DNA of 64,000 bases from Candidatus Eiseniibacteriota bacterium (GCA_963707915.1 OY970178.1:2560001-2624000), one strand, 5' to 3'. Counted from the first letter of the stretch, positions 1 through 64,000 are shown. Numbers and translations are program-made. The notes: generated by a model from the sequence alone, not told the origin.

Positions 1-1
1 C

Positions 2-670
2 ATCCTCCTGGGCACCATCTGGGTGAAGGGGGCCGAGGGCGGCTGGGTCACGCTGGTCGTGACGGCGGGCGTGGTCGCGCTGTGCTTCTGGGTCAGCCAC
101 CACTACCGGGAGGCGAGGAACAGCCTGCGGCGCCTCGACGAGGTGATGGCGGGACTGCCGAGCACGCCCCACGCGGAGCCGCCGCCGCTGGACCCGGCGA
201 AGCCGCTGGGGGTCGTGCTGGTGGGGTCGTTCGGCGGCCTCGGCCTGCACGCGCTGTTCGATTCGCAGCGGCTCTTCCCGGGGCACTTCCGCCAGTTCGT
301 GTTCGTCTCGGTCGGCGTGGTGGACTCCGCCACGATGAAGGGCGTGGAGGAGGTGGACCGGGTGGTGAGCGGGACGCGCGAGGGCCTCCAGCGCTACGTC
401 GACACGGCGCGCGGACTCGGGCTCGCGGCCGACTACCGCATGGCGGTCGGCACCGAGGCCGCGGTCGAGCTCGAGGAGCTGTGTGTCGCGCTCCAGCGCG
501 AGTATCGCCGGGCGATCTTCTTCGCCAGCCGGCTGGTGTTCGAGGAGGAGCGCTGGTACCAGTCGATCCTGCACAACGAGACCGCCCACGAGATCCAGCG
601 GCGGCTGCAGTTCCGCGGGCTGAACGCCATCATCGTGCCGGTGCGCGTGTTCAAGCTCCGGTCGGTTTGA
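2..670 (+). CDS. APC/KUP-superfamily amino acid or cation transporter, C-terminal part (5'-truncated by the window edge)
   Basis: Frame is open from the window start. A KxxEGGW TM segment is followed by a cytoplasmic tail ending LHNETAHEIQRRLQFRGLNAIIVPVRV, typical of APC-family permeases. Confidence 0.75.
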   Translation: MLLGTIWVKGAEGGWVTLVVTAGVVALCFWVSHHYREARNSLRRLDEVMAGLPSTPHAEPPPLDPAKPLGVVLVGSFGGLGLHALFDSQRLFPGHFRQFVFVSVGVVDSATMKGVEEVDRVVSGTREGLQRYVDTARGLGLAADYRMAVGTEAAVELEELCVALQREYRRAIFFASRLVFEEERWYQSILHNETAHEIQRRLQFRGLNAIIVPVRVFKLRSV

Positions 671-691
671 TCGCCCGGCGCGGGCCGGCGC

Positions 692-1747
692 TCAGGCGAC
701 GTCGCGCCAGCGCTCGAGCACCTCGCGCGCCATGTCGCGCGCGTACGGGTCGGGCGACCCGCGCGCGATGCGCTCCAGCTCCCGGTGCCCCTCCATGCCG
801 AACTCGCGCAGCGCGTAGGCTGCGTGCCGCCGCACCCACCAGGCGGGATCCGTGAGCCGGGCGGGCAGGGCCAGCAGCGCGATGCCGGCCCGCGTGCGCC
901 CGAGCGCCCAGGCGGCCTGCGCCCGCACCTGCCAGACCTCGTCCTGCAGCGCGCCCATGAGCGTGGTGGCGCAGTCGTCGGCGCGCAGGCGGCCCAGCGC
1001 GCGGGCGGCGGCGATGCGCTGCTCGACGTCGCCTTCGCGCAGCCGGCGCTCGATGGACCGGCGGGCGTCGCGACAGCCTGCGACCCCGAGCGCCTCGATG
1101 AGCGCGCGGTCCATGGCCGCGTCGCCGGTGCCACGTTCGAGCGCGGCCGCGAGGTCGGGCAGCGCGCGCCGCCCGAAGCTGCGCAGCAGCGTCACCCGCG
1201 GGCGGTGGGTCCGCTGCTCGAGGGCCGCCGGGTTCGCGAGCAGCCAGCGCAGCGCCTCGAGGTCGCGGTAGCGCGCGAGCGCGGTGGCGGCGGCGATCGT
1301 GACCAGCCCGGGGCCCTCGCGCAGCGCCTGCCGCAGCGCGCGCCGCGACTCGGGCGAGTAGAGCAACCCGAGCCGGCGCACCGCCAGCTCGCGACGCCAC
1401 GGCGACTTGTCGAGCAGCGCCGCGCGCTCCGCGGCGAAGTGGGGACTTCCGGCCAGGGCGCGCGACAGCGCGAGCCAGCCGCTCCGGCGCGAGACCTGGT
1501 CCTCGAGCGCCGCCCAGAAGGCGTCGGGCCCGGCCGCGGCGGTCTGCTTGGCGAGGGCGCGGGGGGACAGGCGGTGTTCGATGAAGTCGCACAACGCGTG
1601 GGCGAGGTCGTCCACGCGTCCCCGGGCGTGCCGGCGCTCGCGGCGCTGCAGGACGCGCAACGTGTAGCCCGCGCCGGAGATCGCGGCGAGCGCGACGAAC
1701 ACGGAGGTGAAGAGGTCGAGCGTCACGGTCGGCGGGGGCGCGGACAT
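692..1747 (-). CDS. HEAT-repeat domain membrane protein
   Basis: N-terminal TM helix; repeated HEAT motifs (RIAAARALG, VRAQAAWALG, VRRHAAYAL). Confidence 0.8.
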   Translation of the reverse strand: MSAPPPTVTLDLFTSVFVALAAISGAGYTLRVLQRRERRHARGRVDDLAHALCDFIEHRLSPRALAKQTAAAGPDAFWAALEDQVSRRSGWLALSRALAGSPHFAAERAALLDKSPWRRELAVRRLGLLYSPESRRALRQALREGPGLVTIAAATALARYRDLEALRWLLANPAALEQRTHRPRVTLLRSFGRRALPDLAAALERGTGDAAMDRALIEALGVAGCRDARRSIERRLREGDVEQRIAAARALGRLRADDCATTLMGALQDEVWQVRAQAAWALGRTRAGIALLALPARLTDPAWWVRRHAAYALREFGMEGHRELERIARGSPDPYARDMAREVLERWRDVA

Positions 1748-1828
1748 GGTGCGGCGGTTATCGGCCCGACCGGAGGCGGGCTTGAGGCGGACGCACGCGT
1801 CCGGGCCGCGTCCGCGGCGGCCGCGCGG

Positions 1829-2593
1829 CTAGGGGACCGGGAGCCGGAACAGGTCCTTCGCGTTGGCGGTGGTGATGCGGTCGGCCTCGGCGGGCGTCCA
1901 GCCCCGCAGTTCGCAGAGCCGCCGCAGCACCCGCGCGAGCAACGCCGGCTCGTTGCGGCGCAGCGAGCGCGGCTCGGGCTCGAGCCAGGGCGAGTCGGTC
2001 TCGAGCACGAGCATCTCCGCCGGCGCGACCCTCACCGCCGCCTCGAGCGGGCCGTGCCCGTAGGTCAGGCAGCCGCCGATCCCCAGCCGGAAGCCGAGGA
2101 CGCGGGCCCGCTCGACCGCCTCGGGGCCGTCGTCGAAGCAGTGGAGCACGCCGCCCGCGGCGGGGCGCGCCTCCTCGAGGATGGCGAGCGTTTCGGCCAG
2201 CGCGCTGCGCTGGTGGATCACCACCGGCAGGCCGAGCTCGCCGGCCAGCGCGAGTTGCGCGCGGAACCAGCGTTCCTGGTCGGCGCGCGACGCGTGGTCG
2301 CGGTAGAAGTCGAGCCCGGTCTCGCCCAGCGCCACCACGCGGGGGTGGCGAGCCTCCTCGCGCAACGTGGCGAGCCACGAGTCCGGCACCCGGCCCGACT
2401 CGTTCGGGTGCACGCCCGGGCACAGGTAGACCGCCGGGTGCGCGGCCGCGAACGCGTGCGCGCGGGGCAGGATCTCGGGCGCGTAGGCGATCTCGACGAA
2501 GTGCGTCACGCCGCCGTGCCGCGCGCGGTCGAGGACGCGCTCGCGGTCGTCGTCGAAGCGCTGGTCGGTCAGGTGGCAGTGGGTGTCGATCAC
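1829..2593 (-). CDS. tatD: TatD-family DNase/hydrolase
   Basis: IDTHCHL, GVHP, GETGLD, LHCF and ETDSP motifs; GTG start inferred at VIDTH. Confidence 0.93.
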   Translation of the reverse strand: MIDTHCHLTDQRFDDDRERVLDRARHGGVTHFVEIAYAPEILPRAHAFAAAHPAVYLCPGVHPNESGRVPDSWLATLREEARHPRVVALGETGLDFYRDHASRADQERWFRAQLALAGELGLPVVIHQRSALAETLAILEEARPAAGGVLHCFDDGPEAVERARVLGFRLGIGGCLTYGHGPLEAAVRVAPAEMLVLETDSPWLEPEPRSLRRNEPALLARVLRRLCELRGWTPAEADRITTANAKDLFRLPVP

Positions 2594-2672
2594 GGGCGCC
2601 GGCCGGCCGGCGTGCCGCGCCGCGCGCCGCGGCACGGGTGCGCCACGGCGCGCGGGCCCATCGCGTCCGCCC

Positions 2673-4454
2673 CTAGGCCTTCGGGGCCGGGCGCGGCGCG
2701 CCGCCGGCCGCGGCCTTGAGATCGATGCGCGGGAACAGGATCACCGGCTGCCCGAGCGGGCGCGCCGCGGGCGCGCCGAACGCCGGGCGCGCCGCCGCGC
2801 CGCGCTGCTCGCCGGGGGTGCCCGGCAGGCCCAGCACGCCCCACAATTCCTCGCACTTCGCGGGGATCGTGGGCCAGGCCCAGATGGCCACCAGCCGCAG
2901 CGTCTCGAGCAGCGCGTTCAGCCCGGTGCCCAGCTCGGCGCGGCGCGCCGGATCCTTGGCGAGGTCCCAGGGGCGCGCGCGGTCCACGAACTCGTTGGCG
3001 CGCTCGACCGCCTGCCAGGCGCTCGCCAGCGCGTCGTGCAGGCGCAGCTCGTCGTAGGCCTTCGGCACCTCGTCGGCGGCGGTCGTGGCCGCCGCGACCA
3101 GCGCGTCGAGCGCGCCGCGCACCGCCGGGTCGGCGAACGCGTCGGGCGCCCATTCGGGCGGCGTGGCGCCGGCATAGCTGTTGTGCACCAGCTTCACGGT
3201 GCGGCTCGAGAGGTTGCCGAGCTTGTTCGCCAGGTGGGTGTTGCAGTGCTCCACGAACAGCTCGAGCGAGAACTCGCCGTCGCCGCCGGTCGGGATGGCG
3301 TCGATGAGGTAGAAGCGCAGCGCGTCGGCGCCGAAGCGGGCGGCCATCTCGACCGGATCCACGACGTTGCCGCGCGACTTGGACATCTTCTCCTGGGCGG
3401 CCCCGTCCGCCGCGTCCTTCGCCTCCGGCTTGCGCAGCAGGATGAAGCCGTGCACGTAGACCTGGCGGGGCAGCGGCACGCCGGCGGCCAGCAGCATGGC
3501 CGGCCAGAGCACGCAGTGGAAGCGGCTGATGTCCTTGCCGATGAGATGGAACCCGTTGGTGTACTGCGGCTGGCCCATGCCGGCCCACGCCGCTCCCGGG
3601 CGGCCCTGGCCGTCGAGCTCCTGGAACACGTCCTGGCGCGCCGCGCCGGGGCCGCCGGTCTCGCCCTCCTTCGCCAGCCACCACTTGCAGTAGGTGCGCT
3701 GCGGCCAGCCGAGCGCGGAGAGGTAGTTGAGCAGCGCGTCCGGCCAGACGTAGACGGTGTGGCCCTGGCCGCCCTCGATCTCCTCGGGCAGCGGGATGCC
3801 CCAGGGCAGGTTGGGCCGCGAGACGCTCACGTCCTCGAGCCCGCCCTTGATGAGGTTCATCACCTCGGTGCGGCGGTAATCGGGCTGGATGAAGTCCGGG
3901 TGGGCCTCGATGTGCTGGAGCAGCGCCTCGTCGTATTCGGACAGGCGGAAGAAGAAGTTCGACTCCTTGATCGCCTTCGGCTTCTTCTTGTGCTCGGGGC
4001 AGCGGCCCTTCTCGTCGAGCTCCTTCTCGCCCTTGAATCCCTCGCAGCCCTCGCAATAGAGACCGACGTACTCGCCCTCGTAGATCGCCGGGTCGCCGGT
4101 GCGGGGGGTGCGCGCCAGCGAGAGCCGGCGCATCAGCTCCTGCACGGCCAGCTCGTGGCGCTTGTCCGAGGTGCGGATGAACTGGTCGTAGGCCACGCCG
4201 AGCGTCTTCCAGGCGGCGACGAAGGTCTGCGACATCTCGTCCACGAAGGCCTGCGGCTCCTGGCCGGCCGCCTCGGCCGCGCGGGCGATCTTCTGGCCGT
4301 GCTCGTCGGTGCCGGTCAGGAACCAGGTGGCGTCGCCGCGCTGGCGGTGGAAGCGCGCGAGCGTGTCGGCGAGGACCTTCTCGTAGGCGTGGCCGAGGTG
4401 CGGCCGGCCGTTGACGTAGTCGATGGCGGTGGTGATGTAGAAGCGTCTCGGCAC
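2673..4454 (-). CDS. metG: Methionine--tRNA ligase (short form without C-terminal OB domain)
   Basis: YVNGRPHLGH (HIGH), GTDEHG, YVWPDAL, GKDI, KMSKS. Confidence 0.96.
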   Translation of the reverse strand: MPRRFYITTAIDYVNGRPHLGHAYEKVLADTLARFHRQRGDATWFLTGTDEHGQKIARAAEAAGQEPQAFVDEMSQTFVAAWKTLGVAYDQFIRTSDKRHELAVQELMRRLSLARTPRTGDPAIYEGEYVGLYCEGCEGFKGEKELDEKGRCPEHKKKPKAIKESNFFFRLSEYDEALLQHIEAHPDFIQPDYRRTEVMNLIKGGLEDVSVSRPNLPWGIPLPEEIEGGQGHTVYVWPDALLNYLSALGWPQRTYCKWWLAKEGETGGPGAARQDVFQELDGQGRPGAAWAGMGQPQYTNGFHLIGKDISRFHCVLWPAMLLAAGVPLPRQVYVHGFILLRKPEAKDAADGAAQEKMSKSRGNVVDPVEMAARFGADALRFYLIDAIPTGGDGEFSLELFVEHCNTHLANKLGNLSSRTVKLVHNSYAGATPPEWAPDAFADPAVRGALDALVAAATTAADEVPKAYDELRLHDALASAWQAVERANEFVDRARPWDLAKDPARRAELGTGLNALLETLRLVAIWAWPTIPAKCEELWGVLGLPGTPGEQRGAAARPAFGAPAARPLGQPVILFPRIDLKAAAGGAPRPAPKA

Positions 4455-4598
4455 GGTGTCTCCCGGGTCGGAAGTGAGGCGCGGAGTATAGCGAAAGCGG
4501 CGCGGAGCGTGCGAGCGGCAAGGCCCGTCGCCGGGGCCCGCGGGCCGTGCAAGTGGTTCTGCGGCAAGGCCGCGCGCACCGCCCGCCGCCGGACGGGC

Positions 4599-5480
4599 TC
4601 AGTCGTCGCGGGCGTCTCCGAGCGTCTCTTCGGCCTCGCCGTTCGGCTCCGCCGGGTCCGGCGGCCCGCCGCGGGGCCACGGCCCCGGCGGCAGCATGTC
4701 CCGGCTGATGCGGTGTTCCTGCCCGTCGCTGTCCCGCACCCAGACCACCTGCTGGTGCAGCTCGGTGCGGAACACGGTGCACACGCCCTTGCCGGTCCGC
4801 AGCTGGGCGCCCAGGGGCGGCAGCTTGGCGGCGCCCTCGCGGTAGAGATTGAGCTCGTAGGCGAGGCAGCACATCAGCCGGCCGCACGTGCCCGAGATCT
4901 TCGTGGGGTTGAGCGTGAGCTGCTGCTCGCGGGCCATGCGCAGCGTGACCGGGTGGAAGTCCTTCAGCCAGGTCGAGCAGCAGAACGCGCGCCCGCACGG
5001 GCCGCAGCCGTCGAGCCGCTTGGCCTGGTCGCGCACCCCGATCTGGCGCAGCTCGATCCGCGTCTGGAATCGCGCGGCGAGGTCCTTGACCAGCTCGCGG
5101 AAGTCCACGCGGTGCTCGGCCAGGAAGTAGAAGGTGATGCGGTGGCCGGTGAACGAGGCCTCGACCTCGGAGAGCTCCATCTTGAGCTCGCGCACGCCGA
5201 TGCGCTCGCGGCAGTACTCGAAGGCCGCGGACTCGCGCTGGGCGAGGTGGTCCTCGAGGTCGAGGTCCTCCTCGGTGGCCTTGCGGATGATCTCGCGCGC
5301 GACGCTGCCGGGCCGCTTGAGCTCGACCAGCGACGGGTCCTTGAGGACGACGCTGCCGATCGACTCGCCGTGCTCGGTCTGCACGACCACGCGGTCGTTC
5401 AGCTGGAGCCAGAGGTGGCGGGAGTTGAGGAAGAAGTCCCTGCGTGAACCGCGCAGGGCGACCTGCACGATCTCGGACAT
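4599..5480 (-). CDS. ricT: PSP1-domain RicT/YaaT-family protein
   Basis: RVDFRELVKDLA, RIELRQIGVRD, CGRxxCC and ISGTCGRLMCCL; usual holB-ricT-metG context. Confidence 0.9.
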   Translation of the reverse strand: MSEIVQVALRGSRRDFFLNSRHLWLQLNDRVVVQTEHGESIGSVVLKDPSLVELKRPGSVAREIIRKATEEDLDLEDHLAQRESAAFEYCRERIGVRELKMELSEVEASFTGHRITFYFLAEHRVDFRELVKDLAARFQTRIELRQIGVRDQAKRLDGCGPCGRAFCCSTWLKDFHPVTLRMAREQQLTLNPTKISGTCGRLMCCLAYELNLYREGAAKLPPLGAQLRTGKGVCTVFRTELHQQVVWVRDSDGQEHRISRDMLPPGPWPRGGPPDPAEPNGEAEETLGDARDD

Positions 5481-5708
5481 CTCGAAACCTTTATGGGCGG
5501 ATGGGACCCGCCGGACCGGCCTCGCGGCCGGGGCTTCGCGTGAATGGCGTTCCGGCCCGGGCGGGCGCCGGCTATGAAGAGCCCCCGGGACGCGAGGGCG
5601 AGGTCCCGAGGATAGCGCAGCGGGGGATGGTTGCCTATCGGTCCGGCAGGGGCGCCTGGCGCGGTCGGACGGGGGCCGGGCCGCGTCCGGGTCCCCGCCG
5701 GTGCGGTC

Positions 5709-6914
5709 TCAGTAGTCCCAGCGCGCGGTCGGGTGCGGGGGCCAGGTGTCCCCGGCGAAGCGTTCGCCGCCCAGGCGCGAGAGCGCCGAGAACATGGCCA
5801 GCTCGGGCGTGACGTTGCCCTCGATGGCGCGCAGCAGTTCCTCGAGCACCAGCAGGCGGCGACGGACCTCGACCGGCGCGGTGCGCTCCGCCTGGCGGCG
5901 GATCTCGGCCTCGCGGTCGCGGTTCGCCAGCTCCTCGCGCGGCGCGCCGTGGCGCGCGCGCAGCAGGTCCCGCAGCCAGAGCTGCTGGAACTCGACCATG
6001 CGGCGCAGCGCCTCGCGCCCGGTGCGACCGAACTTCATCTTGCCCTGCGCCGCCCGCCAGAGCGCGGACGGATCGCCCCGCAGCGCGGGCTCGAGCAGCG
6101 CCAGCGCCTCGTCGCGTTCCTCGAGGGGCTTGCCGTCGCGCAGCGTGAGCGCGCGGGCGAGCGAACCGCCGGAGAGGGCGGCCAGCAGGCGCGACTCGCG
6201 GTTCGCGACCCCGACCCGCTCTTCGAGGAACCGCTGGATCGTCGTCTCGGGCAGCGGGGCGAAGCGCACGCGCTGGCAGCGCGAGGGGATGGTGGCGGGC
6301 AGCCGCGCGGCGCGCGCGGTGGTCAGCACCCAGACGGTCGAGGCGCCCGGCTCCTCGATCGACTTGAGCAGCGCGGAGTACTGGTCCTCGCGCATGCGGT
6401 CGGCGTCGCGCACCACCACGACGCGGCGCTCCGCCTCGTAGGGCCGGTAGGCCAGCTCGCGCAGCAACTCGCGGGTGAGCGAGAGGCGGATCGAGGCCGC
6501 CTTCTCGTAGTTGAAGACGAAGAACGGGTCCTCGCGCAGGGCCTGCTGGGTCTCGGCGACGGTCTTCTCGAGTTCCTTCTCCTCGCCCGAGACCGGGAAC
6601 AGGAACTTGAGGTCCGGGTGCGTGAGCTGGGCCGACCGCCGGCACCCATCGCACACGCCGCAGGCGTCGTCGGCCGGCGCGGCGGCCGGGGTCGCGGCGG
6701 CCGGCGCGTCGAACAGCCCGCCCTGGGCCTTGGGGCCGTTGCGGGTCTCGCACAGCAGGGCCCGGGCGAAGGCGAGCGCCGCCGTTCCCTTGCCGACCCC
6801 GGCCGCCCCGAGGAACAGGTAGGCGTTGGCGTAGCGCCCGCCGGCCACGACCCCGCGCAGGAAGACGGAAGGCCCCGGCTGGCCCAGCAGTTCGGATAGG
6901 CGGACGACGGTCAT
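5709..6914 (-). CDS. holB: DNA polymerase III subunit delta'
   Basis: AYLFLGxxGVGK, Zn-module CGVCDGC, HPD, LLKSIEEP, TIPSRCQ. Confidence 0.92.
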   Translation of the reverse strand: MTVVRLSELLGQPGPSVFLRGVVAGGRYANAYLFLGAAGVGKGTAALAFARALLCETRNGPKAQGGLFDAPAAATPAAAPADDACGVCDGCRRSAQLTHPDLKFLFPVSGEEKELEKTVAETQQALREDPFFVFNYEKAASIRLSLTRELLRELAYRPYEAERRVVVVRDADRMREDQYSALLKSIEEPGASTVWVLTTARAARLPATIPSRCQRVRFAPLPETTIQRFLEERVGVANRESRLLAALSGGSLARALTLRDGKPLEERDEALALLEPALRGDPSALWRAAQGKMKFGRTGREALRRMVEFQQLWLRDLLRARHGAPREELANRDREAEIRRQAERTAPVEVRRRLLVLEELLRAIEGNVTPELAMFSALSRLGGERFAGDTWPPHPTARWDY

Positions 6915-6985
6915 GGAGCGGAGGATACACGTCCGGGCGGGACCGGGGCGAGGCCGCGCGGGACGCCGCGCGGCCCGCGGGCGGC

Positions 6986-8230
6986 CTACTTCAGCCAGTC
7001 CTCGGGGTCGAGCGCGCTGCCGCCGTTGCGGACCTCGAAGTGCAGCACCGTGCCCTTGAGCGACGTGCCGCTGTCGCCCACGCGGCCGATCACCTGCCCC
7101 GCCGCGACCTCCTGCTCCTGCTTGACGCCGATCTCGGAGAGGTGGCCGTAGAGGGTGTAGTAGCCGTTGCCGTGGTTGACCACGATGACCTGGCCGAAGG
7201 CGGCGAAATCGTCGCTGGTGAAGTCCACGCGGCCCCGCGCCACGGAGCGCACGGGGGCGCCCTCGCGCGCCGCGATGTCGATGCCGTTGTTGAGCGTGGT
7301 GGTGCCGAAGCGCGGGTGGCGCTCGGGGCCGAAGCGCCCGACCACGCTGCCCTCGACCGGCCAGTCGAGCCGCTTGCGGGCCCGCGCGAAGTCGCCGGTG
7401 TAGGGCTCGGGCGCCCGCCCGCCGGCCCGGCGGCGCTGGTCCTCGGTCTGGCGCTGGCGCTCGAGCCGGGCCAGCAGCCGCTGGATGTCCTTCGCGGTCT
7501 TCTCCAGCTCGGCCGCCGCCGCCTCGTAGGTCTTGCGCTCGGTGCGGATCTGCGCCACCTGGCGCTCGCGCTGGGTGGTCAACTGGCCGAGCCGGCGGTT
7601 CTGCGCCGCGGTCTGTTTCTCGTTGTCGCGGGTCTCGCCCAGGTTCACCTCGAGCTGCTGCTGGACGGCCTGGACCTGCTCCTTCTTGCCCTCGATGTCC
7701 TCGAGCAGCGTGCGGTCCTGCTCGGCGACCATCACGATGAAGTCCCAGCGGGCCAGCAGCTGGGCGAACGAGTCGGTCGAGAGCAGGAACTCGAGCTCCC
7801 GCTCGCCCCCCGCCTTGTACATGTTGCGCAGGCGGCGCGCGAGCTTCGCCTTCTGCTGCGCGAGCGTGAACAGCGTCTGCTCCAGGGTCTGGCGCGTGAC
7901 GCCGAGCTGCTGGCCGAGCGCGTTGCGGCGGTTCTGCAGCGCGCGCAGCCGGCGGCGCGTGAGACTGAACTCGCGCTGCGTGCGGCGCAGTTGCCCGAGC
8001 GCCTGCGTCTCCCTGCCCTTGAGGCGGCTGGCGTGGTCGCGGCTCTCGCGGGCCTGCTGGCTGATCTCCTCGAGCTCGCGACGCTTGGCGGCCTCGAGCC
8101 GCAGTTGCTGCTCGCGGGCGCGCACCGCGGCGCTGTCGCCCGCCGGCGACTGGGCCCGGGCGGCCCCCGGCGGCAGCAGCCCGGCCGCGAGCGCGACGGC
8201 GAGCGCCAGCGCGGGCAGCCGCGGCCTCAT
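6986..8230 (-). CDS. envC: Murein hydrolase activator EnvC (coiled coil + M23 domain)
   Basis: Signal peptide from MRPRLPAL, long coiled coil, NNGIDI (degenerate HxxxD), YGHL, LHFEVR; follows ftsX. Confidence 0.88.
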   Translation of the reverse strand: MRPRLPALALAVALAAGLLPPGAARAQSPAGDSAAVRAREQQLRLEAAKRRELEEISQQARESRDHASRLKGRETQALGQLRRTQREFSLTRRRLRALQNRRNALGQQLGVTRQTLEQTLFTLAQQKAKLARRLRNMYKAGGERELEFLLSTDSFAQLLARWDFIVMVAEQDRTLLEDIEGKKEQVQAVQQQLEVNLGETRDNEKQTAAQNRRLGQLTTQRERQVAQIRTERKTYEAAAAELEKTAKDIQRLLARLERQRQTEDQRRRAGGRAPEPYTGDFARARKRLDWPVEGSVVGRFGPERHPRFGTTTLNNGIDIAAREGAPVRSVARGRVDFTSDDFAAFGQVIVVNHGNGYYTLYGHLSEIGVKQEQEVAAGQVIGRVGDSGTSLKGTVLHFEVRNGGSALDPEDWLK

Positions 8231-9084
8231 GGGCCGGCCGAGCGGAGCGTGCGCGCGAGCGCGAGGGCGGCGGCGGCCCACGCGAGCAGGACGGCCCCGC
8301 CCAGGAAGGCGGCGATCCAGGCCGGCGGGAGGAAGGTCGCGTGCACGACCTGCTGCACGGCGAATTGCTCGAGCGCGAAGAGCAGGGCGAGCGCCGCCAG
8401 CGCGGACACCAGGGTCTGGCCCAGGGCCTCGAGCGTGAAGGGGGTGGCGATGAAACGGTCGGAGGCGCCGAGGCGGATCATGATCTCGACCTCGCGGCGG
8501 CGAGCCATCACGGTCAGGCGGATGGTGTTGTAGATGACCAGCAGGATCGCGAGCGCGACCGCCAGGCCGACCAGCAGCGAGCCGCGCGTGAGCGTGGCCT
8601 GCAGCTCGTCGAGCCGCCGCACCCACTCGCCGCCGTAGCGCACGTCCTCGACCTCGGGGAACTGCGACACCTGCCGCGCGGCCTGCTCCATCGCGGAGTA
8701 GTTGAGCAGCTCGGGCCGCAGCCGCACGCGCAGCGAGGCGGGCAGCGGGTTCTCGTCCACGGCCTGCAGCAGCTGCGGGTCGCCGACCTGCTGCGAGAAC
8801 TCCTCCCACGCCTGCTCGCGGCTCACGTAGGTGGTGGTCCCGTAGAGCTCGGTGAGACGGGCGACCAGCGCGTCGCGCTGGTCGGGCGCGATCTCGTCGC
8901 GCAGGTAGACCACCATCTCGCGCCGGTCGCCGATGAAGCGCACCGCCGACTGCGCGTTGTGCGTGAGCAGCAGGAAGATGCCGCACAGCAGCAGCGTCGC
9001 GGTGAGGGAGATCATCGCGGTCCATGCCAGGCCGGGGTGGTGGCGGAACGAGCGCCAGGCTTCGCGCACGAAGTACAGGTGCAC
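8227..9084 (-). CDS. ftsX: Cell division permease FtsX
   Basis: NPLPAS, NTIRLTVMARRREVEIMIRLGAS, PFTLE; four TM segments. Confidence 0.93.
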   Translation of the reverse strand: MHLYFVREAWRSFRHHPGLAWTAMISLTATLLLCGIFLLLTHNAQSAVRFIGDRREMVVYLRDEIAPDQRDALVARLTELYGTTTYVSREQAWEEFSQQVGDPQLLQAVDENPLPASLRVRLRPELLNYSAMEQAARQVSQFPEVEDVRYGGEWVRRLDELQATLTRGSLLVGLAVALAILLVIYNTIRLTVMARRREVEIMIRLGASDRFIATPFTLEALGQTLVSALAALALLFALEQFAVQQVVHATFLPPAWIAAFLGGAVLLAWAAAALALARTLRSAGP

Positions 9085-9086
9085 GC

Positions 9087-9821
9087 TCAGGCCCCCCGCT
9101 CCGGTGACAGGGCGGGCGCTGCGGGGCCGGGCGCCGGCGGCGCGTACGGCGCGCGGAGAGCCGCGTCATCCCCCGCGATCCGGCCGTCGTCGAGCCGGAG
9201 GACGCGCCCGCCCAGCGACTCGGCGACGTCGAGGCGGGTCGTGACCATCAGCAGGGCGGCGCCCTCTTCGTGGATGCGGCGCAGCAGCGCGATGATCTCC
9301 TTCGCGCTGGCAGGCTCGAGCGCGCCGGTGGGCTCGTCGGCCAGCACCACGGCCGGACGGTTCACGATGGCGCGCGCGATGGCGGCGCGCTGCTTCTCGC
9401 CGGCCGAGAGCTCGGAGGGATAGGCGGCCTGCTTCTGTTGCAGGCCCACCTCCTCGAGCGCGTAGAGCGTGCGCGGCACGACCTCGGCGTCGGCGAAGTG
9501 GCCGGTGATGCGGACGGCGAGCGCGACGTTCTCGAACACCGTGCGGTCGTTCAGCAGCCGGAAGTCCTCGTAGATGATGCCGAGCGTGCGGCGCAGCAGC
9601 GCGCGCTTGGCGCGCGGCAGGCGCGCCCCGCGGAAGGTGCCGACCGTGACGGTCCCGGAGGTGGGGGCGAGCTCGTGGGTGATGAGCCGCAGCAGCGTGG
9701 TCTTGCCGGCACCGCTGGGCCCGGCGAAGACCACGCACTCCCCCTCGTCCATGTGCCACGAGACGGAATCGAGCGCCAGGCGCTCCCGGTACCGCCGCGA
9801 GACGTGCTCGAAGGTGATCAC
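9087..9821 (-). CDS. ftsE: Cell division ATP-binding protein FtsE (divergent motifs)
   Basis: GPSGAGKTT, DFRLL, TVFENVAL, LADEPTG; directly upstream of ftsX; GTG start inferred at VITFEHVS. Confidence 0.88.
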   Translation of the reverse strand: MITFEHVSRRYRERLALDSVSWHMDEGECVVFAGPSGAGKTTLLRLITHELAPTSGTVTVGTFRGARLPRAKRALLRRTLGIIYEDFRLLNDRTVFENVALAVRITGHFADAEVVPRTLYALEEVGLQQKQAAYPSELSAGEKQRAAIARAIVNRPAVVLADEPTGALEPASAKEIIALLRRIHEEGAALLMVTTRLDVAESLGGRVLRLDDGRIAGDDAALRAPYAPPAPGPAAPALSPERGA

Positions 9822-9895
9822 GGACGTTCCCCCGCCGGGCGACGCGGCCCGCGGCGCCCCGCGGTCGCGTCGCGTCCTCGGCAACGGGTCATGGG

Positions 9896-11341
9896 CTAGA
9901 AACCGCGGACCTCGACGACGGCCTTGGCGCGCAGGCCCTTGAGCCATTCGTCGTAGCGCTCCTTGAACTTGATCTGGGCGACGGCCTCGGGAAGCTGCTC
10001 CTTGATCTCGTCGAGCGTGTAGGGCCGCTCCGGCTTGCGGTCGGCGACCTTGAAGATGTTGAAGCTGGACTGGTTCTCGATCGACTCGCTGACCTGGCCG
10101 ACCTCGAGCGTGTCGAGCCCCGCGCGGATCTGGGGCGGGAGCGATCCCAGCGGGATGAAGCCGATGTCACCGTCCGGGGTCGCGGGGCCCGGGTACTTGC
10201 TGTAGCGGCGCACCAGGGTCGCGAAGTCCACGCCCTTGGCGGCCTCGGCGCGGACCCGGCCCGCCAGCGCCTGCGCGCGCGCGCGATCGGCCTCGGTGGT
10301 CTCGACCCGGACCAGGATGTGGCGCGCGTGCGCCTCGGGGATGACGCCACCGTCGGGGCCGAGGCTGTCCTGGCCCGCGACGTTCTTGAGCGTGTCGCGC
10401 TCGAGCGTCTGCACGATGTGCCAGCCGTAGGGGCTGTGCACCGGCTCGCTGAGCGCGCCGAGCGCGAGGCCGAACGCCGCCTCCTCGAGCGCGGGCTCCA
10501 GCGAGCCGCGGGCGAAGAAGCCCAGGTCGCCGCCGGCCTTCGAGGAACCCGGGTCTTCGGAGACCTCGGCCGCGACCTTGGCGAACTTCTCGCCGTCCAC
10601 GATCCGCTTGCGGATCGCGAGGGCCCGCTGGCGTCCGGCGGCGTCGGCCGCCGAATCGGGCGAGACCGGGATCTGGATCACGGAGAGGCGCAACTGGCCC
10701 GGGGCCAGCGGGAACCGGCCCGGGTTCGCCTTGAAGAAGGCCTCGGCCTCCGCCTGCGGCACCGGCTTGCGCGGGAGCGTCTTCTGCACCACGCGTTGCG
10801 CGAGTTGCTGGCGACGGGCGTCTTCGCGGTACTTCGCGCGCAGCCGCTCCTCGGTCAGGTTCTCCTTCGCGAGCTGTTCCTGGAAGTTGGCGGGCCCGAT
10901 GCGGTCCTTCGCGTCCTGGATCGCCTTCTCGACCTCGCGGTTCACCTCGGGCTCGCTGACCGTCACGCCCTGGCGCTTCGCCTCGGCCACGACGAGCTTC
11001 TCGTTGATCATCTCCTCGAGCACCTGACGGCGCAGCGTGTCCACCATCGCCGAGTCGGGGCGCAACTGGTTGCGCATCACGAACAGGTAGACCTGCTCCT
11101 CCACGTCGCTCTGCAGCACCACCTCGTCGTTCACCACCGCGGCGATGCCGTCGAGGCGCTGGGCGCTGGCGGGGGGCGCGGCCGGGCGCCGGGCCGGGAC
11201 GGTCCTCGGGGCTGCGGGCCGCGCCGCGCCGGGCGATCCGGTCGAGCGGGGCTTCGCGGTCTGGGCCAGTGCGGGCGGCACCGCGATGGCGAGCAGGAGG
11301 GCGGCGAGCGCCCAACTCGAGGACTTCAACGTGACCTCCAT
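9896..11341 (-). CDS. surA: SurA-like periplasmic chaperone/parvulin PPIase
   Basis: Signal peptide, IAAVVNDEVVLQSDV, two rotamase domains (SEDPGSxxxGGDLGF, HARHILV). Confidence 0.88.
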   Translation of the reverse strand: MEVTLKSSSWALAALLLAIAVPPALAQTAKPRSTGSPGAARPAAPRTVPARRPAAPPASAQRLDGIAAVVNDEVVLQSDVEEQVYLFVMRNQLRPDSAMVDTLRRQVLEEMINEKLVVAEAKRQGVTVSEPEVNREVEKAIQDAKDRIGPANFQEQLAKENLTEERLRAKYREDARRQQLAQRVVQKTLPRKPVPQAEAEAFFKANPGRFPLAPGQLRLSVIQIPVSPDSAADAAGRQRALAIRKRIVDGEKFAKVAAEVSEDPGSSKAGGDLGFFARGSLEPALEEAAFGLALGALSEPVHSPYGWHIVQTLERDTLKNVAGQDSLGPDGGVIPEAHARHILVRVETTEADRARAQALAGRVRAEAAKGVDFATLVRRYSKYPGPATPDGDIGFIPLGSLPPQIRAGLDTLEVGQVSESIENQSSFNIFKVADRKPERPYTLDEIKEQLPEAVAQIKFKERYDEWLKGLRAKAVVEVRGF

Positions 11342-11659
11342 GATGATGGTGCGGCCGCGCGGAGGGGGCCCGCGTGGCGCGAATGGTCGGGGACCCGGGC
11401 GGATGCGCACCGAGCCCCTGGTTGGGAGCGACGCGGCAGTATAGCGACTCCCCCGGCCGGAGCCTATGCGCCCGGGCCCGCGCGCCGCCGGCCCCATCGG
11501 CGGCCGGGCCCGGGGCTTTCGCCCCCTCAACTGCCGCGCTCGTCGGCTGCCCGTGGTCCTTTCCCGGCGCCGGGGTATCCTCCTGACATCGTGGACCGTT
11601 CCCCCCCTTCGTCGTCCGCACCTTTGGATGGACCCCCACCGGTGTGGGAGAGTCCCGCC

Positions 11660-13840
11660 ATGAGCGCCAGTTACCGCACGCGGCGGCTGCTCGCGGTGGC
11701 GGCCATGATCCTGGCCGTCGCCATCGCCCTGCCCCGCTTCCTCACCCACACGCCCTACGCACGCATCGGCGCCGAGGTCGACTACGAGACGCCGGACCAC
11801 GTCGGGCGCATCGCCAACGTCGTGGGGCCGCCGTCCAGCGGGCTGCTCCGCACCGGCGACCTCCTGCTGCTGGTCGACGGGCGTCCCGGCACGCAGGCCG
11901 AGTTCGGCAAGCTCAAGCCCAAGGGCGGGCTCCCGCGCGGTCCGATCGAGCTGGTCATCGACCGCGGCGGACGGATCCTCCGGCTGACGCTCCCGCCGGT
12001 ACGGCTCTCGGTGTGGACGCGCGTGCGGCTCTCCATCTACCCGCTCGCCACGGTCGTCGCCGCCCCGCTGGTGGCCTTCCTGCTGGTCTGGCGGCGCCCC
12101 GACCTGAGCGCAGCCTGGACCTTCCTCTGGTTCGCCACCCTCCAGGCGGTGACGGTCGTGTGGGACCTGTTCCGGTTCCCGCAGGGCGACGTCGGCCCGC
12201 TCTTCCGCTCGTACCTCAACCTGTACGGCGCGCTCATCTGCTGGTACCCGGCGGCCTTCCTGCACTTCATGACCGTGTTCCCGCGGCCCCGCTGGCGCAG
12301 GCCGCGCCTGACGGCCAGTCCGTGGTTCTGGGTCACCGTGCTCGCCTACGCCACCCCGCCGGTGCTGTGGCTCGTCGGGCACGGGCCGATCAAGGCCTAT
12401 TCCGGCCCGGGCATGCTCTGGTTCCAGACCGTCGCCCTGCCGCTGGGAACGCTCTCGCTGCTCGGGCACTACGCCCGGCGCGACGGGGCCGAGCGCCAGC
12501 CCCGGCCGGGGGAGCGCGCGCTGGCGCTGGCCGTGGCCGCCACGCTGCTGCTGAACGCCGCGACGTCGGCCCTGTGGCAGTCGGCGCAGTTCTCGGACTG
12601 GCTCATGTTCCCCGTGGTGCGCCTGGCCTCCACGTCCATCACCTTCGCCTTCCTCGCGGCGCCGCTGGTGATCGCCTTCCTCATCGCCAACGACCCGGTC
12701 TTCGACCCGCGCCGCGTGGTGGTCCAGAGCCTGCCGTTCGCGCTGCTCTCGGTCGTGCTGGCCGGCGTCTACCTCGGCGTGGTGGTGGGCTCGCAGCGGC
12801 TCTTCGCCGCGGCCACCGGCGAGGACTCGATGGTCTTCAACGTCGTCGCGGCGCTGGTCGTGGCCTTCGCCTTCGCGCCGCTCTGGACGCGGACCCAGCA
12901 CGCGCTGGACCGGATCTTCGGGCGCGACCCGCAGGCCCTGCGCGTGGCGCTGGACCAGGCCGGGCGCGAACTGCTCGGAGCGCTCGACCATGACGAGCTG
13001 CGCCGCTCGGTCGAGGCCGGGCTGGCGCGCGGGCTCAAGCGCGACGTGGCGCTCGAGTGGCCGGAGCCCGGACCGCCGCGCCTGGCCCCCGGCGAGGCGC
13101 TGCCCGAGCACGCGCAGCGCGCGGTCGAGAACCTGCTGCTCCAGGCCGGGATCCGCCTCGAGAACCTGGCGCTCCAGGAGCACCGCGCGGCGGCCGAGCG
13201 CCAGGCCGTGGAACTGCGCGAGGCCGCGACGCGGGCCGAGCTGCGGGCGCTCCAGGCCCAGGTGCAGCCGCACTTCCTCTTCAACGCGCTCAACGCGCTC
13301 GCCTACCTGATCGAGACCGACCCGCCCGCCGCGCAGCGCTTCTCGGAGCGCCTGGCCGACATGCTGCGCTACACCGTGGAGGCGGGGAACCGCCCGGTCG
13401 CCCTGCTCTCGGAGGAGATCGGCTTCGTCGAGGACTACCTGGGCGTGGCGCGCGAGCGCTACGAGACCCCGCTCGGCTTCGCCTACCGCGGGCCCCAGGA
13501 GATGCTCTCGCTGGCGGTGCCGCCGCTGCTGCTGCAGCCGCTGGTGGAGAACAGCCTCAAGCACGGCTGCGCCCCGGACGCGCCCGGGCTGCACCTCGAG
13601 CTCGTGGCCGGCGAGGACGCCGGTTTCGTCGAGCTGTCGTTCTCCGACGACGGGGTGGCCTCGTCGAACGGCGCGCCCGGGCTGGGAGTGGGCCTGACCA
13701 ATCTCGAACAGCGCCTGCGCCGCTTCGCCGGCACGGACGCCACCATGGAGGCCGGCGCCCGCAGGGGCGCCGACGGAACGCCGCAGCCGGGCTTCGTCGT
13801 GCGCCTGCGCTGGCCGGTCATGAAGGGAGCGAAACCATGA
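11660..13840 (+). CDS. LytS/YehU-type sensor histidine kinase with N-terminal PDZ domain and multiple TM helices
   Basis: GLLRTGDLLLLVDG (PDZ-like), many TM segments, LQAQVQPHFLFNALN, LQPLVENSLKHG, DDGV, GVGLTN. Confidence 0.9.
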   Translation: MSASYRTRRLLAVAAMILAVAIALPRFLTHTPYARIGAEVDYETPDHVGRIANVVGPPSSGLLRTGDLLLLVDGRPGTQAEFGKLKPKGGLPRGPIELVIDRGGRILRLTLPPVRLSVWTRVRLSIYPLATVVAAPLVAFLLVWRRPDLSAAWTFLWFATLQAVTVVWDLFRFPQGDVGPLFRSYLNLYGALICWYPAAFLHFMTVFPRPRWRRPRLTASPWFWVTVLAYATPPVLWLVGHGPIKAYSGPGMLWFQTVALPLGTLSLLGHYARRDGAERQPRPGERALALAVAATLLLNAATSALWQSAQFSDWLMFPVVRLASTSITFAFLAAPLVIAFLIANDPVFDPRRVVVQSLPFALLSVVLAGVYLGVVVGSQRLFAAATGEDSMVFNVVAALVVAFAFAPLWTRTQHALDRIFGRDPQALRVALDQAGRELLGALDHDELRRSVEAGLARGLKRDVALEWPEPGPPRLAPGEALPEHAQRAVENLLLQAGIRLENLALQEHRAAAERQAVELREAATRAELRALQAQVQPHFLFNALNALAYLIETDPPAAQRFSERLADMLRYTVEAGNRPVALLSEEIGFVEDYLGVARERYETPLGFAYRGPQEMLSLAVPPLLLQPLVENSLKHGCAPDAPGLHLELVAGEDAGFVELSFSDDGVASSNGAPGLGVGLTNLEQRLRRFAGTDATMEAGARRGADGTPQPGFVVRLRWPVMKGAKP

Positions 13841-14625
13841 GCCCACGCGCGAGCGAGGGCGGGACGCGCCTGCGCGCCCTGATCGCCGACGACGAGCCGC
13901 GCGCGCGGCAGTTCCTGGAGAAGCTGCTGGGCGAGCACGAGGAGCTCGAGGTGGTGGGGGCCGCGCGGAGCGGGGCCGAGGCGCTGCAGCTGGTGGCCAG
14001 CCTCAAGCCCGACGTGGCGTTCCTCGACATCCACATGCCCGACCTCTCGGGCCTCGAGGTGGCGCGCCACCTGCGCGGGGCGGAGGCGCCCATCGTGGTG
14101 TTCGTGACCGCGTACGACAAGTACGCGACCGAGGCCTTCGAGGTGGCGGCGCTGGACTACATCCTCAAGCCGCTCAAGCGCGAGCGCCTGGCGGATACCG
14201 TCCGCCGCGTGCTTGCCGAGGCCCGCACCGGGCGGCCGGCCGCGCGCGCGCAGGCGCTGCGCGAGGCGCTCGACTCGCCCGGGATCGTGAGCCAGTTGTC
14301 GCCGCTGCGACGCCTGCCGGTCCGGCACCGTCGCGAGGTGAAGCTGCTCGACCTGGCCCAGGTGCCGCTCATCTTCTCGCGCGACCGGCTGGTGCTGGCC
14401 CGCTGCGAGGCCCACGAGTACCTCGTGGACTACACGCTGCAGGAACTGGAGCAGCGCCTGCCCGAGGGGCAGTTCGTGCGCGTGCACCGTGCCGCGCTCG
14501 TCAACGTGGACGCCATCGAGAGCTACGGCGGCGAGGACGGCGTGCTGGTCCTGAAGCTCCGGGACGGCACGCGGGTCGAGGCCAGCGAGCGTCGCGCGGC
14601 CGAGGTGCGTCGCCGGCTGAGGTAG
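13837..14625 (+). CDS. LytR/AlgR (LytTR) response regulator
   Basis: IADDE, FLDIHMP, FVTAY, DYILKP, FVRVHR; start overlaps the kinase stop (ATGA). Confidence 0.93.
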   Translation: MSPRASEGGTRLRALIADDEPRARQFLEKLLGEHEELEVVGAARSGAEALQLVASLKPDVAFLDIHMPDLSGLEVARHLRGAEAPIVVFVTAYDKYATEAFEVAALDYILKPLKRERLADTVRRVLAEARTGRPAARAQALREALDSPGIVSQLSPLRRLPVRHRREVKLLDLAQVPLIFSRDRLVLARCEAHEYLVDYTLQELEQRLPEGQFVRVHRAALVNVDAIESYGGEDGVLVLKLRDGTRVEASERRAAEVRRRLR

Positions 14626-14638
14626 CCGCCGGGCCGGG

Positions 14639-16099
14639 TCAGCTCCCCGGCGCGGCCGGCGGCACCGGCCACGGGAGGCGCTTCAGGCGCTCCGGGTGGA
14701 GGACCGGCTTGAGCCGGAGCGCGAGCGCGTCGGTCACCTCCCGGAGCCGGCGCTCGCGCGCGAACTCGACCGCCTCGCCCTGCAACGCCTGCTGGATGTT
14801 CGGCTCGAGCTTCGCGTACTCGATCGGCACGCCGTCGGCCCCGGTCAGTTGCGCCGCGTGGCGCCGGTAGGCGGCCTGCACGTCGTCATCGGTGGGCCGG
14901 GCCACGTCCAGGACCAGGGCCTGGTAGGCGGTCTGGAGCAGCGCGTTCTCCATTTGGGCGCGGGCCTGGCGCGCGCGCGCGGGCTCGTCGCCGAGACGGC
15001 GCCGGCGGGCCTCGACGAGGGCGACGCGCTGCAGCGCCGCGTTCTTCAGCCACTGGTCGATCATCGGCAGGACGGACCAATTGGGGCGGGGTTTCTGCGG
15101 GTCCTGCAGGTCCACCGTCGCCTCGCCCAGCGTGTAGGCGCCGGGCTTGCCCTCCGCGTCGTCGTAGCGCACCAGCACCTGTCGCGCCTCCTCGGGCGTG
15201 GGCGCGGCGGCGACCGGGGTCCGGATGCCGCCCACCACGGTCGTGTCCCGGGGCGCGTTGTAGCGGGCGAAGAGCGAGTGCGCGGCGCCCGGCTCGACGG
15301 CCACGTGGTACTGCGTCATCAGCTCGTACTGGGCGCGGTTCATCAGGGCGCGCTGCTTGCCCGCCCGCAGCCCCCGCTGCAGCAGCTCGCGCACCTGCTC
15401 GAAGGGCTCCTGCTGCCGCGGGCGGCGCTCGATCACCTGGACGATGAACCAGCCGTCGGCCTGCGACTCGATCGGGCCGACCACCTGCCCGACGGGGCCC
15501 CGGGCCAGCGCGTCGTCGAGGACGGGCATCAGCGTCCCGGGCGTGATGAATCCCAGGTCACCCCCCTTCGGCGTCATGCCCGTGGAGTTGAACCGGTCGG
15601 CGGTCGTGCCGAAGTCGGCGCCGGCCCGGATCTCGCCGAGCGCCCGCTCGATCGTGGCCCGGTCGGGGGTGAACACGATCAACGCGTGCGCCTCCTGGGA
15701 GCGCTGCTGGTAGAGCGCCCGGACCTCGGCTTCGCTCACCGGCGGGTCGGCCGGGGCCAGTTGCTGGACCAGCGCGCGCAGCGCGAGCTGCTCCTGGGCC
15801 TGCTGGAGCCGCCGCGCCTGCTCCTCGGGGCTGACCATGCCGAGCCGCAGGGCCTCGCTCACCATCAACTCGCGCTTGACCAGGTCCTCGAGCAGGTCGG
15901 CCTTGGCGGAATCCGGGCTCCCGGGATACTGGCCCTGGCTGCGGCTGGCGACGTCGAGGAAGTCGGCCGTCGTGATGACGCGATCGCCGATCTTCGCGAG
16001 CACGGGGGGCCCGGAGGAGCAGCCCGCCAGCAGCGCGGCAAGGGCGGCGAGCAGGGACACGAGGACGAGCAGGCGGGCGCGCATCGACGAGGATCTCAT
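14639..16099 (-). CDS. Parvulin-type PPIase lipoprotein (PrsA/PpiD-like foldase)
   Basis: Lipobox LLAGC, KGGDLGFI, VGPIES..GWFIVQV. Confidence 0.82.
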   Translation of the reverse strand: MRSSSMRARLLVLVSLLAALAALLAGCSSGPPVLAKIGDRVITTADFLDVASRSQGQYPGSPDSAKADLLEDLVKRELMVSEALRLGMVSPEEQARRLQQAQEQLALRALVQQLAPADPPVSEAEVRALYQQRSQEAHALIVFTPDRATIERALGEIRAGADFGTTADRFNSTGMTPKGGDLGFITPGTLMPVLDDALARGPVGQVVGPIESQADGWFIVQVIERRPRQQEPFEQVRELLQRGLRAGKQRALMNRAQYELMTQYHVAVEPGAAHSLFARYNAPRDTTVVGGIRTPVAAAPTPEEARQVLVRYDDAEGKPGAYTLGEATVDLQDPQKPRPNWSVLPMIDQWLKNAALQRVALVEARRRRLGDEPARARQARAQMENALLQTAYQALVLDVARPTDDDVQAAYRRHAAQLTGADGVPIEYAKLEPNIQQALQGEAVEFARERRLREVTDALALRLKPVLHPERLKRLPWPVPPAAPGS

Positions 16100-16325
16100 G
16101 GTGGTTCCTTTGGGAGGGTCCTGAGGCTGGTCCGCCCCTTGTTTACAGGAGTCCGGGAACGGGCGCAACCGGCGACGGTGCCACCAGGGGCCCGCGCCCC
16201 CCGGGCGGGCGGTACGCCAGAACGCGCACCGCCCGCCGCGCCCACGGGGGCCCGCGCAGGGTTCCATCCATCCGGGCGCCCGACCGCATGGAACGACCGG
16301 CTCGCGGTCGTGGGGTCGTTCCCGA

Positions 16326-18131
16326 TCAGCGAACCACGCAGGCGCGCCGCACCAGCGACGCCCCCGCCCGCGTGAGCCGCACCACATAGACGCCGGGCGG
16401 CGGCATCTGACCCTCCGCGAGATCCACGACGTGGCTGCCGGCGCCCAGGCCGCCCACCTCGCGCGCACGGATGACGCGTCCCGCGATGTCGAGCACCTCG
16501 AGACGGGCGGCCGCGGCATCGGGCAGCGAGAAGGCGATGGCGAGACCATGCGTCGCCGGGTTCGGCCGCGGCCCGGCCAGCGCGAGCGCCGGCGCGGGGG
16601 GCACCGTGACCCAGGTCTCCCCGGCGTAGCGCCGCGCGTCGCCCTCCGTGAATGCGAGGCGGTAGCCATAGCGTCCGCCCGGGATCACGTCCCGGTCTTC
16701 GACCACGAACCGGCCGGAGCCGTCCGGGGTCACGGTCTCGAGCCGGGTCCAGGCGGAGACCGGGGTGCCCCGCTCCACATCGGCCACGGGGCCCGCGCCA
16801 CCGCTCGCGAGCCAGGTGAGACGCACCACATCGTGCTCGGCGATGGCGCTCACCAGTGCGAGTGCCACGGGGGTCGCGGCGTCGCCCGTGCCCGGCGCCA
16901 TCAGGGCCGGGTCACCCAGCAGCAGGTTGCCCTGCGTGGTGGGACGGGCCAGCTCGCTTGGCGGGGCGTAGTCCGCGATCGTCGACGAGAGCGCCTCGCC
17001 GATGGTGGGGGCTTCCGATGCCAGGACCTCCGGCCCGTAGATGCGCTCGACGATGTCCTTGACGAATCTCATGGAGACGCCGATGAGCTGGAGGTCGGCC
17101 GGGCCGACGACGGCCGCGGCGCCGCCCCGGGGGGCGCGGAGCAGTGCCGCCCCGATGGAGAACGTCCCGGGCTGGTTCGTATAGGGCGATGGCGCGAAGA
17201 CGCACATGGGGCGGGCGTTCGTGAGTGCCGCGAGATCCGCCGCGACGAGGTTGTCCTGGGACTGGATGCCCGCGGCAAAGACGCCGGGCCCGCCGGGTCC
17301 GTAGAGGGTGAGGACGTCGTAGCCCCGCTCGAGCGAATCCAACATGCTGGCGCGCGTCGCCTGGAATGATCCGGGCCAGCTCGCGGGGAATTCGTAGAGC
17401 CGCGCGACGTGGTTCTCCGGATGAGCCGTGAAGAGCGGCAGCAGCTCCTCGCTGAACATGGCGAAGTCGACACGTGGCACGGGGTAGGCGTCCCCGGCGC
17501 CCGTCAGCAACACCGAGATGGGCCCGTTCGCCGTGGCGGCGTTCATCGCCGCGAGCGTCTTCTGCACGAACACCTGCGCTTCGGCCGCCGAGGTCACGGG
17601 CGCGCGTCCCACGGCCAGGTCGGGGACGAAGCTCATGTCGTCCCCGACCTCGCCGAGGTCGGGCTGCGGCGATTCGCCCCACAGGCTGTCGCCGTCGGCG
17701 TTCCAGTCCCCCGCCAGGCAGGCGTAGTACTGGTCGGTGGGCAAGAACTGAACGGGCAACGAGGAGATCTGGTCCAGGCGCAGGAACACCCGCCGGATCG
17801 GCACGAGCGGATCGTCGCCACCCAGCAGCACGAAGCGGGTCTGCCAGTTGGCGCGGGCGTCCTGCAGGAACATGCGGATGCTCTCGGCGTCGTCACGGCC
17901 GGAAGGATAGTCGGCGCGGATGCCCTGCACGGTCCGGATCGTGCTCGCGAGTCCGGCCGAGCCGTGCGCGGCCGCGAGTGGAGCGAATGCCGAGACCAGC
18001 GTGGTGTCGGTTACGATGACGTGCGGGACGACGCCCGGCACCTGGGACGGACGGAGCGCGTGGGCCGGGAACGGAAGCGAGACGAGGAGCGTGACGATGA
18101 GGAACGCACGAGCGGCGGCCTGCGGACGCAT
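16326..18131 (-). CDS. C25 (gingipain)-family protein with FlgD/T9SS-like C-terminal domain; catalytic residues apparently lost
   Basis: Signal peptide, FVLLGGD, PTDQYY, DLAVGRAPV, LLGDPA; C-terminal PRPNP...DIAGR...PGVYVVRL. Confidence 0.8.
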   Translation of the reverse strand: MRPQAAARAFLIVTLLVSLPFPAHALRPSQVPGVVPHVIVTDTTLVSAFAPLAAAHGSAGLASTIRTVQGIRADYPSGRDDAESIRMFLQDARANWQTRFVLLGGDDPLVPIRRVFLRLDQISSLPVQFLPTDQYYACLAGDWNADGDSLWGESPQPDLGEVGDDMSFVPDLAVGRAPVTSAAEAQVFVQKTLAAMNAATANGPISVLLTGAGDAYPVPRVDFAMFSEELLPLFTAHPENHVARLYEFPASWPGSFQATRASMLDSLERGYDVLTLYGPGGPGVFAAGIQSQDNLVAADLAALTNARPMCVFAPSPYTNQPGTFSIGAALLRAPRGGAAAVVGPADLQLIGVSMRFVKDIVERIYGPEVLASEAPTIGEALSSTIADYAPPSELARPTTQGNLLLGDPALMAPGTGDAATPVALALVSAIAEHDVVRLTWLASGGAGPVADVERGTPVSAWTRLETVTPDGSGRFVVEDRDVIPGGRYGYRLAFTEGDARRYAGETWVTVPPAPALALAGPRPNPATHGLAIAFSLPDAAAARLEVLDIAGRVIRAREVGGLGAGSHVVDLAEGQMPPPGVYVVRLTRAGASLVRRACVVR

Positions 18132-18335
18132 GACTGGACCTCCCATTCTGGGGACCGACAGAAGCCGCCCAGGTCGGGCGGAAATGGAGTATCCAGTGCG
18201 GCGGGGTCACCCTCCGGGTGCGCGGCAAGCCGTGGGCTCGAGCCAGCGAATAGATGGTACTCCCGGGACACACGGGCCCACAAGCCCCATGATCACGCTG
18301 CGGCGGCGGCGCCCCGTTCGGTCGCGAGCGCGCGC

Positions 18336-21908
<3,573 letters not shown>

Positions 21909-22207
21909 GGGGATCTCCCGGGCGGTCCACGGCCGCGTCCGCGATGTCGGTCCGGGCCCGAAACGGCAGGCCGGGTCCGACGCAGCCTAGCAGCGGCGCG
22001 GGGGGGCCTCAAGTGATTGCGGGGACTGCGCCAGCAGGGCGGGCGCGCCCGGACGTCATCCGCGCACCGGGCGCGCCCGTCGTGCATCTCAACGGATGAG
22101 CTTGGTCACGGGCAGCCCGGCGTGGTAATACCGTGCCAGACGAATCGCTGAAGACCGCGACGCGCCCGCGTCGGCGGAACCGGCGGATCATGGAGGAGGT
22201 CGTCCCA

Positions 22208-23041
22208 ATGTCCAGCCCTCGAACGTTCCTCACCCTGCTGTCCCTGGTGACCCTGGTCGCGACGGCTTCGGCCGCCACGCAGGAAACGGCCACCCGGATC
22301 GACCCGGCGGCGCCCTGCTACGCCTGCCCCGCCGTGGACTACGACGGTGACGGCGTCTTCGACCGCGTGGACTACTGCAACAACACGCCGAAGGGTTGCG
22401 TCGTGGACAAGACCGGCTGCTCGGTCGACTCCGACGGCGACGGGGTCTGCGACGGCCTCGACAAGTGCCCGGACACCCCGAAGGGCGAGAAGGTCGACAA
22501 GGAAGGCTGCAGCGCCAGCCAGCTGGCCGTCGCCACCGTGCCGGCCACGCCGCCGCCGCCGCCGCCCGCGCAGGAGATCCAGCGTCCGGCCACGCCGCCG
22601 CCGCCGCCCGCGCCGCCCCAGTCCGAGATCGAGAAGCAGCTGGTCGAGACCGGCAACATCGTGCTTCGCGACGTCTACTTCGACGTCAACAAGGCCACGC
22701 TGCTGCCGGAGTCCGAGGCGCGGCTGAACGAGGCCGGCGCGGCGATCGAGAAGTTCGTCGACCTGAAGATCGAGGTGCAGGGCCACACCGACTCGCGCGG
22801 CTCGGCCAGGTACAACGAGAAGCTGAGCCAGGCCCGCGCGGAGGCGGTGCGCGAATACCTGCTGGGCCACTTCCACCTGAACGCCGACAACGTGTTCGCC
22901 AAGGGCTACGGCAAGAGCCAGCTCGCGGTCTCGCCCGAGAAGTCGGCCGAGGACTACGCGATGAACCGCCGCGTGGTGCTCAAGGCCATCAACCCCGAGG
23001 TGCTTCCCAAGGGCGTGACGGTCGAGGACCAGGCCAAGTAA
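22208..23041 (+). CDS. OmpA-family peptidoglycan-binding protein with thrombospondin type-3 repeats
   Basis: GGAGGAGG RBS, signal peptide, DGDGVxDxxDxC repeats, Pro-rich linker, QGHTD, YNEKLSQARA, NRRV. Confidence 0.9.
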   Translation: MSSPRTFLTLLSLVTLVATASAATQETATRIDPAAPCYACPAVDYDGDGVFDRVDYCNNTPKGCVVDKTGCSVDSDGDGVCDGLDKCPDTPKGEKVDKEGCSASQLAVATVPATPPPPPPAQEIQRPATPPPPPAPPQSEIEKQLVETGNIVLRDVYFDVNKATLLPESEARLNEAGAAIEKFVDLKIEVQGHTDSRGSARYNEKLSQARAEAVREYLLGHFHLNADNVFAKGYGKSQLAVSPEKSAEDYAMNRRVVLKAINPEVLPKGVTVEDQAK

Positions 23042-23055
23042 CCGGACCGGAACCG

Positions 23056-23093
23056 ACGAAGCCCCCGGGGCCGCGAGGCGCCGGGGGCTTCGT
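23056..23093. terminator. Probable bidirectional intrinsic terminator
   Basis: 13-bp perfect stem ACGAAGCCCCCGG/CCGGGGGCTTCGT between the convergent ompA-like and cupin genes. Confidence 0.75.
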
Positions 23094-23434
23094 TACGACC
23101 GGATCATCGTCAGCGCCATCTTGAAGCGCTCGTTCGCCTTGAGCGCGTGCGGGACGTTCGCGGGCATGAGGATCATGCCGCCCGCCCGCAGGTCGTAGGG
23201 GGTGCCGCCCACGGTGATCTCCGCCCGGCCGTCGAGGACCTGGACCAGCGCGTCGAAGGGCGTGGTGTGCTCGCTCAGGCCCTGGCCCTGGTCGAAGGCG
23301 AACACGGTCACGTTCCCGGTGGCCTGCTTGACGATGGTGCGGCTCACCACCGAACCGGGCTGGTAGGCCACCAGGTCGGCCATCACGCCGGTCAGCGGAG
23401 TCGGGGCCTGCGGGGCCTTCGCGTCGGGTGTCAT
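23093..23434 (-). CDS. Cupin-domain protein
   Basis: FAFDQGQGLSEHTTPFDA, PANVPHAL; GGAGA RBS. Confidence 0.88.
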   Translation of the reverse strand: MTPDAKAPQAPTPLTGVMADLVAYQPGSVVSRTIVKQATGNVTVFAFDQGQGLSEHTTPFDALVQVLDGRAEITVGGTPYDLRAGGMILMPANVPHALKANERFKMALTMIRS

Positions 23435-23451
23435 CGGGGTATCTCCTCTCG

Positions 23452-24339
23452 TCAGGGGACCGCGCGTGCCGGCGCGCGCTGGACCAGCGCCACGCCGGCC
23501 AGGACCACGAGCCCGCCGGCCAGGCTCGTCGGTGTCACCTTCTCGCCCAGCAGTGCCACGGCGGCGACGAGCGTCACCAGCGGCTCGAGGTAGAGGAACG
23601 CGGCCACGCGCGAAGTCTCCACCCGCGCGAGCGCCCCGCACCAGAGCAGGTAGCCGAGCCCCGAGGCGCCGATCCCCAGGTAGAGCACCGCCGCCAGCCC
23701 GGCCCCGGAGAGCGTCGCGTATTCGCGCCACCCGCCCGCGCCGACGAAGAGCGGCGCCAGCATCAACCCCCCGAACAGCATGGCCCCCGCGGTGGCGCGC
23801 AGGCTCCCGAGGCGGCGGATGGTCGCGTGCCCGAGGGTCGTGTAGATCGCCCAGTTGAGCGTGCTCGCGAACATCAGCAGGTCGCCGCGGGTGCCCGGCA
23901 GGGCGAGGAGGTCCGGGGTGACGCGTCCGCGCGAGACCACCAGCGCGGCGCCCGCGAAGCCGAGGACCAACCCGGCGACCTTGAGTGCGCCGAAGCGCTC
24001 GCGCAGGAACAGTCCCGCCAGCACCGCCGACCAGATCGGGATCAACCCGACGATCCAGCCGGCGTGCACGGCGGTCGTGAGCCGGATGCCGAAGGCCTGG
24101 AGCACCTGGTGGAAGCACACCCCGACGAAGCCCATGAGCGCGAGCGGGCCCCACGAATCGCGCGGCGGCACCAGCGGCATCCGCCGGGCGGCGAGCGTGA
24201 TCAGCAGCAGCACGGTCCCGAGCGCGGAACGCGAGAAGATGAGCGTGACGGGCGAGACCTCGCGCAGCGCCGCCTTGGTGGCGACGAACGAGACCCCCCA
24301 GAGGACGACCGCGAGGAAGGCCTGCAGGCGCGGTGGCAT
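23452..24339 (-). CDS. DMT/EamA-family transporter
   Basis: WGVSFVATK, two EamA halves, LYLEP, LLGE. Confidence 0.9.
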   Translation of the reverse strand: MPPRLQAFLAVVLWGVSFVATKAALREVSPVTLIFSRSALGTVLLLITLAARRMPLVPPRDSWGPLALMGFVGVCFHQVLQAFGIRLTTAVHAGWIVGLIPIWSAVLAGLFLRERFGALKVAGLVLGFAGAALVVSRGRVTPDLLALPGTRGDLLMFASTLNWAIYTTLGHATIRRLGSLRATAGAMLFGGLMLAPLFVGAGGWREYATLSGAGLAAVLYLGIGASGLGYLLWCGALARVETSRVAAFLYLEPLVTLVAAVALLGEKVTPTSLAGGLVVLAGVALVQRAPARAVP

Positions 24340-24357
24340 GGGAGCCTCGCGGGGGGC

Positions 24358-25053
24358 TCAGCCGGCCAGCGCCCGGTCCACCGCCGCCGTGGCGTGGAGC
24401 GCGAGCGTGTCGAAGAGGACGGCCGGGGTCTCGCCCGGCCGGATCAGCATGGGCAGCTCCGTGCACCCCAGCACGACGCCCTGTGCGCCGCGCTCGAGCA
24501 GCCGGTCCAGCTCCCGCAGGCAGGTCCGCTTCGCGGGCTCGGTGAAGCGCCCGGCCGCCAGCTCGTCGTAGATGAGCCGGTCGACCTCGCGGATCCCCTC
24601 CGCGTCCGGGACCAGCACGCGGATGCCGTGGCGCTCGGCCATGCGGCCCACCCAGAAGTCGCCGGCCATGGTGAAGCGGGTGCCCAGCAGGCCGACCGTG
24701 CGCATGCCCCGCGCGCGGATGGCGGCGGCCGTCGCGTCGGCGATGTGCAGGACCGGCAGGCCGACCGCGGCCTCGACCGGCCCGGCGACCTGGTGCAGCG
24801 TGTTGGCGGTGAGCAGCAGGAAGTCGGCGCCGGCGCCCCGGAGCCGGCGGCCGATGTCCGCGATCTCCTGCTCGACGGCCGCCCAGCCCCCGTGCTCCTG
24901 CAGCGCGAGGTGCTCCTCGAAGTCCACGTTCGACATCACCAGCTTCGCCGAGTGACGGCCGCCGAGGCGCTCCGCCACCTGCTCGTTGATGATCCGGTAG
25001 TAGTCGAGCGTGGCCCTCCACGTGAACCCGCCCACGATGCCGATGGTCTTCAT
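24358..25053 (-). CDS. Aspartate/glutamate racemase family protein (YgeA-like)
   Basis: MKTIGIVGG, LGGRHSAK, ANTLH, GLLGTRFTM, LGCTE. Confidence 0.9.
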   Translation of the reverse strand: MKTIGIVGGFTWRATLDYYRIINEQVAERLGGRHSAKLVMSNVDFEEHLALQEHGGWAAVEQEIADIGRRLRGAGADFLLLTANTLHQVAGPVEAAVGLPVLHIADATAAAIRARGMRTVGLLGTRFTMAGDFWVGRMAERHGIRVLVPDAEGIREVDRLIYDELAAGRFTEPAKRTCLRELDRLLERGAQGVVLGCTELPMLIRPGETPAVLFDTLALHATAAVDRALAG

Positions 25054-25081
25054 GCGGATCCCCTCCCGCGCGCCGCCGGGC

Positions 25082-27127
25082 TCACTTGCTCCCCTCGAGG
25101 CCGAGCCGCCCGATCACGCTCTCGGCGACGAGCAACAGCAGCGCCAGCGAAACGAACCAGGTCCACAGCTCGCGCCCGAAGCGGGCCTCCCGCACGCGGC
25201 GCGCGAGGTCCGCGCCCGGCGGGACGAGCTGGGCGCGCCCGGCGGGGAACGCGCGCAGCAGCGCCGCCCCGGGGACGGCCGCCAGGTCCGACTCGCGCGG
25301 GTCCGGGTTCACGGCGAAGGTGTTGCGCACCGCCGCGCCCTGGATCACGCGGTAGAGCCCGGTCCGCTCGAGCGGCACCGAGACCAGGCGCGTCGCGCCC
25401 GCCGCGGCCACCAGCTCGGCCGGCACCTCGCGGCCGCGCTCGTCCTCGATGCGCCACAGGCCGGTCGCCGCGGGCGCGCGGTAGCGTTCGCCCGGCAGCC
25501 AGGAGGCGGCCGCCGTGCCGCGGCCCAGCACCTTGACGGCCTGGTGCAGGAGCGGCAGGAACGCCCCGCTCACCGGGAAGTCGGAGGCCTGCGGGTCGAG
25601 CCCCGCCGCGAAGGCCAGCACGCGCGTGCCCTCGACCAGCGCGGGGTGCGCGCGGTCGAACTCGAGCAGCGTGCGGGCGCCCCGGGCGGGGGCGAACTCG
25701 CGGATGGCACGGAAACGCGCGGTGGTGAGCGGTTCCCCCGGCCGCGCGGGGAAGCCCGCGAGCACGGCGTGGCCGGCGAGCGAGCGCAGCAGGCGCCAGG
25801 CGGCCTCGGGCGCCGCCTGGCGGGTGGCGCCGAGCGTGCCGAGGCCGGCCTCGCGCAACAGCGAGCCGTTCCAGAAGCCGGCGTCGGCGCGCGCGCCGAG
25901 GATGACGAGCACGGCCCCGCCCGAGCGCTGGAAGTCGAGCACGGCCTGCGTCTCCATCGCGCCCAGCCGCTCGAGGTCGTTCAGGACCAGCACGTCCGCG
26001 CCGGCGAGGCGCGCGGGCAGCGCGGCCCCGTCCACGGTCTCGACCGCGAGGCCCGAGGCCGGGGTCCCCGCCTCGAGCGCGAGCCGGAGCGCGGAGGGCG
26101 GGCCGTCCTCGCGCAGCACGACGCGCAGCGTCCCGGAGCGGCCCGCCGCGAACACGCGGCGGTTGTCGAGCGGCAGCGGATCGTCCGGGATGGTGACCAC
26201 GCCACCCTGGTCGGGGACGCGCGCCAGTGGCAGGAGCGTCGCCGCGGCGCCGCGCGCGGGCAGGCCGAGGAAGCCGCGCGCCAGCTCGGCGCCGTTCTGG
26301 GCATCGTGCGCCTCGACGGCGAGATCGCCGGGGCTCGCGCCGTACGACGTGGCCGACACGGTGAGCGCGAGGCCGCTCTCCGTGGGGGCGAGCGCGGCGT
26401 CGGTGAGGGCCACGTTGGCGCGGCTGCGCGGGGCGAGCGGGACCAGGTAGGCGCGCGCCTGCCCCCAGGGCCCGGCGGGCGCGGCGCCGAACGCCCCGTC
26501 GGGGAATCCCGCGGCCTGGAAGTCCGAGATCCAGAACAGCTCGCGGTTGAGCGCGTGCGTGCCGGCCAGCGCGCGGGCGGCGAACTCGAGCGCCGCGCGG
26601 TGGTCGGTCGTCATGGCCCCCGCGTCGAGCGCCTGCGCCGCGACGCGCAACCGCCCCACGTCCCCGCTCGGTCGCGCGCTCCCGGGTCGCGGGACGACGT
26701 CGTAGGGGACCAGCAGCAGCTCGTCGGACGGCCCGAGCGTGGTGAGGAGGTCCTCGACCACCCGGCGCGCCTGCCCGGCGAGCGTCGCGGCCGGTCCTCC
26801 GGGGACCGCGCCGCCGGCCGCGCCCATGCTGCCGCTGACGTCCACCAGCGCGACCACGGTGGTGGCGGCGCCGGAACCGGCGCCGGTGCTGCGCACCGCC
26901 GGCCGCGCCAGGGCCAGCGCGATCGCGGCCACCGCCAGCGTGCGCAGCAGCAGCAGCAGCCACTGCTTCAGGCGCAGGCGGCGGATCTCGCTCTGGTTCA
27001 CCTCGGAGAGGAACTCGATGGAGGGGAACGGACGCTCGCGTGGGCGCCGCCGCGTGAACAGGTGGATGACGACCGGGATGGCGGCGGCGAGCAGGCCGAG
27101 GAGGAAGAGCGGGTTGAGGAAGCTCAT
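25082..27127 (-). CDS. BatA-domain/vWA membrane protein
   Basis: MSFLNP..PVVIHL..LLLLLRTL..LARP, DVSGSM MIDAS motif, C-terminal AVNP..ES + TM. Confidence 0.88.
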   Translation of the reverse strand: MSFLNPLFLLGLLAAAIPVVIHLFTRRRPRERPFPSIEFLSEVNQSEIRRLRLKQWLLLLLRTLAVAAIALALARPAVRSTGAGSGAATTVVALVDVSGSMGAAGGAVPGGPAATLAGQARRVVEDLLTTLGPSDELLLVPYDVVPRPGSARPSGDVGRLRVAAQALDAGAMTTDHRAALEFAARALAGTHALNRELFWISDFQAAGFPDGAFGAAPAGPWGQARAYLVPLAPRSRANVALTDAALAPTESGLALTVSATSYGASPGDLAVEAHDAQNGAELARGFLGLPARGAAATLLPLARVPDQGGVVTIPDDPLPLDNRRVFAAGRSGTLRVVLREDGPPSALRLALEAGTPASGLAVETVDGAALPARLAGADVLVLNDLERLGAMETQAVLDFQRSGGAVLVILGARADAGFWNGSLLREAGLGTLGATRQAAPEAAWRLLRSLAGHAVLAGFPARPGEPLTTARFRAIREFAPARGARTLLEFDRAHPALVEGTRVLAFAAGLDPQASDFPVSGAFLPLLHQAVKVLGRGTAAASWLPGERYRAPAATGLWRIEDERGREVPAELVAAAGATRLVSVPLERTGLYRVIQGAAVRNTFAVNPDPRESDLAAVPGAALLRAFPAGRAQLVPPGADLARRVREARFGRELWTWFVSLALLLLVAESVIGRLGLEGSK

Positions 27128-27236
27128 CGTCCGCCCCTGCGCCGCGCGGGGCCCGTCCCGGCTCGCGCGGCCGCCGTGGGCCCGCGGCCGCCGGGGCGCG
27201 CGCCCCCGCGGGGCGCCGCGACGCCGCGGCGCGGGA

Positions 27237-28199
27237 TCACAGCAGCCTCGCGCGCTTCTCCAGGTACGCGAGCAACGCCTGGTCGAACGGGGTGCGGGTG
27301 TCGATCTGGACGTAGTCGATGCGGTTCTCGCGGCACTGCCGCCGGTACTGGGCGGTCCACGCCGCGAGCCGCTCGCGGTAGCGGCGCGCGATCTCCCACG
27401 GCTCGGTGGTGAGGCGCTCGCCGCTCTCCAGGTCCACGAAGGTCGTGCTGTCGGTGTAGGGGAAGTCGAGCTCCTCGGGATCGAGGACGTGGAAGACCAC
27501 CACCTCGTGGTGGTCGTGGCGGAAGTGCTGCAGGCCCGCCAGCACCTCGCCCGGCCGGTCCATGAGGTCCGAGCACAGCACGACCAGGCCGCGGCGCTTG
27601 ATGCGCTCGGCCAGCTCGTGCAGCGCGGGCCCGAGCCGCGTGCGGCCCTGCGGCTCGATCCCGCCGAGCGTCTTGAGCACGACGTCGAGGTGCGAGCGCA
27701 CGGCGCGCGCCGGCACGTAGCGCAGCGGCCGCTCGGCGAACAACAGCAGCCCCACGGCGTCCTGCTGGTGGAGCATGAGCCAGGCGAGCGACGCGGCCAG
27801 GCACTGCGCGTACTCGAGCTTGGTCATCACGGCGCGCGCCGAGCGGAACCCCATCGAGCCCGAGAAGTCGACGAGCAGGTGGCAGCGCAGGTTGGTCTCC
27901 TCGTTGTACTGCTTGACGAGGAAGCGGTCGGTGCGCGCCCAGACCTTCCAGTCGAGGCTCTTGAGCGGGTCGCCGGGCATGTAGGGCCGGTGCTCGGCGA
28001 ACTCGACGCTGAAGCCGTGGAAGGGCGAGCGGTGCATGCCGGCGATGAAGCCCTCGACCACCAGCCGCGCGCGCACGTCGAGGTGCGAGAGCCGCGCGAC
28101 CACCGCGGGGTCGAGCAGCTCCCGGCCGGCGGGGCGTGTGCCCGCCAGCCCCAGGTCGGGCCGCGCGCCGGACCCGGAGCGCGGGAAGGAGGCGCTCAC
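27237..28199 (-). CDS. DUF58 domain protein
   Basis: GMHRSPFHGFSVEFAEHRPYMPGD, DWKVWAR, DFSGSM. Confidence 0.92.
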   Translation of the reverse strand: MSASFPRSGSGARPDLGLAGTRPAGRELLDPAVVARLSHLDVRARLVVEGFIAGMHRSPFHGFSVEFAEHRPYMPGDPLKSLDWKVWARTDRFLVKQYNEETNLRCHLLVDFSGSMGFRSARAVMTKLEYAQCLAASLAWLMLHQQDAVGLLLFAERPLRYVPARAVRSHLDVVLKTLGGIEPQGRTRLGPALHELAERIKRRGLVVLCSDLMDRPGEVLAGLQHFRHDHHEVVVFHVLDPEELDFPYTDSTTFVDLESGERLTTEPWEIARRYRERLAAWTAQYRRQCRENRIDYVQIDTRTPFDQALLAYLEKRARLL

Positions 28200-29551
28200 G
28201 CCACCCGCCTCCCGCGCCAGGCGAAGTACACCGGGAAGCCCAGCGCGGCGATGATCACGCCGGCCGCCGCGCGCCAGCCGCTCGCCGACAGGTCGCTCGC
28301 GATGATGGCCACGGTGACCAGGATGAAGAGGATGGGCGTGAGCGGGTAGAGCGGCGTGCGGTACTCGGAGAGCCGCCGGCCGGATTCGCGCTCGCGACGG
28401 CGCTGGACGAACAGCGCCGCGGTGGTCACGCCGTAGAACAGCCACATGGTGGTCACGAACCAGCCCGAGACGTCCTCGAACGAGCTGGCGATCCACAGCC
28501 ACAGGCAGGCCAGTGCCGCCTGCAGCCACAACGCGCGGTCGGGCGAGCCGCGCCGGGGGTCCACGTGGGCGAGCGGCGTCCACAGCAGGCCGTCGGCGGC
28601 CATCGCGAGCGTGACGCGCGGCCCGGTGAGGATCGCGCCGTTCACCGTGCCGAAGGCCGAGACCGCGACCAGCACGGCCAGCGCACGGCTGCCCCAGGGC
28701 CCGAGCAGGCGGCGCATGGTCTCCGCTCCCACCACCGGGTAGGCGGCCACCTCGCCCGGCGTGAGCACGCGGAAGTAGGCCAGGTTGGTCACCACGTAGA
28801 TGGCGATGACCAGCGCGGTGCCCCACAGGATGGCGATCGGGAGGTTGCGCTTCGGCTCCACGATCTCGCCGCCCACGTAGGTGGCGTCGGTCCAGCCGTC
28901 GTAGGCGAACAGCACCGGGATCATCGCCAGCACCAGGGCGAGCAGCAGCGGCCGCGCGACGCGCAACGTGGCGGCCGGCGCGTCGGCCAGCGGGCCGGAG
29001 TGCGGGAGCGCGAAGGCCGCCACGCACAGCGCGGCGATGCCCAGCACCTTGAGCGTGGTGAAGAGCGACGCCGTGCCCGCGCCCTCGCGCGCGCCCAGCG
29101 CGTTGATGCCGGTCAGCAGCAGGATCGCCGCGCAGCCCACTGGCAGCAGCACGCCGCGCGGCAGGCCCACGGCGTCGCAGAAGTACTCGGCGAACACGAA
29201 GGTGATGGCCGCGATCAGCGTGGGCTTGATGACCCAGAGGTTGGCCCAGCCGAAGGTGAAGGCCCAGGCGTCGCCGAAGCCCTCGCGGATGAAGACGTAG
29301 AGCCCGCCGGTCTTCGGCTGCGCCACCGCCAGCTCCACCAGGGCGAGCGAGCCGCACAGCGAGAGCATGCCACCGACGACCCAGACGGCGATCATCGCGG
29401 GCGCCTGGTCGAGGAACTGCGCGACCGAGTTCGGCGACTTGAAGATGCCCGAGCCGACGATGTTGCCGACCGTGATGGCCGTGGCGGCGTAGAGGCCGAT
29501 CTGGCGCTTGAGGTCCACTTCCGGGCGTGGCGCGTGCGGGGCGGGAGCCAT
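28196..29551 (-). CDS. APC-family amino acid permease
   Basis: VGSGIF, EL..P..GG.Y, FAYDGW, E...PKRNLP; about 12 TM segments. Confidence 0.92.
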   Translation of the reverse strand: MAPAPHAPRPEVDLKRQIGLYAATAITVGNIVGSGIFKSPNSVAQFLDQAPAMIAVWVVGGMLSLCGSLALVELAVAQPKTGGLYVFIREGFGDAWAFTFGWANLWVIKPTLIAAITFVFAEYFCDAVGLPRGVLLPVGCAAILLLTGINALGAREGAGTASLFTTLKVLGIAALCVAAFALPHSGPLADAPAATLRVARPLLLALVLAMIPVLFAYDGWTDATYVGGEIVEPKRNLPIAILWGTALVIAIYVVTNLAYFRVLTPGEVAAYPVVGAETMRRLLGPWGSRALAVLVAVSAFGTVNGAILTGPRVTLAMAADGLLWTPLAHVDPRRGSPDRALWLQAALACLWLWIASSFEDVSGWFVTTMWLFYGVTTAALFVQRRRERESGRRLSEYRTPLYPLTPILFILVTVAIIASDLSASGWRAAAGVIIAALGFPVYFAWRGRRVA

Positions 29552-29558
29552 GCGCGGG

Positions 29559-30578
29559 CTACTCGGTCGGCACCGTCTTGAGCAGTTCCCGGATGATGCG
29601 CTCGGGCTTCACGCCCTCGGCCTCGGCGGTGAAGTTGGTGACGATGCGGTGGCGCAGCACGGCGGGCGCGACGGCCTGCACGTCCTCGATGCCCGGGGCG
29701 AAACGGCCGTGCAGCACGGCGCGCGTCTTCGCGCCGAGCACCAGGTACTGCGAGGCCCGCGGGCCCGCGCCCCACGAGACCCACTGGCGCACGAACTCGG
29801 GCGCCTCCGCGCCGCCCTCGGCCAGGGCCCCGCCGCGCGTCGCGCGCGCCAGCCGCACGGCGTAGCGCACCACGTGCTCGCCCGCCGGGACGCGGCGGAT
29901 GAGCTGCTGCAGGGCGAGGATGTCCGCGCCCGACAGCACGCGCTCGAGCTTCGCCTCGTAGGCCGAGGTGGTGGTGGCGACGATGCGCTCCTCCTCGTCG
30001 CGGCCCGGGTAGTCCACCAAGACGTTGAACATGAAGCGGTCGAGCTGCGCCTCGGGCAGCGGGTAGGTGCCCTCGAGCTCGATGGGGTTCTGGGTCGCGA
30101 GCACGAAGAACGGCAGCGCCAGCGGGAAGGTCTGCCCGCTGGTGGTGACCTCCTTCTCCTGCATGGCCTGCAGGAGCGCCGCCTGGGTCTTCGGGGGGGT
30201 TCGGTTGATCTCGTCCGCCAGCACGATGTTCGCGAACACCGGCCCGTGGATGAAGCGGAAGGAGCGCCGCCCGGTGGCGTGGTCCTCCTCGATGATGTCG
30301 GTGCCGGTGATGTCGCTCGGCATGAGGTCGGGGGTGAACTGGATGCGGCTGAACTTGAGGTCCAGCACCCGCGCCAGGCTCGAGATGAGCAGGGTCTTGG
30401 CGAGCCCCGGCACGCCCACCAGCAGCACGTGGCCGTTGGCGAACAGGGCGGTCAGCAGCTGCTCGACCACCAGGTCCTGGCCCACGATGACCTTGTGCAG
30501 CTCGGCGAGGATCTTCTCCCGCGCCGCCTTCAGGCGCTCGACGGCCTGCAGGTCGGAACCGGCAGCTTCGGGGCTCAC
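29559..30578 (-). CDS. MoxR-family AAA+ ATPase
   Basis: GVPGLAKT, RIQFTPDLMPSD, LADEINR, ATQNPIE, YPLPEAQLDRF; GTG start after GAGGT. Confidence 0.94.
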   Translation of the reverse strand: MSPEAAGSDLQAVERLKAAREKILAELHKVIVGQDLVVEQLLTALFANGHVLLVGVPGLAKTLLISSLARVLDLKFSRIQFTPDLMPSDITGTDIIEEDHATGRRSFRFIHGPVFANIVLADEINRTPPKTQAALLQAMQEKEVTTSGQTFPLALPFFVLATQNPIELEGTYPLPEAQLDRFMFNVLVDYPGRDEEERIVATTTSAYEAKLERVLSGADILALQQLIRRVPAGEHVVRYAVRLARATRGGALAEGGAEAPEFVRQWVSWGAGPRASQYLVLGAKTRAVLHGRFAPGIEDVQAVAPAVLRHRIVTNFTAEAEGVKPERIIRELLKTVPTE

Positions 30579-30723
30579 GCGCACCTCGGGGGTCGGGAAG
30601 ACGGCGGGCGCGCACGCCGCGCGCACCAGGCTCGAATGGAGGCGAAAGCCTAGCACGCGCCGCGAACGGGCGACAATCGCGGGACGACGACCGGACGGAC
30701 GCGCGACCCGCGCGGCGGCGGGC

Positions 30724-33177
30724 CTACTCGATCCGCACCAGCTTGGCGGGTCTCGCCGCGTTCCCGCCGCGCGCGAAGTAGAGCCCGGGGGCGACCGCCT
30801 GCCCGGAGTCGTCGCGGCCGTCCCAGGCGAACGCGCCGCCGCCGTCGAGCACGGCGCTGCGCCGCAGCCGGCCCGAGAGGTCGAAGATGGCGACGCGCGT
30901 CCCGGCCGGCCCCGAGACGCGCAGTGCGGCGCGGAACGGGTTGGGCGCGAAGCGCAGCGGCGCGCCGGGCCCGCCGTTGCAGGCCGTGGCGCGGACCAGG
31001 ATCGGCGCGTCGGCCGAGGCCTGGTCGCGCTGCGTGCCGTGCTCGTCGCGGGCCGTCACGCGCAACGCGCCGCCGCCCGGCCAGGCCCCGCACGGGACGG
31101 TCACGCCCGCCGCCCCGGCCGTCCCCGCCGCGCGCGCGAGCGCCAGCGGCGGCCGCCCGGCCTGAACCAGGTCCACCTCGACCGACGTGACCTCGTCCGG
31201 ATCGCTCGCCGTCCAGCGCACGGTGAGGGTGTCGCCCGGGGCCAGCGTGTCGCCGGGCGCGGGGGCGAGCAGCGTCACCGTGGGCGGGCGGTCCACCCGG
31301 CCCAGGACGGTGAAGCCGAAGCGGGTTTGCGTCGGCGGCAGCGGCACGTAGTCGTCATCGGTGCAGCCGGGACAATCGGTGGCGGGGAGACGGTAGAGGT
31401 AGCCGCGCAGCGTGAACCAGCGCGCCGCGCCCGGCAGCGTGGTGCCGGGCGGGGTCCACTCCACCACCTCGGCCCAGGGCACGAGATACGGCAGGCGCCA
31501 GCCGCCGCGCACCGTGGTCGTGCCGCCCACGCGCGGCCACACGCGCACCGGCCCGAGGAACGAGTCGGGCAGCGCCAGGCGGGCGGTGACCTCCACCAGC
31601 TCCGCGGCGTGGCGCCCGCTCCAGTGGCCGAGCGTGCCGGCGCCACCCTCTTCGACCTGCAGCGTGTCGGCGCCCAGCGGGCGGAAGGACTGGCCCGCCA
31701 CCTCGTCGTGCCAGATGCCGATCCCCGGCCCGACGGCCTCCAGCGCGGCTGCCGCATCGAGCCTTCCCCAACCGGTCATCGCATCCACCCCCGGCGCCCC
31801 GATGTCGTGCGCGCTCTCGCGCAGCACGTGCTTGAAGTCCACGTCGGTGAGCTCGGGCCGCGCGGCGGCGAGCAACCCCACCGCGCCGGTCACGAACGGA
31901 GCGGCGAAGGAGGTCCCGGACGTGGCGACGTAGCCGTGGTAGACCGTGCCGACGGCGTTGGGGTAGGTCATGTACGTGGTCCAGATGTCCAGGCCCGGCG
32001 CCACGAGGTCCATGTCGGGCCCGTAGGACGACCAGTAGGTGCGCTGGTCGAACCGGTCGGAGGCCCCCACCTGGATGCCCAGCCCGTCCGCGGCGTAGAT
32101 GGCGGGGTACCTCGCGCCGGGGCCGGGGTAGCCGCTGTTGCCGGAGGCCACCACCACGACGCAGCCGCGGACGAGGGCCCAGTGCATGGCCAGGCGCTCG
32201 AGCCGGCTGGGGCCGAGGCTGGCGTACGAGAGGTTCATGGCGCGCGCGCCCACCGCGGTGGCGTACAGCGCGGCGGCGGCGATGGCGTACGACGTCGTGT
32301 TCCCGCTGTGGAAGGGCGAGATCTTGAGGGGCACGATGCGGCAGCCGAAGTTGCCCCGCCCGTCGCCGCCGCACACCCCTGCCACCCCGAGCGAGTCGAA
32401 GTGCGGCCCGTCGTTGGTGCGCGCGGCCATCACGCCCGCGACCCCCGTGCCGTGGTAGTTCGAGTCGGCGACGGCGTCCGCGGGCTCCAGGCTTGTGAGG
32501 TTCGCCGCGTGGACGATGCGCGGCGAGCCGTCCGGCATGGTGGCGGCGAGGTCGGGGTGCGCGGGGTCGATCCCGGTGTCGGCCACGGCGAGCAGGACGT
32601 CGTTCGATCCGGAACCGAGCGCCCAGGCCGCGAGCGCCTGGATGTCGGCGCCGGCGACGCCGCCCCAGGGGGAGGCGGGCCCGAGGTTGCGCAGACCCCA
32701 CTGGCGGCCGTCGCGCAGCAGGGGATCGTCCGGGACGGGCGGATCGAGGGGCAGTACGGCGAGCTCGCGCACGCGGTTGGGCTCGGCCCACTCCACCGCC
32801 GGGTCGGCGAGCAGCGCGGCGAGCGCGGTGGCGGCGGTGGCCGAGTCGGGTGCTTCGAGCAACCAGACGCGCTCCGGGGCGAGCGCGAAGGGGCCGCTCT
32901 CCGTGTCCGGTGCCCGGAGGCGGAGCGCGGCACCGCCGCCGCTCTCCGCGGGAATGGCGGGCGGGAGCCGGCTGGCGAGCGACTCGCGGAAGCGCAGGCC
33001 GAGGGCCTCGAGGCGCGCACTCAGCGCGGCCCGGGTCTCGCGGGCGGCGGTGCCGGTGCTTGGGGGCGCGAGCGCCACCACCAGCTCGCGCGCGGGGTCG
33101 GCCAGGGCGGCGGGCGCGACCACGGCCGGGAGGATCGAGAGGGCGGCCGCGAGCAGCGGGTTGCGGAGAAGGGACAT
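30724..33177 (-). CDS. Secreted S8 subtilisin-like serine protease with FlgD/T9SS-like C-terminal domain
   Basis: Catalytic triad motifs VADTG, HGTGVAG, SGTSFAAP; C-terminal PNPF..IFDLSGR..WDGRDDSG..PGLYF. Confidence 0.9.
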   Translation of the reverse strand: MSLLRNPLLAAALSILPAVVAPAALADPARELVVALAPPSTGTAARETRAALSARLEALGLRFRESLASRLPPAIPAESGGGAALRLRAPDTESGPFALAPERVWLLEAPDSATAATALAALLADPAVEWAEPNRVRELAVLPLDPPVPDDPLLRDGRQWGLRNLGPASPWGGVAGADIQALAAWALGSGSNDVLLAVADTGIDPAHPDLAATMPDGSPRIVHAANLTSLEPADAVADSNYHGTGVAGVMAARTNDGPHFDSLGVAGVCGGDGRGNFGCRIVPLKISPFHSGNTTSYAIAAAALYATAVGARAMNLSYASLGPSRLERLAMHWALVRGCVVVVASGNSGYPGPGARYPAIYAADGLGIQVGASDRFDQRTYWSSYGPDMDLVAPGLDIWTTYMTYPNAVGTVYHGYVATSGTSFAAPFVTGAVGLLAAARPELTDVDFKHVLRESAHDIGAPGVDAMTGWGRLDAAAALEAVGPGIGIWHDEVAGQSFRPLGADTLQVEEGGAGTLGHWSGRHAAELVEVTARLALPDSFLGPVRVWPRVGGTTTVRGGWRLPYLVPWAEVVEWTPPGTTLPGAARWFTLRGYLYRLPATDCPGCTDDDYVPLPPTQTRFGFTVLGRVDRPPTVTLLAPAPGDTLAPGDTLTVRWTASDPDEVTSVEVDLVQAGRPPLALARAAGTAGAAGVTVPCGAWPGGGALRVTARDEHGTQRDQASADAPILVRATACNGGPGAPLRFAPNPFRAALRVSGPAGTRVAIFDLSGRLRRSAVLDGGGAFAWDGRDDSGQAVAPGLYFARGGNAARPAKLVRIE

Positions 33178-33232
33178 GGGATCCAGCGCGGGAGGCGGGT
33201 CGGAGGGGGCGCGGTGGACGGCGGGACTCATG

Positions 33233-33247
33233 GCAAGCGGCGTGCCC
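33233..33247 (-). promoter_or_regulatory. Putative sigma-54 (-24/-12) promoter of the S8 protease
   Basis: Minus strand GGGCACGCCGCTTGC (GG-N10-GC, near-consensus), about 55 bp upstream of the ATG at 33177. Confidence 0.55.
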
Positions 33248-33274
33248 GGTGCGGACGGGTGGCGTCGCCCGTTC

Positions 33275-34180
33275 CTATCGCCCTCCATGCAACGGGAACT
33301 CCGTGCGTGCGGCGCGCGAGATGCGCAGCTCGTCGATGCCCCCGTCGAACGCGTACCAGGGCGCCTCGTCGGCCGTCGGGCCCTGGCGCAGGTCGCCGCC
33401 GAAATCGGTGAGGAAGCGGGTGTCGAAGAAGTTGCCCACCAACAGCGGGGCCTGGCTTGCGCGGATGCGTCCCAGGGTCGCGAAGGTGCCGTCGGGCTGG
33501 CCGTTCACGTAGAAGCTCACGACCTGGCCGTCGAACGTGACGGCGACATGGGTCCAGCGCTGCAACTCGATCGCGCTCTGCGAGATGAACGCGCGGGGCG
33601 CGCCCGCGTCCTCGGGCTGGAAGACGAACAGGAGCCGGCCGGCCGGAGCCCCCTGGACGAAGTCCCGATGCCACCCGGGGCCGGGGCCGGCACCGAGCTC
33701 GTTGGGCAGCAGGCGGTCGGGCAGGTCGTTGCCGACGATGGAGAACAGCCAACTGTGCTCGGCGGTGCTCGGCGACCAGCGGGCGGCGATGGGGGAATCC
33801 TCGTACGGCGAGTAGCTGTTCGGGGCGACCCACGCCTCGACGCTGAGCGCCGGATCCGCGTCGAGCGCCGGGCTGTACGGTACGAAGAGGAACGAATTGG
33901 CCGAGCGGGTGAAGAGCCGCGCGCCCCGGAAGCGGCCGAAGATGGTACGCGTGTCCGGGCCGGCGACGGCGTCGAGCCGCGACCTGCCGGCATCGGCCGC
34001 GTGGGTGCCGCCGGTCTCGTCCATGCGCCACAGCGCCACGGTGACCGAGTCCGCGGGGGTGCCGGCCGTGTCGGCGGTGACGTCGGACCGCTTCACGTTC
34101 TTGGCGCACGCGGCGAGCGCGAGCAGCGCGACGGCGGCCGCGAGCACCCGAGCCGCGCGACGGCGCCGGGCCGGGCTCAC
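33275..34180 (-). CDS. LamG/ConA-like jellyroll lipoprotein
   Basis: Lipobox LAAC; LWRMDE, WTHVAVTFDG..FYVNG, FDGGIDELRIS. Confidence 0.85.
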   Translation of the reverse strand: MSPARRRRAARVLAAAVALLALAACAKNVKRSDVTADTAGTPADSVTVALWRMDETGGTHAADAGRSRLDAVAGPDTRTIFGRFRGARLFTRSANSFLFVPYSPALDADPALSVEAWVAPNSYSPYEDSPIAARWSPSTAEHSWLFSIVGNDLPDRLLPNELGAGPGPGWHRDFVQGAPAGRLLFVFQPEDAGAPRAFISQSAIELQRWTHVAVTFDGQVVSFYVNGQPDGTFATLGRIRASQAPLLVGNFFDTRFLTDFGGDLRQGPTADEAPWYAFDGGIDELRISRAARTEFPLHGGR

Positions 34181-36312
34181 CTTCCGCTCCCGGCCTGCGC
34201 CAGGACCGCGCGCGCCCGGGCCTCGGTCTCGCGGTCGCCGAGCGCCTGGAACAACTGGATCATGGCGCGCAGCGTATCAGAGTCGCGCGTCATCGCCACC
34301 ACCGGTCGCCACGCGGCTGCGGCCTCCTGCGGCCGTCGCGCGAACAGCAGCGCCCAGCCGTGCCCGATCCGGGCGTCCACGTTCGAGGGCTCGAGCGCCT
34401 CGGCCCGCTCGAAGGCCGCCGCGCCCGCCGCGAAGTCGCCGAGCCGCACGCAGACCTTGCCGATCGCGAGCTGCAGCGACGCGTCCCGGGGCCGGCGCGA
34501 TGCCGCACGCTGGTAGGCGTCGCGGGCCTCGTCCAGCCGGCCGCGCGCCAGCTCGACGCTCCCCAGCGAGCGCAGGGCCATCGGTTCCGAGGGGTCCACC
34601 GCGAGCTGCCCGCGCGCCGAGTGCAGGGCCGACAGCGTGTCGTTCGCGGCCCACGCCGGCGCCTGGCCGAAGGCCGGGCCGATCTCGTAGAGCACGGCCG
34701 GGTGCGGGGCGGTGACGCGGCGCGGCGTGAGGCCCGGGACCACCGCGGTGGTGTCGAGCAGGAACCAGAACTCCGGGCGGGTCTGCCCCTCGGGCCACGA
34801 GAAGTAGAGCCAGCGCGCGCCCCGGGCGCGGGCGTAGGCCGCCAACTCGGGCAGGGTGCCGACGAACGGGAAGGGCACGGGCTCGACCCCGGCGTGGAAG
34901 GCGACGTGGGCCTTGCGCGCGATGACCCGGTCGCCCGGCCGCGCGAGCGAGCGCAGCGTGCGCGCGGCGTCCAGCGCCTCCACGGGCAGCTGGTCGAGCA
35001 CCCGCGCCTGCGACCGGACCGTGGCGACGAGGGCGAAGGCCAGCGGCAGCAGGGCGAGCGCGGGCTTGAGCCAGGGGCGGGGCCCGCGCCGGAGGACCAG
35101 CGCGAAGCGCGGCGAGGCGAAGAACAGGGCGGCGGCGGCGGCGTAGTACGGCAGCAGGGCGAGCGAGTAGCGCTCGGAGTAGAAGGCCGGCACGAGCGCG
35201 AGGAAGAGCAGGGCCCAGGCCGGCGCGAGCGGCCAGAGGCGCCGCAGCGCCCCGTCCGCCAGGCCCAGCCCGAGGCCGAGCACGGCGCAGAGCGCGAGCG
35301 GCCAGCCCAGCAGGCGCACCGCGTCCTGGCGCAGGTGGTCGTGGACGTTGAAGAACATCCGGCCCGCGACCGCGGCGGGGTCCCGCGCGATCACGTCGGC
35401 CAGGCCGTGGAACTGCGGCTGCAGCGTGCGCTGGTAGGTGTCCCAGGGGATGCCCTTCGCGCGCGCGAAGACCTCGTAGGCGATGTTGTGGTGGAGCTGG
35501 AACGACACGCCCGTGCCCCGGGCGAACGAGTAGATCACCCAGGGGAGGACCGGCAGCAGGAAGCCCGCGGCGAACAGCAACGCCGCGGGCCCGGGCCTGC
35601 GCTGCAGCGTGCCTCCCGCCGCGATGGCGACCAGCCCGGCCGGCAGGAGCACGCCGGCGTTGTAGCGCGTCAGGAAGGCGAGCGCGGCCAGCGCGCCGGC
35701 CCCGGCGGCGGCGCGAAGCCCGGGGCGGGCGAGCAGCAGGTAGAGCGTGCCGGCCTGCAGGGCCAGGGCGAGCGCGTCGGTCGTGACGGAGTAGCCGTAG
35801 CGGAAGAACGTGGCGTTGGTGGCCATGAAGAGCGCCGCGCCCAGGGCGACGCGCGCGTCGGCGCGCCGGCGCAACAACGCCGACCACAGGAGCAGGGCGA
35901 GGCAGCCCGAGGCCAGCGAGAGCAGGCCCGCCGCGAGGAAGAGGTCCCGCACGACGAGCCCGGCCAGCGCGAGCGCGACCTCGTAGCCCGGGCCCACCAC
36001 GCCGTAGCGAGCGGGGTCGAGGTGGCCGCCCAGCACCCGGCGCGCGCCCTCGGCGTACTGACCGTAGAAGTCGGTCTCGGTCATGTAGTCGCCGACCCGG
36101 TGTGGACCCAGCACCATGGCGAGGAGCGCCGCCCCGAGCAGCGTGACGACGAGCAGCGTCAGGCGCCACAGCAGGCGCTCCGTCCCGGGCGCGAGACCCG
36201 GTTCCGCGTGGAGCGCGACCGGTCCCCGACGCGCCGGCGCCCCCCGCGTGGCGCTCCCCGGGGTACGGGTGGGATGGGACCGGGACGGTCGGCTCGGGGG
36301 CGGGGCGGGCAT
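34177..36312 (-). CDS. GT-C (ArnT/PMT-like) membrane glycosyltransferase with C-terminal TPR repeats
   Basis: TETD, PGY, TTD, LAFLTRYN, ERY motifs in a polytopic domain; TPR-like C-terminus. Confidence 0.7.
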   Translation of the reverse strand: MPAPPPSRPSRSHPTRTPGSATRGAPARRGPVALHAEPGLAPGTERLLWRLTLLVVTLLGAALLAMVLGPHRVGDYMTETDFYGQYAEGARRVLGGHLDPARYGVVGPGYEVALALAGLVVRDLFLAAGLLSLASGCLALLLWSALLRRRADARVALGAALFMATNATFFRYGYSVTTDALALALQAGTLYLLLARPGLRAAAGAGALAALAFLTRYNAGVLLPAGLVAIAAGGTLQRRPGPAALLFAAGFLLPVLPWVIYSFARGTGVSFQLHHNIAYEVFARAKGIPWDTYQRTLQPQFHGLADVIARDPAAVAGRMFFNVHDHLRQDAVRLLGWPLALCAVLGLGLGLADGALRRLWPLAPAWALLFLALVPAFYSERYSLALLPYYAAAAALFFASPRFALVLRRGPRPWLKPALALLPLAFALVATVRSQARVLDQLPVEALDAARTLRSLARPGDRVIARKAHVAFHAGVEPVPFPFVGTLPELAAYARARGARWLYFSWPEGQTRPEFWFLLDTTAVVPGLTPRRVTAPHPAVLYEIGPAFGQAPAWAANDTLSALHSARGQLAVDPSEPMALRSLGSVELARGRLDEARDAYQRAASRRPRDASLQLAIGKVCVRLGDFAAGAAAFERAEALEPSNVDARIGHGWALLFARRPQEAAAAWRPVVAMTRDSDTLRAMIQLFQALGDRETEARARAVLAQAGSGR

Positions 36313-36447
36313 GGACGGGGAGTCTAGCCCGGAGGATTCACGAACCGCCAGCCGGCGACAGTGATGAAGGCGGCAGCTTGTGGCTGCCGCCTTCTGCCCA
36401 GGCGCTGGGATCCGCGCGTCCGGGGCGGGGGGGAACCCTACTTCGTC

Positions 36448-36777
36448 CTAGTGGCGCCGGCGACGCACGGCCGCGCCCAGCGCGAGCAACCCCATCGAAG
36501 CCAGCATCATGGTCCCGGGCTCGGGCACCGGGTTCGTCGCGCCACCCGGCGGCCGGGTCGAGGGAGGACGATGACCCGGGCGCGGGCAGTTGACGCCGCT
36601 GGTCGGCCCGAAGTCCGAGGACTCGGAGATGGAGTTGTTCAGGTCGTTGACATTCGGCGCCAGACTCGGAGTGGCGGACTGGGGCTGGGTCGACGGCAGA
36701 CGACTCGGCTGCACGTAGGCCGACGCGGCGCTCGCGATCAGCATCAGCGCTGCAAGTGCCAGAACGATACGCTTCAT
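36448..36777 (-). CDS. Small PEP-CTERM exosortase-target protein
   Basis: AGGAGG RBS, signal peptide, Ser/Thr/Pro-rich core, C-terminal VPEPGT + TM + RRRRH. Confidence 0.92.
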   Translation of the reverse strand: MKRIVLALAALMLIASAASAYVQPSRLPSTQPQSATPSLAPNVNDLNNSISESSDFGPTSGVNCPRPGHRPPSTRPPGGATNPVPEPGTMMLASMGLLALGAAVRRRRH

Positions 36778-36833
36778 ATAGGGGCCTCCTAGGGCTTGGG
36801 AGTCTGAATCAGCCTCTCGTCAGCCAAGGAGTG

Positions 36834-36848
36834 GCAAGGTCCGTACCG
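36834..36848 (-). promoter_or_regulatory. Putative sigma-54 promoter of the PEP-CTERM gene
   Basis: Minus strand CGGTACGGACCTTGC (GG-N10-GC). Confidence 0.6.
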
Positions 36849-36933
36849 CGCCACGAGTCAGCCATCAAACCGTTGCCGGGTATCCGATTGCCACGGTTGG
36901 GCCTTCTCGCCCTCGGGCCCGGCCTGGGGGAAT

Positions 36934-36950
36934 TGTCGCAATATCCGACA
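36934..36950. promoter_or_regulatory. Putative enhancer (UAS) for a sigma-54 activator
   Basis: TGTCGCAATATCCGACA: TGT-N11-ACA dyad with an AT-rich centre, about 85 bp upstream of the -24 element. Confidence 0.55.
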
Positions 36951-36988
36951 CCCGGGGGTGGCCTGTGGCCCAGGGGCCCCCCGGCGGG

Positions 36989-37267
36989 TCAGGCCTGCGG
37001 GACTTCCCGCACCAGCTCCCGCGCGGCCTCCTTGCTCATGGAGCCCCGGGGCAACTCGAGGATCTCGAACGTGCGGGAGCGAGACGGGCCCTCCGCCGCG
37101 TCGCGCGCGCCGCCGCGCGTCAGGGTCAGGCGGTCGCCCGGGTGCGCTTCGCGGCTCGGCTTGGCCGGCGAGCCGTTGAGCAGCGCGTGGCCGTGCTGGA
37201 TGGCCGCGCTGGCCTGGGAGCGGCTCTTGAAGAGCCGCAATTCGAAGAGCAGCACGTCCAGTCGCAT
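36989..37267 (-). CDS. S4-domain RNA-binding protein (Hsp15-like)
   Basis: MRLD..L...RLFKSRSQA...I..G...LNG...KPS...HPGD. Confidence 0.88.
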   Translation of the reverse strand: MRLDVLLFELRLFKSRSQASAAIQHGHALLNGSPAKPSREAHPGDRLTLTRGGARDAAEGPSRSRTFEILELPRGSMSKEAARELVREVPQA

Positions 37268-37325
37268 GTTCAGCCCTCCCGCCGGCCGCGGGGCCCGGTC
37301 CGGCGCCGGTGGCCGCGCCCGGGCC

Positions 37326-38033
37326 TCACGCCGCGCCGCCGAGCCACTTCGCCAGCGCGAAGGCCGCGGCCGCGGCGAGCCCGCCGACCAGCAGGGTCTG
37401 CAGCCCGCTCTGCCAGGGCCGCGCCCCGGTGAAGCGCCCCTTCACGTAGCCGAAGACGAGCAGCGCCGCGAGCGTCACCGCGGCGGAGAGGCCCAGCGCC
37501 CGGCCGACGTCGTGGGTGACGAGCATGTAGGGCAGGAGCGGGATGAGTCCGCCCGCGATGTAGGAGCCGGCGATGGTGAGGGCGCTGCGGAGCGCGCGCC
37601 CGGGTTGCGGAGTCTCGAGCCCCAGCTCGAAGCGCATCATGAAGTCCACCCACGCCCTGGGCCGCGCCTCGAAGGCGCGCAACACCGGGGCGATCTCCTC
37701 TTCGCCCAGCCCGTACTCGCGGAACACGTCCGCCACCTCCTCGCGCTCGGTCTCCGCCAGCTCGACGATCTCCCGCTCCTCGCGCCGGCGCTCGCTCGCG
37801 TAGTGGTCCGCGTCGCTGCGCGCCGCCAGGTACCCTCCCAGGCCCATGGCGATGGATCCCGCCGCGATCTCGGCCAGGCCGGCGGTGACGATGATGCGGG
37901 TCGCGGAGATGGCGCCGGTGAGCCCCGCCGCCAGGGCGAAGGGGACCGTGAGGCCGTCGGACATTCCGATCACGATGTCGCGCACGCTCTCGCCGGCGGT
38001 GAAATGCTGCTCGATGTGCGGGGTCTGGGGCAC
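37326..38033 (-). CDS. VIT1/CCC1 iron/manganese transporter
   Basis: RDIVIGMSDGLTVPFAL, AGSIAMGLGGYL, FMMRFELG. Confidence 0.92.
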   Translation of the reverse strand: MPQTPHIEQHFTAGESVRDIVIGMSDGLTVPFALAAGLTGAISATRIIVTAGLAEIAAGSIAMGLGGYLAARSDADHYASERRREEREIVELAETEREEVADVFREYGLGEEEIAPVLRAFEARPRAWVDFMMRFELGLETPQPGRALRSALTIAGSYIAGGLIPLLPYMLVTHDVGRALGLSAAVTLAALLVFGYVKGRFTGARPWQSGLQTLLVGGLAAAAAFALAKWLGGAA

Positions 38034-38097
38034 GGGGACTCCTCTCGAAGGCGGTGCGCCGGGAGCGGCGTGCCGGGCCCGGGCGCGCCCGCCCGGG

Positions 38098-39240
38098 TCA
38101 GGGCAGGAAGTAGAAAGCCATCCCGAGGATGACGTAGACGGCGACGAGCAGCGCGCCCTCGAGCCAGTTGGACTCGCCGTCCTGCGCCACCAGGCCGACC
38201 GCCGCCACGGCGACGGCGACCGAGACCACCTCGAAGGGCGTGAAACGCAGGTCCATCGGCGCCCGCCCGAGGAAGTACGACACGAAGACCAGCAGCGGCG
38301 CGACGAAGAGCGCGATCTGGATGCTCGAGCCGATGGCGATGTGGAGGGCGAGGTCCATCTGGTTGCGCACCGCCATCATCACCGCGGTCGAGTGCTCGGC
38401 GGCATTGCCGATGGTGGCGACCACGACGACGCCCACGAACACCGGCGTCAGCCCCAGCGTGTGCGAGGCCTCCTCCACCGCGCCGACGAGCAACTCGCTC
38501 ATCCAGGCCACCAGCAGCGTGGCGGCGAGCAGCAGCAGCGCCGGTCGCCACGCCGACTCGCCGGCCCGGGCGGCGTCGACGCCGCGCCCGCCGGCGACCG
38601 GCTCGCCGGCGTAGAGGTGGCGGTGCGTGCCGAGGCTGAAGACGAGGCTCAGCAGGTAGGCGGCGAACAGGACCACGGCGATCTCCAGCGAGAGGTCGCG
38701 CTCGCTCAGTGCCTCCTGCGTGGCGGTGAGCGCCGAACGCGCGACCGCGCCCGAGGCCACGACGTTGAAGAGCGCCGGCACGAGCAGGCCGATCGCCGCG
38801 AGGGCCAGCAGGGTCGAGCCCATCGAGGCGGCCGCGCGGTCGAAGGTCTGCCGTCGCCGCCGCAGGCCGCCGGCGAACAGGGCGACCCCCAGCACGAGCA
38901 GGCTGTTGCCGAGGATCGAGCCGGTGAGGCTCGCCTTCACGACGTCGTCGAGCCCGCGCCGCAGCGCGGCCAGCGCGATGACCAGCTCGGCCGCGTTGCC
39001 GAAGGTGGCGTTCAGCAGTCCGCCCACGCCGGCGCCGAAGCGGCGCGCGAGCGCCTCGGTGGCCTCGCCCATCGCGCCGGCCAGCGGCACGATGGCGACG
39101 GCGGCGCAGGCGAAGACGGCGACGCCGCCCCAGTGGAGCTGGTGCGCGACCGCCGCGAGCGGCACGAAGAACAGCAGCCCGCGGAGCAGGGCACCGGGTG
39201 CGGCGGAGCGGCGGTCGAGGGTGGTGCGCGGTCCGGTCAT
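38098..39240 (-). CDS. Ca2+/H+ exchanger (CAX family)
   Basis: [45 protein letters not shown]. Confidence 0.93.
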
Positions 39241-39402
39241 GTGCCGGGACTCTGCCCGAGCGCGCCCCGTCGCTCAAGTGCGAGGGGCGTCCCGGCCACC
39301 GGGCGTCGGCGCGGGCTTGGTGCGCGGACGTCTCCGCGGGTAGTGTCGGCCCGCGCGCCCGGCGGGGCCGAATGGCGGTCGGGCGCGCGGCGGGGAGGGT
39401 CC

Positions 39403-40662
39403 GTGGACGAGCAACCGGCGCCGCGAACGGCGGGTTCCGAGGTGGTGGGCGTGGTGGGGGCGGTCCTGCTCCTGGCCGCGCTGCTCTCGATCGAGATCGC
39501 CGCGCCCTGGGTCTACATCCACGACGACAACGGCGCCTGGACCCAGACGGTCGCGACCGCCCACCTGCGGGCGGGTCTCCAGCGCACCCGTGGCCAGGAC
39601 TTCTTCATGCGACGCGCGGACGGCAGCCTCGAGCCCTACCTGCACCATCCGCCGCTCTACCCGTTGCTGGAGGCGGCCACCTACCGCGTCACCGGGTCTT
39701 CCACGCCCCTGACCACGCGGGCGGTGCCCGCGCTGTTCCACCTGCTGGGCCTCGTCGGCGTCTTCGCCCTCGCGCGGCGGGTCTTCCCGGCCCGGCCCGG
39801 CGTGCGGCTGCTGGCGCTCTACCTCTACGCGGTCGTGCCGATGAGCGCGTTCTTCGGCAAGCTCGCCTTCAACGAGCCGGTCGGCCTCGCCCTGGCGGTG
39901 TGGGCGCTGGTGGTCACGCTGCGCTTCCGCGCGACCGGCGGCGCCGGGGCGCTGCTCGCAGCCGTCGGCCTGTGGCTGCTCGCGCTGGCCGCGAGCTGGA
40001 CATGCGCGGCGCTGCTCTTCGCCTTCTGGCTGCTGCAGGTCCGGGACTGGCGGTGCGGCGGGCGCGGGGCCGGCCTGGCGACGGTGGCGCTCGGCGCGAC
40101 CGGGCTCGTGGGGGTCGGCCTGCTGCTCGGGCAGCTCGCGTGGGCGGGGGGCGGCGGCCTGGACGGGCTCCTCCGGGCGGGCGGCGCCTGGGGGATCTCG
40201 GGTCGCAACGCACCCGGCTGGCTGGGCTCGCTGGGGGTCGCGTTCGACTTCCACCGCCTCTACTTCGCCAACCTGCCGTTCCTCCTCTACCTGGGCTGGC
40301 TGGCGGCCCGCGCGCGCGCGCTGGGGCGCGGGCGGCCGCTCGGCGACGCGGACCGCGTGCTGCTGGCCGGCTCGGCCGGCGCCGCGCTCTGGGCGGTGGC
40401 GTTCGTGCACCAGGTCGCGATGCACGGCTACGGGCAGTTCTGGTTCCTGCCCTTCGAGACGCTCGCGGCGGCCGACGCCGCGGCCGCGGGCTGGCGGGGC
40501 CTGGCCGCCCGCCCGCGCCTGCGCATGGCGCTGGCCGTGCTGGCCGTGGCGGGGACCGTCACTTCGAGCGCGGTGACCCTCCACTACCGCTACACGCACC
40601 GGGGCGCCTACGCGATGCAGACCGCCCGCGAATACGAGGCGCGCTACTTCACGCATCCCTGA
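39403..40662 (+). CDS. GT-C (glycosyltransferase family 39-like) membrane protein
   Basis: GTG start after GGGGAGGG; HDD, YLHHPPLY, FNEP; polytopic. Confidence 0.7.
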   Translation: MDEQPAPRTAGSEVVGVVGAVLLLAALLSIEIAAPWVYIHDDNGAWTQTVATAHLRAGLQRTRGQDFFMRRADGSLEPYLHHPPLYPLLEAATYRVTGSSTPLTTRAVPALFHLLGLVGVFALARRVFPARPGVRLLALYLYAVVPMSAFFGKLAFNEPVGLALAVWALVVTLRFRATGGAGALLAAVGLWLLALAASWTCAALLFAFWLLQVRDWRCGGRGAGLATVALGATGLVGVGLLLGQLAWAGGGGLDGLLRAGGAWGISGRNAPGWLGSLGVAFDFHRLYFANLPFLLYLGWLAARARALGRGRPLGDADRVLLAGSAGAALWAVAFVHQVAMHGYGQFWFLPFETLAAADAAAAGWRGLAARPRLRMALAVLAVAGTVTSSAVTLHYRYTHRGAYAMQTAREYEARYFTHP

Positions 40663-40752
40663 GTCCGTGGCCCGGGTCCGGACCGGACGCACGACGGGCG
40701 GGGTCTCGCGACCCCGCCCGTGTGCTCGATCCCTGCTATCGCGAGCGAAGGA

Positions 40753-43700
40753 TCAGGAACAGCCCAGGGACGTCCCGCAATTGAGGCACTTGTAGCAGGT
40801 GCCGTTGCGGATGGTGATGTGACCGCAGTTGTCGCAGAGCGGCGCGTCGCCGGCGAACTTGCCGAGCTGGGCATCGGGCCCGCCCTCGCCGGCGTAGGGT
40901 TCCGCGCGCAGCCGGGTCGCGGGCGGCGCCGCGGCGCGCCCCTCGCCGCCGTCGCCGGCCATGCGATGTTCGCGCCCCACCGGGTGGCCGGTGGCGTGGT
41001 TCTTGGGCTGGCCCACCAGGCTCTCGTCCACGATGTGGGCGAGGTCGGTGCGCCCCAGGTACTCGATGCCGAGCACGCGGAACACGTAGTCCACGACGCT
41101 GGTGCAGGCGCGCAGGTTGTCGTGGCCGTCCACGCGGCCGTGCGGCTCGAAGCGCGTGAAGCAGAACTGGTCCACCAGGTCGTCGAGCGGCACGCCGTAC
41201 TGCAGGCCCATCGAGACCGAGATGGCGAAGCAGTTCATCATGCTGCGGAAGGCGGCGCCCTCCTTGTGCATGTCGATGAAGATCTCGCCGATCGTGCCGT
41301 CCTCGTACTCTCCGGTGCGCAGGAACACCTTGTGCCCGCCGATGCGCGCCTCCTGCGTGAACCCGTGGCGCCGCTTCGGCAGCCGCCGCCGCCGCAGCCT
41401 GGGCGGCGAGTCCTTCTCGGGTTCCTCGGTCTTGCGGCTCGTCGCCAGCGGCTGGCTCAGCTTGGAGCCGTCGCGGTAGAGCGCGACCGCCTTGAGGCCC
41501 GACTTCCAGGACTCGAAGTAGATCTTCTCGACGTCCTCGACGGTGGCCTCCGGGGGCAGGTTCACGGTCTTGCTGATGGCGCCGGAGATGAACGGCTGCA
41601 CCGCCGCCATCATGCGGACGTGCCCCATGGGCTCGATGAACCGCGTCCCGCGCGGGCCGCAGCGGTTGGCGCAATCGAAGACCGCCAGGTGCTCGGGGCG
41701 GAGGCCCGGCGCGCCCTCGACGGTGAGGTTGCCGCACACCACGGCGTTGGCCTCCTCGATCTGCGCGTCGGTGAAGCCGAGGTAGGGCAGCAGGCAGAAG
41801 CCCGGCTTCTCGCGCTCGGCCACGCTGACCCCGAGCCGGGTGAGCGCGGCGTCGCCGATCATGCTGCGCGAGAAGGCGAAGCGCAGGTGGAGCATCCCCG
41901 GCAGGGCCTCGTCGATGCGGCGGGTCTCCGCCTCGCGCAGGCCCTTGTGCATCAGCGCGTCGGGGTGGACGTGCGGGGCGCCCTCGAGCGTGTGGGTGCC
42001 GGTCGCCCAGCGCCCGATGCGCTCGATCTCGGCCGGCCCGTACCCCAGGCGGTGCAGTGCCTCGGGTACGGACTGGTTCACGATCTTGAAGTAGCCGCCG
42101 CCCGCCAGCTTCTTGAACTTGACCATCGCGAAATCGGGTTCGATGCCGGTCGTGTCGCAGTCCATCAGCAGCCCGATGGTGCCGGTGGGCGCGAGCACCG
42201 TGGCCTGCGCGTTGCGGAAGCCGTGGATGGTGCCGAGCGCGATGGCGCGGTTCCAGCACTCGATCGCGGCCTGGCGCAGGTCGCGCGCCGCGCGTCGCGG
42301 GTCGATGGATTGCGCGGCGTCGCGGTGCAGGCGCATGACCTCGAGCATGCCGTCGCGGTTCTCGTCGTAGCGGAGGAACGGCCCCCGGCTGGCCGCGATC
42401 TCGGCCGAGAGCGCGTAGGCCTCGCCGGTCATGGCCGCCGTGATGCAGGCCGCGTAGGCGCGGGCGTCGTCGCTGTCGTAGGGCAGCCCCTGGACCATGA
42501 GCAGCGTGCCGAGGTTGGCGTAGCCCAGCCCCAGCGGCCGGAACTCGTGCGAGCGGCGGGTGATCCGCTCGGTCGGATACGACGCGAGGTCCACCGCGAT
42601 CTCCTGCGCCAGGAAGAACAGGCGGCAGGCGTGCCGGTAGCCCTCCGTGTCGAAGGCGCCGTCCGGCCGCGCGAACTTCACCAGGTTCACCGACGCCAGG
42701 TTGCAGGAGGTGTCGTCCAGGAACATGTACTCGCTGCACGGGTTCGAAGCGTGGATCTTCTCGGTCGCCTTGCAGGTGTGCCACTTCTGGATGGTGTCGT
42801 CGAACTGCACGCCGGGGTCGGCGCACTGCCAGGCGGCGCCGGCGACCTCGCGCCACAGGTCGCGCGCGCGCATCGTCTCGTGCACCTCGCCGGTGGTGCG
42901 GAACGTGGTCTGCCAGGGCAGGTCGTCCACCACCGCCTGCATCAAGCGGTCGGGCAGACGCACCGAGTTGTTGGAGTTCTGTCCCGATACCGTGCCGTAG
43001 GCCTCGGCGTTGAAGTCGGACGAGTAGCCCGCGGCGACCAGCGCGGCGACCTTCTTCTCCTCGCGCATCTTCCACCGGACGAAGTCGAGGATCTCGGGGT
43101 GGTCGGCGTCGAGCACGACCATCTTGGCCGCGCGGCGGGTGGTGCCGCCCGACTTGGTCGCGCCCGCGCCCTTGTCGAGCACCTCGAGGAAGGACATCAG
43201 GCCCGACGAGGTGCCGCCGCCGGAGAGTCGCTCCATGCGGCCGCGCAGCCGGGAGAAGTTCGTTCCGGTGCCGGAGCCGTACTTGAAGACGCGCGCCTCG
43301 TTGCGGGCGAGCTCGAAGATGCTCATCAGGTCGTCGTCCACCGACTGGATGAAGCAGGCGGACACCTGCGGGTGCGAGTAGGAGTCGGTGGTGGTCAGGA
43401 TCGAATCGGTCTCGGCGTCCCAGTGGTGGCTGCCGCCCGAGCCGCGGATCCCGTATTCGTGCCACAGGCCGCAGTTGAACCACACCGGCGAGTTGAAGGC
43501 GCCGACCTGGTGCACCAGCATCCAGGCCAGCTCGGCCTCGAAGGCGTCGGCGTCGTCCGGGCCGGCGAAGTAACCGCCCTGCTGCTCGCCGCTGGTGCGC
43601 AGGGTGTGGGCGATGCGGTGCACGACCTGCCGCACGCTGGTCTCGTGCCCGGGCTTGCCGGGGAGCCCCGCCTTGCGGAAGTACTTGCTCACCACGATGT

Positions 43701-43932
43701 CGGTGGCCAGTTGCGACCACTCGGCCGGCACCTCGACGTCCTCCATCTGGAAGACGATCGAGCCGTCGGGGTTCGCGATGACGGTGCGCCGCTTCTCCCA
43801 CGCGATCTCGTCGAGCGGGTTCACGCCCGGACGGGTGAAACGCCGCGGCACGCGGAGGCCGGCATGGGTGGGTGGGGCGAGTGCGGCGGCAGAGGGCGCG
43901 GGGCGCGCGTCGCCGGTGAGCGACTGGATCAT
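40753..43932 (-). CDS. nrdJ: Class II adenosylcobalamin-dependent ribonucleotide reductase with C-terminal TSCPD/Zn-ribbon
   Basis: [62 protein letters not shown]-terminal CxxC..CxxC. Confidence 0.96.
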
Positions 43933-44146
43933 GGGACCTCCCTGGTCCTCCTCGCGCGAGGAACCCTTCCCGATGATCGGACCGTGGTGGCGCGGCGTCC
44001 GGATTGCGCGCGCCAGCGTGGCTCGACCCGCAGCGACTCCTGCTTCCCGTCCGCCCGAATCGGCGGCGGCGACCCGTCTCTTGCGTGGTTGGAAGGTTGC
44101 TCTCCGTTCGTCCGCGAGGAGTTCATCATGGCGAACGGTGGGATGG

Positions 44147-44155
44147 TTTATACCA
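44147..44155 (-). promoter_or_regulatory. Putative extended -10 promoter for nrdJ
   Basis: Minus strand TGGTATAAA about 215 nt upstream of the nrdJ start. Confidence 0.4.
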
Positions 44156-44496
44156 CCGCGTCACTCACCTCGCGCAAGGGCCAAGTTCGCCGCGGAGGAT
44201 GCGGGTGCGATGCGGGTGTCCCGATTCCGCGCAGGAACGACGGGCTCGCCGCGCGGTGCCGACGCGGCGGGCCTCGCGGCTCATCGCGGTCGCCCTGCGG
44301 CCCCGGAGGGAGCCTGCGCCCGCCGCGCGCACCCGGCGGCGGTCTCGGACGGCGGCGGTCGTCCGGGCGGGGCCGTGCGGACGCGGTGCCCCGGGTCACG
44401 GTTTCTCTTGCAGCGGTCTCGGCACGGTGGGATGTTCCCGGTGGCCCCGGCGGGCTTGCATGTCGGTTCCGGTCGTTCTTCAGAGAGCGGGACGCC

Positions 44497-44859
44497 ATGT
44501 CACGAGTCATGCTGTTCCACTGCCAGGCGGCGGAGGAGCGCGCGCTCCTCGGCGATGACCTGAATTTCGTGTGCTGCGACGACTGCGAGGAGCTCCTCTC
44601 CGAGGTCGTGCGGCACCCGCCCGACGTCGTGGTCTACGAGGTCAGGCCCCGGAGCATGTCGGACCTCGCCGTGCTGCGGCTGCTGCGGCGCGTGGCGCCG
44701 CGCTTGCCATTGGTCCTGGTCGGGGAGGGCACGGCGCCGGCCTGGGACGCCCCCGCGGAGCTGGCGCCCCTCTATCGCTCCCCGTTGCCGGTGGAGCGCC
44801 GCGGCCTGCGCAGGGTCGTCCGCCGCGCGCTCGCGACGCGCCCCGTCATCGCGGGCTGA
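44497..44859 (+). CDS. Small atypical receiver (CheY-like) domain protein
   Basis: PPDVVVYEV...AVLRLLRRVAPRLPLVLV pattern resembles a REC fold; about 120 aa. Confidence 0.6.
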   Translation: MSRVMLFHCQAAEERALLGDDLNFVCCDDCEELLSEVVRHPPDVVVYEVRPRSMSDLAVLRLLRRVAPRLPLVLVGEGTAPAWDAPAELAPLYRSPLPVERRGLRRVVRRALATRPVIAG

Positions 44860-44928
44860 CCGGGCCGGGGCGGCCGGGCCGGGCGGCCGGGACGCGCGGG
44901 GTGGTACCGCGGGCCCGGCCGGGGCTGC

Positions 44929-47016
44929 CTACTTCTCCCTGGGCTTCTTCTCCGCGGCGGCGGCCTTCGCCGCCTCGTCGGCCTCGATCCGTGCCCATTC
45001 GGAGCCGTGCTCGTGCCGCAGTTGCTCCTCGCTGATGAGCCCCGTCACCCAGGACCAGTTCATCGGGTAGACGTCGGGGTTCAGGATGTTCTGGTAGAGG
45101 TGCCAGATCAGGATGGCGAGGAACGCCAGCCAGGCCTCGTAGTAGTGCACCAGCGTGGAGAGATCGAGGACCCACTTGGGCATCCACTGCAGCGAATGGT
45201 TCGCGAACCACAGCAGGAGGCCCGTGACCGTCATCACGATCGTGCCCCAGACCAGGGCCCAGTACTCCGCCTTCTCGATGTAGTTGAAGCGGTCGAAGGC
45301 GGGCGGCTCGTGCCGCAACCCCACCAGGTACAGGACGTTGCCCCAGGCCTCGCGCACGTCGCGGAGCGACGGCAGCAGCGCCAGGATCAACCCGCTGCCC
45401 CGCCGGGTGAACAGGTAGACGACGTGGCCGAGGGAGGTCACGATCATGACGACCGCGGCGATCCGGTGGATGACGCTGCGCCAGGCGAACCCCGCCTCCA
45501 GGTGCGCCAGCCACGCGAACAGCCAGGACTCGGGGAACTTCAGGGCGAAACCGGTCCAGACCAGGGTGAAGAAGCTGACCATCAGCAGGACGTGCTGCAG
45601 CCGCTCGATCGGGACGCTGCGGACGTACCAGCGGCCGTGGGAGCGCTCGGGGGCCGGCTCGCCCCGGTAGACCCGGTAGTGGCGGCGACTCTTGCGGATG
45701 AAGTCGAGCGCCTGGTGCACGAACATGCCACCGCACACCCCGAAGATGAGCCACAGGTAGATCAGCCGGGTGTAGTAGAGGATCGGGCTCGAATGCGTGG
45801 CGAGCTGGACGTGCACCTTCCCGAGCGTGGCCCACTTGTCCGCCCCGGCGTGGCACTTTCCGCAGGTCTTTCCCAGCTGCGCCGGGCTCACCGCCGAGCG
45901 CGGGTCGCTCGACGGCAGGATTTCGTGGAAACCGTGACAGGAAGCGCAGTTAGCCACCGCCTTCGATCCGCCGCGAGACGCCAGGCCGTGGAAGGAATCA
46001 CGATATGTCGTGAGTCTTCCGGCCGGAAGACCGTACGTCTCGCGGATGCCCTGGGCCTCGTGGCAGCGCGAGCAGGTGCTGTTCACCTGGGAGGCCATGA
46101 CCGGCGAGGAGGCGTCGCCGGGGCCGCGAATGACGTGCTCGCCGTGGCAGTCGGTGCAGTTGGGCGCCTTGGTGACGCCGCGGCGCAAGGCCTGTCCGTG
46201 GATGCCGGTCTCGAAGGCGGCGAATTCCTTGGTATGGCAGCGGCCGCAGGTGTGCGGGACGTTGGTGCGGTAGATGGACGACGTGGGGTCGTTGGCCCGT
46301 CTCAGGTCGTGGCTTTCGTGGCAGTCGCTGCAGGTCGCCGCCCGTGGGTCCTTCGACTTCCCGTGCACGCTCTGGGTGTAGAGCGCGTAGGCCTCGGGGA
46401 TGGTGATCCGGCGCCGGGTCATGAGTGCGCGGTTGGCGTGGCAGCGGGCGCAGGTGTGCGGCAGGTTGGCCCGGTAGACCGGCGAGGCCGGGTCGGTGTG
46501 CGGGCGGATCGAGTGGAATGGCCCGTGGCAGTCCTGGCAGGTGGAGGCCTCGGGGTCGCCGCGCGCCGGCGCGGTGCCGTGGACGCTGGTGCGGTACTGC
46601 TCGGTCACGCGCAGGTGGCAGCCGGCGCAGTCGTCGGTTCCCCGCCGCGTGGGCCGGCGTACCTGGTGGCCCTTGCCGTGGCAGCCCAGGCAGCCCGCCT
46701 CGCGCGGGCCGGCGGCCTGCCGGTGGGCGCTGCCCGCGATCGCGGCGGCGGCGTCCTGGTGGCACGCGCCGCAGCGGACCTGCGGCAGCGTGGGGGCGTG
46801 GGGCAGCTCCGTCATGCCCCTGTGGCAGGCCACGCACGCCAGCCGTCCATGCGGGGAGATCTTGAGCCGTGCGAGATCCACGTACGCCGTGCCGCCGCTG
46901 CTGCGTTCGAGCGATGGTTCGGAGTGGCAGTTCATGCACAGGTCGTTGCTCAGGGGCTCCGCCAGCGTCGGCAGGGCGGCGAGGACGGCCAGCAGCGCGG
47001 CCGCCAGCAAGCTCAT
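44929..47016 (-). CDS. CbcL-like fusion: 13-heme cytochrome c + FdnI-type cytochrome b
   Basis: 13 CxxCH counted; C-terminal TM domain with RLQH, IHR..H, EKAEYWALVWG, LVHYYE..WH. Start is uncertain. Confidence 0.9.
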   Translation of the reverse strand: MSLLAAALLAVLAALPTLAEPLSNDLCMNCHSEPSLERSSGGTAYVDLARLKISPHGRLACVACHRGMTELPHAPTLPQVRCGACHQDAAAAIAGSAHRQAAGPREAGCLGCHGKGHQVRRPTRRGTDDCAGCHLRVTEQYRTSVHGTAPARGDPEASTCQDCHGPFHSIRPHTDPASPVYRANLPHTCARCHANRALMTRRRITIPEAYALYTQSVHGKSKDPRAATCSDCHESHDLRRANDPTSSIYRTNVPHTCGRCHTKEFAAFETGIHGQALRRGVTKAPNCTDCHGEHVIRGPGDASSPVMASQVNSTCSRCHEAQGIRETYGLPAGRLTTYRDSFHGLASRGGSKAVANCASCHGFHEILPSSDPRSAVSPAQLGKTCGKCHAGADKWATLGKVHVQLATHSSPILYYTRLIYLWLIFGVCGGMFVHQALDFIRKSRRHYRVYRGEPAPERSHGRWYVRSVPIERLQHVLLMVSFFTLVWTGFALKFPESWLFAWLAHLEAGFAWRSVIHRIAAVVMIVTSLGHVVYLFTRRGSGLILALLPSLRDVREAWGNVLYLVGLRHEPPAFDRFNYIEKAEYWALVWGTIVMTVTGLLLWFANHSLQWMPKWVLDLSTLVHYYEAWLAFLAILIWHLYQNILNPDVYPMNWSWVTGLISEEQLRHEHGSEWARIEADEAAKAAAAEKKPREK

Positions 47017-47249
47017 CCAGGCCCGGGGCAGTCGCGCGCGCTCCGGGACTCCTCCAAGCGGGGCCGAAAACCGGGAATGGACTCGAGTCACGCCGGTATA
47101 TCTCCGGGAAGGGGACGGCCGGACCTCGCTGCCCCGGAGCCGGAGACCGCGGAAGAGGTCCGCGGGCAAGGCGTTCGAGCGACGAAGCCGTAGGTTGGCA
47201 ACAGACGGGGGCATGGTACCACGGGAGGCCTTGCTATCGGGACGACAAT

Positions 47250-47265
47250 TCAGTAAAACTACTGA
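47250..47265. promoter_or_regulatory. Inverted-repeat operator candidate between divergent cytochrome genes
   Basis: TCAGTA-AAAC-TACTGA, AT-rich, inside a 470-bp divergent intergenic region. Confidence 0.5.
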
Positions 47266-47486
47266 CGTCTGTGGCCGGTCGGGCAAGGCAGGGTATCGCC
47301 CCCGGATCGGCCAGCGCAAGGAATCGAGCGAAGCTGCGGCGCCCGGAGGTTCCCGGGTCCCGCGGACGCGACCTCGGTCCTCCATGCGGAAGTCGGTTAC
47401 TCTGCGAGACGAGTCTCGTGGATCGCACACGACGCCTCGGCCTCGCGTTCCCAGGCAGGCCGTCACCTTCAATACCGGAGGGACAG

Positions 47487-48029
47487 ATGATCAAGAGGAT
47501 CCTCGCGTTGGTCGTGATGGGGGTGCTGGCGGCGAGCGTCGCGGCGCAGGCCGCGGACGCGCCGAAGAACGATTACGTCGGCGCGAGCCCGAAGGCATGC
47601 ATGTGCCACTTCAAGGAGTTCAAGGCGTGGTCGACGACCCCGCACGCGCACGCCCTCGAGGGCCTGAAGGCCACCACTCCCGAGCAGCTGAAGAAGATGA
47701 ACGAGATCCTCAAGTCCGCGGTCAAGGACCATCCCGAGACCGACGCGGCGTGCGTGGGCTGCCACGTGACCGGCTACAAGCAGGGCGGCTACCCGGCGGC
47801 CGATTCGATCAAGACCGCAGCGCTGGCGCACGTGGGCTGCGAGGTCTGCCACGGCCCCGCCAAGAACCACCTCGCGGTGCCGGCCAGCGACAAGGCGGGC
47901 CGGAAGGCCTCCATGCTGATCCCGACCGCCGAGACCTGCAAGAAGTGCCACACGGCGGAGATCTCGCCCAAGTTCGATTTCGCCGTGATGAGCAAGAAGG
48001 TGCATCCCATCGCCGCAGCGGCGAAGTAA
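47487..48029 (+). CDS. Periplasmic c554-like tetraheme cytochrome c (3 CxxCH + 1 CxCH)
   Basis: GGAGGG RBS, signal peptide, YVG..CMCH, CVGCH, VGCEVCHGP, CKKCH. Confidence 0.9.
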   Translation: MIKRILALVVMGVLAASVAAQAADAPKNDYVGASPKACMCHFKEFKAWSTTPHAHALEGLKATTPEQLKKMNEILKSAVKDHPETDAACVGCHVTGYKQGGYPAADSIKTAALAHVGCEVCHGPAKNHLAVPASDKAGRKASMLIPTAETCKKCHTAEISPKFDFAVMSKKVHPIAAAAK

Positions 48030-48050
48030 GCGATCCGAAGCCCAGCGACG

Positions 48051-50891
48051 ATGAAGGACAGCGCGGGTCGGCCGGCGGTTCGCAGGCCGGCCCGCGTTTC
48101 GCATGCCGGGCTCGTGGCGCTGGCGGCGGCGTTGTTCGCCGGCGCGCTGCTCCACGCGGCCTCGTGGGCGGCGCCCGAGGCGCCCAGGCCGCTCCCCGGC
48201 GCCGACGCTTGCGAGGGTTGCCACGAGGCCGGTCCGCCGCTCGCGAAGCGTGACGCGGATACGCCGCCACGCTTCGACGCCGCGGGGCTGCGCGCCTCGC
48301 CGCACGCGGCGCTGACCTGCACCGCCTGCCACGCGGACCTCGAGGGCAAGGACTTCCCGCACGAGGCGAAGCCGGCGCCGGTGCGCTGCGGCGGCTGCCA
48401 CGCGGCCGAGCAGCGCCAGTACGGCGAGAGCCTGCACGGCCAGGCCGCCTCGCGCGGGGAGAAGCTCGCGCCCTCGTGCAAGGAGTGCCACGGACGGCAC
48501 GCCGTCCTGCCGCGCAGCGACCCGCGCTCGCCCACCAACACGGTCAACGTCCCGGCGCTGTGCGGACGCTGCCACCACGAAGGCTCGCCGGTCCAGCTCA
48601 CCTACCACATCCCGCAGGACTCGATCCTCGCCAACTACTCCGAGTCCATGCACGGCGAGGGGCTGTTCAAGAAGGGGCTCCTGACGACGGCGGTGTGCAC
48701 CTCGTGCCACACCGCGCACCACGTCCTGCCGCACACCGACCCGCGCTCGAGCATCGCCCGGCGCAACGTGGTCGCCACCTGCACGCAGTGCCACGTGCGC
48801 ATCGAGCAGGTGCACCGCAAGATCATCAACGGCGTGCTGTGGGAGAACCGCCCCAACGACATCCCCGCCTGCGTGGACTGCCACCAGCCGCACAAGGCAC
48901 GCCGGGTCTTCTACACGCAGGGCATGGCCGACGCCGATTGCCAGTCGTGCCACGGCCGGCGCGCGCTCAAGGCGCAGGACGGCCGCTCGATGTTCGTGGA
49001 CCCGGCCGAGCTGCAGGGCTCCCGCCACGCCCGGATCGCCTGCGCGCAGTGCCACAGCGAGGCGCAGCCCTCGCACGCCCGGCCCTGCTCGACGATCACG
49101 CGCCGGGTGGACTGCTCGGTCTGCCACGCCGAGGTGGTGGACACCTACCGGAAGAGCACCCACGGGCAGCTGGCCGCCAAGGGCAGCCCCGACGCCCCGG
49201 GATGCCGCGACTGCCACGGCACGCACGGCATCCAGGGGCACCTGCAGTCGGACGCGCCGACCTACGCGCGCAACGTCCCGGCGCTGTGCGGGCGCTGCCA
49301 CCTGAGCGGCAAGAAGGCGCAAGTGCGCTATCGCGGGCCGGAGCGCCGGGTGGTGGAGTCCTACGTCGAGAGCATCCACGGCAAGGGGCTGCTCGAGAGC
49401 GGTCTCACCGTGACCGCGACCTGCGTGGACTGCCATACCACCCACGGCGAGCTGCCGCACACCGACCCGGCGTCCAGCGTCAACCCGGCGAACGTGGCGA
49501 AGACCTGCGCGAACTGCCACCGGGGGATCTACGAGCTCTACACGGCCAGCGTGCACTCGCCCTCGGTGACGAAGTCCAAGCGGCCGCTGCCCACCTGCTC
49601 GGACTGCCACTCGGCCCACACCATCAACCGCACCGACCGGCAGGACTTCAAGTTCGCGATCATGAGCCAGTGCGGCAAGTGCCACCGGGAGCTGGCGGAG
49701 ACCTACTTCGAGACCTACCACGGCAAGGTGTCGCGGCTCGGCTACCTCAAGACCGCGAAGTGCTACGACTGCCACGGCGCCCACGACATCCAGCCCAACT
49801 GGGATCCACGCTCGCACCTGTCACGGCAGAACATCGTGAAGACCTGCGCCGGGTGCCACCCCGGCTCGAACCGGCGCTTCGCCGGCTACCTGACCCACGC
49901 CACCCACCACGAGCCGCACAAGTACCCGGCGCTGTTCTTCGCCTTCTGGGGCATGACCGGGCTGCTGGTGGGCACCTTCGGCTTCTTCGGCCTCCACACC
50001 CTCGCCTGGCTGCCGCGCTCGCTCGCGTACCGGCGCGAGCTCGCGAAGACGCACGCCGGGGAGAGCGGGCTCCACGTGCGGCGCTTCCCGCCGCTCTACC
50101 GCAACCTGCACCTGATGGTGATCGTCTCCTTCCTCGGTCTGGCGCTCACCGGCATGACGCTCAAGTTCTCCTACTCGACCTGGGCCTACGTGCTGGCGCG
50201 CGCGCTCGGCGGCTTCGAGGCGGCGGGCTTCATCCACCGGGTCTGCGCGGGGATCACCTTCGCCTACTTCCTGCTGCACGTGCGCGACATGGTCCGGCGC
50301 AAGACGAAGTCCGGCGCGTCCTGGCGGACGTTCGTCGCCGGCGCGAGCGGCATGCTGCCCGGCCCCCGGGACCTCCAGGAATTCTGGCAGTCGATGAAGT
50401 GGTTCGCGGGCCGCGGCCCGCGGCCGCAGTACGGGCGCTGGACCTACTGGGAGAAGTTCGACTACTTCGCGGTGTTCTGGGGCGTGGCCATGATCGGCTC
50501 GACCGGTCTGGTGCTGTGGTTCCCGACCTTCTTCACCCGCTTCCTGCCCGGCATCTTCATCAACCTGGCGACCATCATCCACAGCGACGAGGCGCTGCTC
50601 GCGGTGGGCTTCATCTTCACCGTGCACTTCTTCAACACGCACTTCCGGCCCGAGAAGTTCCCCATGGACACGGTGATTTTCACCGGCACGGTGCCGCTGG
50701 AGGAGTTCAAGGCGGACCGGCCGCGCGAGTACGAGGAACTGCAGGCGAGCGGCGAGCTGGAGTCCCGCATCGAGCCCGCGCCCGCGCCGCGCACGGTGCG
50801 CGCCTGGCGCATCTTCGGCTTCATCGCGCTGTCGGTCGGGATCCTGATGGTGCTGCTCATCCTCTACGCCGCGATCTTCGGCTACCGCTAG
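48051..50891 (+). CDS. CbcL-like fusion: 19-heme cytochrome c + FdnI-type cytochrome b
   Basis: 19 CxxCH counted; TM domain with RNLH, IHR..H, YWEKFDYFAVFWG, IIHSDEALLA..VHFFNTH. Confidence 0.93.
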   Translation: MKDSAGRPAVRRPARVSHAGLVALAAALFAGALLHAASWAAPEAPRPLPGADACEGCHEAGPPLAKRDADTPPRFDAAGLRASPHAALTCTACHADLEGKDFPHEAKPAPVRCGGCHAAEQRQYGESLHGQAASRGEKLAPSCKECHGRHAVLPRSDPRSPTNTVNVPALCGRCHHEGSPVQLTYHIPQDSILANYSESMHGEGLFKKGLLTTAVCTSCHTAHHVLPHTDPRSSIARRNVVATCTQCHVRIEQVHRKIINGVLWENRPNDIPACVDCHQPHKARRVFYTQGMADADCQSCHGRRALKAQDGRSMFVDPAELQGSRHARIACAQCHSEAQPSHARPCSTITRRVDCSVCHAEVVDTYRKSTHGQLAAKGSPDAPGCRDCHGTHGIQGHLQSDAPTYARNVPALCGRCHLSGKKAQVRYRGPERRVVESYVESIHGKGLLESGLTVTATCVDCHTTHGELPHTDPASSVNPANVAKTCANCHRGIYELYTASVHSPSVTKSKRPLPTCSDCHSAHTINRTDRQDFKFAIMSQCGKCHRELAETYFETYHGKVSRLGYLKTAKCYDCHGAHDIQPNWDPRSHLSRQNIVKTCAGCHPGSNRRFAGYLTHATHHEPHKYPALFFAFWGMTGLLVGTFGFFGLHTLAWLPRSLAYRRELAKTHAGESGLHVRRFPPLYRNLHLMVIVSFLGLALTGMTLKFSYSTWAYVLARALGGFEAAGFIHRVCAGITFAYFLLHVRDMVRRKTKSGASWRTFVAGASGMLPGPRDLQEFWQSMKWFAGRGPRPQYGRWTYWEKFDYFAVFWGVAMIGSTGLVLWFPTFFTRFLPGIFINLATIIHSDEALLAVGFIFTVHFFNTHFRPEKFPMDTVIFTGTVPLEEFKADRPREYEELQASGELESRIEPAPAPRTVRAWRIFGFIALSVGILMVLLILYAAIFGYR

Positions 50892-50960
50892 GCGGTCCGG
50901 CCCGGGCTCCCCGCCGCGCGGCCGACCGGATCGCTCGCGCGCGGGGAACCGCCCGAAGGT

Positions 50961-51308
50961 CTACGCCACCGCCCGTCCCGCGTGGAGGTGCGCCAGCGCC
51001 TCGGTCACGCTGGTGAAGAGCGGCAGCGCGCCGGAGAGGTGGGTGACGCCGAGCAGCCAGCGCTGGGGGCGGTCGGCACCGCACAGCGCGACGCCCCCGC
51101 CGTTCGCCGAGGCGAGCTTCTGTGCCCGGGCGAGCAGGCCCAGGCAGTGCGCGGTCAGCACGCGCGCGTGGCTGAGGTCCACCACCACGCGGCGGCCCTG
51201 GCCGGCCAGCGCGATGAGCTCGCGTTCCAGTTCGTCGCAGGCGGCCCCTTCGAGGAAGTTCCCGCTCGGTTGGAGCACCACCAGCTCGTCAAACGCGTGT
51301 GAAGTCAT
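50961..51308 (-). CDS. STAS-domain (anti-sigma-factor antagonist-like) protein
   Basis: 115 aa; VVVDLS..L....LGLL...K....GG.V.L; upstream GAAAGGA RBS. Confidence 0.8.
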   Translation of the reverse strand: MTSHAFDELVVLQPSGNFLEGAACDELERELIALAGQGRRVVVDLSHARVLTAHCLGLLARAQKLASANGGGVALCGADRPQRWLLGVTHLSGALPLFTSVTEALAHLHAGRAVA

Positions 51309-51539
51309 GTCCGGCGTCCTTTCTCGGACCGGCTGGTCGCTCCGGCCTCATCTCCTCTGACGGCGGGCCGGTCCGGAAGGTTGCACCCGGGCGACCAGCG
51401 CGCCCGGGACCGGGGGCGAACGCGGCGCCGTTTTCGCTGGACGCGGGCACTCCCGCCGCGTAGCCTGCGGTCTGCCGTGTCCGCACGCTCGGGGAGGCCG
51501 GCCCCCGAGGCTGGGCAGCACCCTGCGAGGGCACCCCTC

Positions 51540-51971
51540 ATGAAACGCCGCACCTTCCTCGACGCGGTCATCGCCGCGGCCGGAGCCGCCCTGGGGGCCT
51601 TCGTGCTCTACCCGGTCGCGCGCTACCTCGTACCCCCGAAGGCCCCCGAGGACACCACGCGCCGGGTCGTCGCCGCCAAGCAGGACGAAGTGGCCCCGGG
51701 TGGCTTCAAGATCTTCCCCTTCGGCGGCGAGCCCGGCATCCTGATCCGCGGCAAGGACGGCGGTTACCGCGCCCTCTCCGCGGTCTGCACGCACCTGGGG
51801 TGCACCGTCCAGCTCCGCCCCGACGGCCAGTCCATCTGGTGCGCCTGCCACAACGGCCTCTACGACCTCGAGGGACGCAACATCTCCGGGCCGCCGCCGC
51901 GGCCGCTCGAGTCCTACGTCGTGCACGTCGTCGGCGGGGACGTCGTGGTCGAGAAGGCGAAGGGCGCATGA
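51540..51971 (+). CDS. Rieske [2Fe-2S] subunit 1
   Basis: Tat signal MKRRTFL, CTHLGC, CACHNG.Y, GPPPRPL. Confidence 0.93.
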
Positions 51972-53041
51972 GCCTGAACGACTGGCTGCGGGAACGGCTC
52001 GGCCTGGAGGCGCTCGATCACGTGATCGAGCAGAAGCGCGTGCCCGTCCACCGTCATTCGTTCTGGTACTACTGGGGCGGGATGACGCTGTTCCTCTTCG
52101 GGGTCCAGGTGGTGACCGGCATCCTGCTGGTCCTCTACTACCGGGCGAGCGCCGACGAGGCCTACGAGAGCGTCCGCTTCCTGATGACGCAGGTGTCGTT
52201 CGGCTGGCTCATCCGCTCGATCCACTCCTGGTCCGCGAACCTGATGGTGGGCGCGGCCATGATCCACATGTTCAGCGCCTTCATGCTCAAGGCCTACCGC
52301 CGGCCGCGCGAGGCGACCTGGCTCACCGGCATGGCGCTCTTCGTGCTGTGCCTGGCCTTCGGCTTCAGCGGCTACCTGCTGCCGTGGAACCAGCTGGCGT
52401 TCTTCGCCACCAAGGTGGGCACGGACATCATGGGGAGCGTGCCGCTGGTCGGCCCCTTCCTCGCGCGACTGCTGCGCGGCGGCGACCAGATCACCGGCGG
52501 AACGCTCACGCGGTTCTTCGGCTTCCACGTGGCCATCCTGCCGCTGTGCATGACGGCGCTGCTGGGCGTCCACCTGTTCCTGGTGCAGTGGCACGGCATG
52601 AGCGTGCCGCCCGGCCTCGAGCCGCCCGCGGCCGCGCCGAAGAAGGAGATGAAGTTCGTCCCCGACTTCCTGCTGCGTGACCTGGTGGGCTGGCTCGCGG
52701 CACTGGGCGCGCTCGCCCTGCTGGCGGCGCTGTTCCCCTGGGAGCTGGGGCTCAAGGCCGACCCGTACGCGTTCGCGCCCGCCGGCATCAAGCCCGAGTG
52801 GTACTTCGGCTACATGTTCCAGACCCTGCGCATGATCCCTTCGAAGGTGCTCGGGGTCGAGGGCGAGCTGCTGGGCATCGTGGGCTTCGGGCTGGGCGCC
52901 CTGGTCTGGGCGCTGGTCCCGTTCCTCGACTCGCCCGACGGCCGCGGCCCGCGGGCGCGCGCCTGGCGGGTGATCGGCGTGCTGGCGATGCTCTACGTGG
53001 TCGTGTTCACCTTGCTGGTCTACCGCGGAGGCCCGTCTTGA
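51968..53041 (+). CDS. Cytochrome b 1 (b6 + subunit IV-like fusion), canonical
   Basis: All four heme His present (HSWSAN..IH; FHVA..VH), GYLLPW, PEWY; start overlaps the Rieske stop. Confidence 0.94.
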
Positions 53042-54273
53042 GATCCCTGCGCCGCTGCCTGGTCCTGGCGGGCGCGCTGCTGCTGGCGGCGGCGCCCGTG
53101 CGCGCCGCGGTGGACAGCTGCGTCGAGTGCCACCGCGGGCTCGACGACCCGCGCCTGAAGGCCCCGGTGGCGGGCTTCCTGCGCGACATCCACGCCGAGC
53201 GCGGCCTCACCTGTGCCGCCTGCCACGGCGGCGATCCCGCGGACCCCGACCCTTCGGCGATGGACCCCGACAAGGGGTTCAAGGGCGTCCCCGCCCGGGC
53301 GCAGGTCGCGGCGATGTGTGCCTCGTGCCACGCCGACGCGGCCCTGATGAAGCGCTACAACCCGCGGCCCTACGTGTTCTCGATGGCCGAGTGGCAGACC
53401 AGCGTGCACGCGAAGCTCGCGGCGCGGGGTGACACCAAGGTCGCCACCTGCACGAGCTGCCACGGCGTGCACGGCATCCGCCCGCCGAAGGACCCCGCCT
53501 CGCCGGTCTTCAAGACCAACGTCCCGCGGACCTGCGCGAAGTGCCACAACCCCGGGTACATGAAGGGCCACGCCATCCCCACCAACCAGTTCGCGCTCTA
53601 CTCGAAGAGCGTGCACGGCGTGGCGCTGCTCGAGAAGGGCGACGTCTCCGCGCCGGCCTGCAACGATTGCCACGGCAACCACGGCGCGGCCCCGCCGGGC
53701 CTGAAGGACGTGGCGATGGTGTGCGGCACCTGCCACGGCCGCGAGGCCGAGCTGTTCGAAGGCAGCCGGATGAAGGCGGGCCTCGACGCGATGGGCAAGC
53801 CCGGTTGCGTGACCTGCCACGGCAACCACGGGGTGCAGCACCCGACCGACGCGATGCTCTCCGCGGCGCCGGGCGGCAAGTGCGCGGGCTGCCACCAGCC
53901 CGGCTCGGTCTGCGAGCAGGGCACGGACGCGATCGTGACCAGCTTCCGCGGCCTGCGCGGCGCGGTCGCTTCCGCCGACAGCCTGCTCAAGGTGGCCGAG
54001 GTGCGCGGCATGGAGACCGGCCCGGGCCGCGAGAACCTGAAGGCGGCCCAGGACGCGCTGGTCGGCGTGCGCGCCGGGCTGCACAGCTTCGACCCGAAGC
54101 AGATCGGGGCCGTCCTCGCCGAAGGGGCGGCGCTCAGCCGCAAGGCGGCGGACTACGGGCGCGCGGCGCTGCGCGACTGGCACAACCGCCGTCTCGGCAT
54201 GGTGCTCTCGCTGGTCGTCATCCTGGTGCTGATCGGGCTGCTGGTCGCGAGGATCCGCCGGATGGAGTCGTAG
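53038..54273 (+). CDS. Membrane-anchored nonaheme cytochrome c 1
   Basis: TTG start overlapping the cytochrome b stop; signal peptide, 9 CxxCH, helical region, C-terminal TM. Confidence 0.9.
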
Positions 54274-54296
54274 GAGCGGAACGCGGGCAAAGCCGA

Positions 54297-54330
54297 CGGG
54301 CCCGGAGGCGCTGGATCGCCTCCGGGCCCG
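54297..54330. terminator. Hairpin (probable bidirectional terminator) between convergent respiratory operons
   Basis: 14-bp perfect stem CGGGCCCGGAGGCG/CGCCTCCGGGCCCG with a 6-nt loop. Confidence 0.7.
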
Positions 54331-54351
54331 GTGCGTTTCCGCGTGGCGCCG

Positions 54352-55560
54352 CTACGCCGGCAGGACCGGCGTCTCCTCGGCCCGCTTCGCCGGCAGCAGC
54401 CGGACCAGCACGAACAGGATGAGGAAGGGCGCGATCAGCAGCCCGAGCGCGGTGACCAGCCCCTCCAGCCCGGTCATCTCCATCTTGTAGGCCATCAGCC
54501 CGCGGAAGCTCTTGGAGAAGAGCTGCCCGCCGATGACCACGTTCCAGCGCGTGCTGAAGATGCCGAGCTGGATCAGGATCGCCGAGGCGAAGTAGAGGAG
54601 CTTCCTCAGGTCCGGGTTCACCCGCCGGGCGCGCGTCGCCACCATCAACGCCAAGGGAACGAGCATGCCGAGCAGGACCTGGAGGATGACCAGGTTCATG
54701 AAGAGCTTCACCGAGATGAGCTGGGCGAGGATCTTCACCGATTCCTCGCTCTGGTAGAGGCGATGGATGAAGTCGAGCGCCTCGAGCGAGAAGTCCACGA
54801 CCACCGCGTAGAAGAGGTACGACGCCACCTTGTCCAGGCACTTCATGTCCAGGACCTGGTTCCGCAGGGAGGTGATCACCATGTAGAGGAGCAGCACCAG
54901 CGCGATGCCGGAGACGATGGCCGACATGAGGAAGACGATGGGCATGAGCACGCTGCTCCACCACGGATTGGCCTTGATCGAGCCGAAGATGAAACCCACG
55001 TAGCCGTGGAGCAGGAAGGCCGACGGGATGCCGACGATGGTGATCGTGCGGACCGCCCGGCGGTCGAAGGCGACCGCGCGCTCGCTGATGTCGGTCGAGA
55101 ACAGCGACAGCGCCCGGTAGACCCAGCGGAGCAGGCCGGTGTGCTCGCGGCCCCACACCACCAGGTCGCGCCGGTACTCGAACCAGATCTCCAGCAGCAG
55201 GATGCCCATCAGGTACCAGGCGTAGACGAACCCGAACATGGCCATCGCCGAGGACAGGTGCGGCGCGAGGAAGATCTCGAAGGAGCGCTCCATGTGCCCG
55301 AGGTGCAGGAGCAGCGGGAAGGGCGCCACCAGCAGGAAGGACAGCGCGGTCAGGAGGGCGAGCCGGTAGGTGGGCTGGACCTCCTTCACGTTGAAGACCT
55401 TGACCAGCGAGGCCAGGATGAACGCGCCGGCCACGAGCCCGGTGAGGTACGGGTAGACCACGATCAGGATCGACCAGTGGATCTCGATCTCGTTCGGGTA
55501 GATGTACCCGATGACCTGCTGCAGCAGCTCCGCCAGGTTGGGCGGCACCTGGGCGATCAT
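54352..55560 (-). CDS. NrfD/PsrC-family quinol-interacting membrane subunit
   Basis: W..LIVVYPYLTGLVAG, LLHLG, SAM..FG, LHGYVGFIF, NPWW, RWNVVIGGQ. Confidence 0.92.
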   Translation of the reverse strand: MIAQVPPNLAELLQQVIGYIYPNEIEIHWSILIVVYPYLTGLVAGAFILASLVKVFNVKEVQPTYRLALLTALSFLLVAPFPLLLHLGHMERSFEIFLAPHLSSAMAMFGFVYAWYLMGILLLEIWFEYRRDLVVWGREHTGLLRWVYRALSLFSTDISERAVAFDRRAVRTITIVGIPSAFLLHGYVGFIFGSIKANPWWSSVLMPIVFLMSAIVSGIALVLLLYMVITSLRNQVLDMKCLDKVASYLFYAVVVDFSLEALDFIHRLYQSEESVKILAQLISVKLFMNLVILQVLLGMLVPLALMVATRARRVNPDLRKLLYFASAILIQLGIFSTRWNVVIGGQLFSKSFRGLMAYKMEMTGLEGLVTALGLLIAPFLILFVLVRLLPAKRAEETPVLPA

Positions 55561-56324
55561 CGCACCTCTCCGTCGAGCTGGGCGTAGAAGACCTTGGGCT
55601 CGGTGTTGAGCGCGGGCTTCAGCACGTTGATCTTGTTCATGCGCTGGAAGCGCACCAGGCGGCTCGCCTTGCTCCGGAGGTCACCGAAGACCCGCGCCTG
55701 GGTCGGGCAGACCTCGACGCAGGCCGGCAGCAGCCCCTTGACCACGCGGTGGTAGCAGAAGGTGCACTTGTCCGCGGTGTTCGTGCGGTGGTTGAAGAAG
55801 CGCGCCCCGTAGGGACAGGCCTGGATGCAGTAGCGGCAGCCGATGCAGCGCGTGCTGTCCACCAGCACCACGCCGTCCGCGGTCGTGAAGGTGGCGCCGA
55901 CCGGGCACACCTGCACGCAGGGCGCATGCGCGCAGTGGTTGCAGAGCTTCGGCACGAAGAAGGAGCGCAGCACCTCGCGCTCGTCCTGCGGCTTCCGTTC
56001 CCCGCGCGGGTCCACGCTGATGCACTGGACCTCGGTCTCGCCGTTCGACTTCACCGTGTAGCGTTCGACCCAGGTGCGGAAGAAGAACGGCTCCGGCGGC
56101 ACGTCGTTCTCGACCTTGCACGCCTCGGCGCAGCGGTTGCAGCCGATGCACTTCTCGACCTCGATCCCCATGCCGTACCAGTGATCCTTCGGCTCGTAGC
56201 CGGGGGTCGGCGACCCGGCGGCGGCGGTCCCGGCGGCGGCCGCGGCCGAGTGCGCCAGGGCCTGCAGCACGGCGGCGGCCGGGATGAAGGCGATGGCCCC
56301 CTTGAGGAACTCGCGCTTGTTCAT
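55557..56324 (-). CDS. NrfC/PsrB-like 4x[4Fe-4S] protein
   Basis: Tat-like MNKREFLKG; CIGCNRC, CNHC..CVQVCP, CIGCRYC..CP, KCTFC..PACVEVCP. Confidence 0.93.
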   Translation of the reverse strand: MNKREFLKGAIAFIPAAAVLQALAHSAAAAAGTAAAGSPTPGYEPKDHWYGMGIEVEKCIGCNRCAEACKVENDVPPEPFFFRTWVERYTVKSNGETEVQCISVDPRGERKPQDEREVLRSFFVPKLCNHCAHAPCVQVCPVGATFTTADGVVLVDSTRCIGCRYCIQACPYGARFFNHRTNTADKCTFCYHRVVKGLLPACVEVCPTQARVFGDLRSKASRLVRFQRMNKINVLKPALNTEPKVFYAQLDGEVR

Positions 56325-57055
56325 GGCCGTCCTTCCGGCAGGTGGGGGTAGTGGCACTGCCAGCACAGGTAGCCGCCGCCGTGGGTGGCGAGCTCGACCT
56401 TGGGCGCGTCCGGGTTGGCCGTGCCGCTGGCGTGGCACTGCCCGCAGAACTCGCGGGTCTGGGGCTTGCTGGGCAGGGCGCTGCGCGGCGCCGTGCGGTG
56501 CTGCTCGCTCGCGGTGTGGCAGGTCACGCAGGGCAGCAGCGCGTGCGCCGAGAGGGCCACGGTCCGGGCGATCTGCGCGTGGCAGGCCGAGCACTCCCGC
56601 GGGGTCTGCGGCGGCACCGGGTCGTGCGGATTGTGGCAGGTGATGCAGGGCTTGAGGGGGTTGTGGGCCTCGGGGTTGATCTGCGGGAAGCCCGTGGGCC
56701 GCGCCGCGTCGTAGGCGTGGCAGACCGGGCAGAACTTGCGGTCGCGGGGCGCGAAGGGCTTGACCGACATCGGGTCCTCCGCGTGCTTCGCGGCGGGCCC
56801 GTGGCAGGTCTCGCAGGCGAGCCCCTTGTGGTAGCCCTGGGCCTTCTTCTCCCACTCCTCCGCGTGGCAGTCCTGGCACGCGGAGGCGCCGGCGAAGTTG
56901 ACCGGCCGGGCGACCTCGCGCCGCACGGTGGCGGACTGGTGGACCGCGGCGGAGAAGTAGTCGCGCGGGATCAGCACGAACCGCACGAGCAGCGCCAGCG
57001 CCACGATGAGCGCGAGCATCGCGGCGATGCGCGTGACCTGCTCGGGGACCTTCAA
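56321..57055 (-). CDS. Membrane-anchored octaheme cytochrome c
   Basis: N-terminal TM; 8 CxxCH; stop overlaps the start of the NrfC-like gene. Confidence 0.9.
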   Translation of the reverse strand: MKVPEQVTRIAAMLALIVALALLVRFVLIPRDYFSAAVHQSATVRREVARPVNFAGASACQDCHAEEWEKKAQGYHKGLACETCHGPAAKHAEDPMSVKPFAPRDRKFCPVCHAYDAARPTGFPQINPEAHNPLKPCITCHNPHDPVPPQTPRECSACHAQIARTVALSAHALLPCVTCHTASEQHRTAPRSALPSKPQTREFCGQCHASGTANPDAPKVELATHGGGYLCWQCHYPHLPEGRP

Positions 57056-57190
57056 GCGTCCTCCCGGTTCTGCGGTGCCGCGGCCACGGCCTGACTCGAG
57101 TGGGGCATCCTAGCAGGGAAGCGCCCGTCAGGGGAGCGCAAAACCCGCGATCCGGCTACTACCATCGGCTACCGGCTCCGGCGGCGGTAC

Positions 57191-59008
57191 CTACTCCTGA
57201 TGGCACTGCGCACAGACGGCCTTCGCGGGCCGCAGTTGCCCGGCGGCCGGGTCGTGGCAGGTCTTGCACTCGAGATCCATGCCGAGGTGGGCCTGGTGCG
57301 AGAACTCGCCGCGGAAGCTCTTCACGCTGTGCGTCTTCACGTCCGCATGGCACTGGAGGCACGAGCCGCCCGCGTCGGCGGTCTTGCGATGATGGCAGGG
57401 CACGCAGCCGGCCGGTCCGAAGCGCACGACCTCGCCGGCCGCGCGTTCCTCGTGCGTCCGGTGGCAGGCGTCGCACTCGAGCTTCGCCCGGAGCAGGTGC
57501 GGCCCGTGGTCGAAGGCCTTGCCCTGCCAGGCCCCGCGCTGCGCCTCGACGCCGGTGTGGCACAGCATGCAGCGTCCCGAGCTGGCGCCGGTGCGCCGCC
57601 AGGGCAGCTCGAGCGGGGCCAGCCCCTTCGCGCGGCGCGCCTGGTTCATCAGCTCGTGGGAGCGGTCGAGCAGGGCGTAGGCGTACGCCATGTTGTGCAC
57701 CGCCTTGCCCTGCGAGACCAGCAGGAAGTCGTGCCGCGCGTCCTGCCACGACGGCGGCGGCTGGAGGCCCATCGCGCCGTTGGTCGCCTCGAGCTGGCGC
57801 TGCAGCGCGGCGACCCGCGCGGCGGAGGCGCTCTGCCAGGACTTGAAGATCGCATCGTACCCCGGGCCGTGGCAGGCCATGCAGGAGACCCCGTCGGCGC
57901 GCTGGATGACCGGCTCGAGCGGGCCCTTCGCGGCCTGGGTCGCGACGGCCTCGCCGTTGTGGCAGCCCTGGCAGGTGACGCCCACCACGAACATCGGTCC
58001 CGGCTGGTCGGGCACGCCGCGCCCGCCGGTGCCGGCGTAGAGGCTCTGCTGCGCGTCGTGGCCCGCGCCGTGGCACGGCCCGCAACTGCCCGCGTCCACG
58101 GCGCCCGCGCCGTGCGCATCCGTGCGCACATCCCTCGGCGCGGTGCCGTGCGCGATCACCAGGTGACAGTTCGTGCAGTCCACCTTGTGCTTCGAGACGT
58201 GCCAGTCGTGCAGGTACTCGGTGTCGCGGTAGCGCGCGAGCCGCTCGGGCTGGTTGTGGCAGGTGAGGCAGCGGATCTGCGGCACGTCGCCGGTGCCGCG
58301 GATCACCCCCGCGTGGCAGGCGCTGCACGAGGTGCCCAGGCGCGCGACCTCGCCGTGGTCGAACGGCGTGCCGGCGGCGGTGGTGACCCGCCCCGGAACG
58401 GCGTGACAGAGCCGGCAGCGCGCGGTGCCCTGGTCGGGCGTCTGCCCCTTGAAGTGGCACAGCGCGCAGGTCGTCGGCGTGACGGCGATGTGCGAGCCGA
58501 CCATGACCTGCGAATGGCACGAGGTGCAGCGCAGCCGGAAGCCCTTGCGGCTCTCGGTGAGGTGCGGGGTGTGGTCGAAGATCACGCCCTGGAAGTCGAC
58601 CTTGCCCTCGAGCAGCCGGCGCTCGTGGCAGCGCAGGCAGTTGGCGTCGTCCACCTCGGCCCAGGGCTTGGTGCCGTAGGTGGCGGTGAAGTACTTCACC
58701 ACCATCGACAGCGCCTCGTACTTCTTGCGCAGCTCGGCGCCGATCCCCGGCGAGATGTGGCACTCGACGCAGGCGATGTGGCCGTGCTTCGACGCCTTCC
58801 ACGAGGCGTAGTAGGGCTTCATGATGTGGCAGGTGCCGCAGAACTGCGGCGTCGAGGTGCCGAGCATCGCGACCAGGGTGAGCACGACGAACAGGCCGAG
58901 GGCGAGCCCGGCGGTCAGCGTGATGCCGCGCAGGCTCCGCCAGCCTCCCTGGCCGCCGGGCCAGCGGCCGCGGGGCTGGCCGGGACCCGGCCCCGGGACG
59001 CCGGTCAT
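57191..59008 (-). CDS. 18-heme cytochrome c with N-terminal NapC/NirT/NrfH-type domain
   Basis: TM then TSTPQFCGTCHIM..Y.SW..S.H..IACVECH; 18 CxxCH in 605 aa. Confidence 0.9.
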   Translation of the reverse strand: MTGVPGPGPGQPRGRWPGGQGGWRSLRGITLTAGLALGLFVVLTLVAMLGTSTPQFCGTCHIMKPYYASWKASKHGHIACVECHISPGIGAELRKKYEALSMVVKYFTATYGTKPWAEVDDANCLRCHERRLLEGKVDFQGVIFDHTPHLTESRKGFRLRCTSCHSQVMVGSHIAVTPTTCALCHFKGQTPDQGTARCRLCHAVPGRVTTAAGTPFDHGEVARLGTSCSACHAGVIRGTGDVPQIRCLTCHNQPERLARYRDTEYLHDWHVSKHKVDCTNCHLVIAHGTAPRDVRTDAHGAGAVDAGSCGPCHGAGHDAQQSLYAGTGGRGVPDQPGPMFVVGVTCQGCHNGEAVATQAAKGPLEPVIQRADGVSCMACHGPGYDAIFKSWQSASAARVAALQRQLEATNGAMGLQPPPSWQDARHDFLLVSQGKAVHNMAYAYALLDRSHELMNQARRAKGLAPLELPWRRTGASSGRCMLCHTGVEAQRGAWQGKAFDHGPHLLRAKLECDACHRTHEERAAGEVVRFGPAGCVPCHHRKTADAGGSCLQCHADVKTHSVKSFRGEFSHQAHLGMDLECKTCHDPAAGQLRPAKAVCAQCHQE

Positions 59009-60229
59009 CTAGCGGTTCCTCGCATCCTGGTCGCGGAAGCGCCTGAGCACGAACAGCGTCAGCAGCACGTAGAACCAGAACGCGATGAGCACGTAGCGGT
59101 GCTGGCCCAGGTTGGCGAGCTTGCCCTCGAGTTCCTTCTGCACCTCCTGGCCCACCGCGCGGGCGCGGGTGGTGAAACCGGCCACGACCTCGGGCCGCAC
59201 GGAGTGCGCGGCCGGCAGCGCCTCGCGCAGGTAGGTGCGGGCCTCCTCGATGCGAGCGTGGTAGTCCTCGGTCTGGAGGGGGATGGCGTCGGCTTTCGCC
59301 ACCAGCGCCGCGGCGCGGTCCACCTCGTCCGCCGCGGTGGTGTAGTCGGTCCAGACCCTGCGGCCCAGGTCGAGCCGGCGCGGGTCGCCGGCGTGGCACC
59401 CGACGCACGACGAGGCCAGCCGCTCGGGCCGCGCCGGCTGTACGCCGTGCGCCTCGTGGCAGGACGCGCACTCGGGACGCTTGCCGCCGCGTGCCACGGC
59501 GTGCCCGCCCGCGGTGTAGTAGCGCCGCTCGGCGGTGTGGCACTGTCCGCACACCTTGTCGATGTCGCCGATGTTGGGCGGGTTGGCGCCGTGCACGCCG
59601 TGGCAGGACACGCAACTCGGCGCGCGCAGGTTGCCCTGCTCCAGCAGGGCCTTCGCGTGGACGCTCGACAGGTACGGCTTCAGCACGTCCGGCCGCCCGG
59701 CCTTCCCCGGCGCGCCGCCGCCGTGACAGCGCCCGCAGGTCCGCGGGATGTTGAGCTGGTAGACGCTGCTCGCCGGGTCGCGGGGCGCGAGGATCTCGTG
59801 GGCGCCGTGGCAGTCCGAGCAGACCGCGACCTGGGCGTCGCCCCGGGCCAGCCGCTGGCCGTGGCCCGAGGTCTGGTAGAGCGCGTACTGGTCCACGGGC
59901 AGGTTGTAGGGGCGCATGCGCGACTCGTCGGAGTGGCAGGTGGCGCAGAGCGCCGGGATGTCCCGGCGCGCGGGGCGCCCCCGGAAGCCGGCACCGTGCG
60001 CGGCCCCGGCGACGAGGCTGCGGTCGTCGCCGCCGTGGCACGAGACGCAGCGCACGCCCTCCAGGGCGTGGCTGCTCCTCTCGAACTGGACGCGCTCGGC
60101 CGGATGGCAGACGCCGCAGCGGCCCGAAGCGGGGGCGACGGCCGCCGGCGCCGCCGGCGCCGGGACCGCCAGGGCGACGGCAGGCGGGGCCGCGGCCGCG
60201 AGGAGCAGGAACGCGAGCAGGGTCTTCAT
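59009..60229 (-). CDS. Membrane-anchored nonaheme cytochrome c 2 (paralog of 53038-54273)
   Basis: Signal peptide, 9 CxxCH with similar spacing to copy 1, helical region, C-terminal TM. Confidence 0.9.
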   Translation of the reverse strand: MKTLLAFLLLAAAAPPAVALAVPAPAAPAAVAPASGRCGVCHPAERVQFERSSHALEGVRCVSCHGGDDRSLVAGAAHGAGFRGRPARRDIPALCATCHSDESRMRPYNLPVDQYALYQTSGHGQRLARGDAQVAVCSDCHGAHEILAPRDPASSVYQLNIPRTCGRCHGGGAPGKAGRPDVLKPYLSSVHAKALLEQGNLRAPSCVSCHGVHGANPPNIGDIDKVCGQCHTAERRYYTAGGHAVARGGKRPECASCHEAHGVQPARPERLASSCVGCHAGDPRRLDLGRRVWTDYTTAADEVDRAAALVAKADAIPLQTEDYHARIEEARTYLREALPAAHSVRPEVVAGFTTRARAVGQEVQKELEGKLANLGQHRYVLIAFWFYVLLTLFVLRRFRDQDARNR

Positions 60230-60233
60230 CGCC

Positions 60234-61364
60234 CTACCTCCGCTCGAGCAGCGCGCCGAGCACGCTGAGGGCGAGCCACACGAGGAGCACGGCGCCGCCC
60301 GCCAGCCGGATGCGGCGCCGGCGGGTGGGGGTCTCGTCGCCCCGCAGCCACAGCGGCAGGAGCAGCACCGCGAAGGCCGCGGCCAGCAGCACGAACCCGC
60401 TCAGCCAGGGCAGGGGCAGGCGCTGGAGCAGGACGTAGGGCGCCAGCATGTACCACGGCGGGCGCACCCCGCCGGGCGTGACGTAGGGATCGGCCACCCC
60501 GTGGAAGCGCAACGGCAGCAGCGTGGCCAGCGTCACGAGGATCGCGAACAGCCCGACCGTGAGCATGGCCATCGAGTAGAAGTGCTCGCGATAGCGGATC
60601 GGCCGCTCGTCGCGCGCCGCCCCGGTCCGGCTCAGGCCGACGCGCCGGAGCGTGGCGAACGTGAGGTACAGGAAGGCGGCGTAGAACCCCGGCAGCACCA
60701 TGACGTGCAGCACGTAGAAGCGGATCAGCACGTCCTCGTTCACGGTCCGGCCGCCGAGCAGGAAGGCCAGCACCGGCCCGGCGAGGGGGATCGCCCAGAC
60801 CACCTCGAGCCCGCGCACCGTGCTCCAGAAGCTGTGCGCGTCCCAGGTGAGGAGGCGCCCGGTGAAGTCCGACTGGACGACCACCCAGGTCATGGCCACC
60901 GCGCACCACCACAGCACCTCGCGGGGCGCGCGGTACAGCCCTTCCCAGAACAGCCGCAGCAGGCGCAGGACGATGATCGCCACCAGCAGCCACGAGCCCC
61001 ACGCGTGCACCTGGTGGATGAACCAGCCGCCCGGCAGGTCGCGCACGATGGTGCGCGTGCTCTCGAAGGCGGCCTCGGGCGTGGGCCGGTAGTAGTAGGC
61101 GAGCAGCACGCCGGTCACGAGTTGCAGGCCGAACAGGATGGCGGCGAGCAACCCCAGCACGCGGGCGCCGTGCGCGTACCGGGGCAGCGGCTCCGCGGCC
61201 ACGTCGTGCAGCACCTCGCGCACCGGTTTCCGCGTGTCCATCGGCGTGTAGATCAGCCCGAAGTGGGTGACGAAGGAGAAGATCTCGCTCAGGTTCACGC
61301 GCTGCTCGAGCCAGTCGACCCAGCCGCCGCGCGCGGGCGGACCCTGCTTGCCGGGCCCGTTCAT
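60234..61364 (-). CDS. Cytochrome b 2, atypical (two heme His lost; PPWY)
   Basis: Cytochrome b fold motifs (GLQLVTG.LL..YY.P, YRAPRE..W, RFYVLHV, ADPY.TP..VRPPWY); only the first His of helices B and D is retained. Confidence 0.88.
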   Translation of the reverse strand: MNGPGKQGPPARGGWVDWLEQRVNLSEIFSFVTHFGLIYTPMDTRKPVREVLHDVAAEPLPRYAHGARVLGLLAAILFGLQLVTGVLLAYYYRPTPEAAFESTRTIVRDLPGGWFIHQVHAWGSWLLVAIIVLRLLRLFWEGLYRAPREVLWWCAVAMTWVVVQSDFTGRLLTWDAHSFWSTVRGLEVVWAIPLAGPVLAFLLGGRTVNEDVLIRFYVLHVMVLPGFYAAFLYLTFATLRRVGLSRTGAARDERPIRYREHFYSMAMLTVGLFAILVTLATLLPLRFHGVADPYVTPGGVRPPWYMLAPYVLLQRLPLPWLSGFVLLAAAFAVLLLPLWLRGDETPTRRRRIRLAGGAVLLVWLALSVLGALLERR

Positions 61365-61825
61365 ACCTGGACGAAGATCTCGCCGGCGCGGACCGACACC
61401 GGGTAGCTGGGGAGCGGCCGGGGCGGCGGGCCGGCGAGCACGTTGCCCGAGAGGTCGAAGCGCCCGTCGTGGCAGGGACAGACCAGCGTCCGGCGTGCCG
61501 GCTCGTAGCCCAGGATGCAGCGCACGTGGGTGCACACCGCCGAGATGGCGAGCACGCGCGTGGCGTCGAGACGGACCACGTAGAAGGGCATCACCCCGTG
61601 ACGCACGAGACGGCCTTCGCCCACGCGGTAGTCGGCCAGCAGCCCGGCGCTCACGGTGCGCTCGGCGTCGCGCTTCTCGGGGGCCTTGAGGTAGGCGCCC
61701 ACCACGGCGGCGGCGCCGAGCCCCCAGAGGGCGAGGAACGCCTGGGACAGCACGGTGAGGAACCGGCGCCGGTCCGCGGAGGCGGACGCCGGCAGGTGGA
61801 TCGGACGGTCTTCAGGGATCGGCAT
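61361..61825 (-). CDS. Rieske [2Fe-2S] subunit 2
   Basis: Tat signal DRRRFL, CTHVRC, CPCHDGRF, GPPPRPL. Confidence 0.92.
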   Translation of the reverse strand: MPIPEDRPIHLPASASADRRRFLTVLSQAFLALWGLGAAAVVGAYLKAPEKRDAERTVSAGLLADYRVGEGRLVRHGVMPFYVVRLDATRVLAISAVCTHVRCILGYEPARRTLVCPCHDGRFDLSGNVLAGPPPRPLPSYPVSVRAGEIFVQV

Positions 61826-62065
61826 GGGATCTCCGACGGGGTCGGGGACGCACGTCGCGCGGGCGGGCTGCCGCACCCACTGGCCCGCGGCCGGCCAGTG
61901 CCACGCGCGTGGCGACAAGTCCAGCCGGCATCATAGCCCGTGACTGCCGCCCGGCCAATGCGCCTCGAGTCCCATACGCGGTCCGCCCGGGGCCGCCGTC
62001 GCCGGCCCCACGCCCCGCGGGATTCGCTCGACCTGCCGTCGCATTTGCGTTATGAAGTCCCCATC

Positions 62066-63418
62066 ATGATGACGCCCAGGACCGGAGGGGTCGCACTGGC
62101 CGTGGTGCTCGGGGTCTTCCTGCTGCCGGGCCGCGCCCTTGCCGCGAGCGGCGGCCCCGACCTGGCACCGCTGTTGCTGGCCCTGGTGCTGGTGCTGCTC
62201 GGCGCCCGGCTGGGCGGCGCGCTGGCGGAGAAGCTCGGCCAGCCGCCCGTCCTGGGCGAGTTGCTCGCCGGGATCGTCATCGGCAACCTCGGCCTGCTCG
62301 GCTGGCACGGGGCCGACGGCCTGCCCGGGCTCCCCGGCCTCGAGTTACTGGCGCAGATCGGCGTGATCTTCCTGCTCTTCGAGGTGGGGCTCGCCTCGGA
62401 GGTCGGGCAGATGCTCGCGGTGGGCGGCTCGGCGCTGCTGGTGGCGACGCTGGGCGTGATCGCGCCGATCGGTCTCGGTTTCCTGGTCTCGCACGCGTTC
62501 TTCCCGGCGCACCACCCCCTGACCCACTGGTTCGTCGGCGCCACGCTGTGCGCCACCAGCGTGGGCATCACCGCGCGGGTGCTCGCCGACCTGGGGCGCA
62601 CCGGGAGCCGCGAGGGCCGCATCATCCTCGGGGCGGCGGTGATCGACGACGTGCAGGGGCTGCTGGTGCTCGCGGTGATCACGGGCATCATCGATTCGAT
62701 CGCCGGCGGGCGGCCCTTCGGCGCCGGCGCGGCGCTGCTCATCGTGGCGAAGGCGGTCGCGTTCCTGGTGGTCGCGGTCGTCCTCGGCCGCTCGGTCTCG
62801 AGCCGCGTCTTCCGTCTCGGCGCGCACCTGCGCGGGGAGGGCGTGCTGCTCTCCCTGGCGCTGGCCTTCTGCTTCTCCTCCGCGTGGCTCGCGGGGCTGC
62901 TGGGCCTGGCGCCCATCGTCGGCGCCTTCGCCGCCGGGCTCGTGCTGGACGAGGTCCACTACCGCGACCTGCGGGCGCGCGACCGGGCCCAGCGCGACGT
63001 GCAGACGCTGCTCAAGCCGATCTCCACGTTCCTGGTGCCGGTCTTCTTCGTCCTCATGGGGATGCGCGTGGACCTCTCGGTGTTCGGCCGGGCCGGCATC
63101 CTGGGCTTCACCGCCGCGCTCGTCGCGGTCGCGCTGGTGAGCAAGCAGGCCTGCTCCCTGGGCGTGCTGGACCGGGGGACCGACCGGCTGGCGGTGGGGC
63201 TGGGCATGATCCCGCGCGGCGAGGTCGGGCTCATCTTCGCGGGGATCGGGAGCGGGCTGATGATCGGCGCCGAGCGCGTCGTGGACCCGACGATATTCTC
63301 TGCCGTGGTCGCCATGGTCGCCGCGACCACGTTGCTCACACCACCGCTGCTGGCGTGGCGGTTGAGGCGGTTGCCACTCGAGCCCGGATCGACGCAGGGC
63401 GGTCCTTCCGGGGGTTGA
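62066..63418 (+). CDS. CPA2 cation:proton antiporter (NapA-like Na+/H+)
   Basis: QPPVLGELLAG, LLFEVGL, ATSVGIT, AAVIDD, FFVLMG, MIPRGEV. Confidence 0.9.
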   Translation: MMTPRTGGVALAVVLGVFLLPGRALAASGGPDLAPLLLALVLVLLGARLGGALAEKLGQPPVLGELLAGIVIGNLGLLGWHGADGLPGLPGLELLAQIGVIFLLFEVGLASEVGQMLAVGGSALLVATLGVIAPIGLGFLVSHAFFPAHHPLTHWFVGATLCATSVGITARVLADLGRTGSREGRIILGAAVIDDVQGLLVLAVITGIIDSIAGGRPFGAGAALLIVAKAVAFLVVAVVLGRSVSSRVFRLGAHLRGEGVLLSLALAFCFSSAWLAGLLGLAPIVGAFAAGLVLDEVHYRDLRARDRAQRDVQTLLKPISTFLVPVFFVLMGMRVDLSVFGRAGILGFTAALVAVALVSKQACSLGVLDRGTDRLAVGLGMIPRGEVGLIFAGIGSGLMIGAERVVDPTIFSAVVAMVAATTLLTPPLLAWRLRRLPLEPGSTQGGPSGG

Positions 63419-63494
63419 AGACGCGCCGGACCGGGGGCCGCCGGGCTGCTGCCCGCGCGCTCGAGGGCCGGTGAGAAAGGCTGGGGTCGCGAAG

Positions 63495-64000
63495 ATGACC
63501 AACCATGGCGGTCGATCGTTCCGGGGCATCATCTCGTTGCTGGAATGGATCCTGAAGAAGGTCGGGGGGCCCGACGGGTGGCGGCCGGCGGGTGCCATCC
63601 GCGCGCTTCCCCCCTCCGCGCTCGTCTACGACCTGCAGGACGGCCCGCGGGCGGAGGAGGTGTTCCGGATGCTCGCGGTCCTCGGCTTCGACCCCCGGCG
63701 CGTGCCGGTCGACGGCTCGGCGGGGGAGGTCCACGAGACCTGCCGGACGATCTCCCGCGGCACCGAGGACTGCTGGGCCACGTTCGTCCTCGAACCCCTG
63801 GACGAGGCCAACGCCCGGATCCTCGGCCCGGCCTTCCGGCAATTCGCCCACCTGCATCCCGACGTGGTGGCTGTCGTCGTCGGGCCGCTGCCCAGCCGCT
63901 CGGAGATCCTCGACCGCTACCGCCACGTGGTGACGGCGGACGACGGCAGCGTCTCGTCCGACGAGCTCGCCGCGGGCGTGGCTCACGCCAGCGCGGCGCG
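63495..64000 (+). CDS. Hypothetical protein, 3'-truncated (absent from the supplied ORF track)
   Basis: Frame from ATG 63495 (MTNHGGRSFRGIISLLEWILKK...) stays open to the window end with GC-rich third positions. Confidence 0.6.
   Translation, partial: MTNHGGRSFRGIISLLEWILKKVGGPDGWRPAGAIRALPPSALVYDLQDGPRAEEVFRMLAVLGFDPRRVPVDGSAGEVHETCRTISRGTEDCWATFVLEPLDEANARILGPAFRQFAHLHPDVVAVVVGPLPSRSEILDRYRHVVTADDGSVSSDELAAGVAHASAA

Follow-up and report, generated by a model that had tools for sequence, protein, structure and literature searches.

Conserved loss of the bis-histidine haem bH site in the cytochrome b of a four-gene Rieske/cytochrome b module from Candidatus Eiseniibacteriota

The window, a stretch of 64,000 nucleotides from a Candidatus Eiseniibacteriota bacterium, contains two convergent cassettes between positions 51540 and 61825, each encoding a Rieske iron-sulfur protein, a cytochrome b and a nine-haem cytochrome c in the same order. 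This arrangement had been described in an earlier, sequence-only reading of the DNA, and the open reading frames were found where that reading placed them. On the plus strand, Rieske1 (51540..51971; Pfam Rieske, 8.2e-14; cluster boxes CTHLGC and CACHNGLY) is followed by the cytochrome b gene b1 (51968..53041; Pfam, 7.7e-49) and by cytc1 (53038..54273), a Pfam-supported cytochrome c with nine CxxCH motifs and a C-terminal membrane helix, the likely start of which is a TTG codon at 53038 overlapping the b1 stop. The b1 protein is canonical. BLASTP alignment and family comparison bear out the four histidines and the PEWY motif claimed for it, both pairs of haem-contact glycines are present, and the Rieske protein and c-type subunit beside it complete the features of a canonical complex.

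The second cassette lies on the minus strand and begins with Rieske2 (61361..61825; Pfam Rieske, E 2.5e-12; boxes CTHVRC and CPCHDGRF), which has a Tat-like RRRF at its N-terminus and overlaps the start of b2 by 4 nt. The b2 gene (60234..61364) encodes a 376-residue cytochrome b with matches to Pfam Cytochrome_B (PF00033; 3e-32, 112 bits) and Cytochrom_B_C (PF00032; 5e-07, 30 bits), both exceeding the cut-off; the same two families were found on b1, and Rieske on both iron-sulfur proteins. Starting 4 nt past b2, cytc2 (59009..60229) carries nine CxxCH motifs, matches to Pfam multihaem families, a signal peptide and a hydrophobic C-terminal membrane helix; it is 33% identical to cytc1 and is the counterpart of cytochrome c1/f. 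These three genes had been taken for the whole cassette, and they are indeed there, but it does not end at 59009, since the minus-strand gene for NapC605 (57191..59008) abuts cytc2 (spacing −4, 4 and 0 nt from Rieske2 through b2 and cytc2 to NapC605). The NapC605 protein has a hydrophobic N-terminal membrane helix and then a NapC/NirT quinol-dehydrogenase-type domain with the motif FCGTCHIM (Pfam Cytochrom_NNT, PF03264; residues 30-134, 49.9 bits against a cut-off of 24.1), and it contains 18 CxxCH motifs instead of the four or five of typical NapC/NirT members.

Multihaem modules linked to quinone abound in the surrounding island. Located 135 nt downstream of NapC605, the gene for c244 (56321..57055, minus strand), a membrane-anchored cytochrome with eight CxxCH motifs, heads a c-haem/FeS/NrfD quinone module with a ferredoxin-type 4Fe-4S subunit of four clusters (55557..56339, minus strand; Pfam Fer4_11, 3.5e-28) and an NrfD/PsrC-type integral membrane quinone-interacting subunit (54352..55560, minus strand; Pfam NrfD, 1.1e-35). 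This c244 gene is kept in three related loci (L003, L007, L008) and missing from a locus of the same genus (L083). At 44929..50891, Pfam matches and CxxCH counts identify two fusions of multihaem c and cytochrome b561 domains (13 and 19 CxxCH) and a c554-like gene, which by synteny are the usual flank of the b2 module in relatives. The host quinone is probably menaquinone, to judge from futalosine-pathway genes in its genome, and close relatives are found in sediment metagenomes.

The second histidines of helices B and D in cytochrome b ligate one haem, bH, and both are replaced in b2. BLASTP aligned b1 and b2 (31% identity) at three key sites, with Arg134 (codon 60963..60965, minus strand) at the second helix-B His, Thr235 (codon 60660..60662, minus strand) at the second helix-D His, and PPWY (60450..60461, minus strand) in place of the Qo motif PEWY. 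HMMER alignment to a solved cytochrome b6 (E 2.2e-31) put Arg134 on b6 His100 and Thr235 on b6 His202, in agreement with the assignment of both positions to the same haem. The three substitutions, and the assignment to bH, are thus as the sequence-only reading had them. The haem-bL ligands His120 and His220 are present, and of the four axial histidines b2 therefore has the bL pair only; its Qo motif was looked for as PEWY or an accepted variant, and PPWY was seen. AF2, the output of which comprised confidence and secondary structure, gave a b2 model with pLDDT 84 and pTM 0.82, and the top PDB matches of the model were cytochrome b chains (TM 0.68-0.74).

Among the 120 b2 matches listed as close homologs (63-92% identity), Arg occupies the helix-B ligand position in all 120, and at the helix-D ligand position 118 carry Thr and 2 carry Ser, which places these residues beyond chance or error. 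A clade alignment of 130 b2-clade sequences was compared with 128 canonical representatives. Position 134 is Arg in 130/130 of the clade, and position 235 is Thr in 118, His in 8, Ser in 3 and Asn in 1; Arg134 and PPWY are each found in 19/19 genome loci. The possibility that homologs retain the histidines had been raised as a check on the earlier reading: the pair never occurs in close homologs, but the helix-D His is kept in more distant clade members (40-47% identity), including all four loci of one family (f18), and the helix-B His is never kept even there. His120, His220, Gly85 and Gly169, the outer-haem features, are each present in 130/130. The helix-C haem-bH contact Gly, found in 124/124 canonical representatives with a residue at that site, is Ala in 122/130 of the clade. 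Box II of Rieske2 reads CPCH(D/E/N)GxF in 17/19 orthologous loci, with Phe at the Tyr position of Rieske1; in Rieske mutants, loss of the hydrogen bond from that Tyr lowers the cluster potential. Against a 92%-identical locus, dN/dS was 0.186 for b2, 0.154 for b1, 0.206 for NrfD and 0.174 for the FeS subunit, and b2 values ranged from 0.19 to 0.36 across four comparisons, in line with purifying selection. The Arg-bearing clade is old: it is deep, monophyletic (SH-like support 100) and not sister to b1. Within the phylum, b2-type genes occur in 63/206 genomes from at least three families. Because the substitutions are conserved, dN/dS resembles that of the neighbours and the clade is deep and monophyletic, b2 has been shaped by selection rather than decay, as had been argued before.

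The order Rieske–b2–nine-haem c–18-haem NapC/NirT was found in 18/18 evaluable related loci from three families of the phylum, and a NapC605-type gene in 60/63 b2 genomes. A b1-type gene accompanies b2 in 41 of these 63 genomes and is missing from the other 22, of which 15 are at least 90% complete; in five of five b1-less genomes checked (92-98% complete), a Pfam PF00033 search gave b2 as the sole match. In L083, from the same genus, the b2 module occurs and the b1 cassette is absent; many genomes, conversely, encode a b1-type protein but not b2. Pairing with a canonical copy, which the sequence-only reading had asked about, is therefore not conserved, and the b2 module is probably self-sufficient, independent of the adjoining canonical, Q-cycle-capable b1 complex. 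These data bear on the suggestion of a b1/b2 heterodimer, where the bL electron of b2 would cross between subunits and reach the one Qi site, in b1. The two cassettes do share an island in the window and in five related loci (L003, L007, L008, L009, L088), and electron transfer between two bL haems has a catalytic precedent in engineered bc1 (title of PMC4330944). However, the 22 genomes without a b1-type gene and the five with b2 as sole cytochrome b make an obligate heterodimer unlikely, the two proteins share 31% identity and fall in different deep clades, and each is encoded in an operon that supplies a Rieske protein and a nine-haem cytochrome of its own, the two operons being separate and convergent, so that we regard the heterodimer as improbable. 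Loss of two of four usually invariant residues might also suggest a decaying or non-catalytic copy, but the open reading frame is intact and under purifying selection, the replacement Arg is uniform, partner genes are intact in all 18 loci and several near-complete genomes have b2 as their sole cytochrome b; decay is hardly credible.

In the reading that we consider best, with a probability of about one half, Rieske2, b2, cytc2 and NapC605 would together make up a menaquinol:multihaem-cytochrome c oxidoreductase, complete in itself and bound to the membrane, with no Q cycle. The residues of b2 make a textbook Q cycle improbable for this enzyme. It keeps the Qo side, namely the Rieske cluster, the bL ligands with both contact glycines and the PPWY loop, and bis-His binding of the inner haem bH is impossible. 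Were bH absent, there would be no transmembrane electron path to a quinone-reducing site and hence no Q cycle, in which case both menaquinol electrons would end in the 27 periplasmic c-type haems. They might pass through the Rieske cluster twice, or through the Rieske cluster once and bL once; we know of no precedent for an electron leaving bL at useful rates without bH. Energy would be conserved through scalar release of the quinol protons outside and nothing else. The module might then be a lower-yield, 'lower-gear' outlet to acceptors that disfavour a full Q cycle or, alternatively, a reversible link to donors that disfavour one. That the inner pocket lacks any cofactor is an inference, as are the paths of the electrons, the direction in which they move and the partners in the cell. 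A non-Q-cycle module feeding the 18-haem protein was among the earlier proposals; it fits best, given the fixed gene linkage, though the inner pocket may hold another occupant.

Judged from its residues, that pocket does not look abandoned or simply collapsed. As a tentative alternative, the pocket may still have an occupant at the old bH site that takes electrons directly from bL, so that the Q cycle would persist in modified form. The occupant might be a menaquinone headgroup, hydrogen-bonded by the donors Arg134 and Thr, His, Ser or Asn at 235, or a haem without bis-His ligation, which would be five-coordinate where His235 is kept and bound in some other way in b2. Gly71, at the helix-A site of haem-bH contact, is retained in 123/130 clade sequences, position 155 in helix C is small (Ala or Gly) in 128/130, and positions 134 and 235 hold hydrogen-bond donors only, in all clade sequences. 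Arg137, which aligns with b6 Arg103, and Arg240, which falls at about b6 Arg207 when residues are counted by hand along the alignment, are invariant in the clade, compared with counterparts in 84 and 79 of the 128 canonical representatives. N-side motifs such as P147-R148-E149-W152 are also invariant, and part of the clade has retained the helix-D His over long divergence. Other, independent ligand-less lineages have hydrophobic Phe, Ile or Leu at the ligand sites and have lost the helix-A Gly, and the polar Arg/Thr pair is thus unusual for a pocket that is simply filled in. However, Thr and Ser cannot ligate haem iron, to our knowledge no natural haem b site has Arg/Thr in place of both axial histidines, and the conserved Gly and Arg residues may reflect helix packing and the positive-inside rule.

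Two other readings concern the route and direction of electrons through the same subunits. The module might be a periplasm-facing electron-bifurcating machine, splitting the electrons of menaquinol at Qo, which we consider unlikely. The high-potential electron would pass to Rieske2 and the nine-haem cytochrome, and the low-potential bL electron, finding no inner haem to accept it, to the membrane-proximal haem of the always-linked NapC/NirT-type protein and on along its 18 haems; we know of no cytochrome bc complex that bifurcates onto periplasmic NapC-type haems. If true, the cell would gain an electron of strong reducing power on the outer side of the membrane; in the reverse direction, two streams of electrons would join in the quinone pool. 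The four-subunit complex might also run mainly in reverse, with outside electrons, for example from Fe(II), a reduced mineral or a partner, passing through the 18- and nine-haem proteins to the Rieske cluster and bL and reducing menaquinone at the Qo-type site. One of the bc1 complexes of Acidithiobacillus ferrooxidans runs uphill, and both the abundance of multihaem quinone-linked modules in the island and the sediment origin of close relatives would be in keeping with such a role. PPWY is described as the Qo motif of functional A. ferrooxidans bc1 complexes, but is accounted for there as acid adaptation (PMC4122944). Sequence does not reveal direction, and we think mainly reverse flow quite unlikely.

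The preferred reading, an oxidoreductase without a Q cycle, can be set against known systems. Like canonical bc1, b6f and menaquinol-oxidising bc complexes with multihaem c, the b1 complex included, the b2 module has an adjacent Rieske protein with CxH...CxCH boxes and disulfide cysteines, a cytochrome b fold (Pfam; solved structures at E of about 2e-31 and TM of about 0.7), outer-haem ligands and contact glycines, and the order Rieske-b-c, with a membrane-anchored c-type cytochrome next. It differs from them in having no bis-His bH site, PPWY rather than PEWY, a conserved N-terminal insertion of about 25-30 residues, and a fourth, always-linked 18-haem NapC/NirT-type subunit. CbcL/ImcH-type enzymes, which carry Geobacter names, are inner-membrane quinol:multihaem cytochrome oxidoreductases. 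By analogy with these and with NapC/NirT proteins, the b2 module may oxidize quinol at the outer face and feed multihaem c chains without a Q cycle, in a genome that likewise seems to bring together several quinol modules of differing 'gear': NapC605 matches the NapC/NirT Pfam family and the two flanking genes are multihaem c/b561-domain fusions. Unlike NapC- or b561-type sites, the quinol site of b2 is a Rieske/cytochrome b Qo, and any link to extracellular electron transfer is putative.

In the large Qo-motif survey of Kao and Hunte, as its selection step is described, the four histidines were held invariable and sequences without any one of them were discarded, on the rationale that loss of either haem leaves an incomplete Q cycle (PMC4122944); families like b2 would thus lie outside that survey. 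The one exception that it names at His197, out of 166 cluster representatives, is the cytochrome b of Pyrobaculum aerophilum (PMC4122944); compared by that description, the helix-D ligand alone is affected, in an archaeal context unrelated to b2. For the cyanobacterial subfamily K, function and haem number are said to 'remain obscure' (Dibrova et al. 2017, PMC5600118). Like b2, it is a natural lineage of cytochrome b with a substitution at the haem-bn His of helix 2, but it is described as short and b6-type, with Glu or Gln at the ligand position and no helix-1 bn glycine, and as extra to a normal b6 (PMC5600118). The b2 protein falls outside this definition, being a fused long form of 376 residues with a C-terminal domain, Arg at the ligand position and Gly71 kept. 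Rieske, c and NapC-type genes of its own accompany b2, which in some genomes is the sole cytochrome b.

As far as its sequences tell, b2 represents a whole lineage in which the bis-His site of the inner haem is abolished, under purifying selection, within a complete Rieske/b/c module. The lineage is a natural test object for how a Qo site behaves when its low-potential chain has no exit, and bears on whether short circuits at Qo are avoided or exploited. Automated calls of 'complex III present' in metagenome bioenergetics may mask enzymes of other proton yield.

The final 19 kb of the window form a respiratory island, and the 44 kb upstream of it hold housekeeping genes. The island lies in a genome consisting of one 3.62-Mb contig (G+C 73%, completeness 94.8%); the genomes most closely related to it were assembled from metagenomes and carry the label Candidatus Eisenbacteria. 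Genes were assigned with Pfam and by CxxCH counts; haem numbers are CxxCH counts throughout. The island opens with a multihaem c/cytochrome b561-domain fusion with 13 CxxCH motifs (44929-46980, minus strand), a c554-like cytochrome (47469-48029, plus), a second such fusion with 19 CxxCH motifs (48051-50891, plus) and a STAS protein (50961-51308, minus). Cassette 1 follows on the plus strand, with Rieske1 (51540-51971), the cytochrome b gene b1 (51968-53041) and the nine-haem cytc1 (53038-54273). The minus strand then carries NrfD (54352-55560), a 4Fe-4S protein (55557-56339) and the eight-haem cytochrome c244 (56321-57055), followed by the genes of cassette 2: NapC605, an 18-haem NapC/NirT-type protein (57191-59008), the nine-haem cytc2 (59009-60229), the second cytochrome b, b2 (60234-61364), and Rieske2 (61361-61825). 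Rieske2 and b2 overlap by 4 nt, b2 and cytc2 are 4 nt apart, and cytc2 directly adjoins NapC605. A Na+/H+ exchanger (61940-63418, plus) lies beyond them. The b2 module is bordered in most related loci by the two b561-type fusions, in which the membrane domain is C-terminal; once the NrfD module and NapC605 are included, six modules of the island are putatively linked to quinone.

The only cytochrome b genes in the genome are b1 and b2. The sole match to haem-copper oxidase subunit I (PF00115) lies outside the window (C1:1399300-1400573) in five pieces in alternating open frames, which suggests frameshifts, from assembly indels or a broken gene. Genes of the futalosine pathway are present, pointing to menaquinone.

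The two cytochromes b are 31% identical. b1 has histidine at all four haem-ligand positions and the quinol-oxidising (Qo) site motif PEWY. b2 keeps the pair for the outer haem bL (His120/His220), has Arg134 and Thr235 in place of the pair for the inner haem bH, and carries PPWY. The second histidine of helix B and the second histidine of helix D ligate one and the same haem. When b2 is aligned to solved cytochrome b6, Arg134 falls on His100 and Thr235 on His202, in agreement with the claim, made from the sequence alone, that both lost histidines belong to bH. The search with a word index returned 362 b2 homologs at E ≤ 1e-10, and residues were scored in the 120 that were listed (63-92% identity). 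Arginine occupies the helix-B position in all 120, the helix-D position is Thr in 118 and Ser in the remaining 2, and the PPWY columns read Pro 118/Ala 2, Pro 119/Ala 1, Trp 120 and Tyr 120. In comparison with locus L003, which is 92% identical, b2 has a dN/dS of 0.186, next to 0.154 for b1, 0.206 for NrfD, 0.174 for the FeS protein and 0.114 for Rieske2, and three more b2 comparisons give 0.29-0.36, similar to neighbouring genes; extreme G+C at third codon positions squeezes dS, so these ratios are meaningful only from gene to gene. Sequencing error and recent decay of b2 are ruled out by the conserved Arg/Thr pair together with dN/dS. The twin cassettes described in the sequence-only reading, one canonical and one altered, are thus real, as is its suggestion of selection rather than decay. 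Judged from these comparisons, the ligand loss in b2 is real, conserved and under selection. The expectation that homologs would share it was borne out in part: close homologs never keep the bH pair, but orthologs from family f18, 40-47% identical, retain the helix-D histidine.

An exhaustive representative search with b2 yielded 4884 homologs, and 18 of the best 150 cluster representatives among them have Arg at the helix-B position. In a quick FastTree analysis of 91 full-length rows (midpoint rooting only, SH-like support without bootstrap), the Arg bearers form one clade with support of 100, hereafter the Arg clade, and b1 falls outside it with canonical relatives of its own; b2 therefore did not arise by recent duplication of b1. 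All four histidines are present in one row of the clade, the representative P0136. Across 130 Arg-clade sequences the helix-D residue is Thr in 118, His in 8, Ser in 3 and Asn in 1, with His in all four f18 loci, so the Arg change is older than the Thr change. Further representatives lack bH ligands outside the Arg clade. P0147 (Phe/Leu), P0247 (Phe/Arg) and P0262 (Ile/Phe) form one separate clade, and P0144 (Phe/Leu) stands apart; their ligand positions are mostly hydrophobic and three of the four have also lost the helix-A glycine, P0247, with its helix-D Arg, being the one that retains it. P0223 has Tyr/His at these positions. The inner-haem site has therefore been lost more than once.

The survey by Kao and Hunte calls the four histidines invariable, with sequences lacking any of them removed and Pyrobaculum aerophilum as the sole exception, at His197; PPWY is reported there from Acidithiobacillus ferrooxidans (PMC4122944). 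The nearest precedent in the portions of the literature consulted is the cyanobacterial subfamily K of Dibrova et al., whose short cytochrome b has Glu/Gln in place of the histidine of helix 2, lacks the bn glycine and is of obscure function (PMC5600118), yet b2 lacks its defining features as described there. No paper on the b2 family or on a Rieske-b-multihaem-NapC module was found in the open-access literature searched.

The order Rieske2-b2-cytc2-NapC605 recurs in all six evaluable loci of a contig scan (tblastn with the window's proteins; locus L004, which stops right after b2, was left out as not evaluable) and in all 12 further loci drawn from genomes of the phylum (families f1, f11 and f18). 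A b2-type gene (E ≤ 3.6e-63) is present in 63 of 206 phylum genomes, 60 of which also have a NapC605-type gene; the other three genomes are fragmented and 63-83% complete, with b2 at a contig end in two. Nine phylum genomes have a NapC605-type match (E ≤ 1e-60) without b2. Because the linkage is fixed, the 18-haem protein is part of the unit and not a mere neighbour, which fits the earlier proposal of a non-Q-cycle module that would feed it. Structure prediction of b2 together with NapC605 residues 20-210 scored 0.00 in two runs, which speaks neither for nor against binding.

Of 18 related loci, 5 share with the window a b1 cassette close to b2. A b1-type gene (E ≤ 1e-60) accompanies b2 in 41 of the 63 genomes and is absent from 22, 15 of them at least 90% complete. 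A second, weaker cytochrome b-like match occurs in six of these 22 (that of G090 is a short b6-like gene), neither protein search found a second cytochrome b in the other 16, and b2 is the sole Pfam cytochrome b match in all five genomes checked (92-98% complete). Such a short b6-like gene, a third cytochrome b that the window's genome lacks, is found in some relatives (for example G090:C4:50765-51301, G173:C15:13994-14533 and G160:C31:4846-5388); it matches only b1 residues about 30-210, in frames of about 250-340 aa. In G139, a five-contig genome of the same genus, the order is STAS-NapC605-cytc2-b2-Rieske2-exchanger, and the island (L083, G139:C4:597500-617499) lacks exactly Rieske1-b1-cytc1 and c244-FeS-NrfD, as if one block had been lost or gained between STAS and NapC605.

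In the inner-haem pocket of b2, Gly71, the helix-A bH contact 14 residues before the bL glycine, is kept in 123 of 130 Arg-clade sequences. Filling of the pocket by Leu was considered and dropped, since Gly71 is the true contact residue and is conserved; the neighbouring column is variable. The helix-C contact glycine is present in 124 of 124 canonical representatives, whereas in the Arg clade 122 sequences have Ala and 6 have Gly. Two arginines, Arg137 and Arg240, never vary in the clade and have Arg counterparts in 84 and 79 of 128 canonical representatives; Arg137 aligns with b6 Arg103, and Arg240 corresponds to b6 Arg207 (read from the alignment, with the b6 number counted by hand). The N-side motifs are also invariant, and every residue observed at 134 and 235 can form hydrogen bonds. 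Tyr233, invariant in the clade, was rejected as a pocket filler solely on helix geometry: two residues before 235, it would point away from the pocket. Among the clade-invariant residues, no His, Met, Cys or Lys offers itself as a substitute ligand. The predicted structure of b2 is confident (pLDDT 84, pTM 0.82) and resembles cytochrome b chains. A conserved insertion near the N-terminus of b2 (residues about 24-47, encoded at about 61224-61295 of the window, minus) is confined to the Arg clade. It has invariant Glu27 and Ser30, with Phe29, Phe31, Phe35, Gly36, Asp43 and Pro47 at 90% or more; it follows the first amphipathic helix and precedes helix A, on the side of the cytoplasm and close to where the inner haem would have been.

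Loss of the box II tyrosine in Rieske mutants lowers the cluster potential. Box II has Phe in 17 of 19 Rieske2 orthologs versus Tyr in all five Rieske1 orthologs, and Rieske2 should have the lower cluster potential. Two Rieske2 orthologs of genus g15 (L085:10477-10881, minus, G124; L094:8907-9308, plus, G129) read CPCDGGRY in place of CPCH, where the cluster-ligating His is expected, and have no obvious twin-arginine motif; b2 is the only cytochrome b found in G124 (Pfam) and G129 (protein searches).

Sequencing runs matched only in small shares (0.18 or less), and four runs were compared with the window. One of the four, from a metatranscriptome library (records 26 and 27), gave contigs about 90% identical over 57491-61575, from a relative, running from NapC605 into cytc2 and from cytc2 through b2 into Rieske2. 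As DNA may be present in such a library and a contig over two genes does not demonstrate a single transcript, this hints only weakly at expression of the module in relatives. A promoter/terminator scan gave nothing above shuffled expectation except one promoter-like site upstream of Rieske2.

At roughly even odds (about 0.5), the b2 module would work by itself as a menaquinol:multihaem-c oxidoreductase that has a Qo site and, of the two b haems, only bL. Its main competitor, judged possible though clearly less probable, is a modified Q cycle through an inner pocket that is still occupied: Gly71, Arg137/Arg240, the N-side motifs, the helix-D histidine that some clade members keep and the hydrogen-bonding residues at 134 and 235 leave room for another occupant, perhaps a quinone or a haem with unusual ligation. 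Operation of the b2 complex mainly in reverse appears unlikely. A b1/b2 heterodimer, one of the two arrangements put forward in the sequence-only reading, is disfavoured and very improbable, and is difficult to maintain as an obligate arrangement: some genomes have b2 as their only cytochrome b, b1 is found widely without b2, and the two are ancient paralogs with their own partners. A dead b2 gene can practically be dismissed.

A Q cycle is likely to be absent from the b2 complex. As an oxidoreductase working by itself, the complex would have no electron path across the membrane, both menaquinol electrons would exit into 27 periplasmic c haems, and energy would be conserved via scalar protons only. 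The b2 module is a novel form of the Rieske/cytochrome b complex rather than a different type of system, and may serve beside the Q-cycle-capable b1 complex as an alternative of lower yield.
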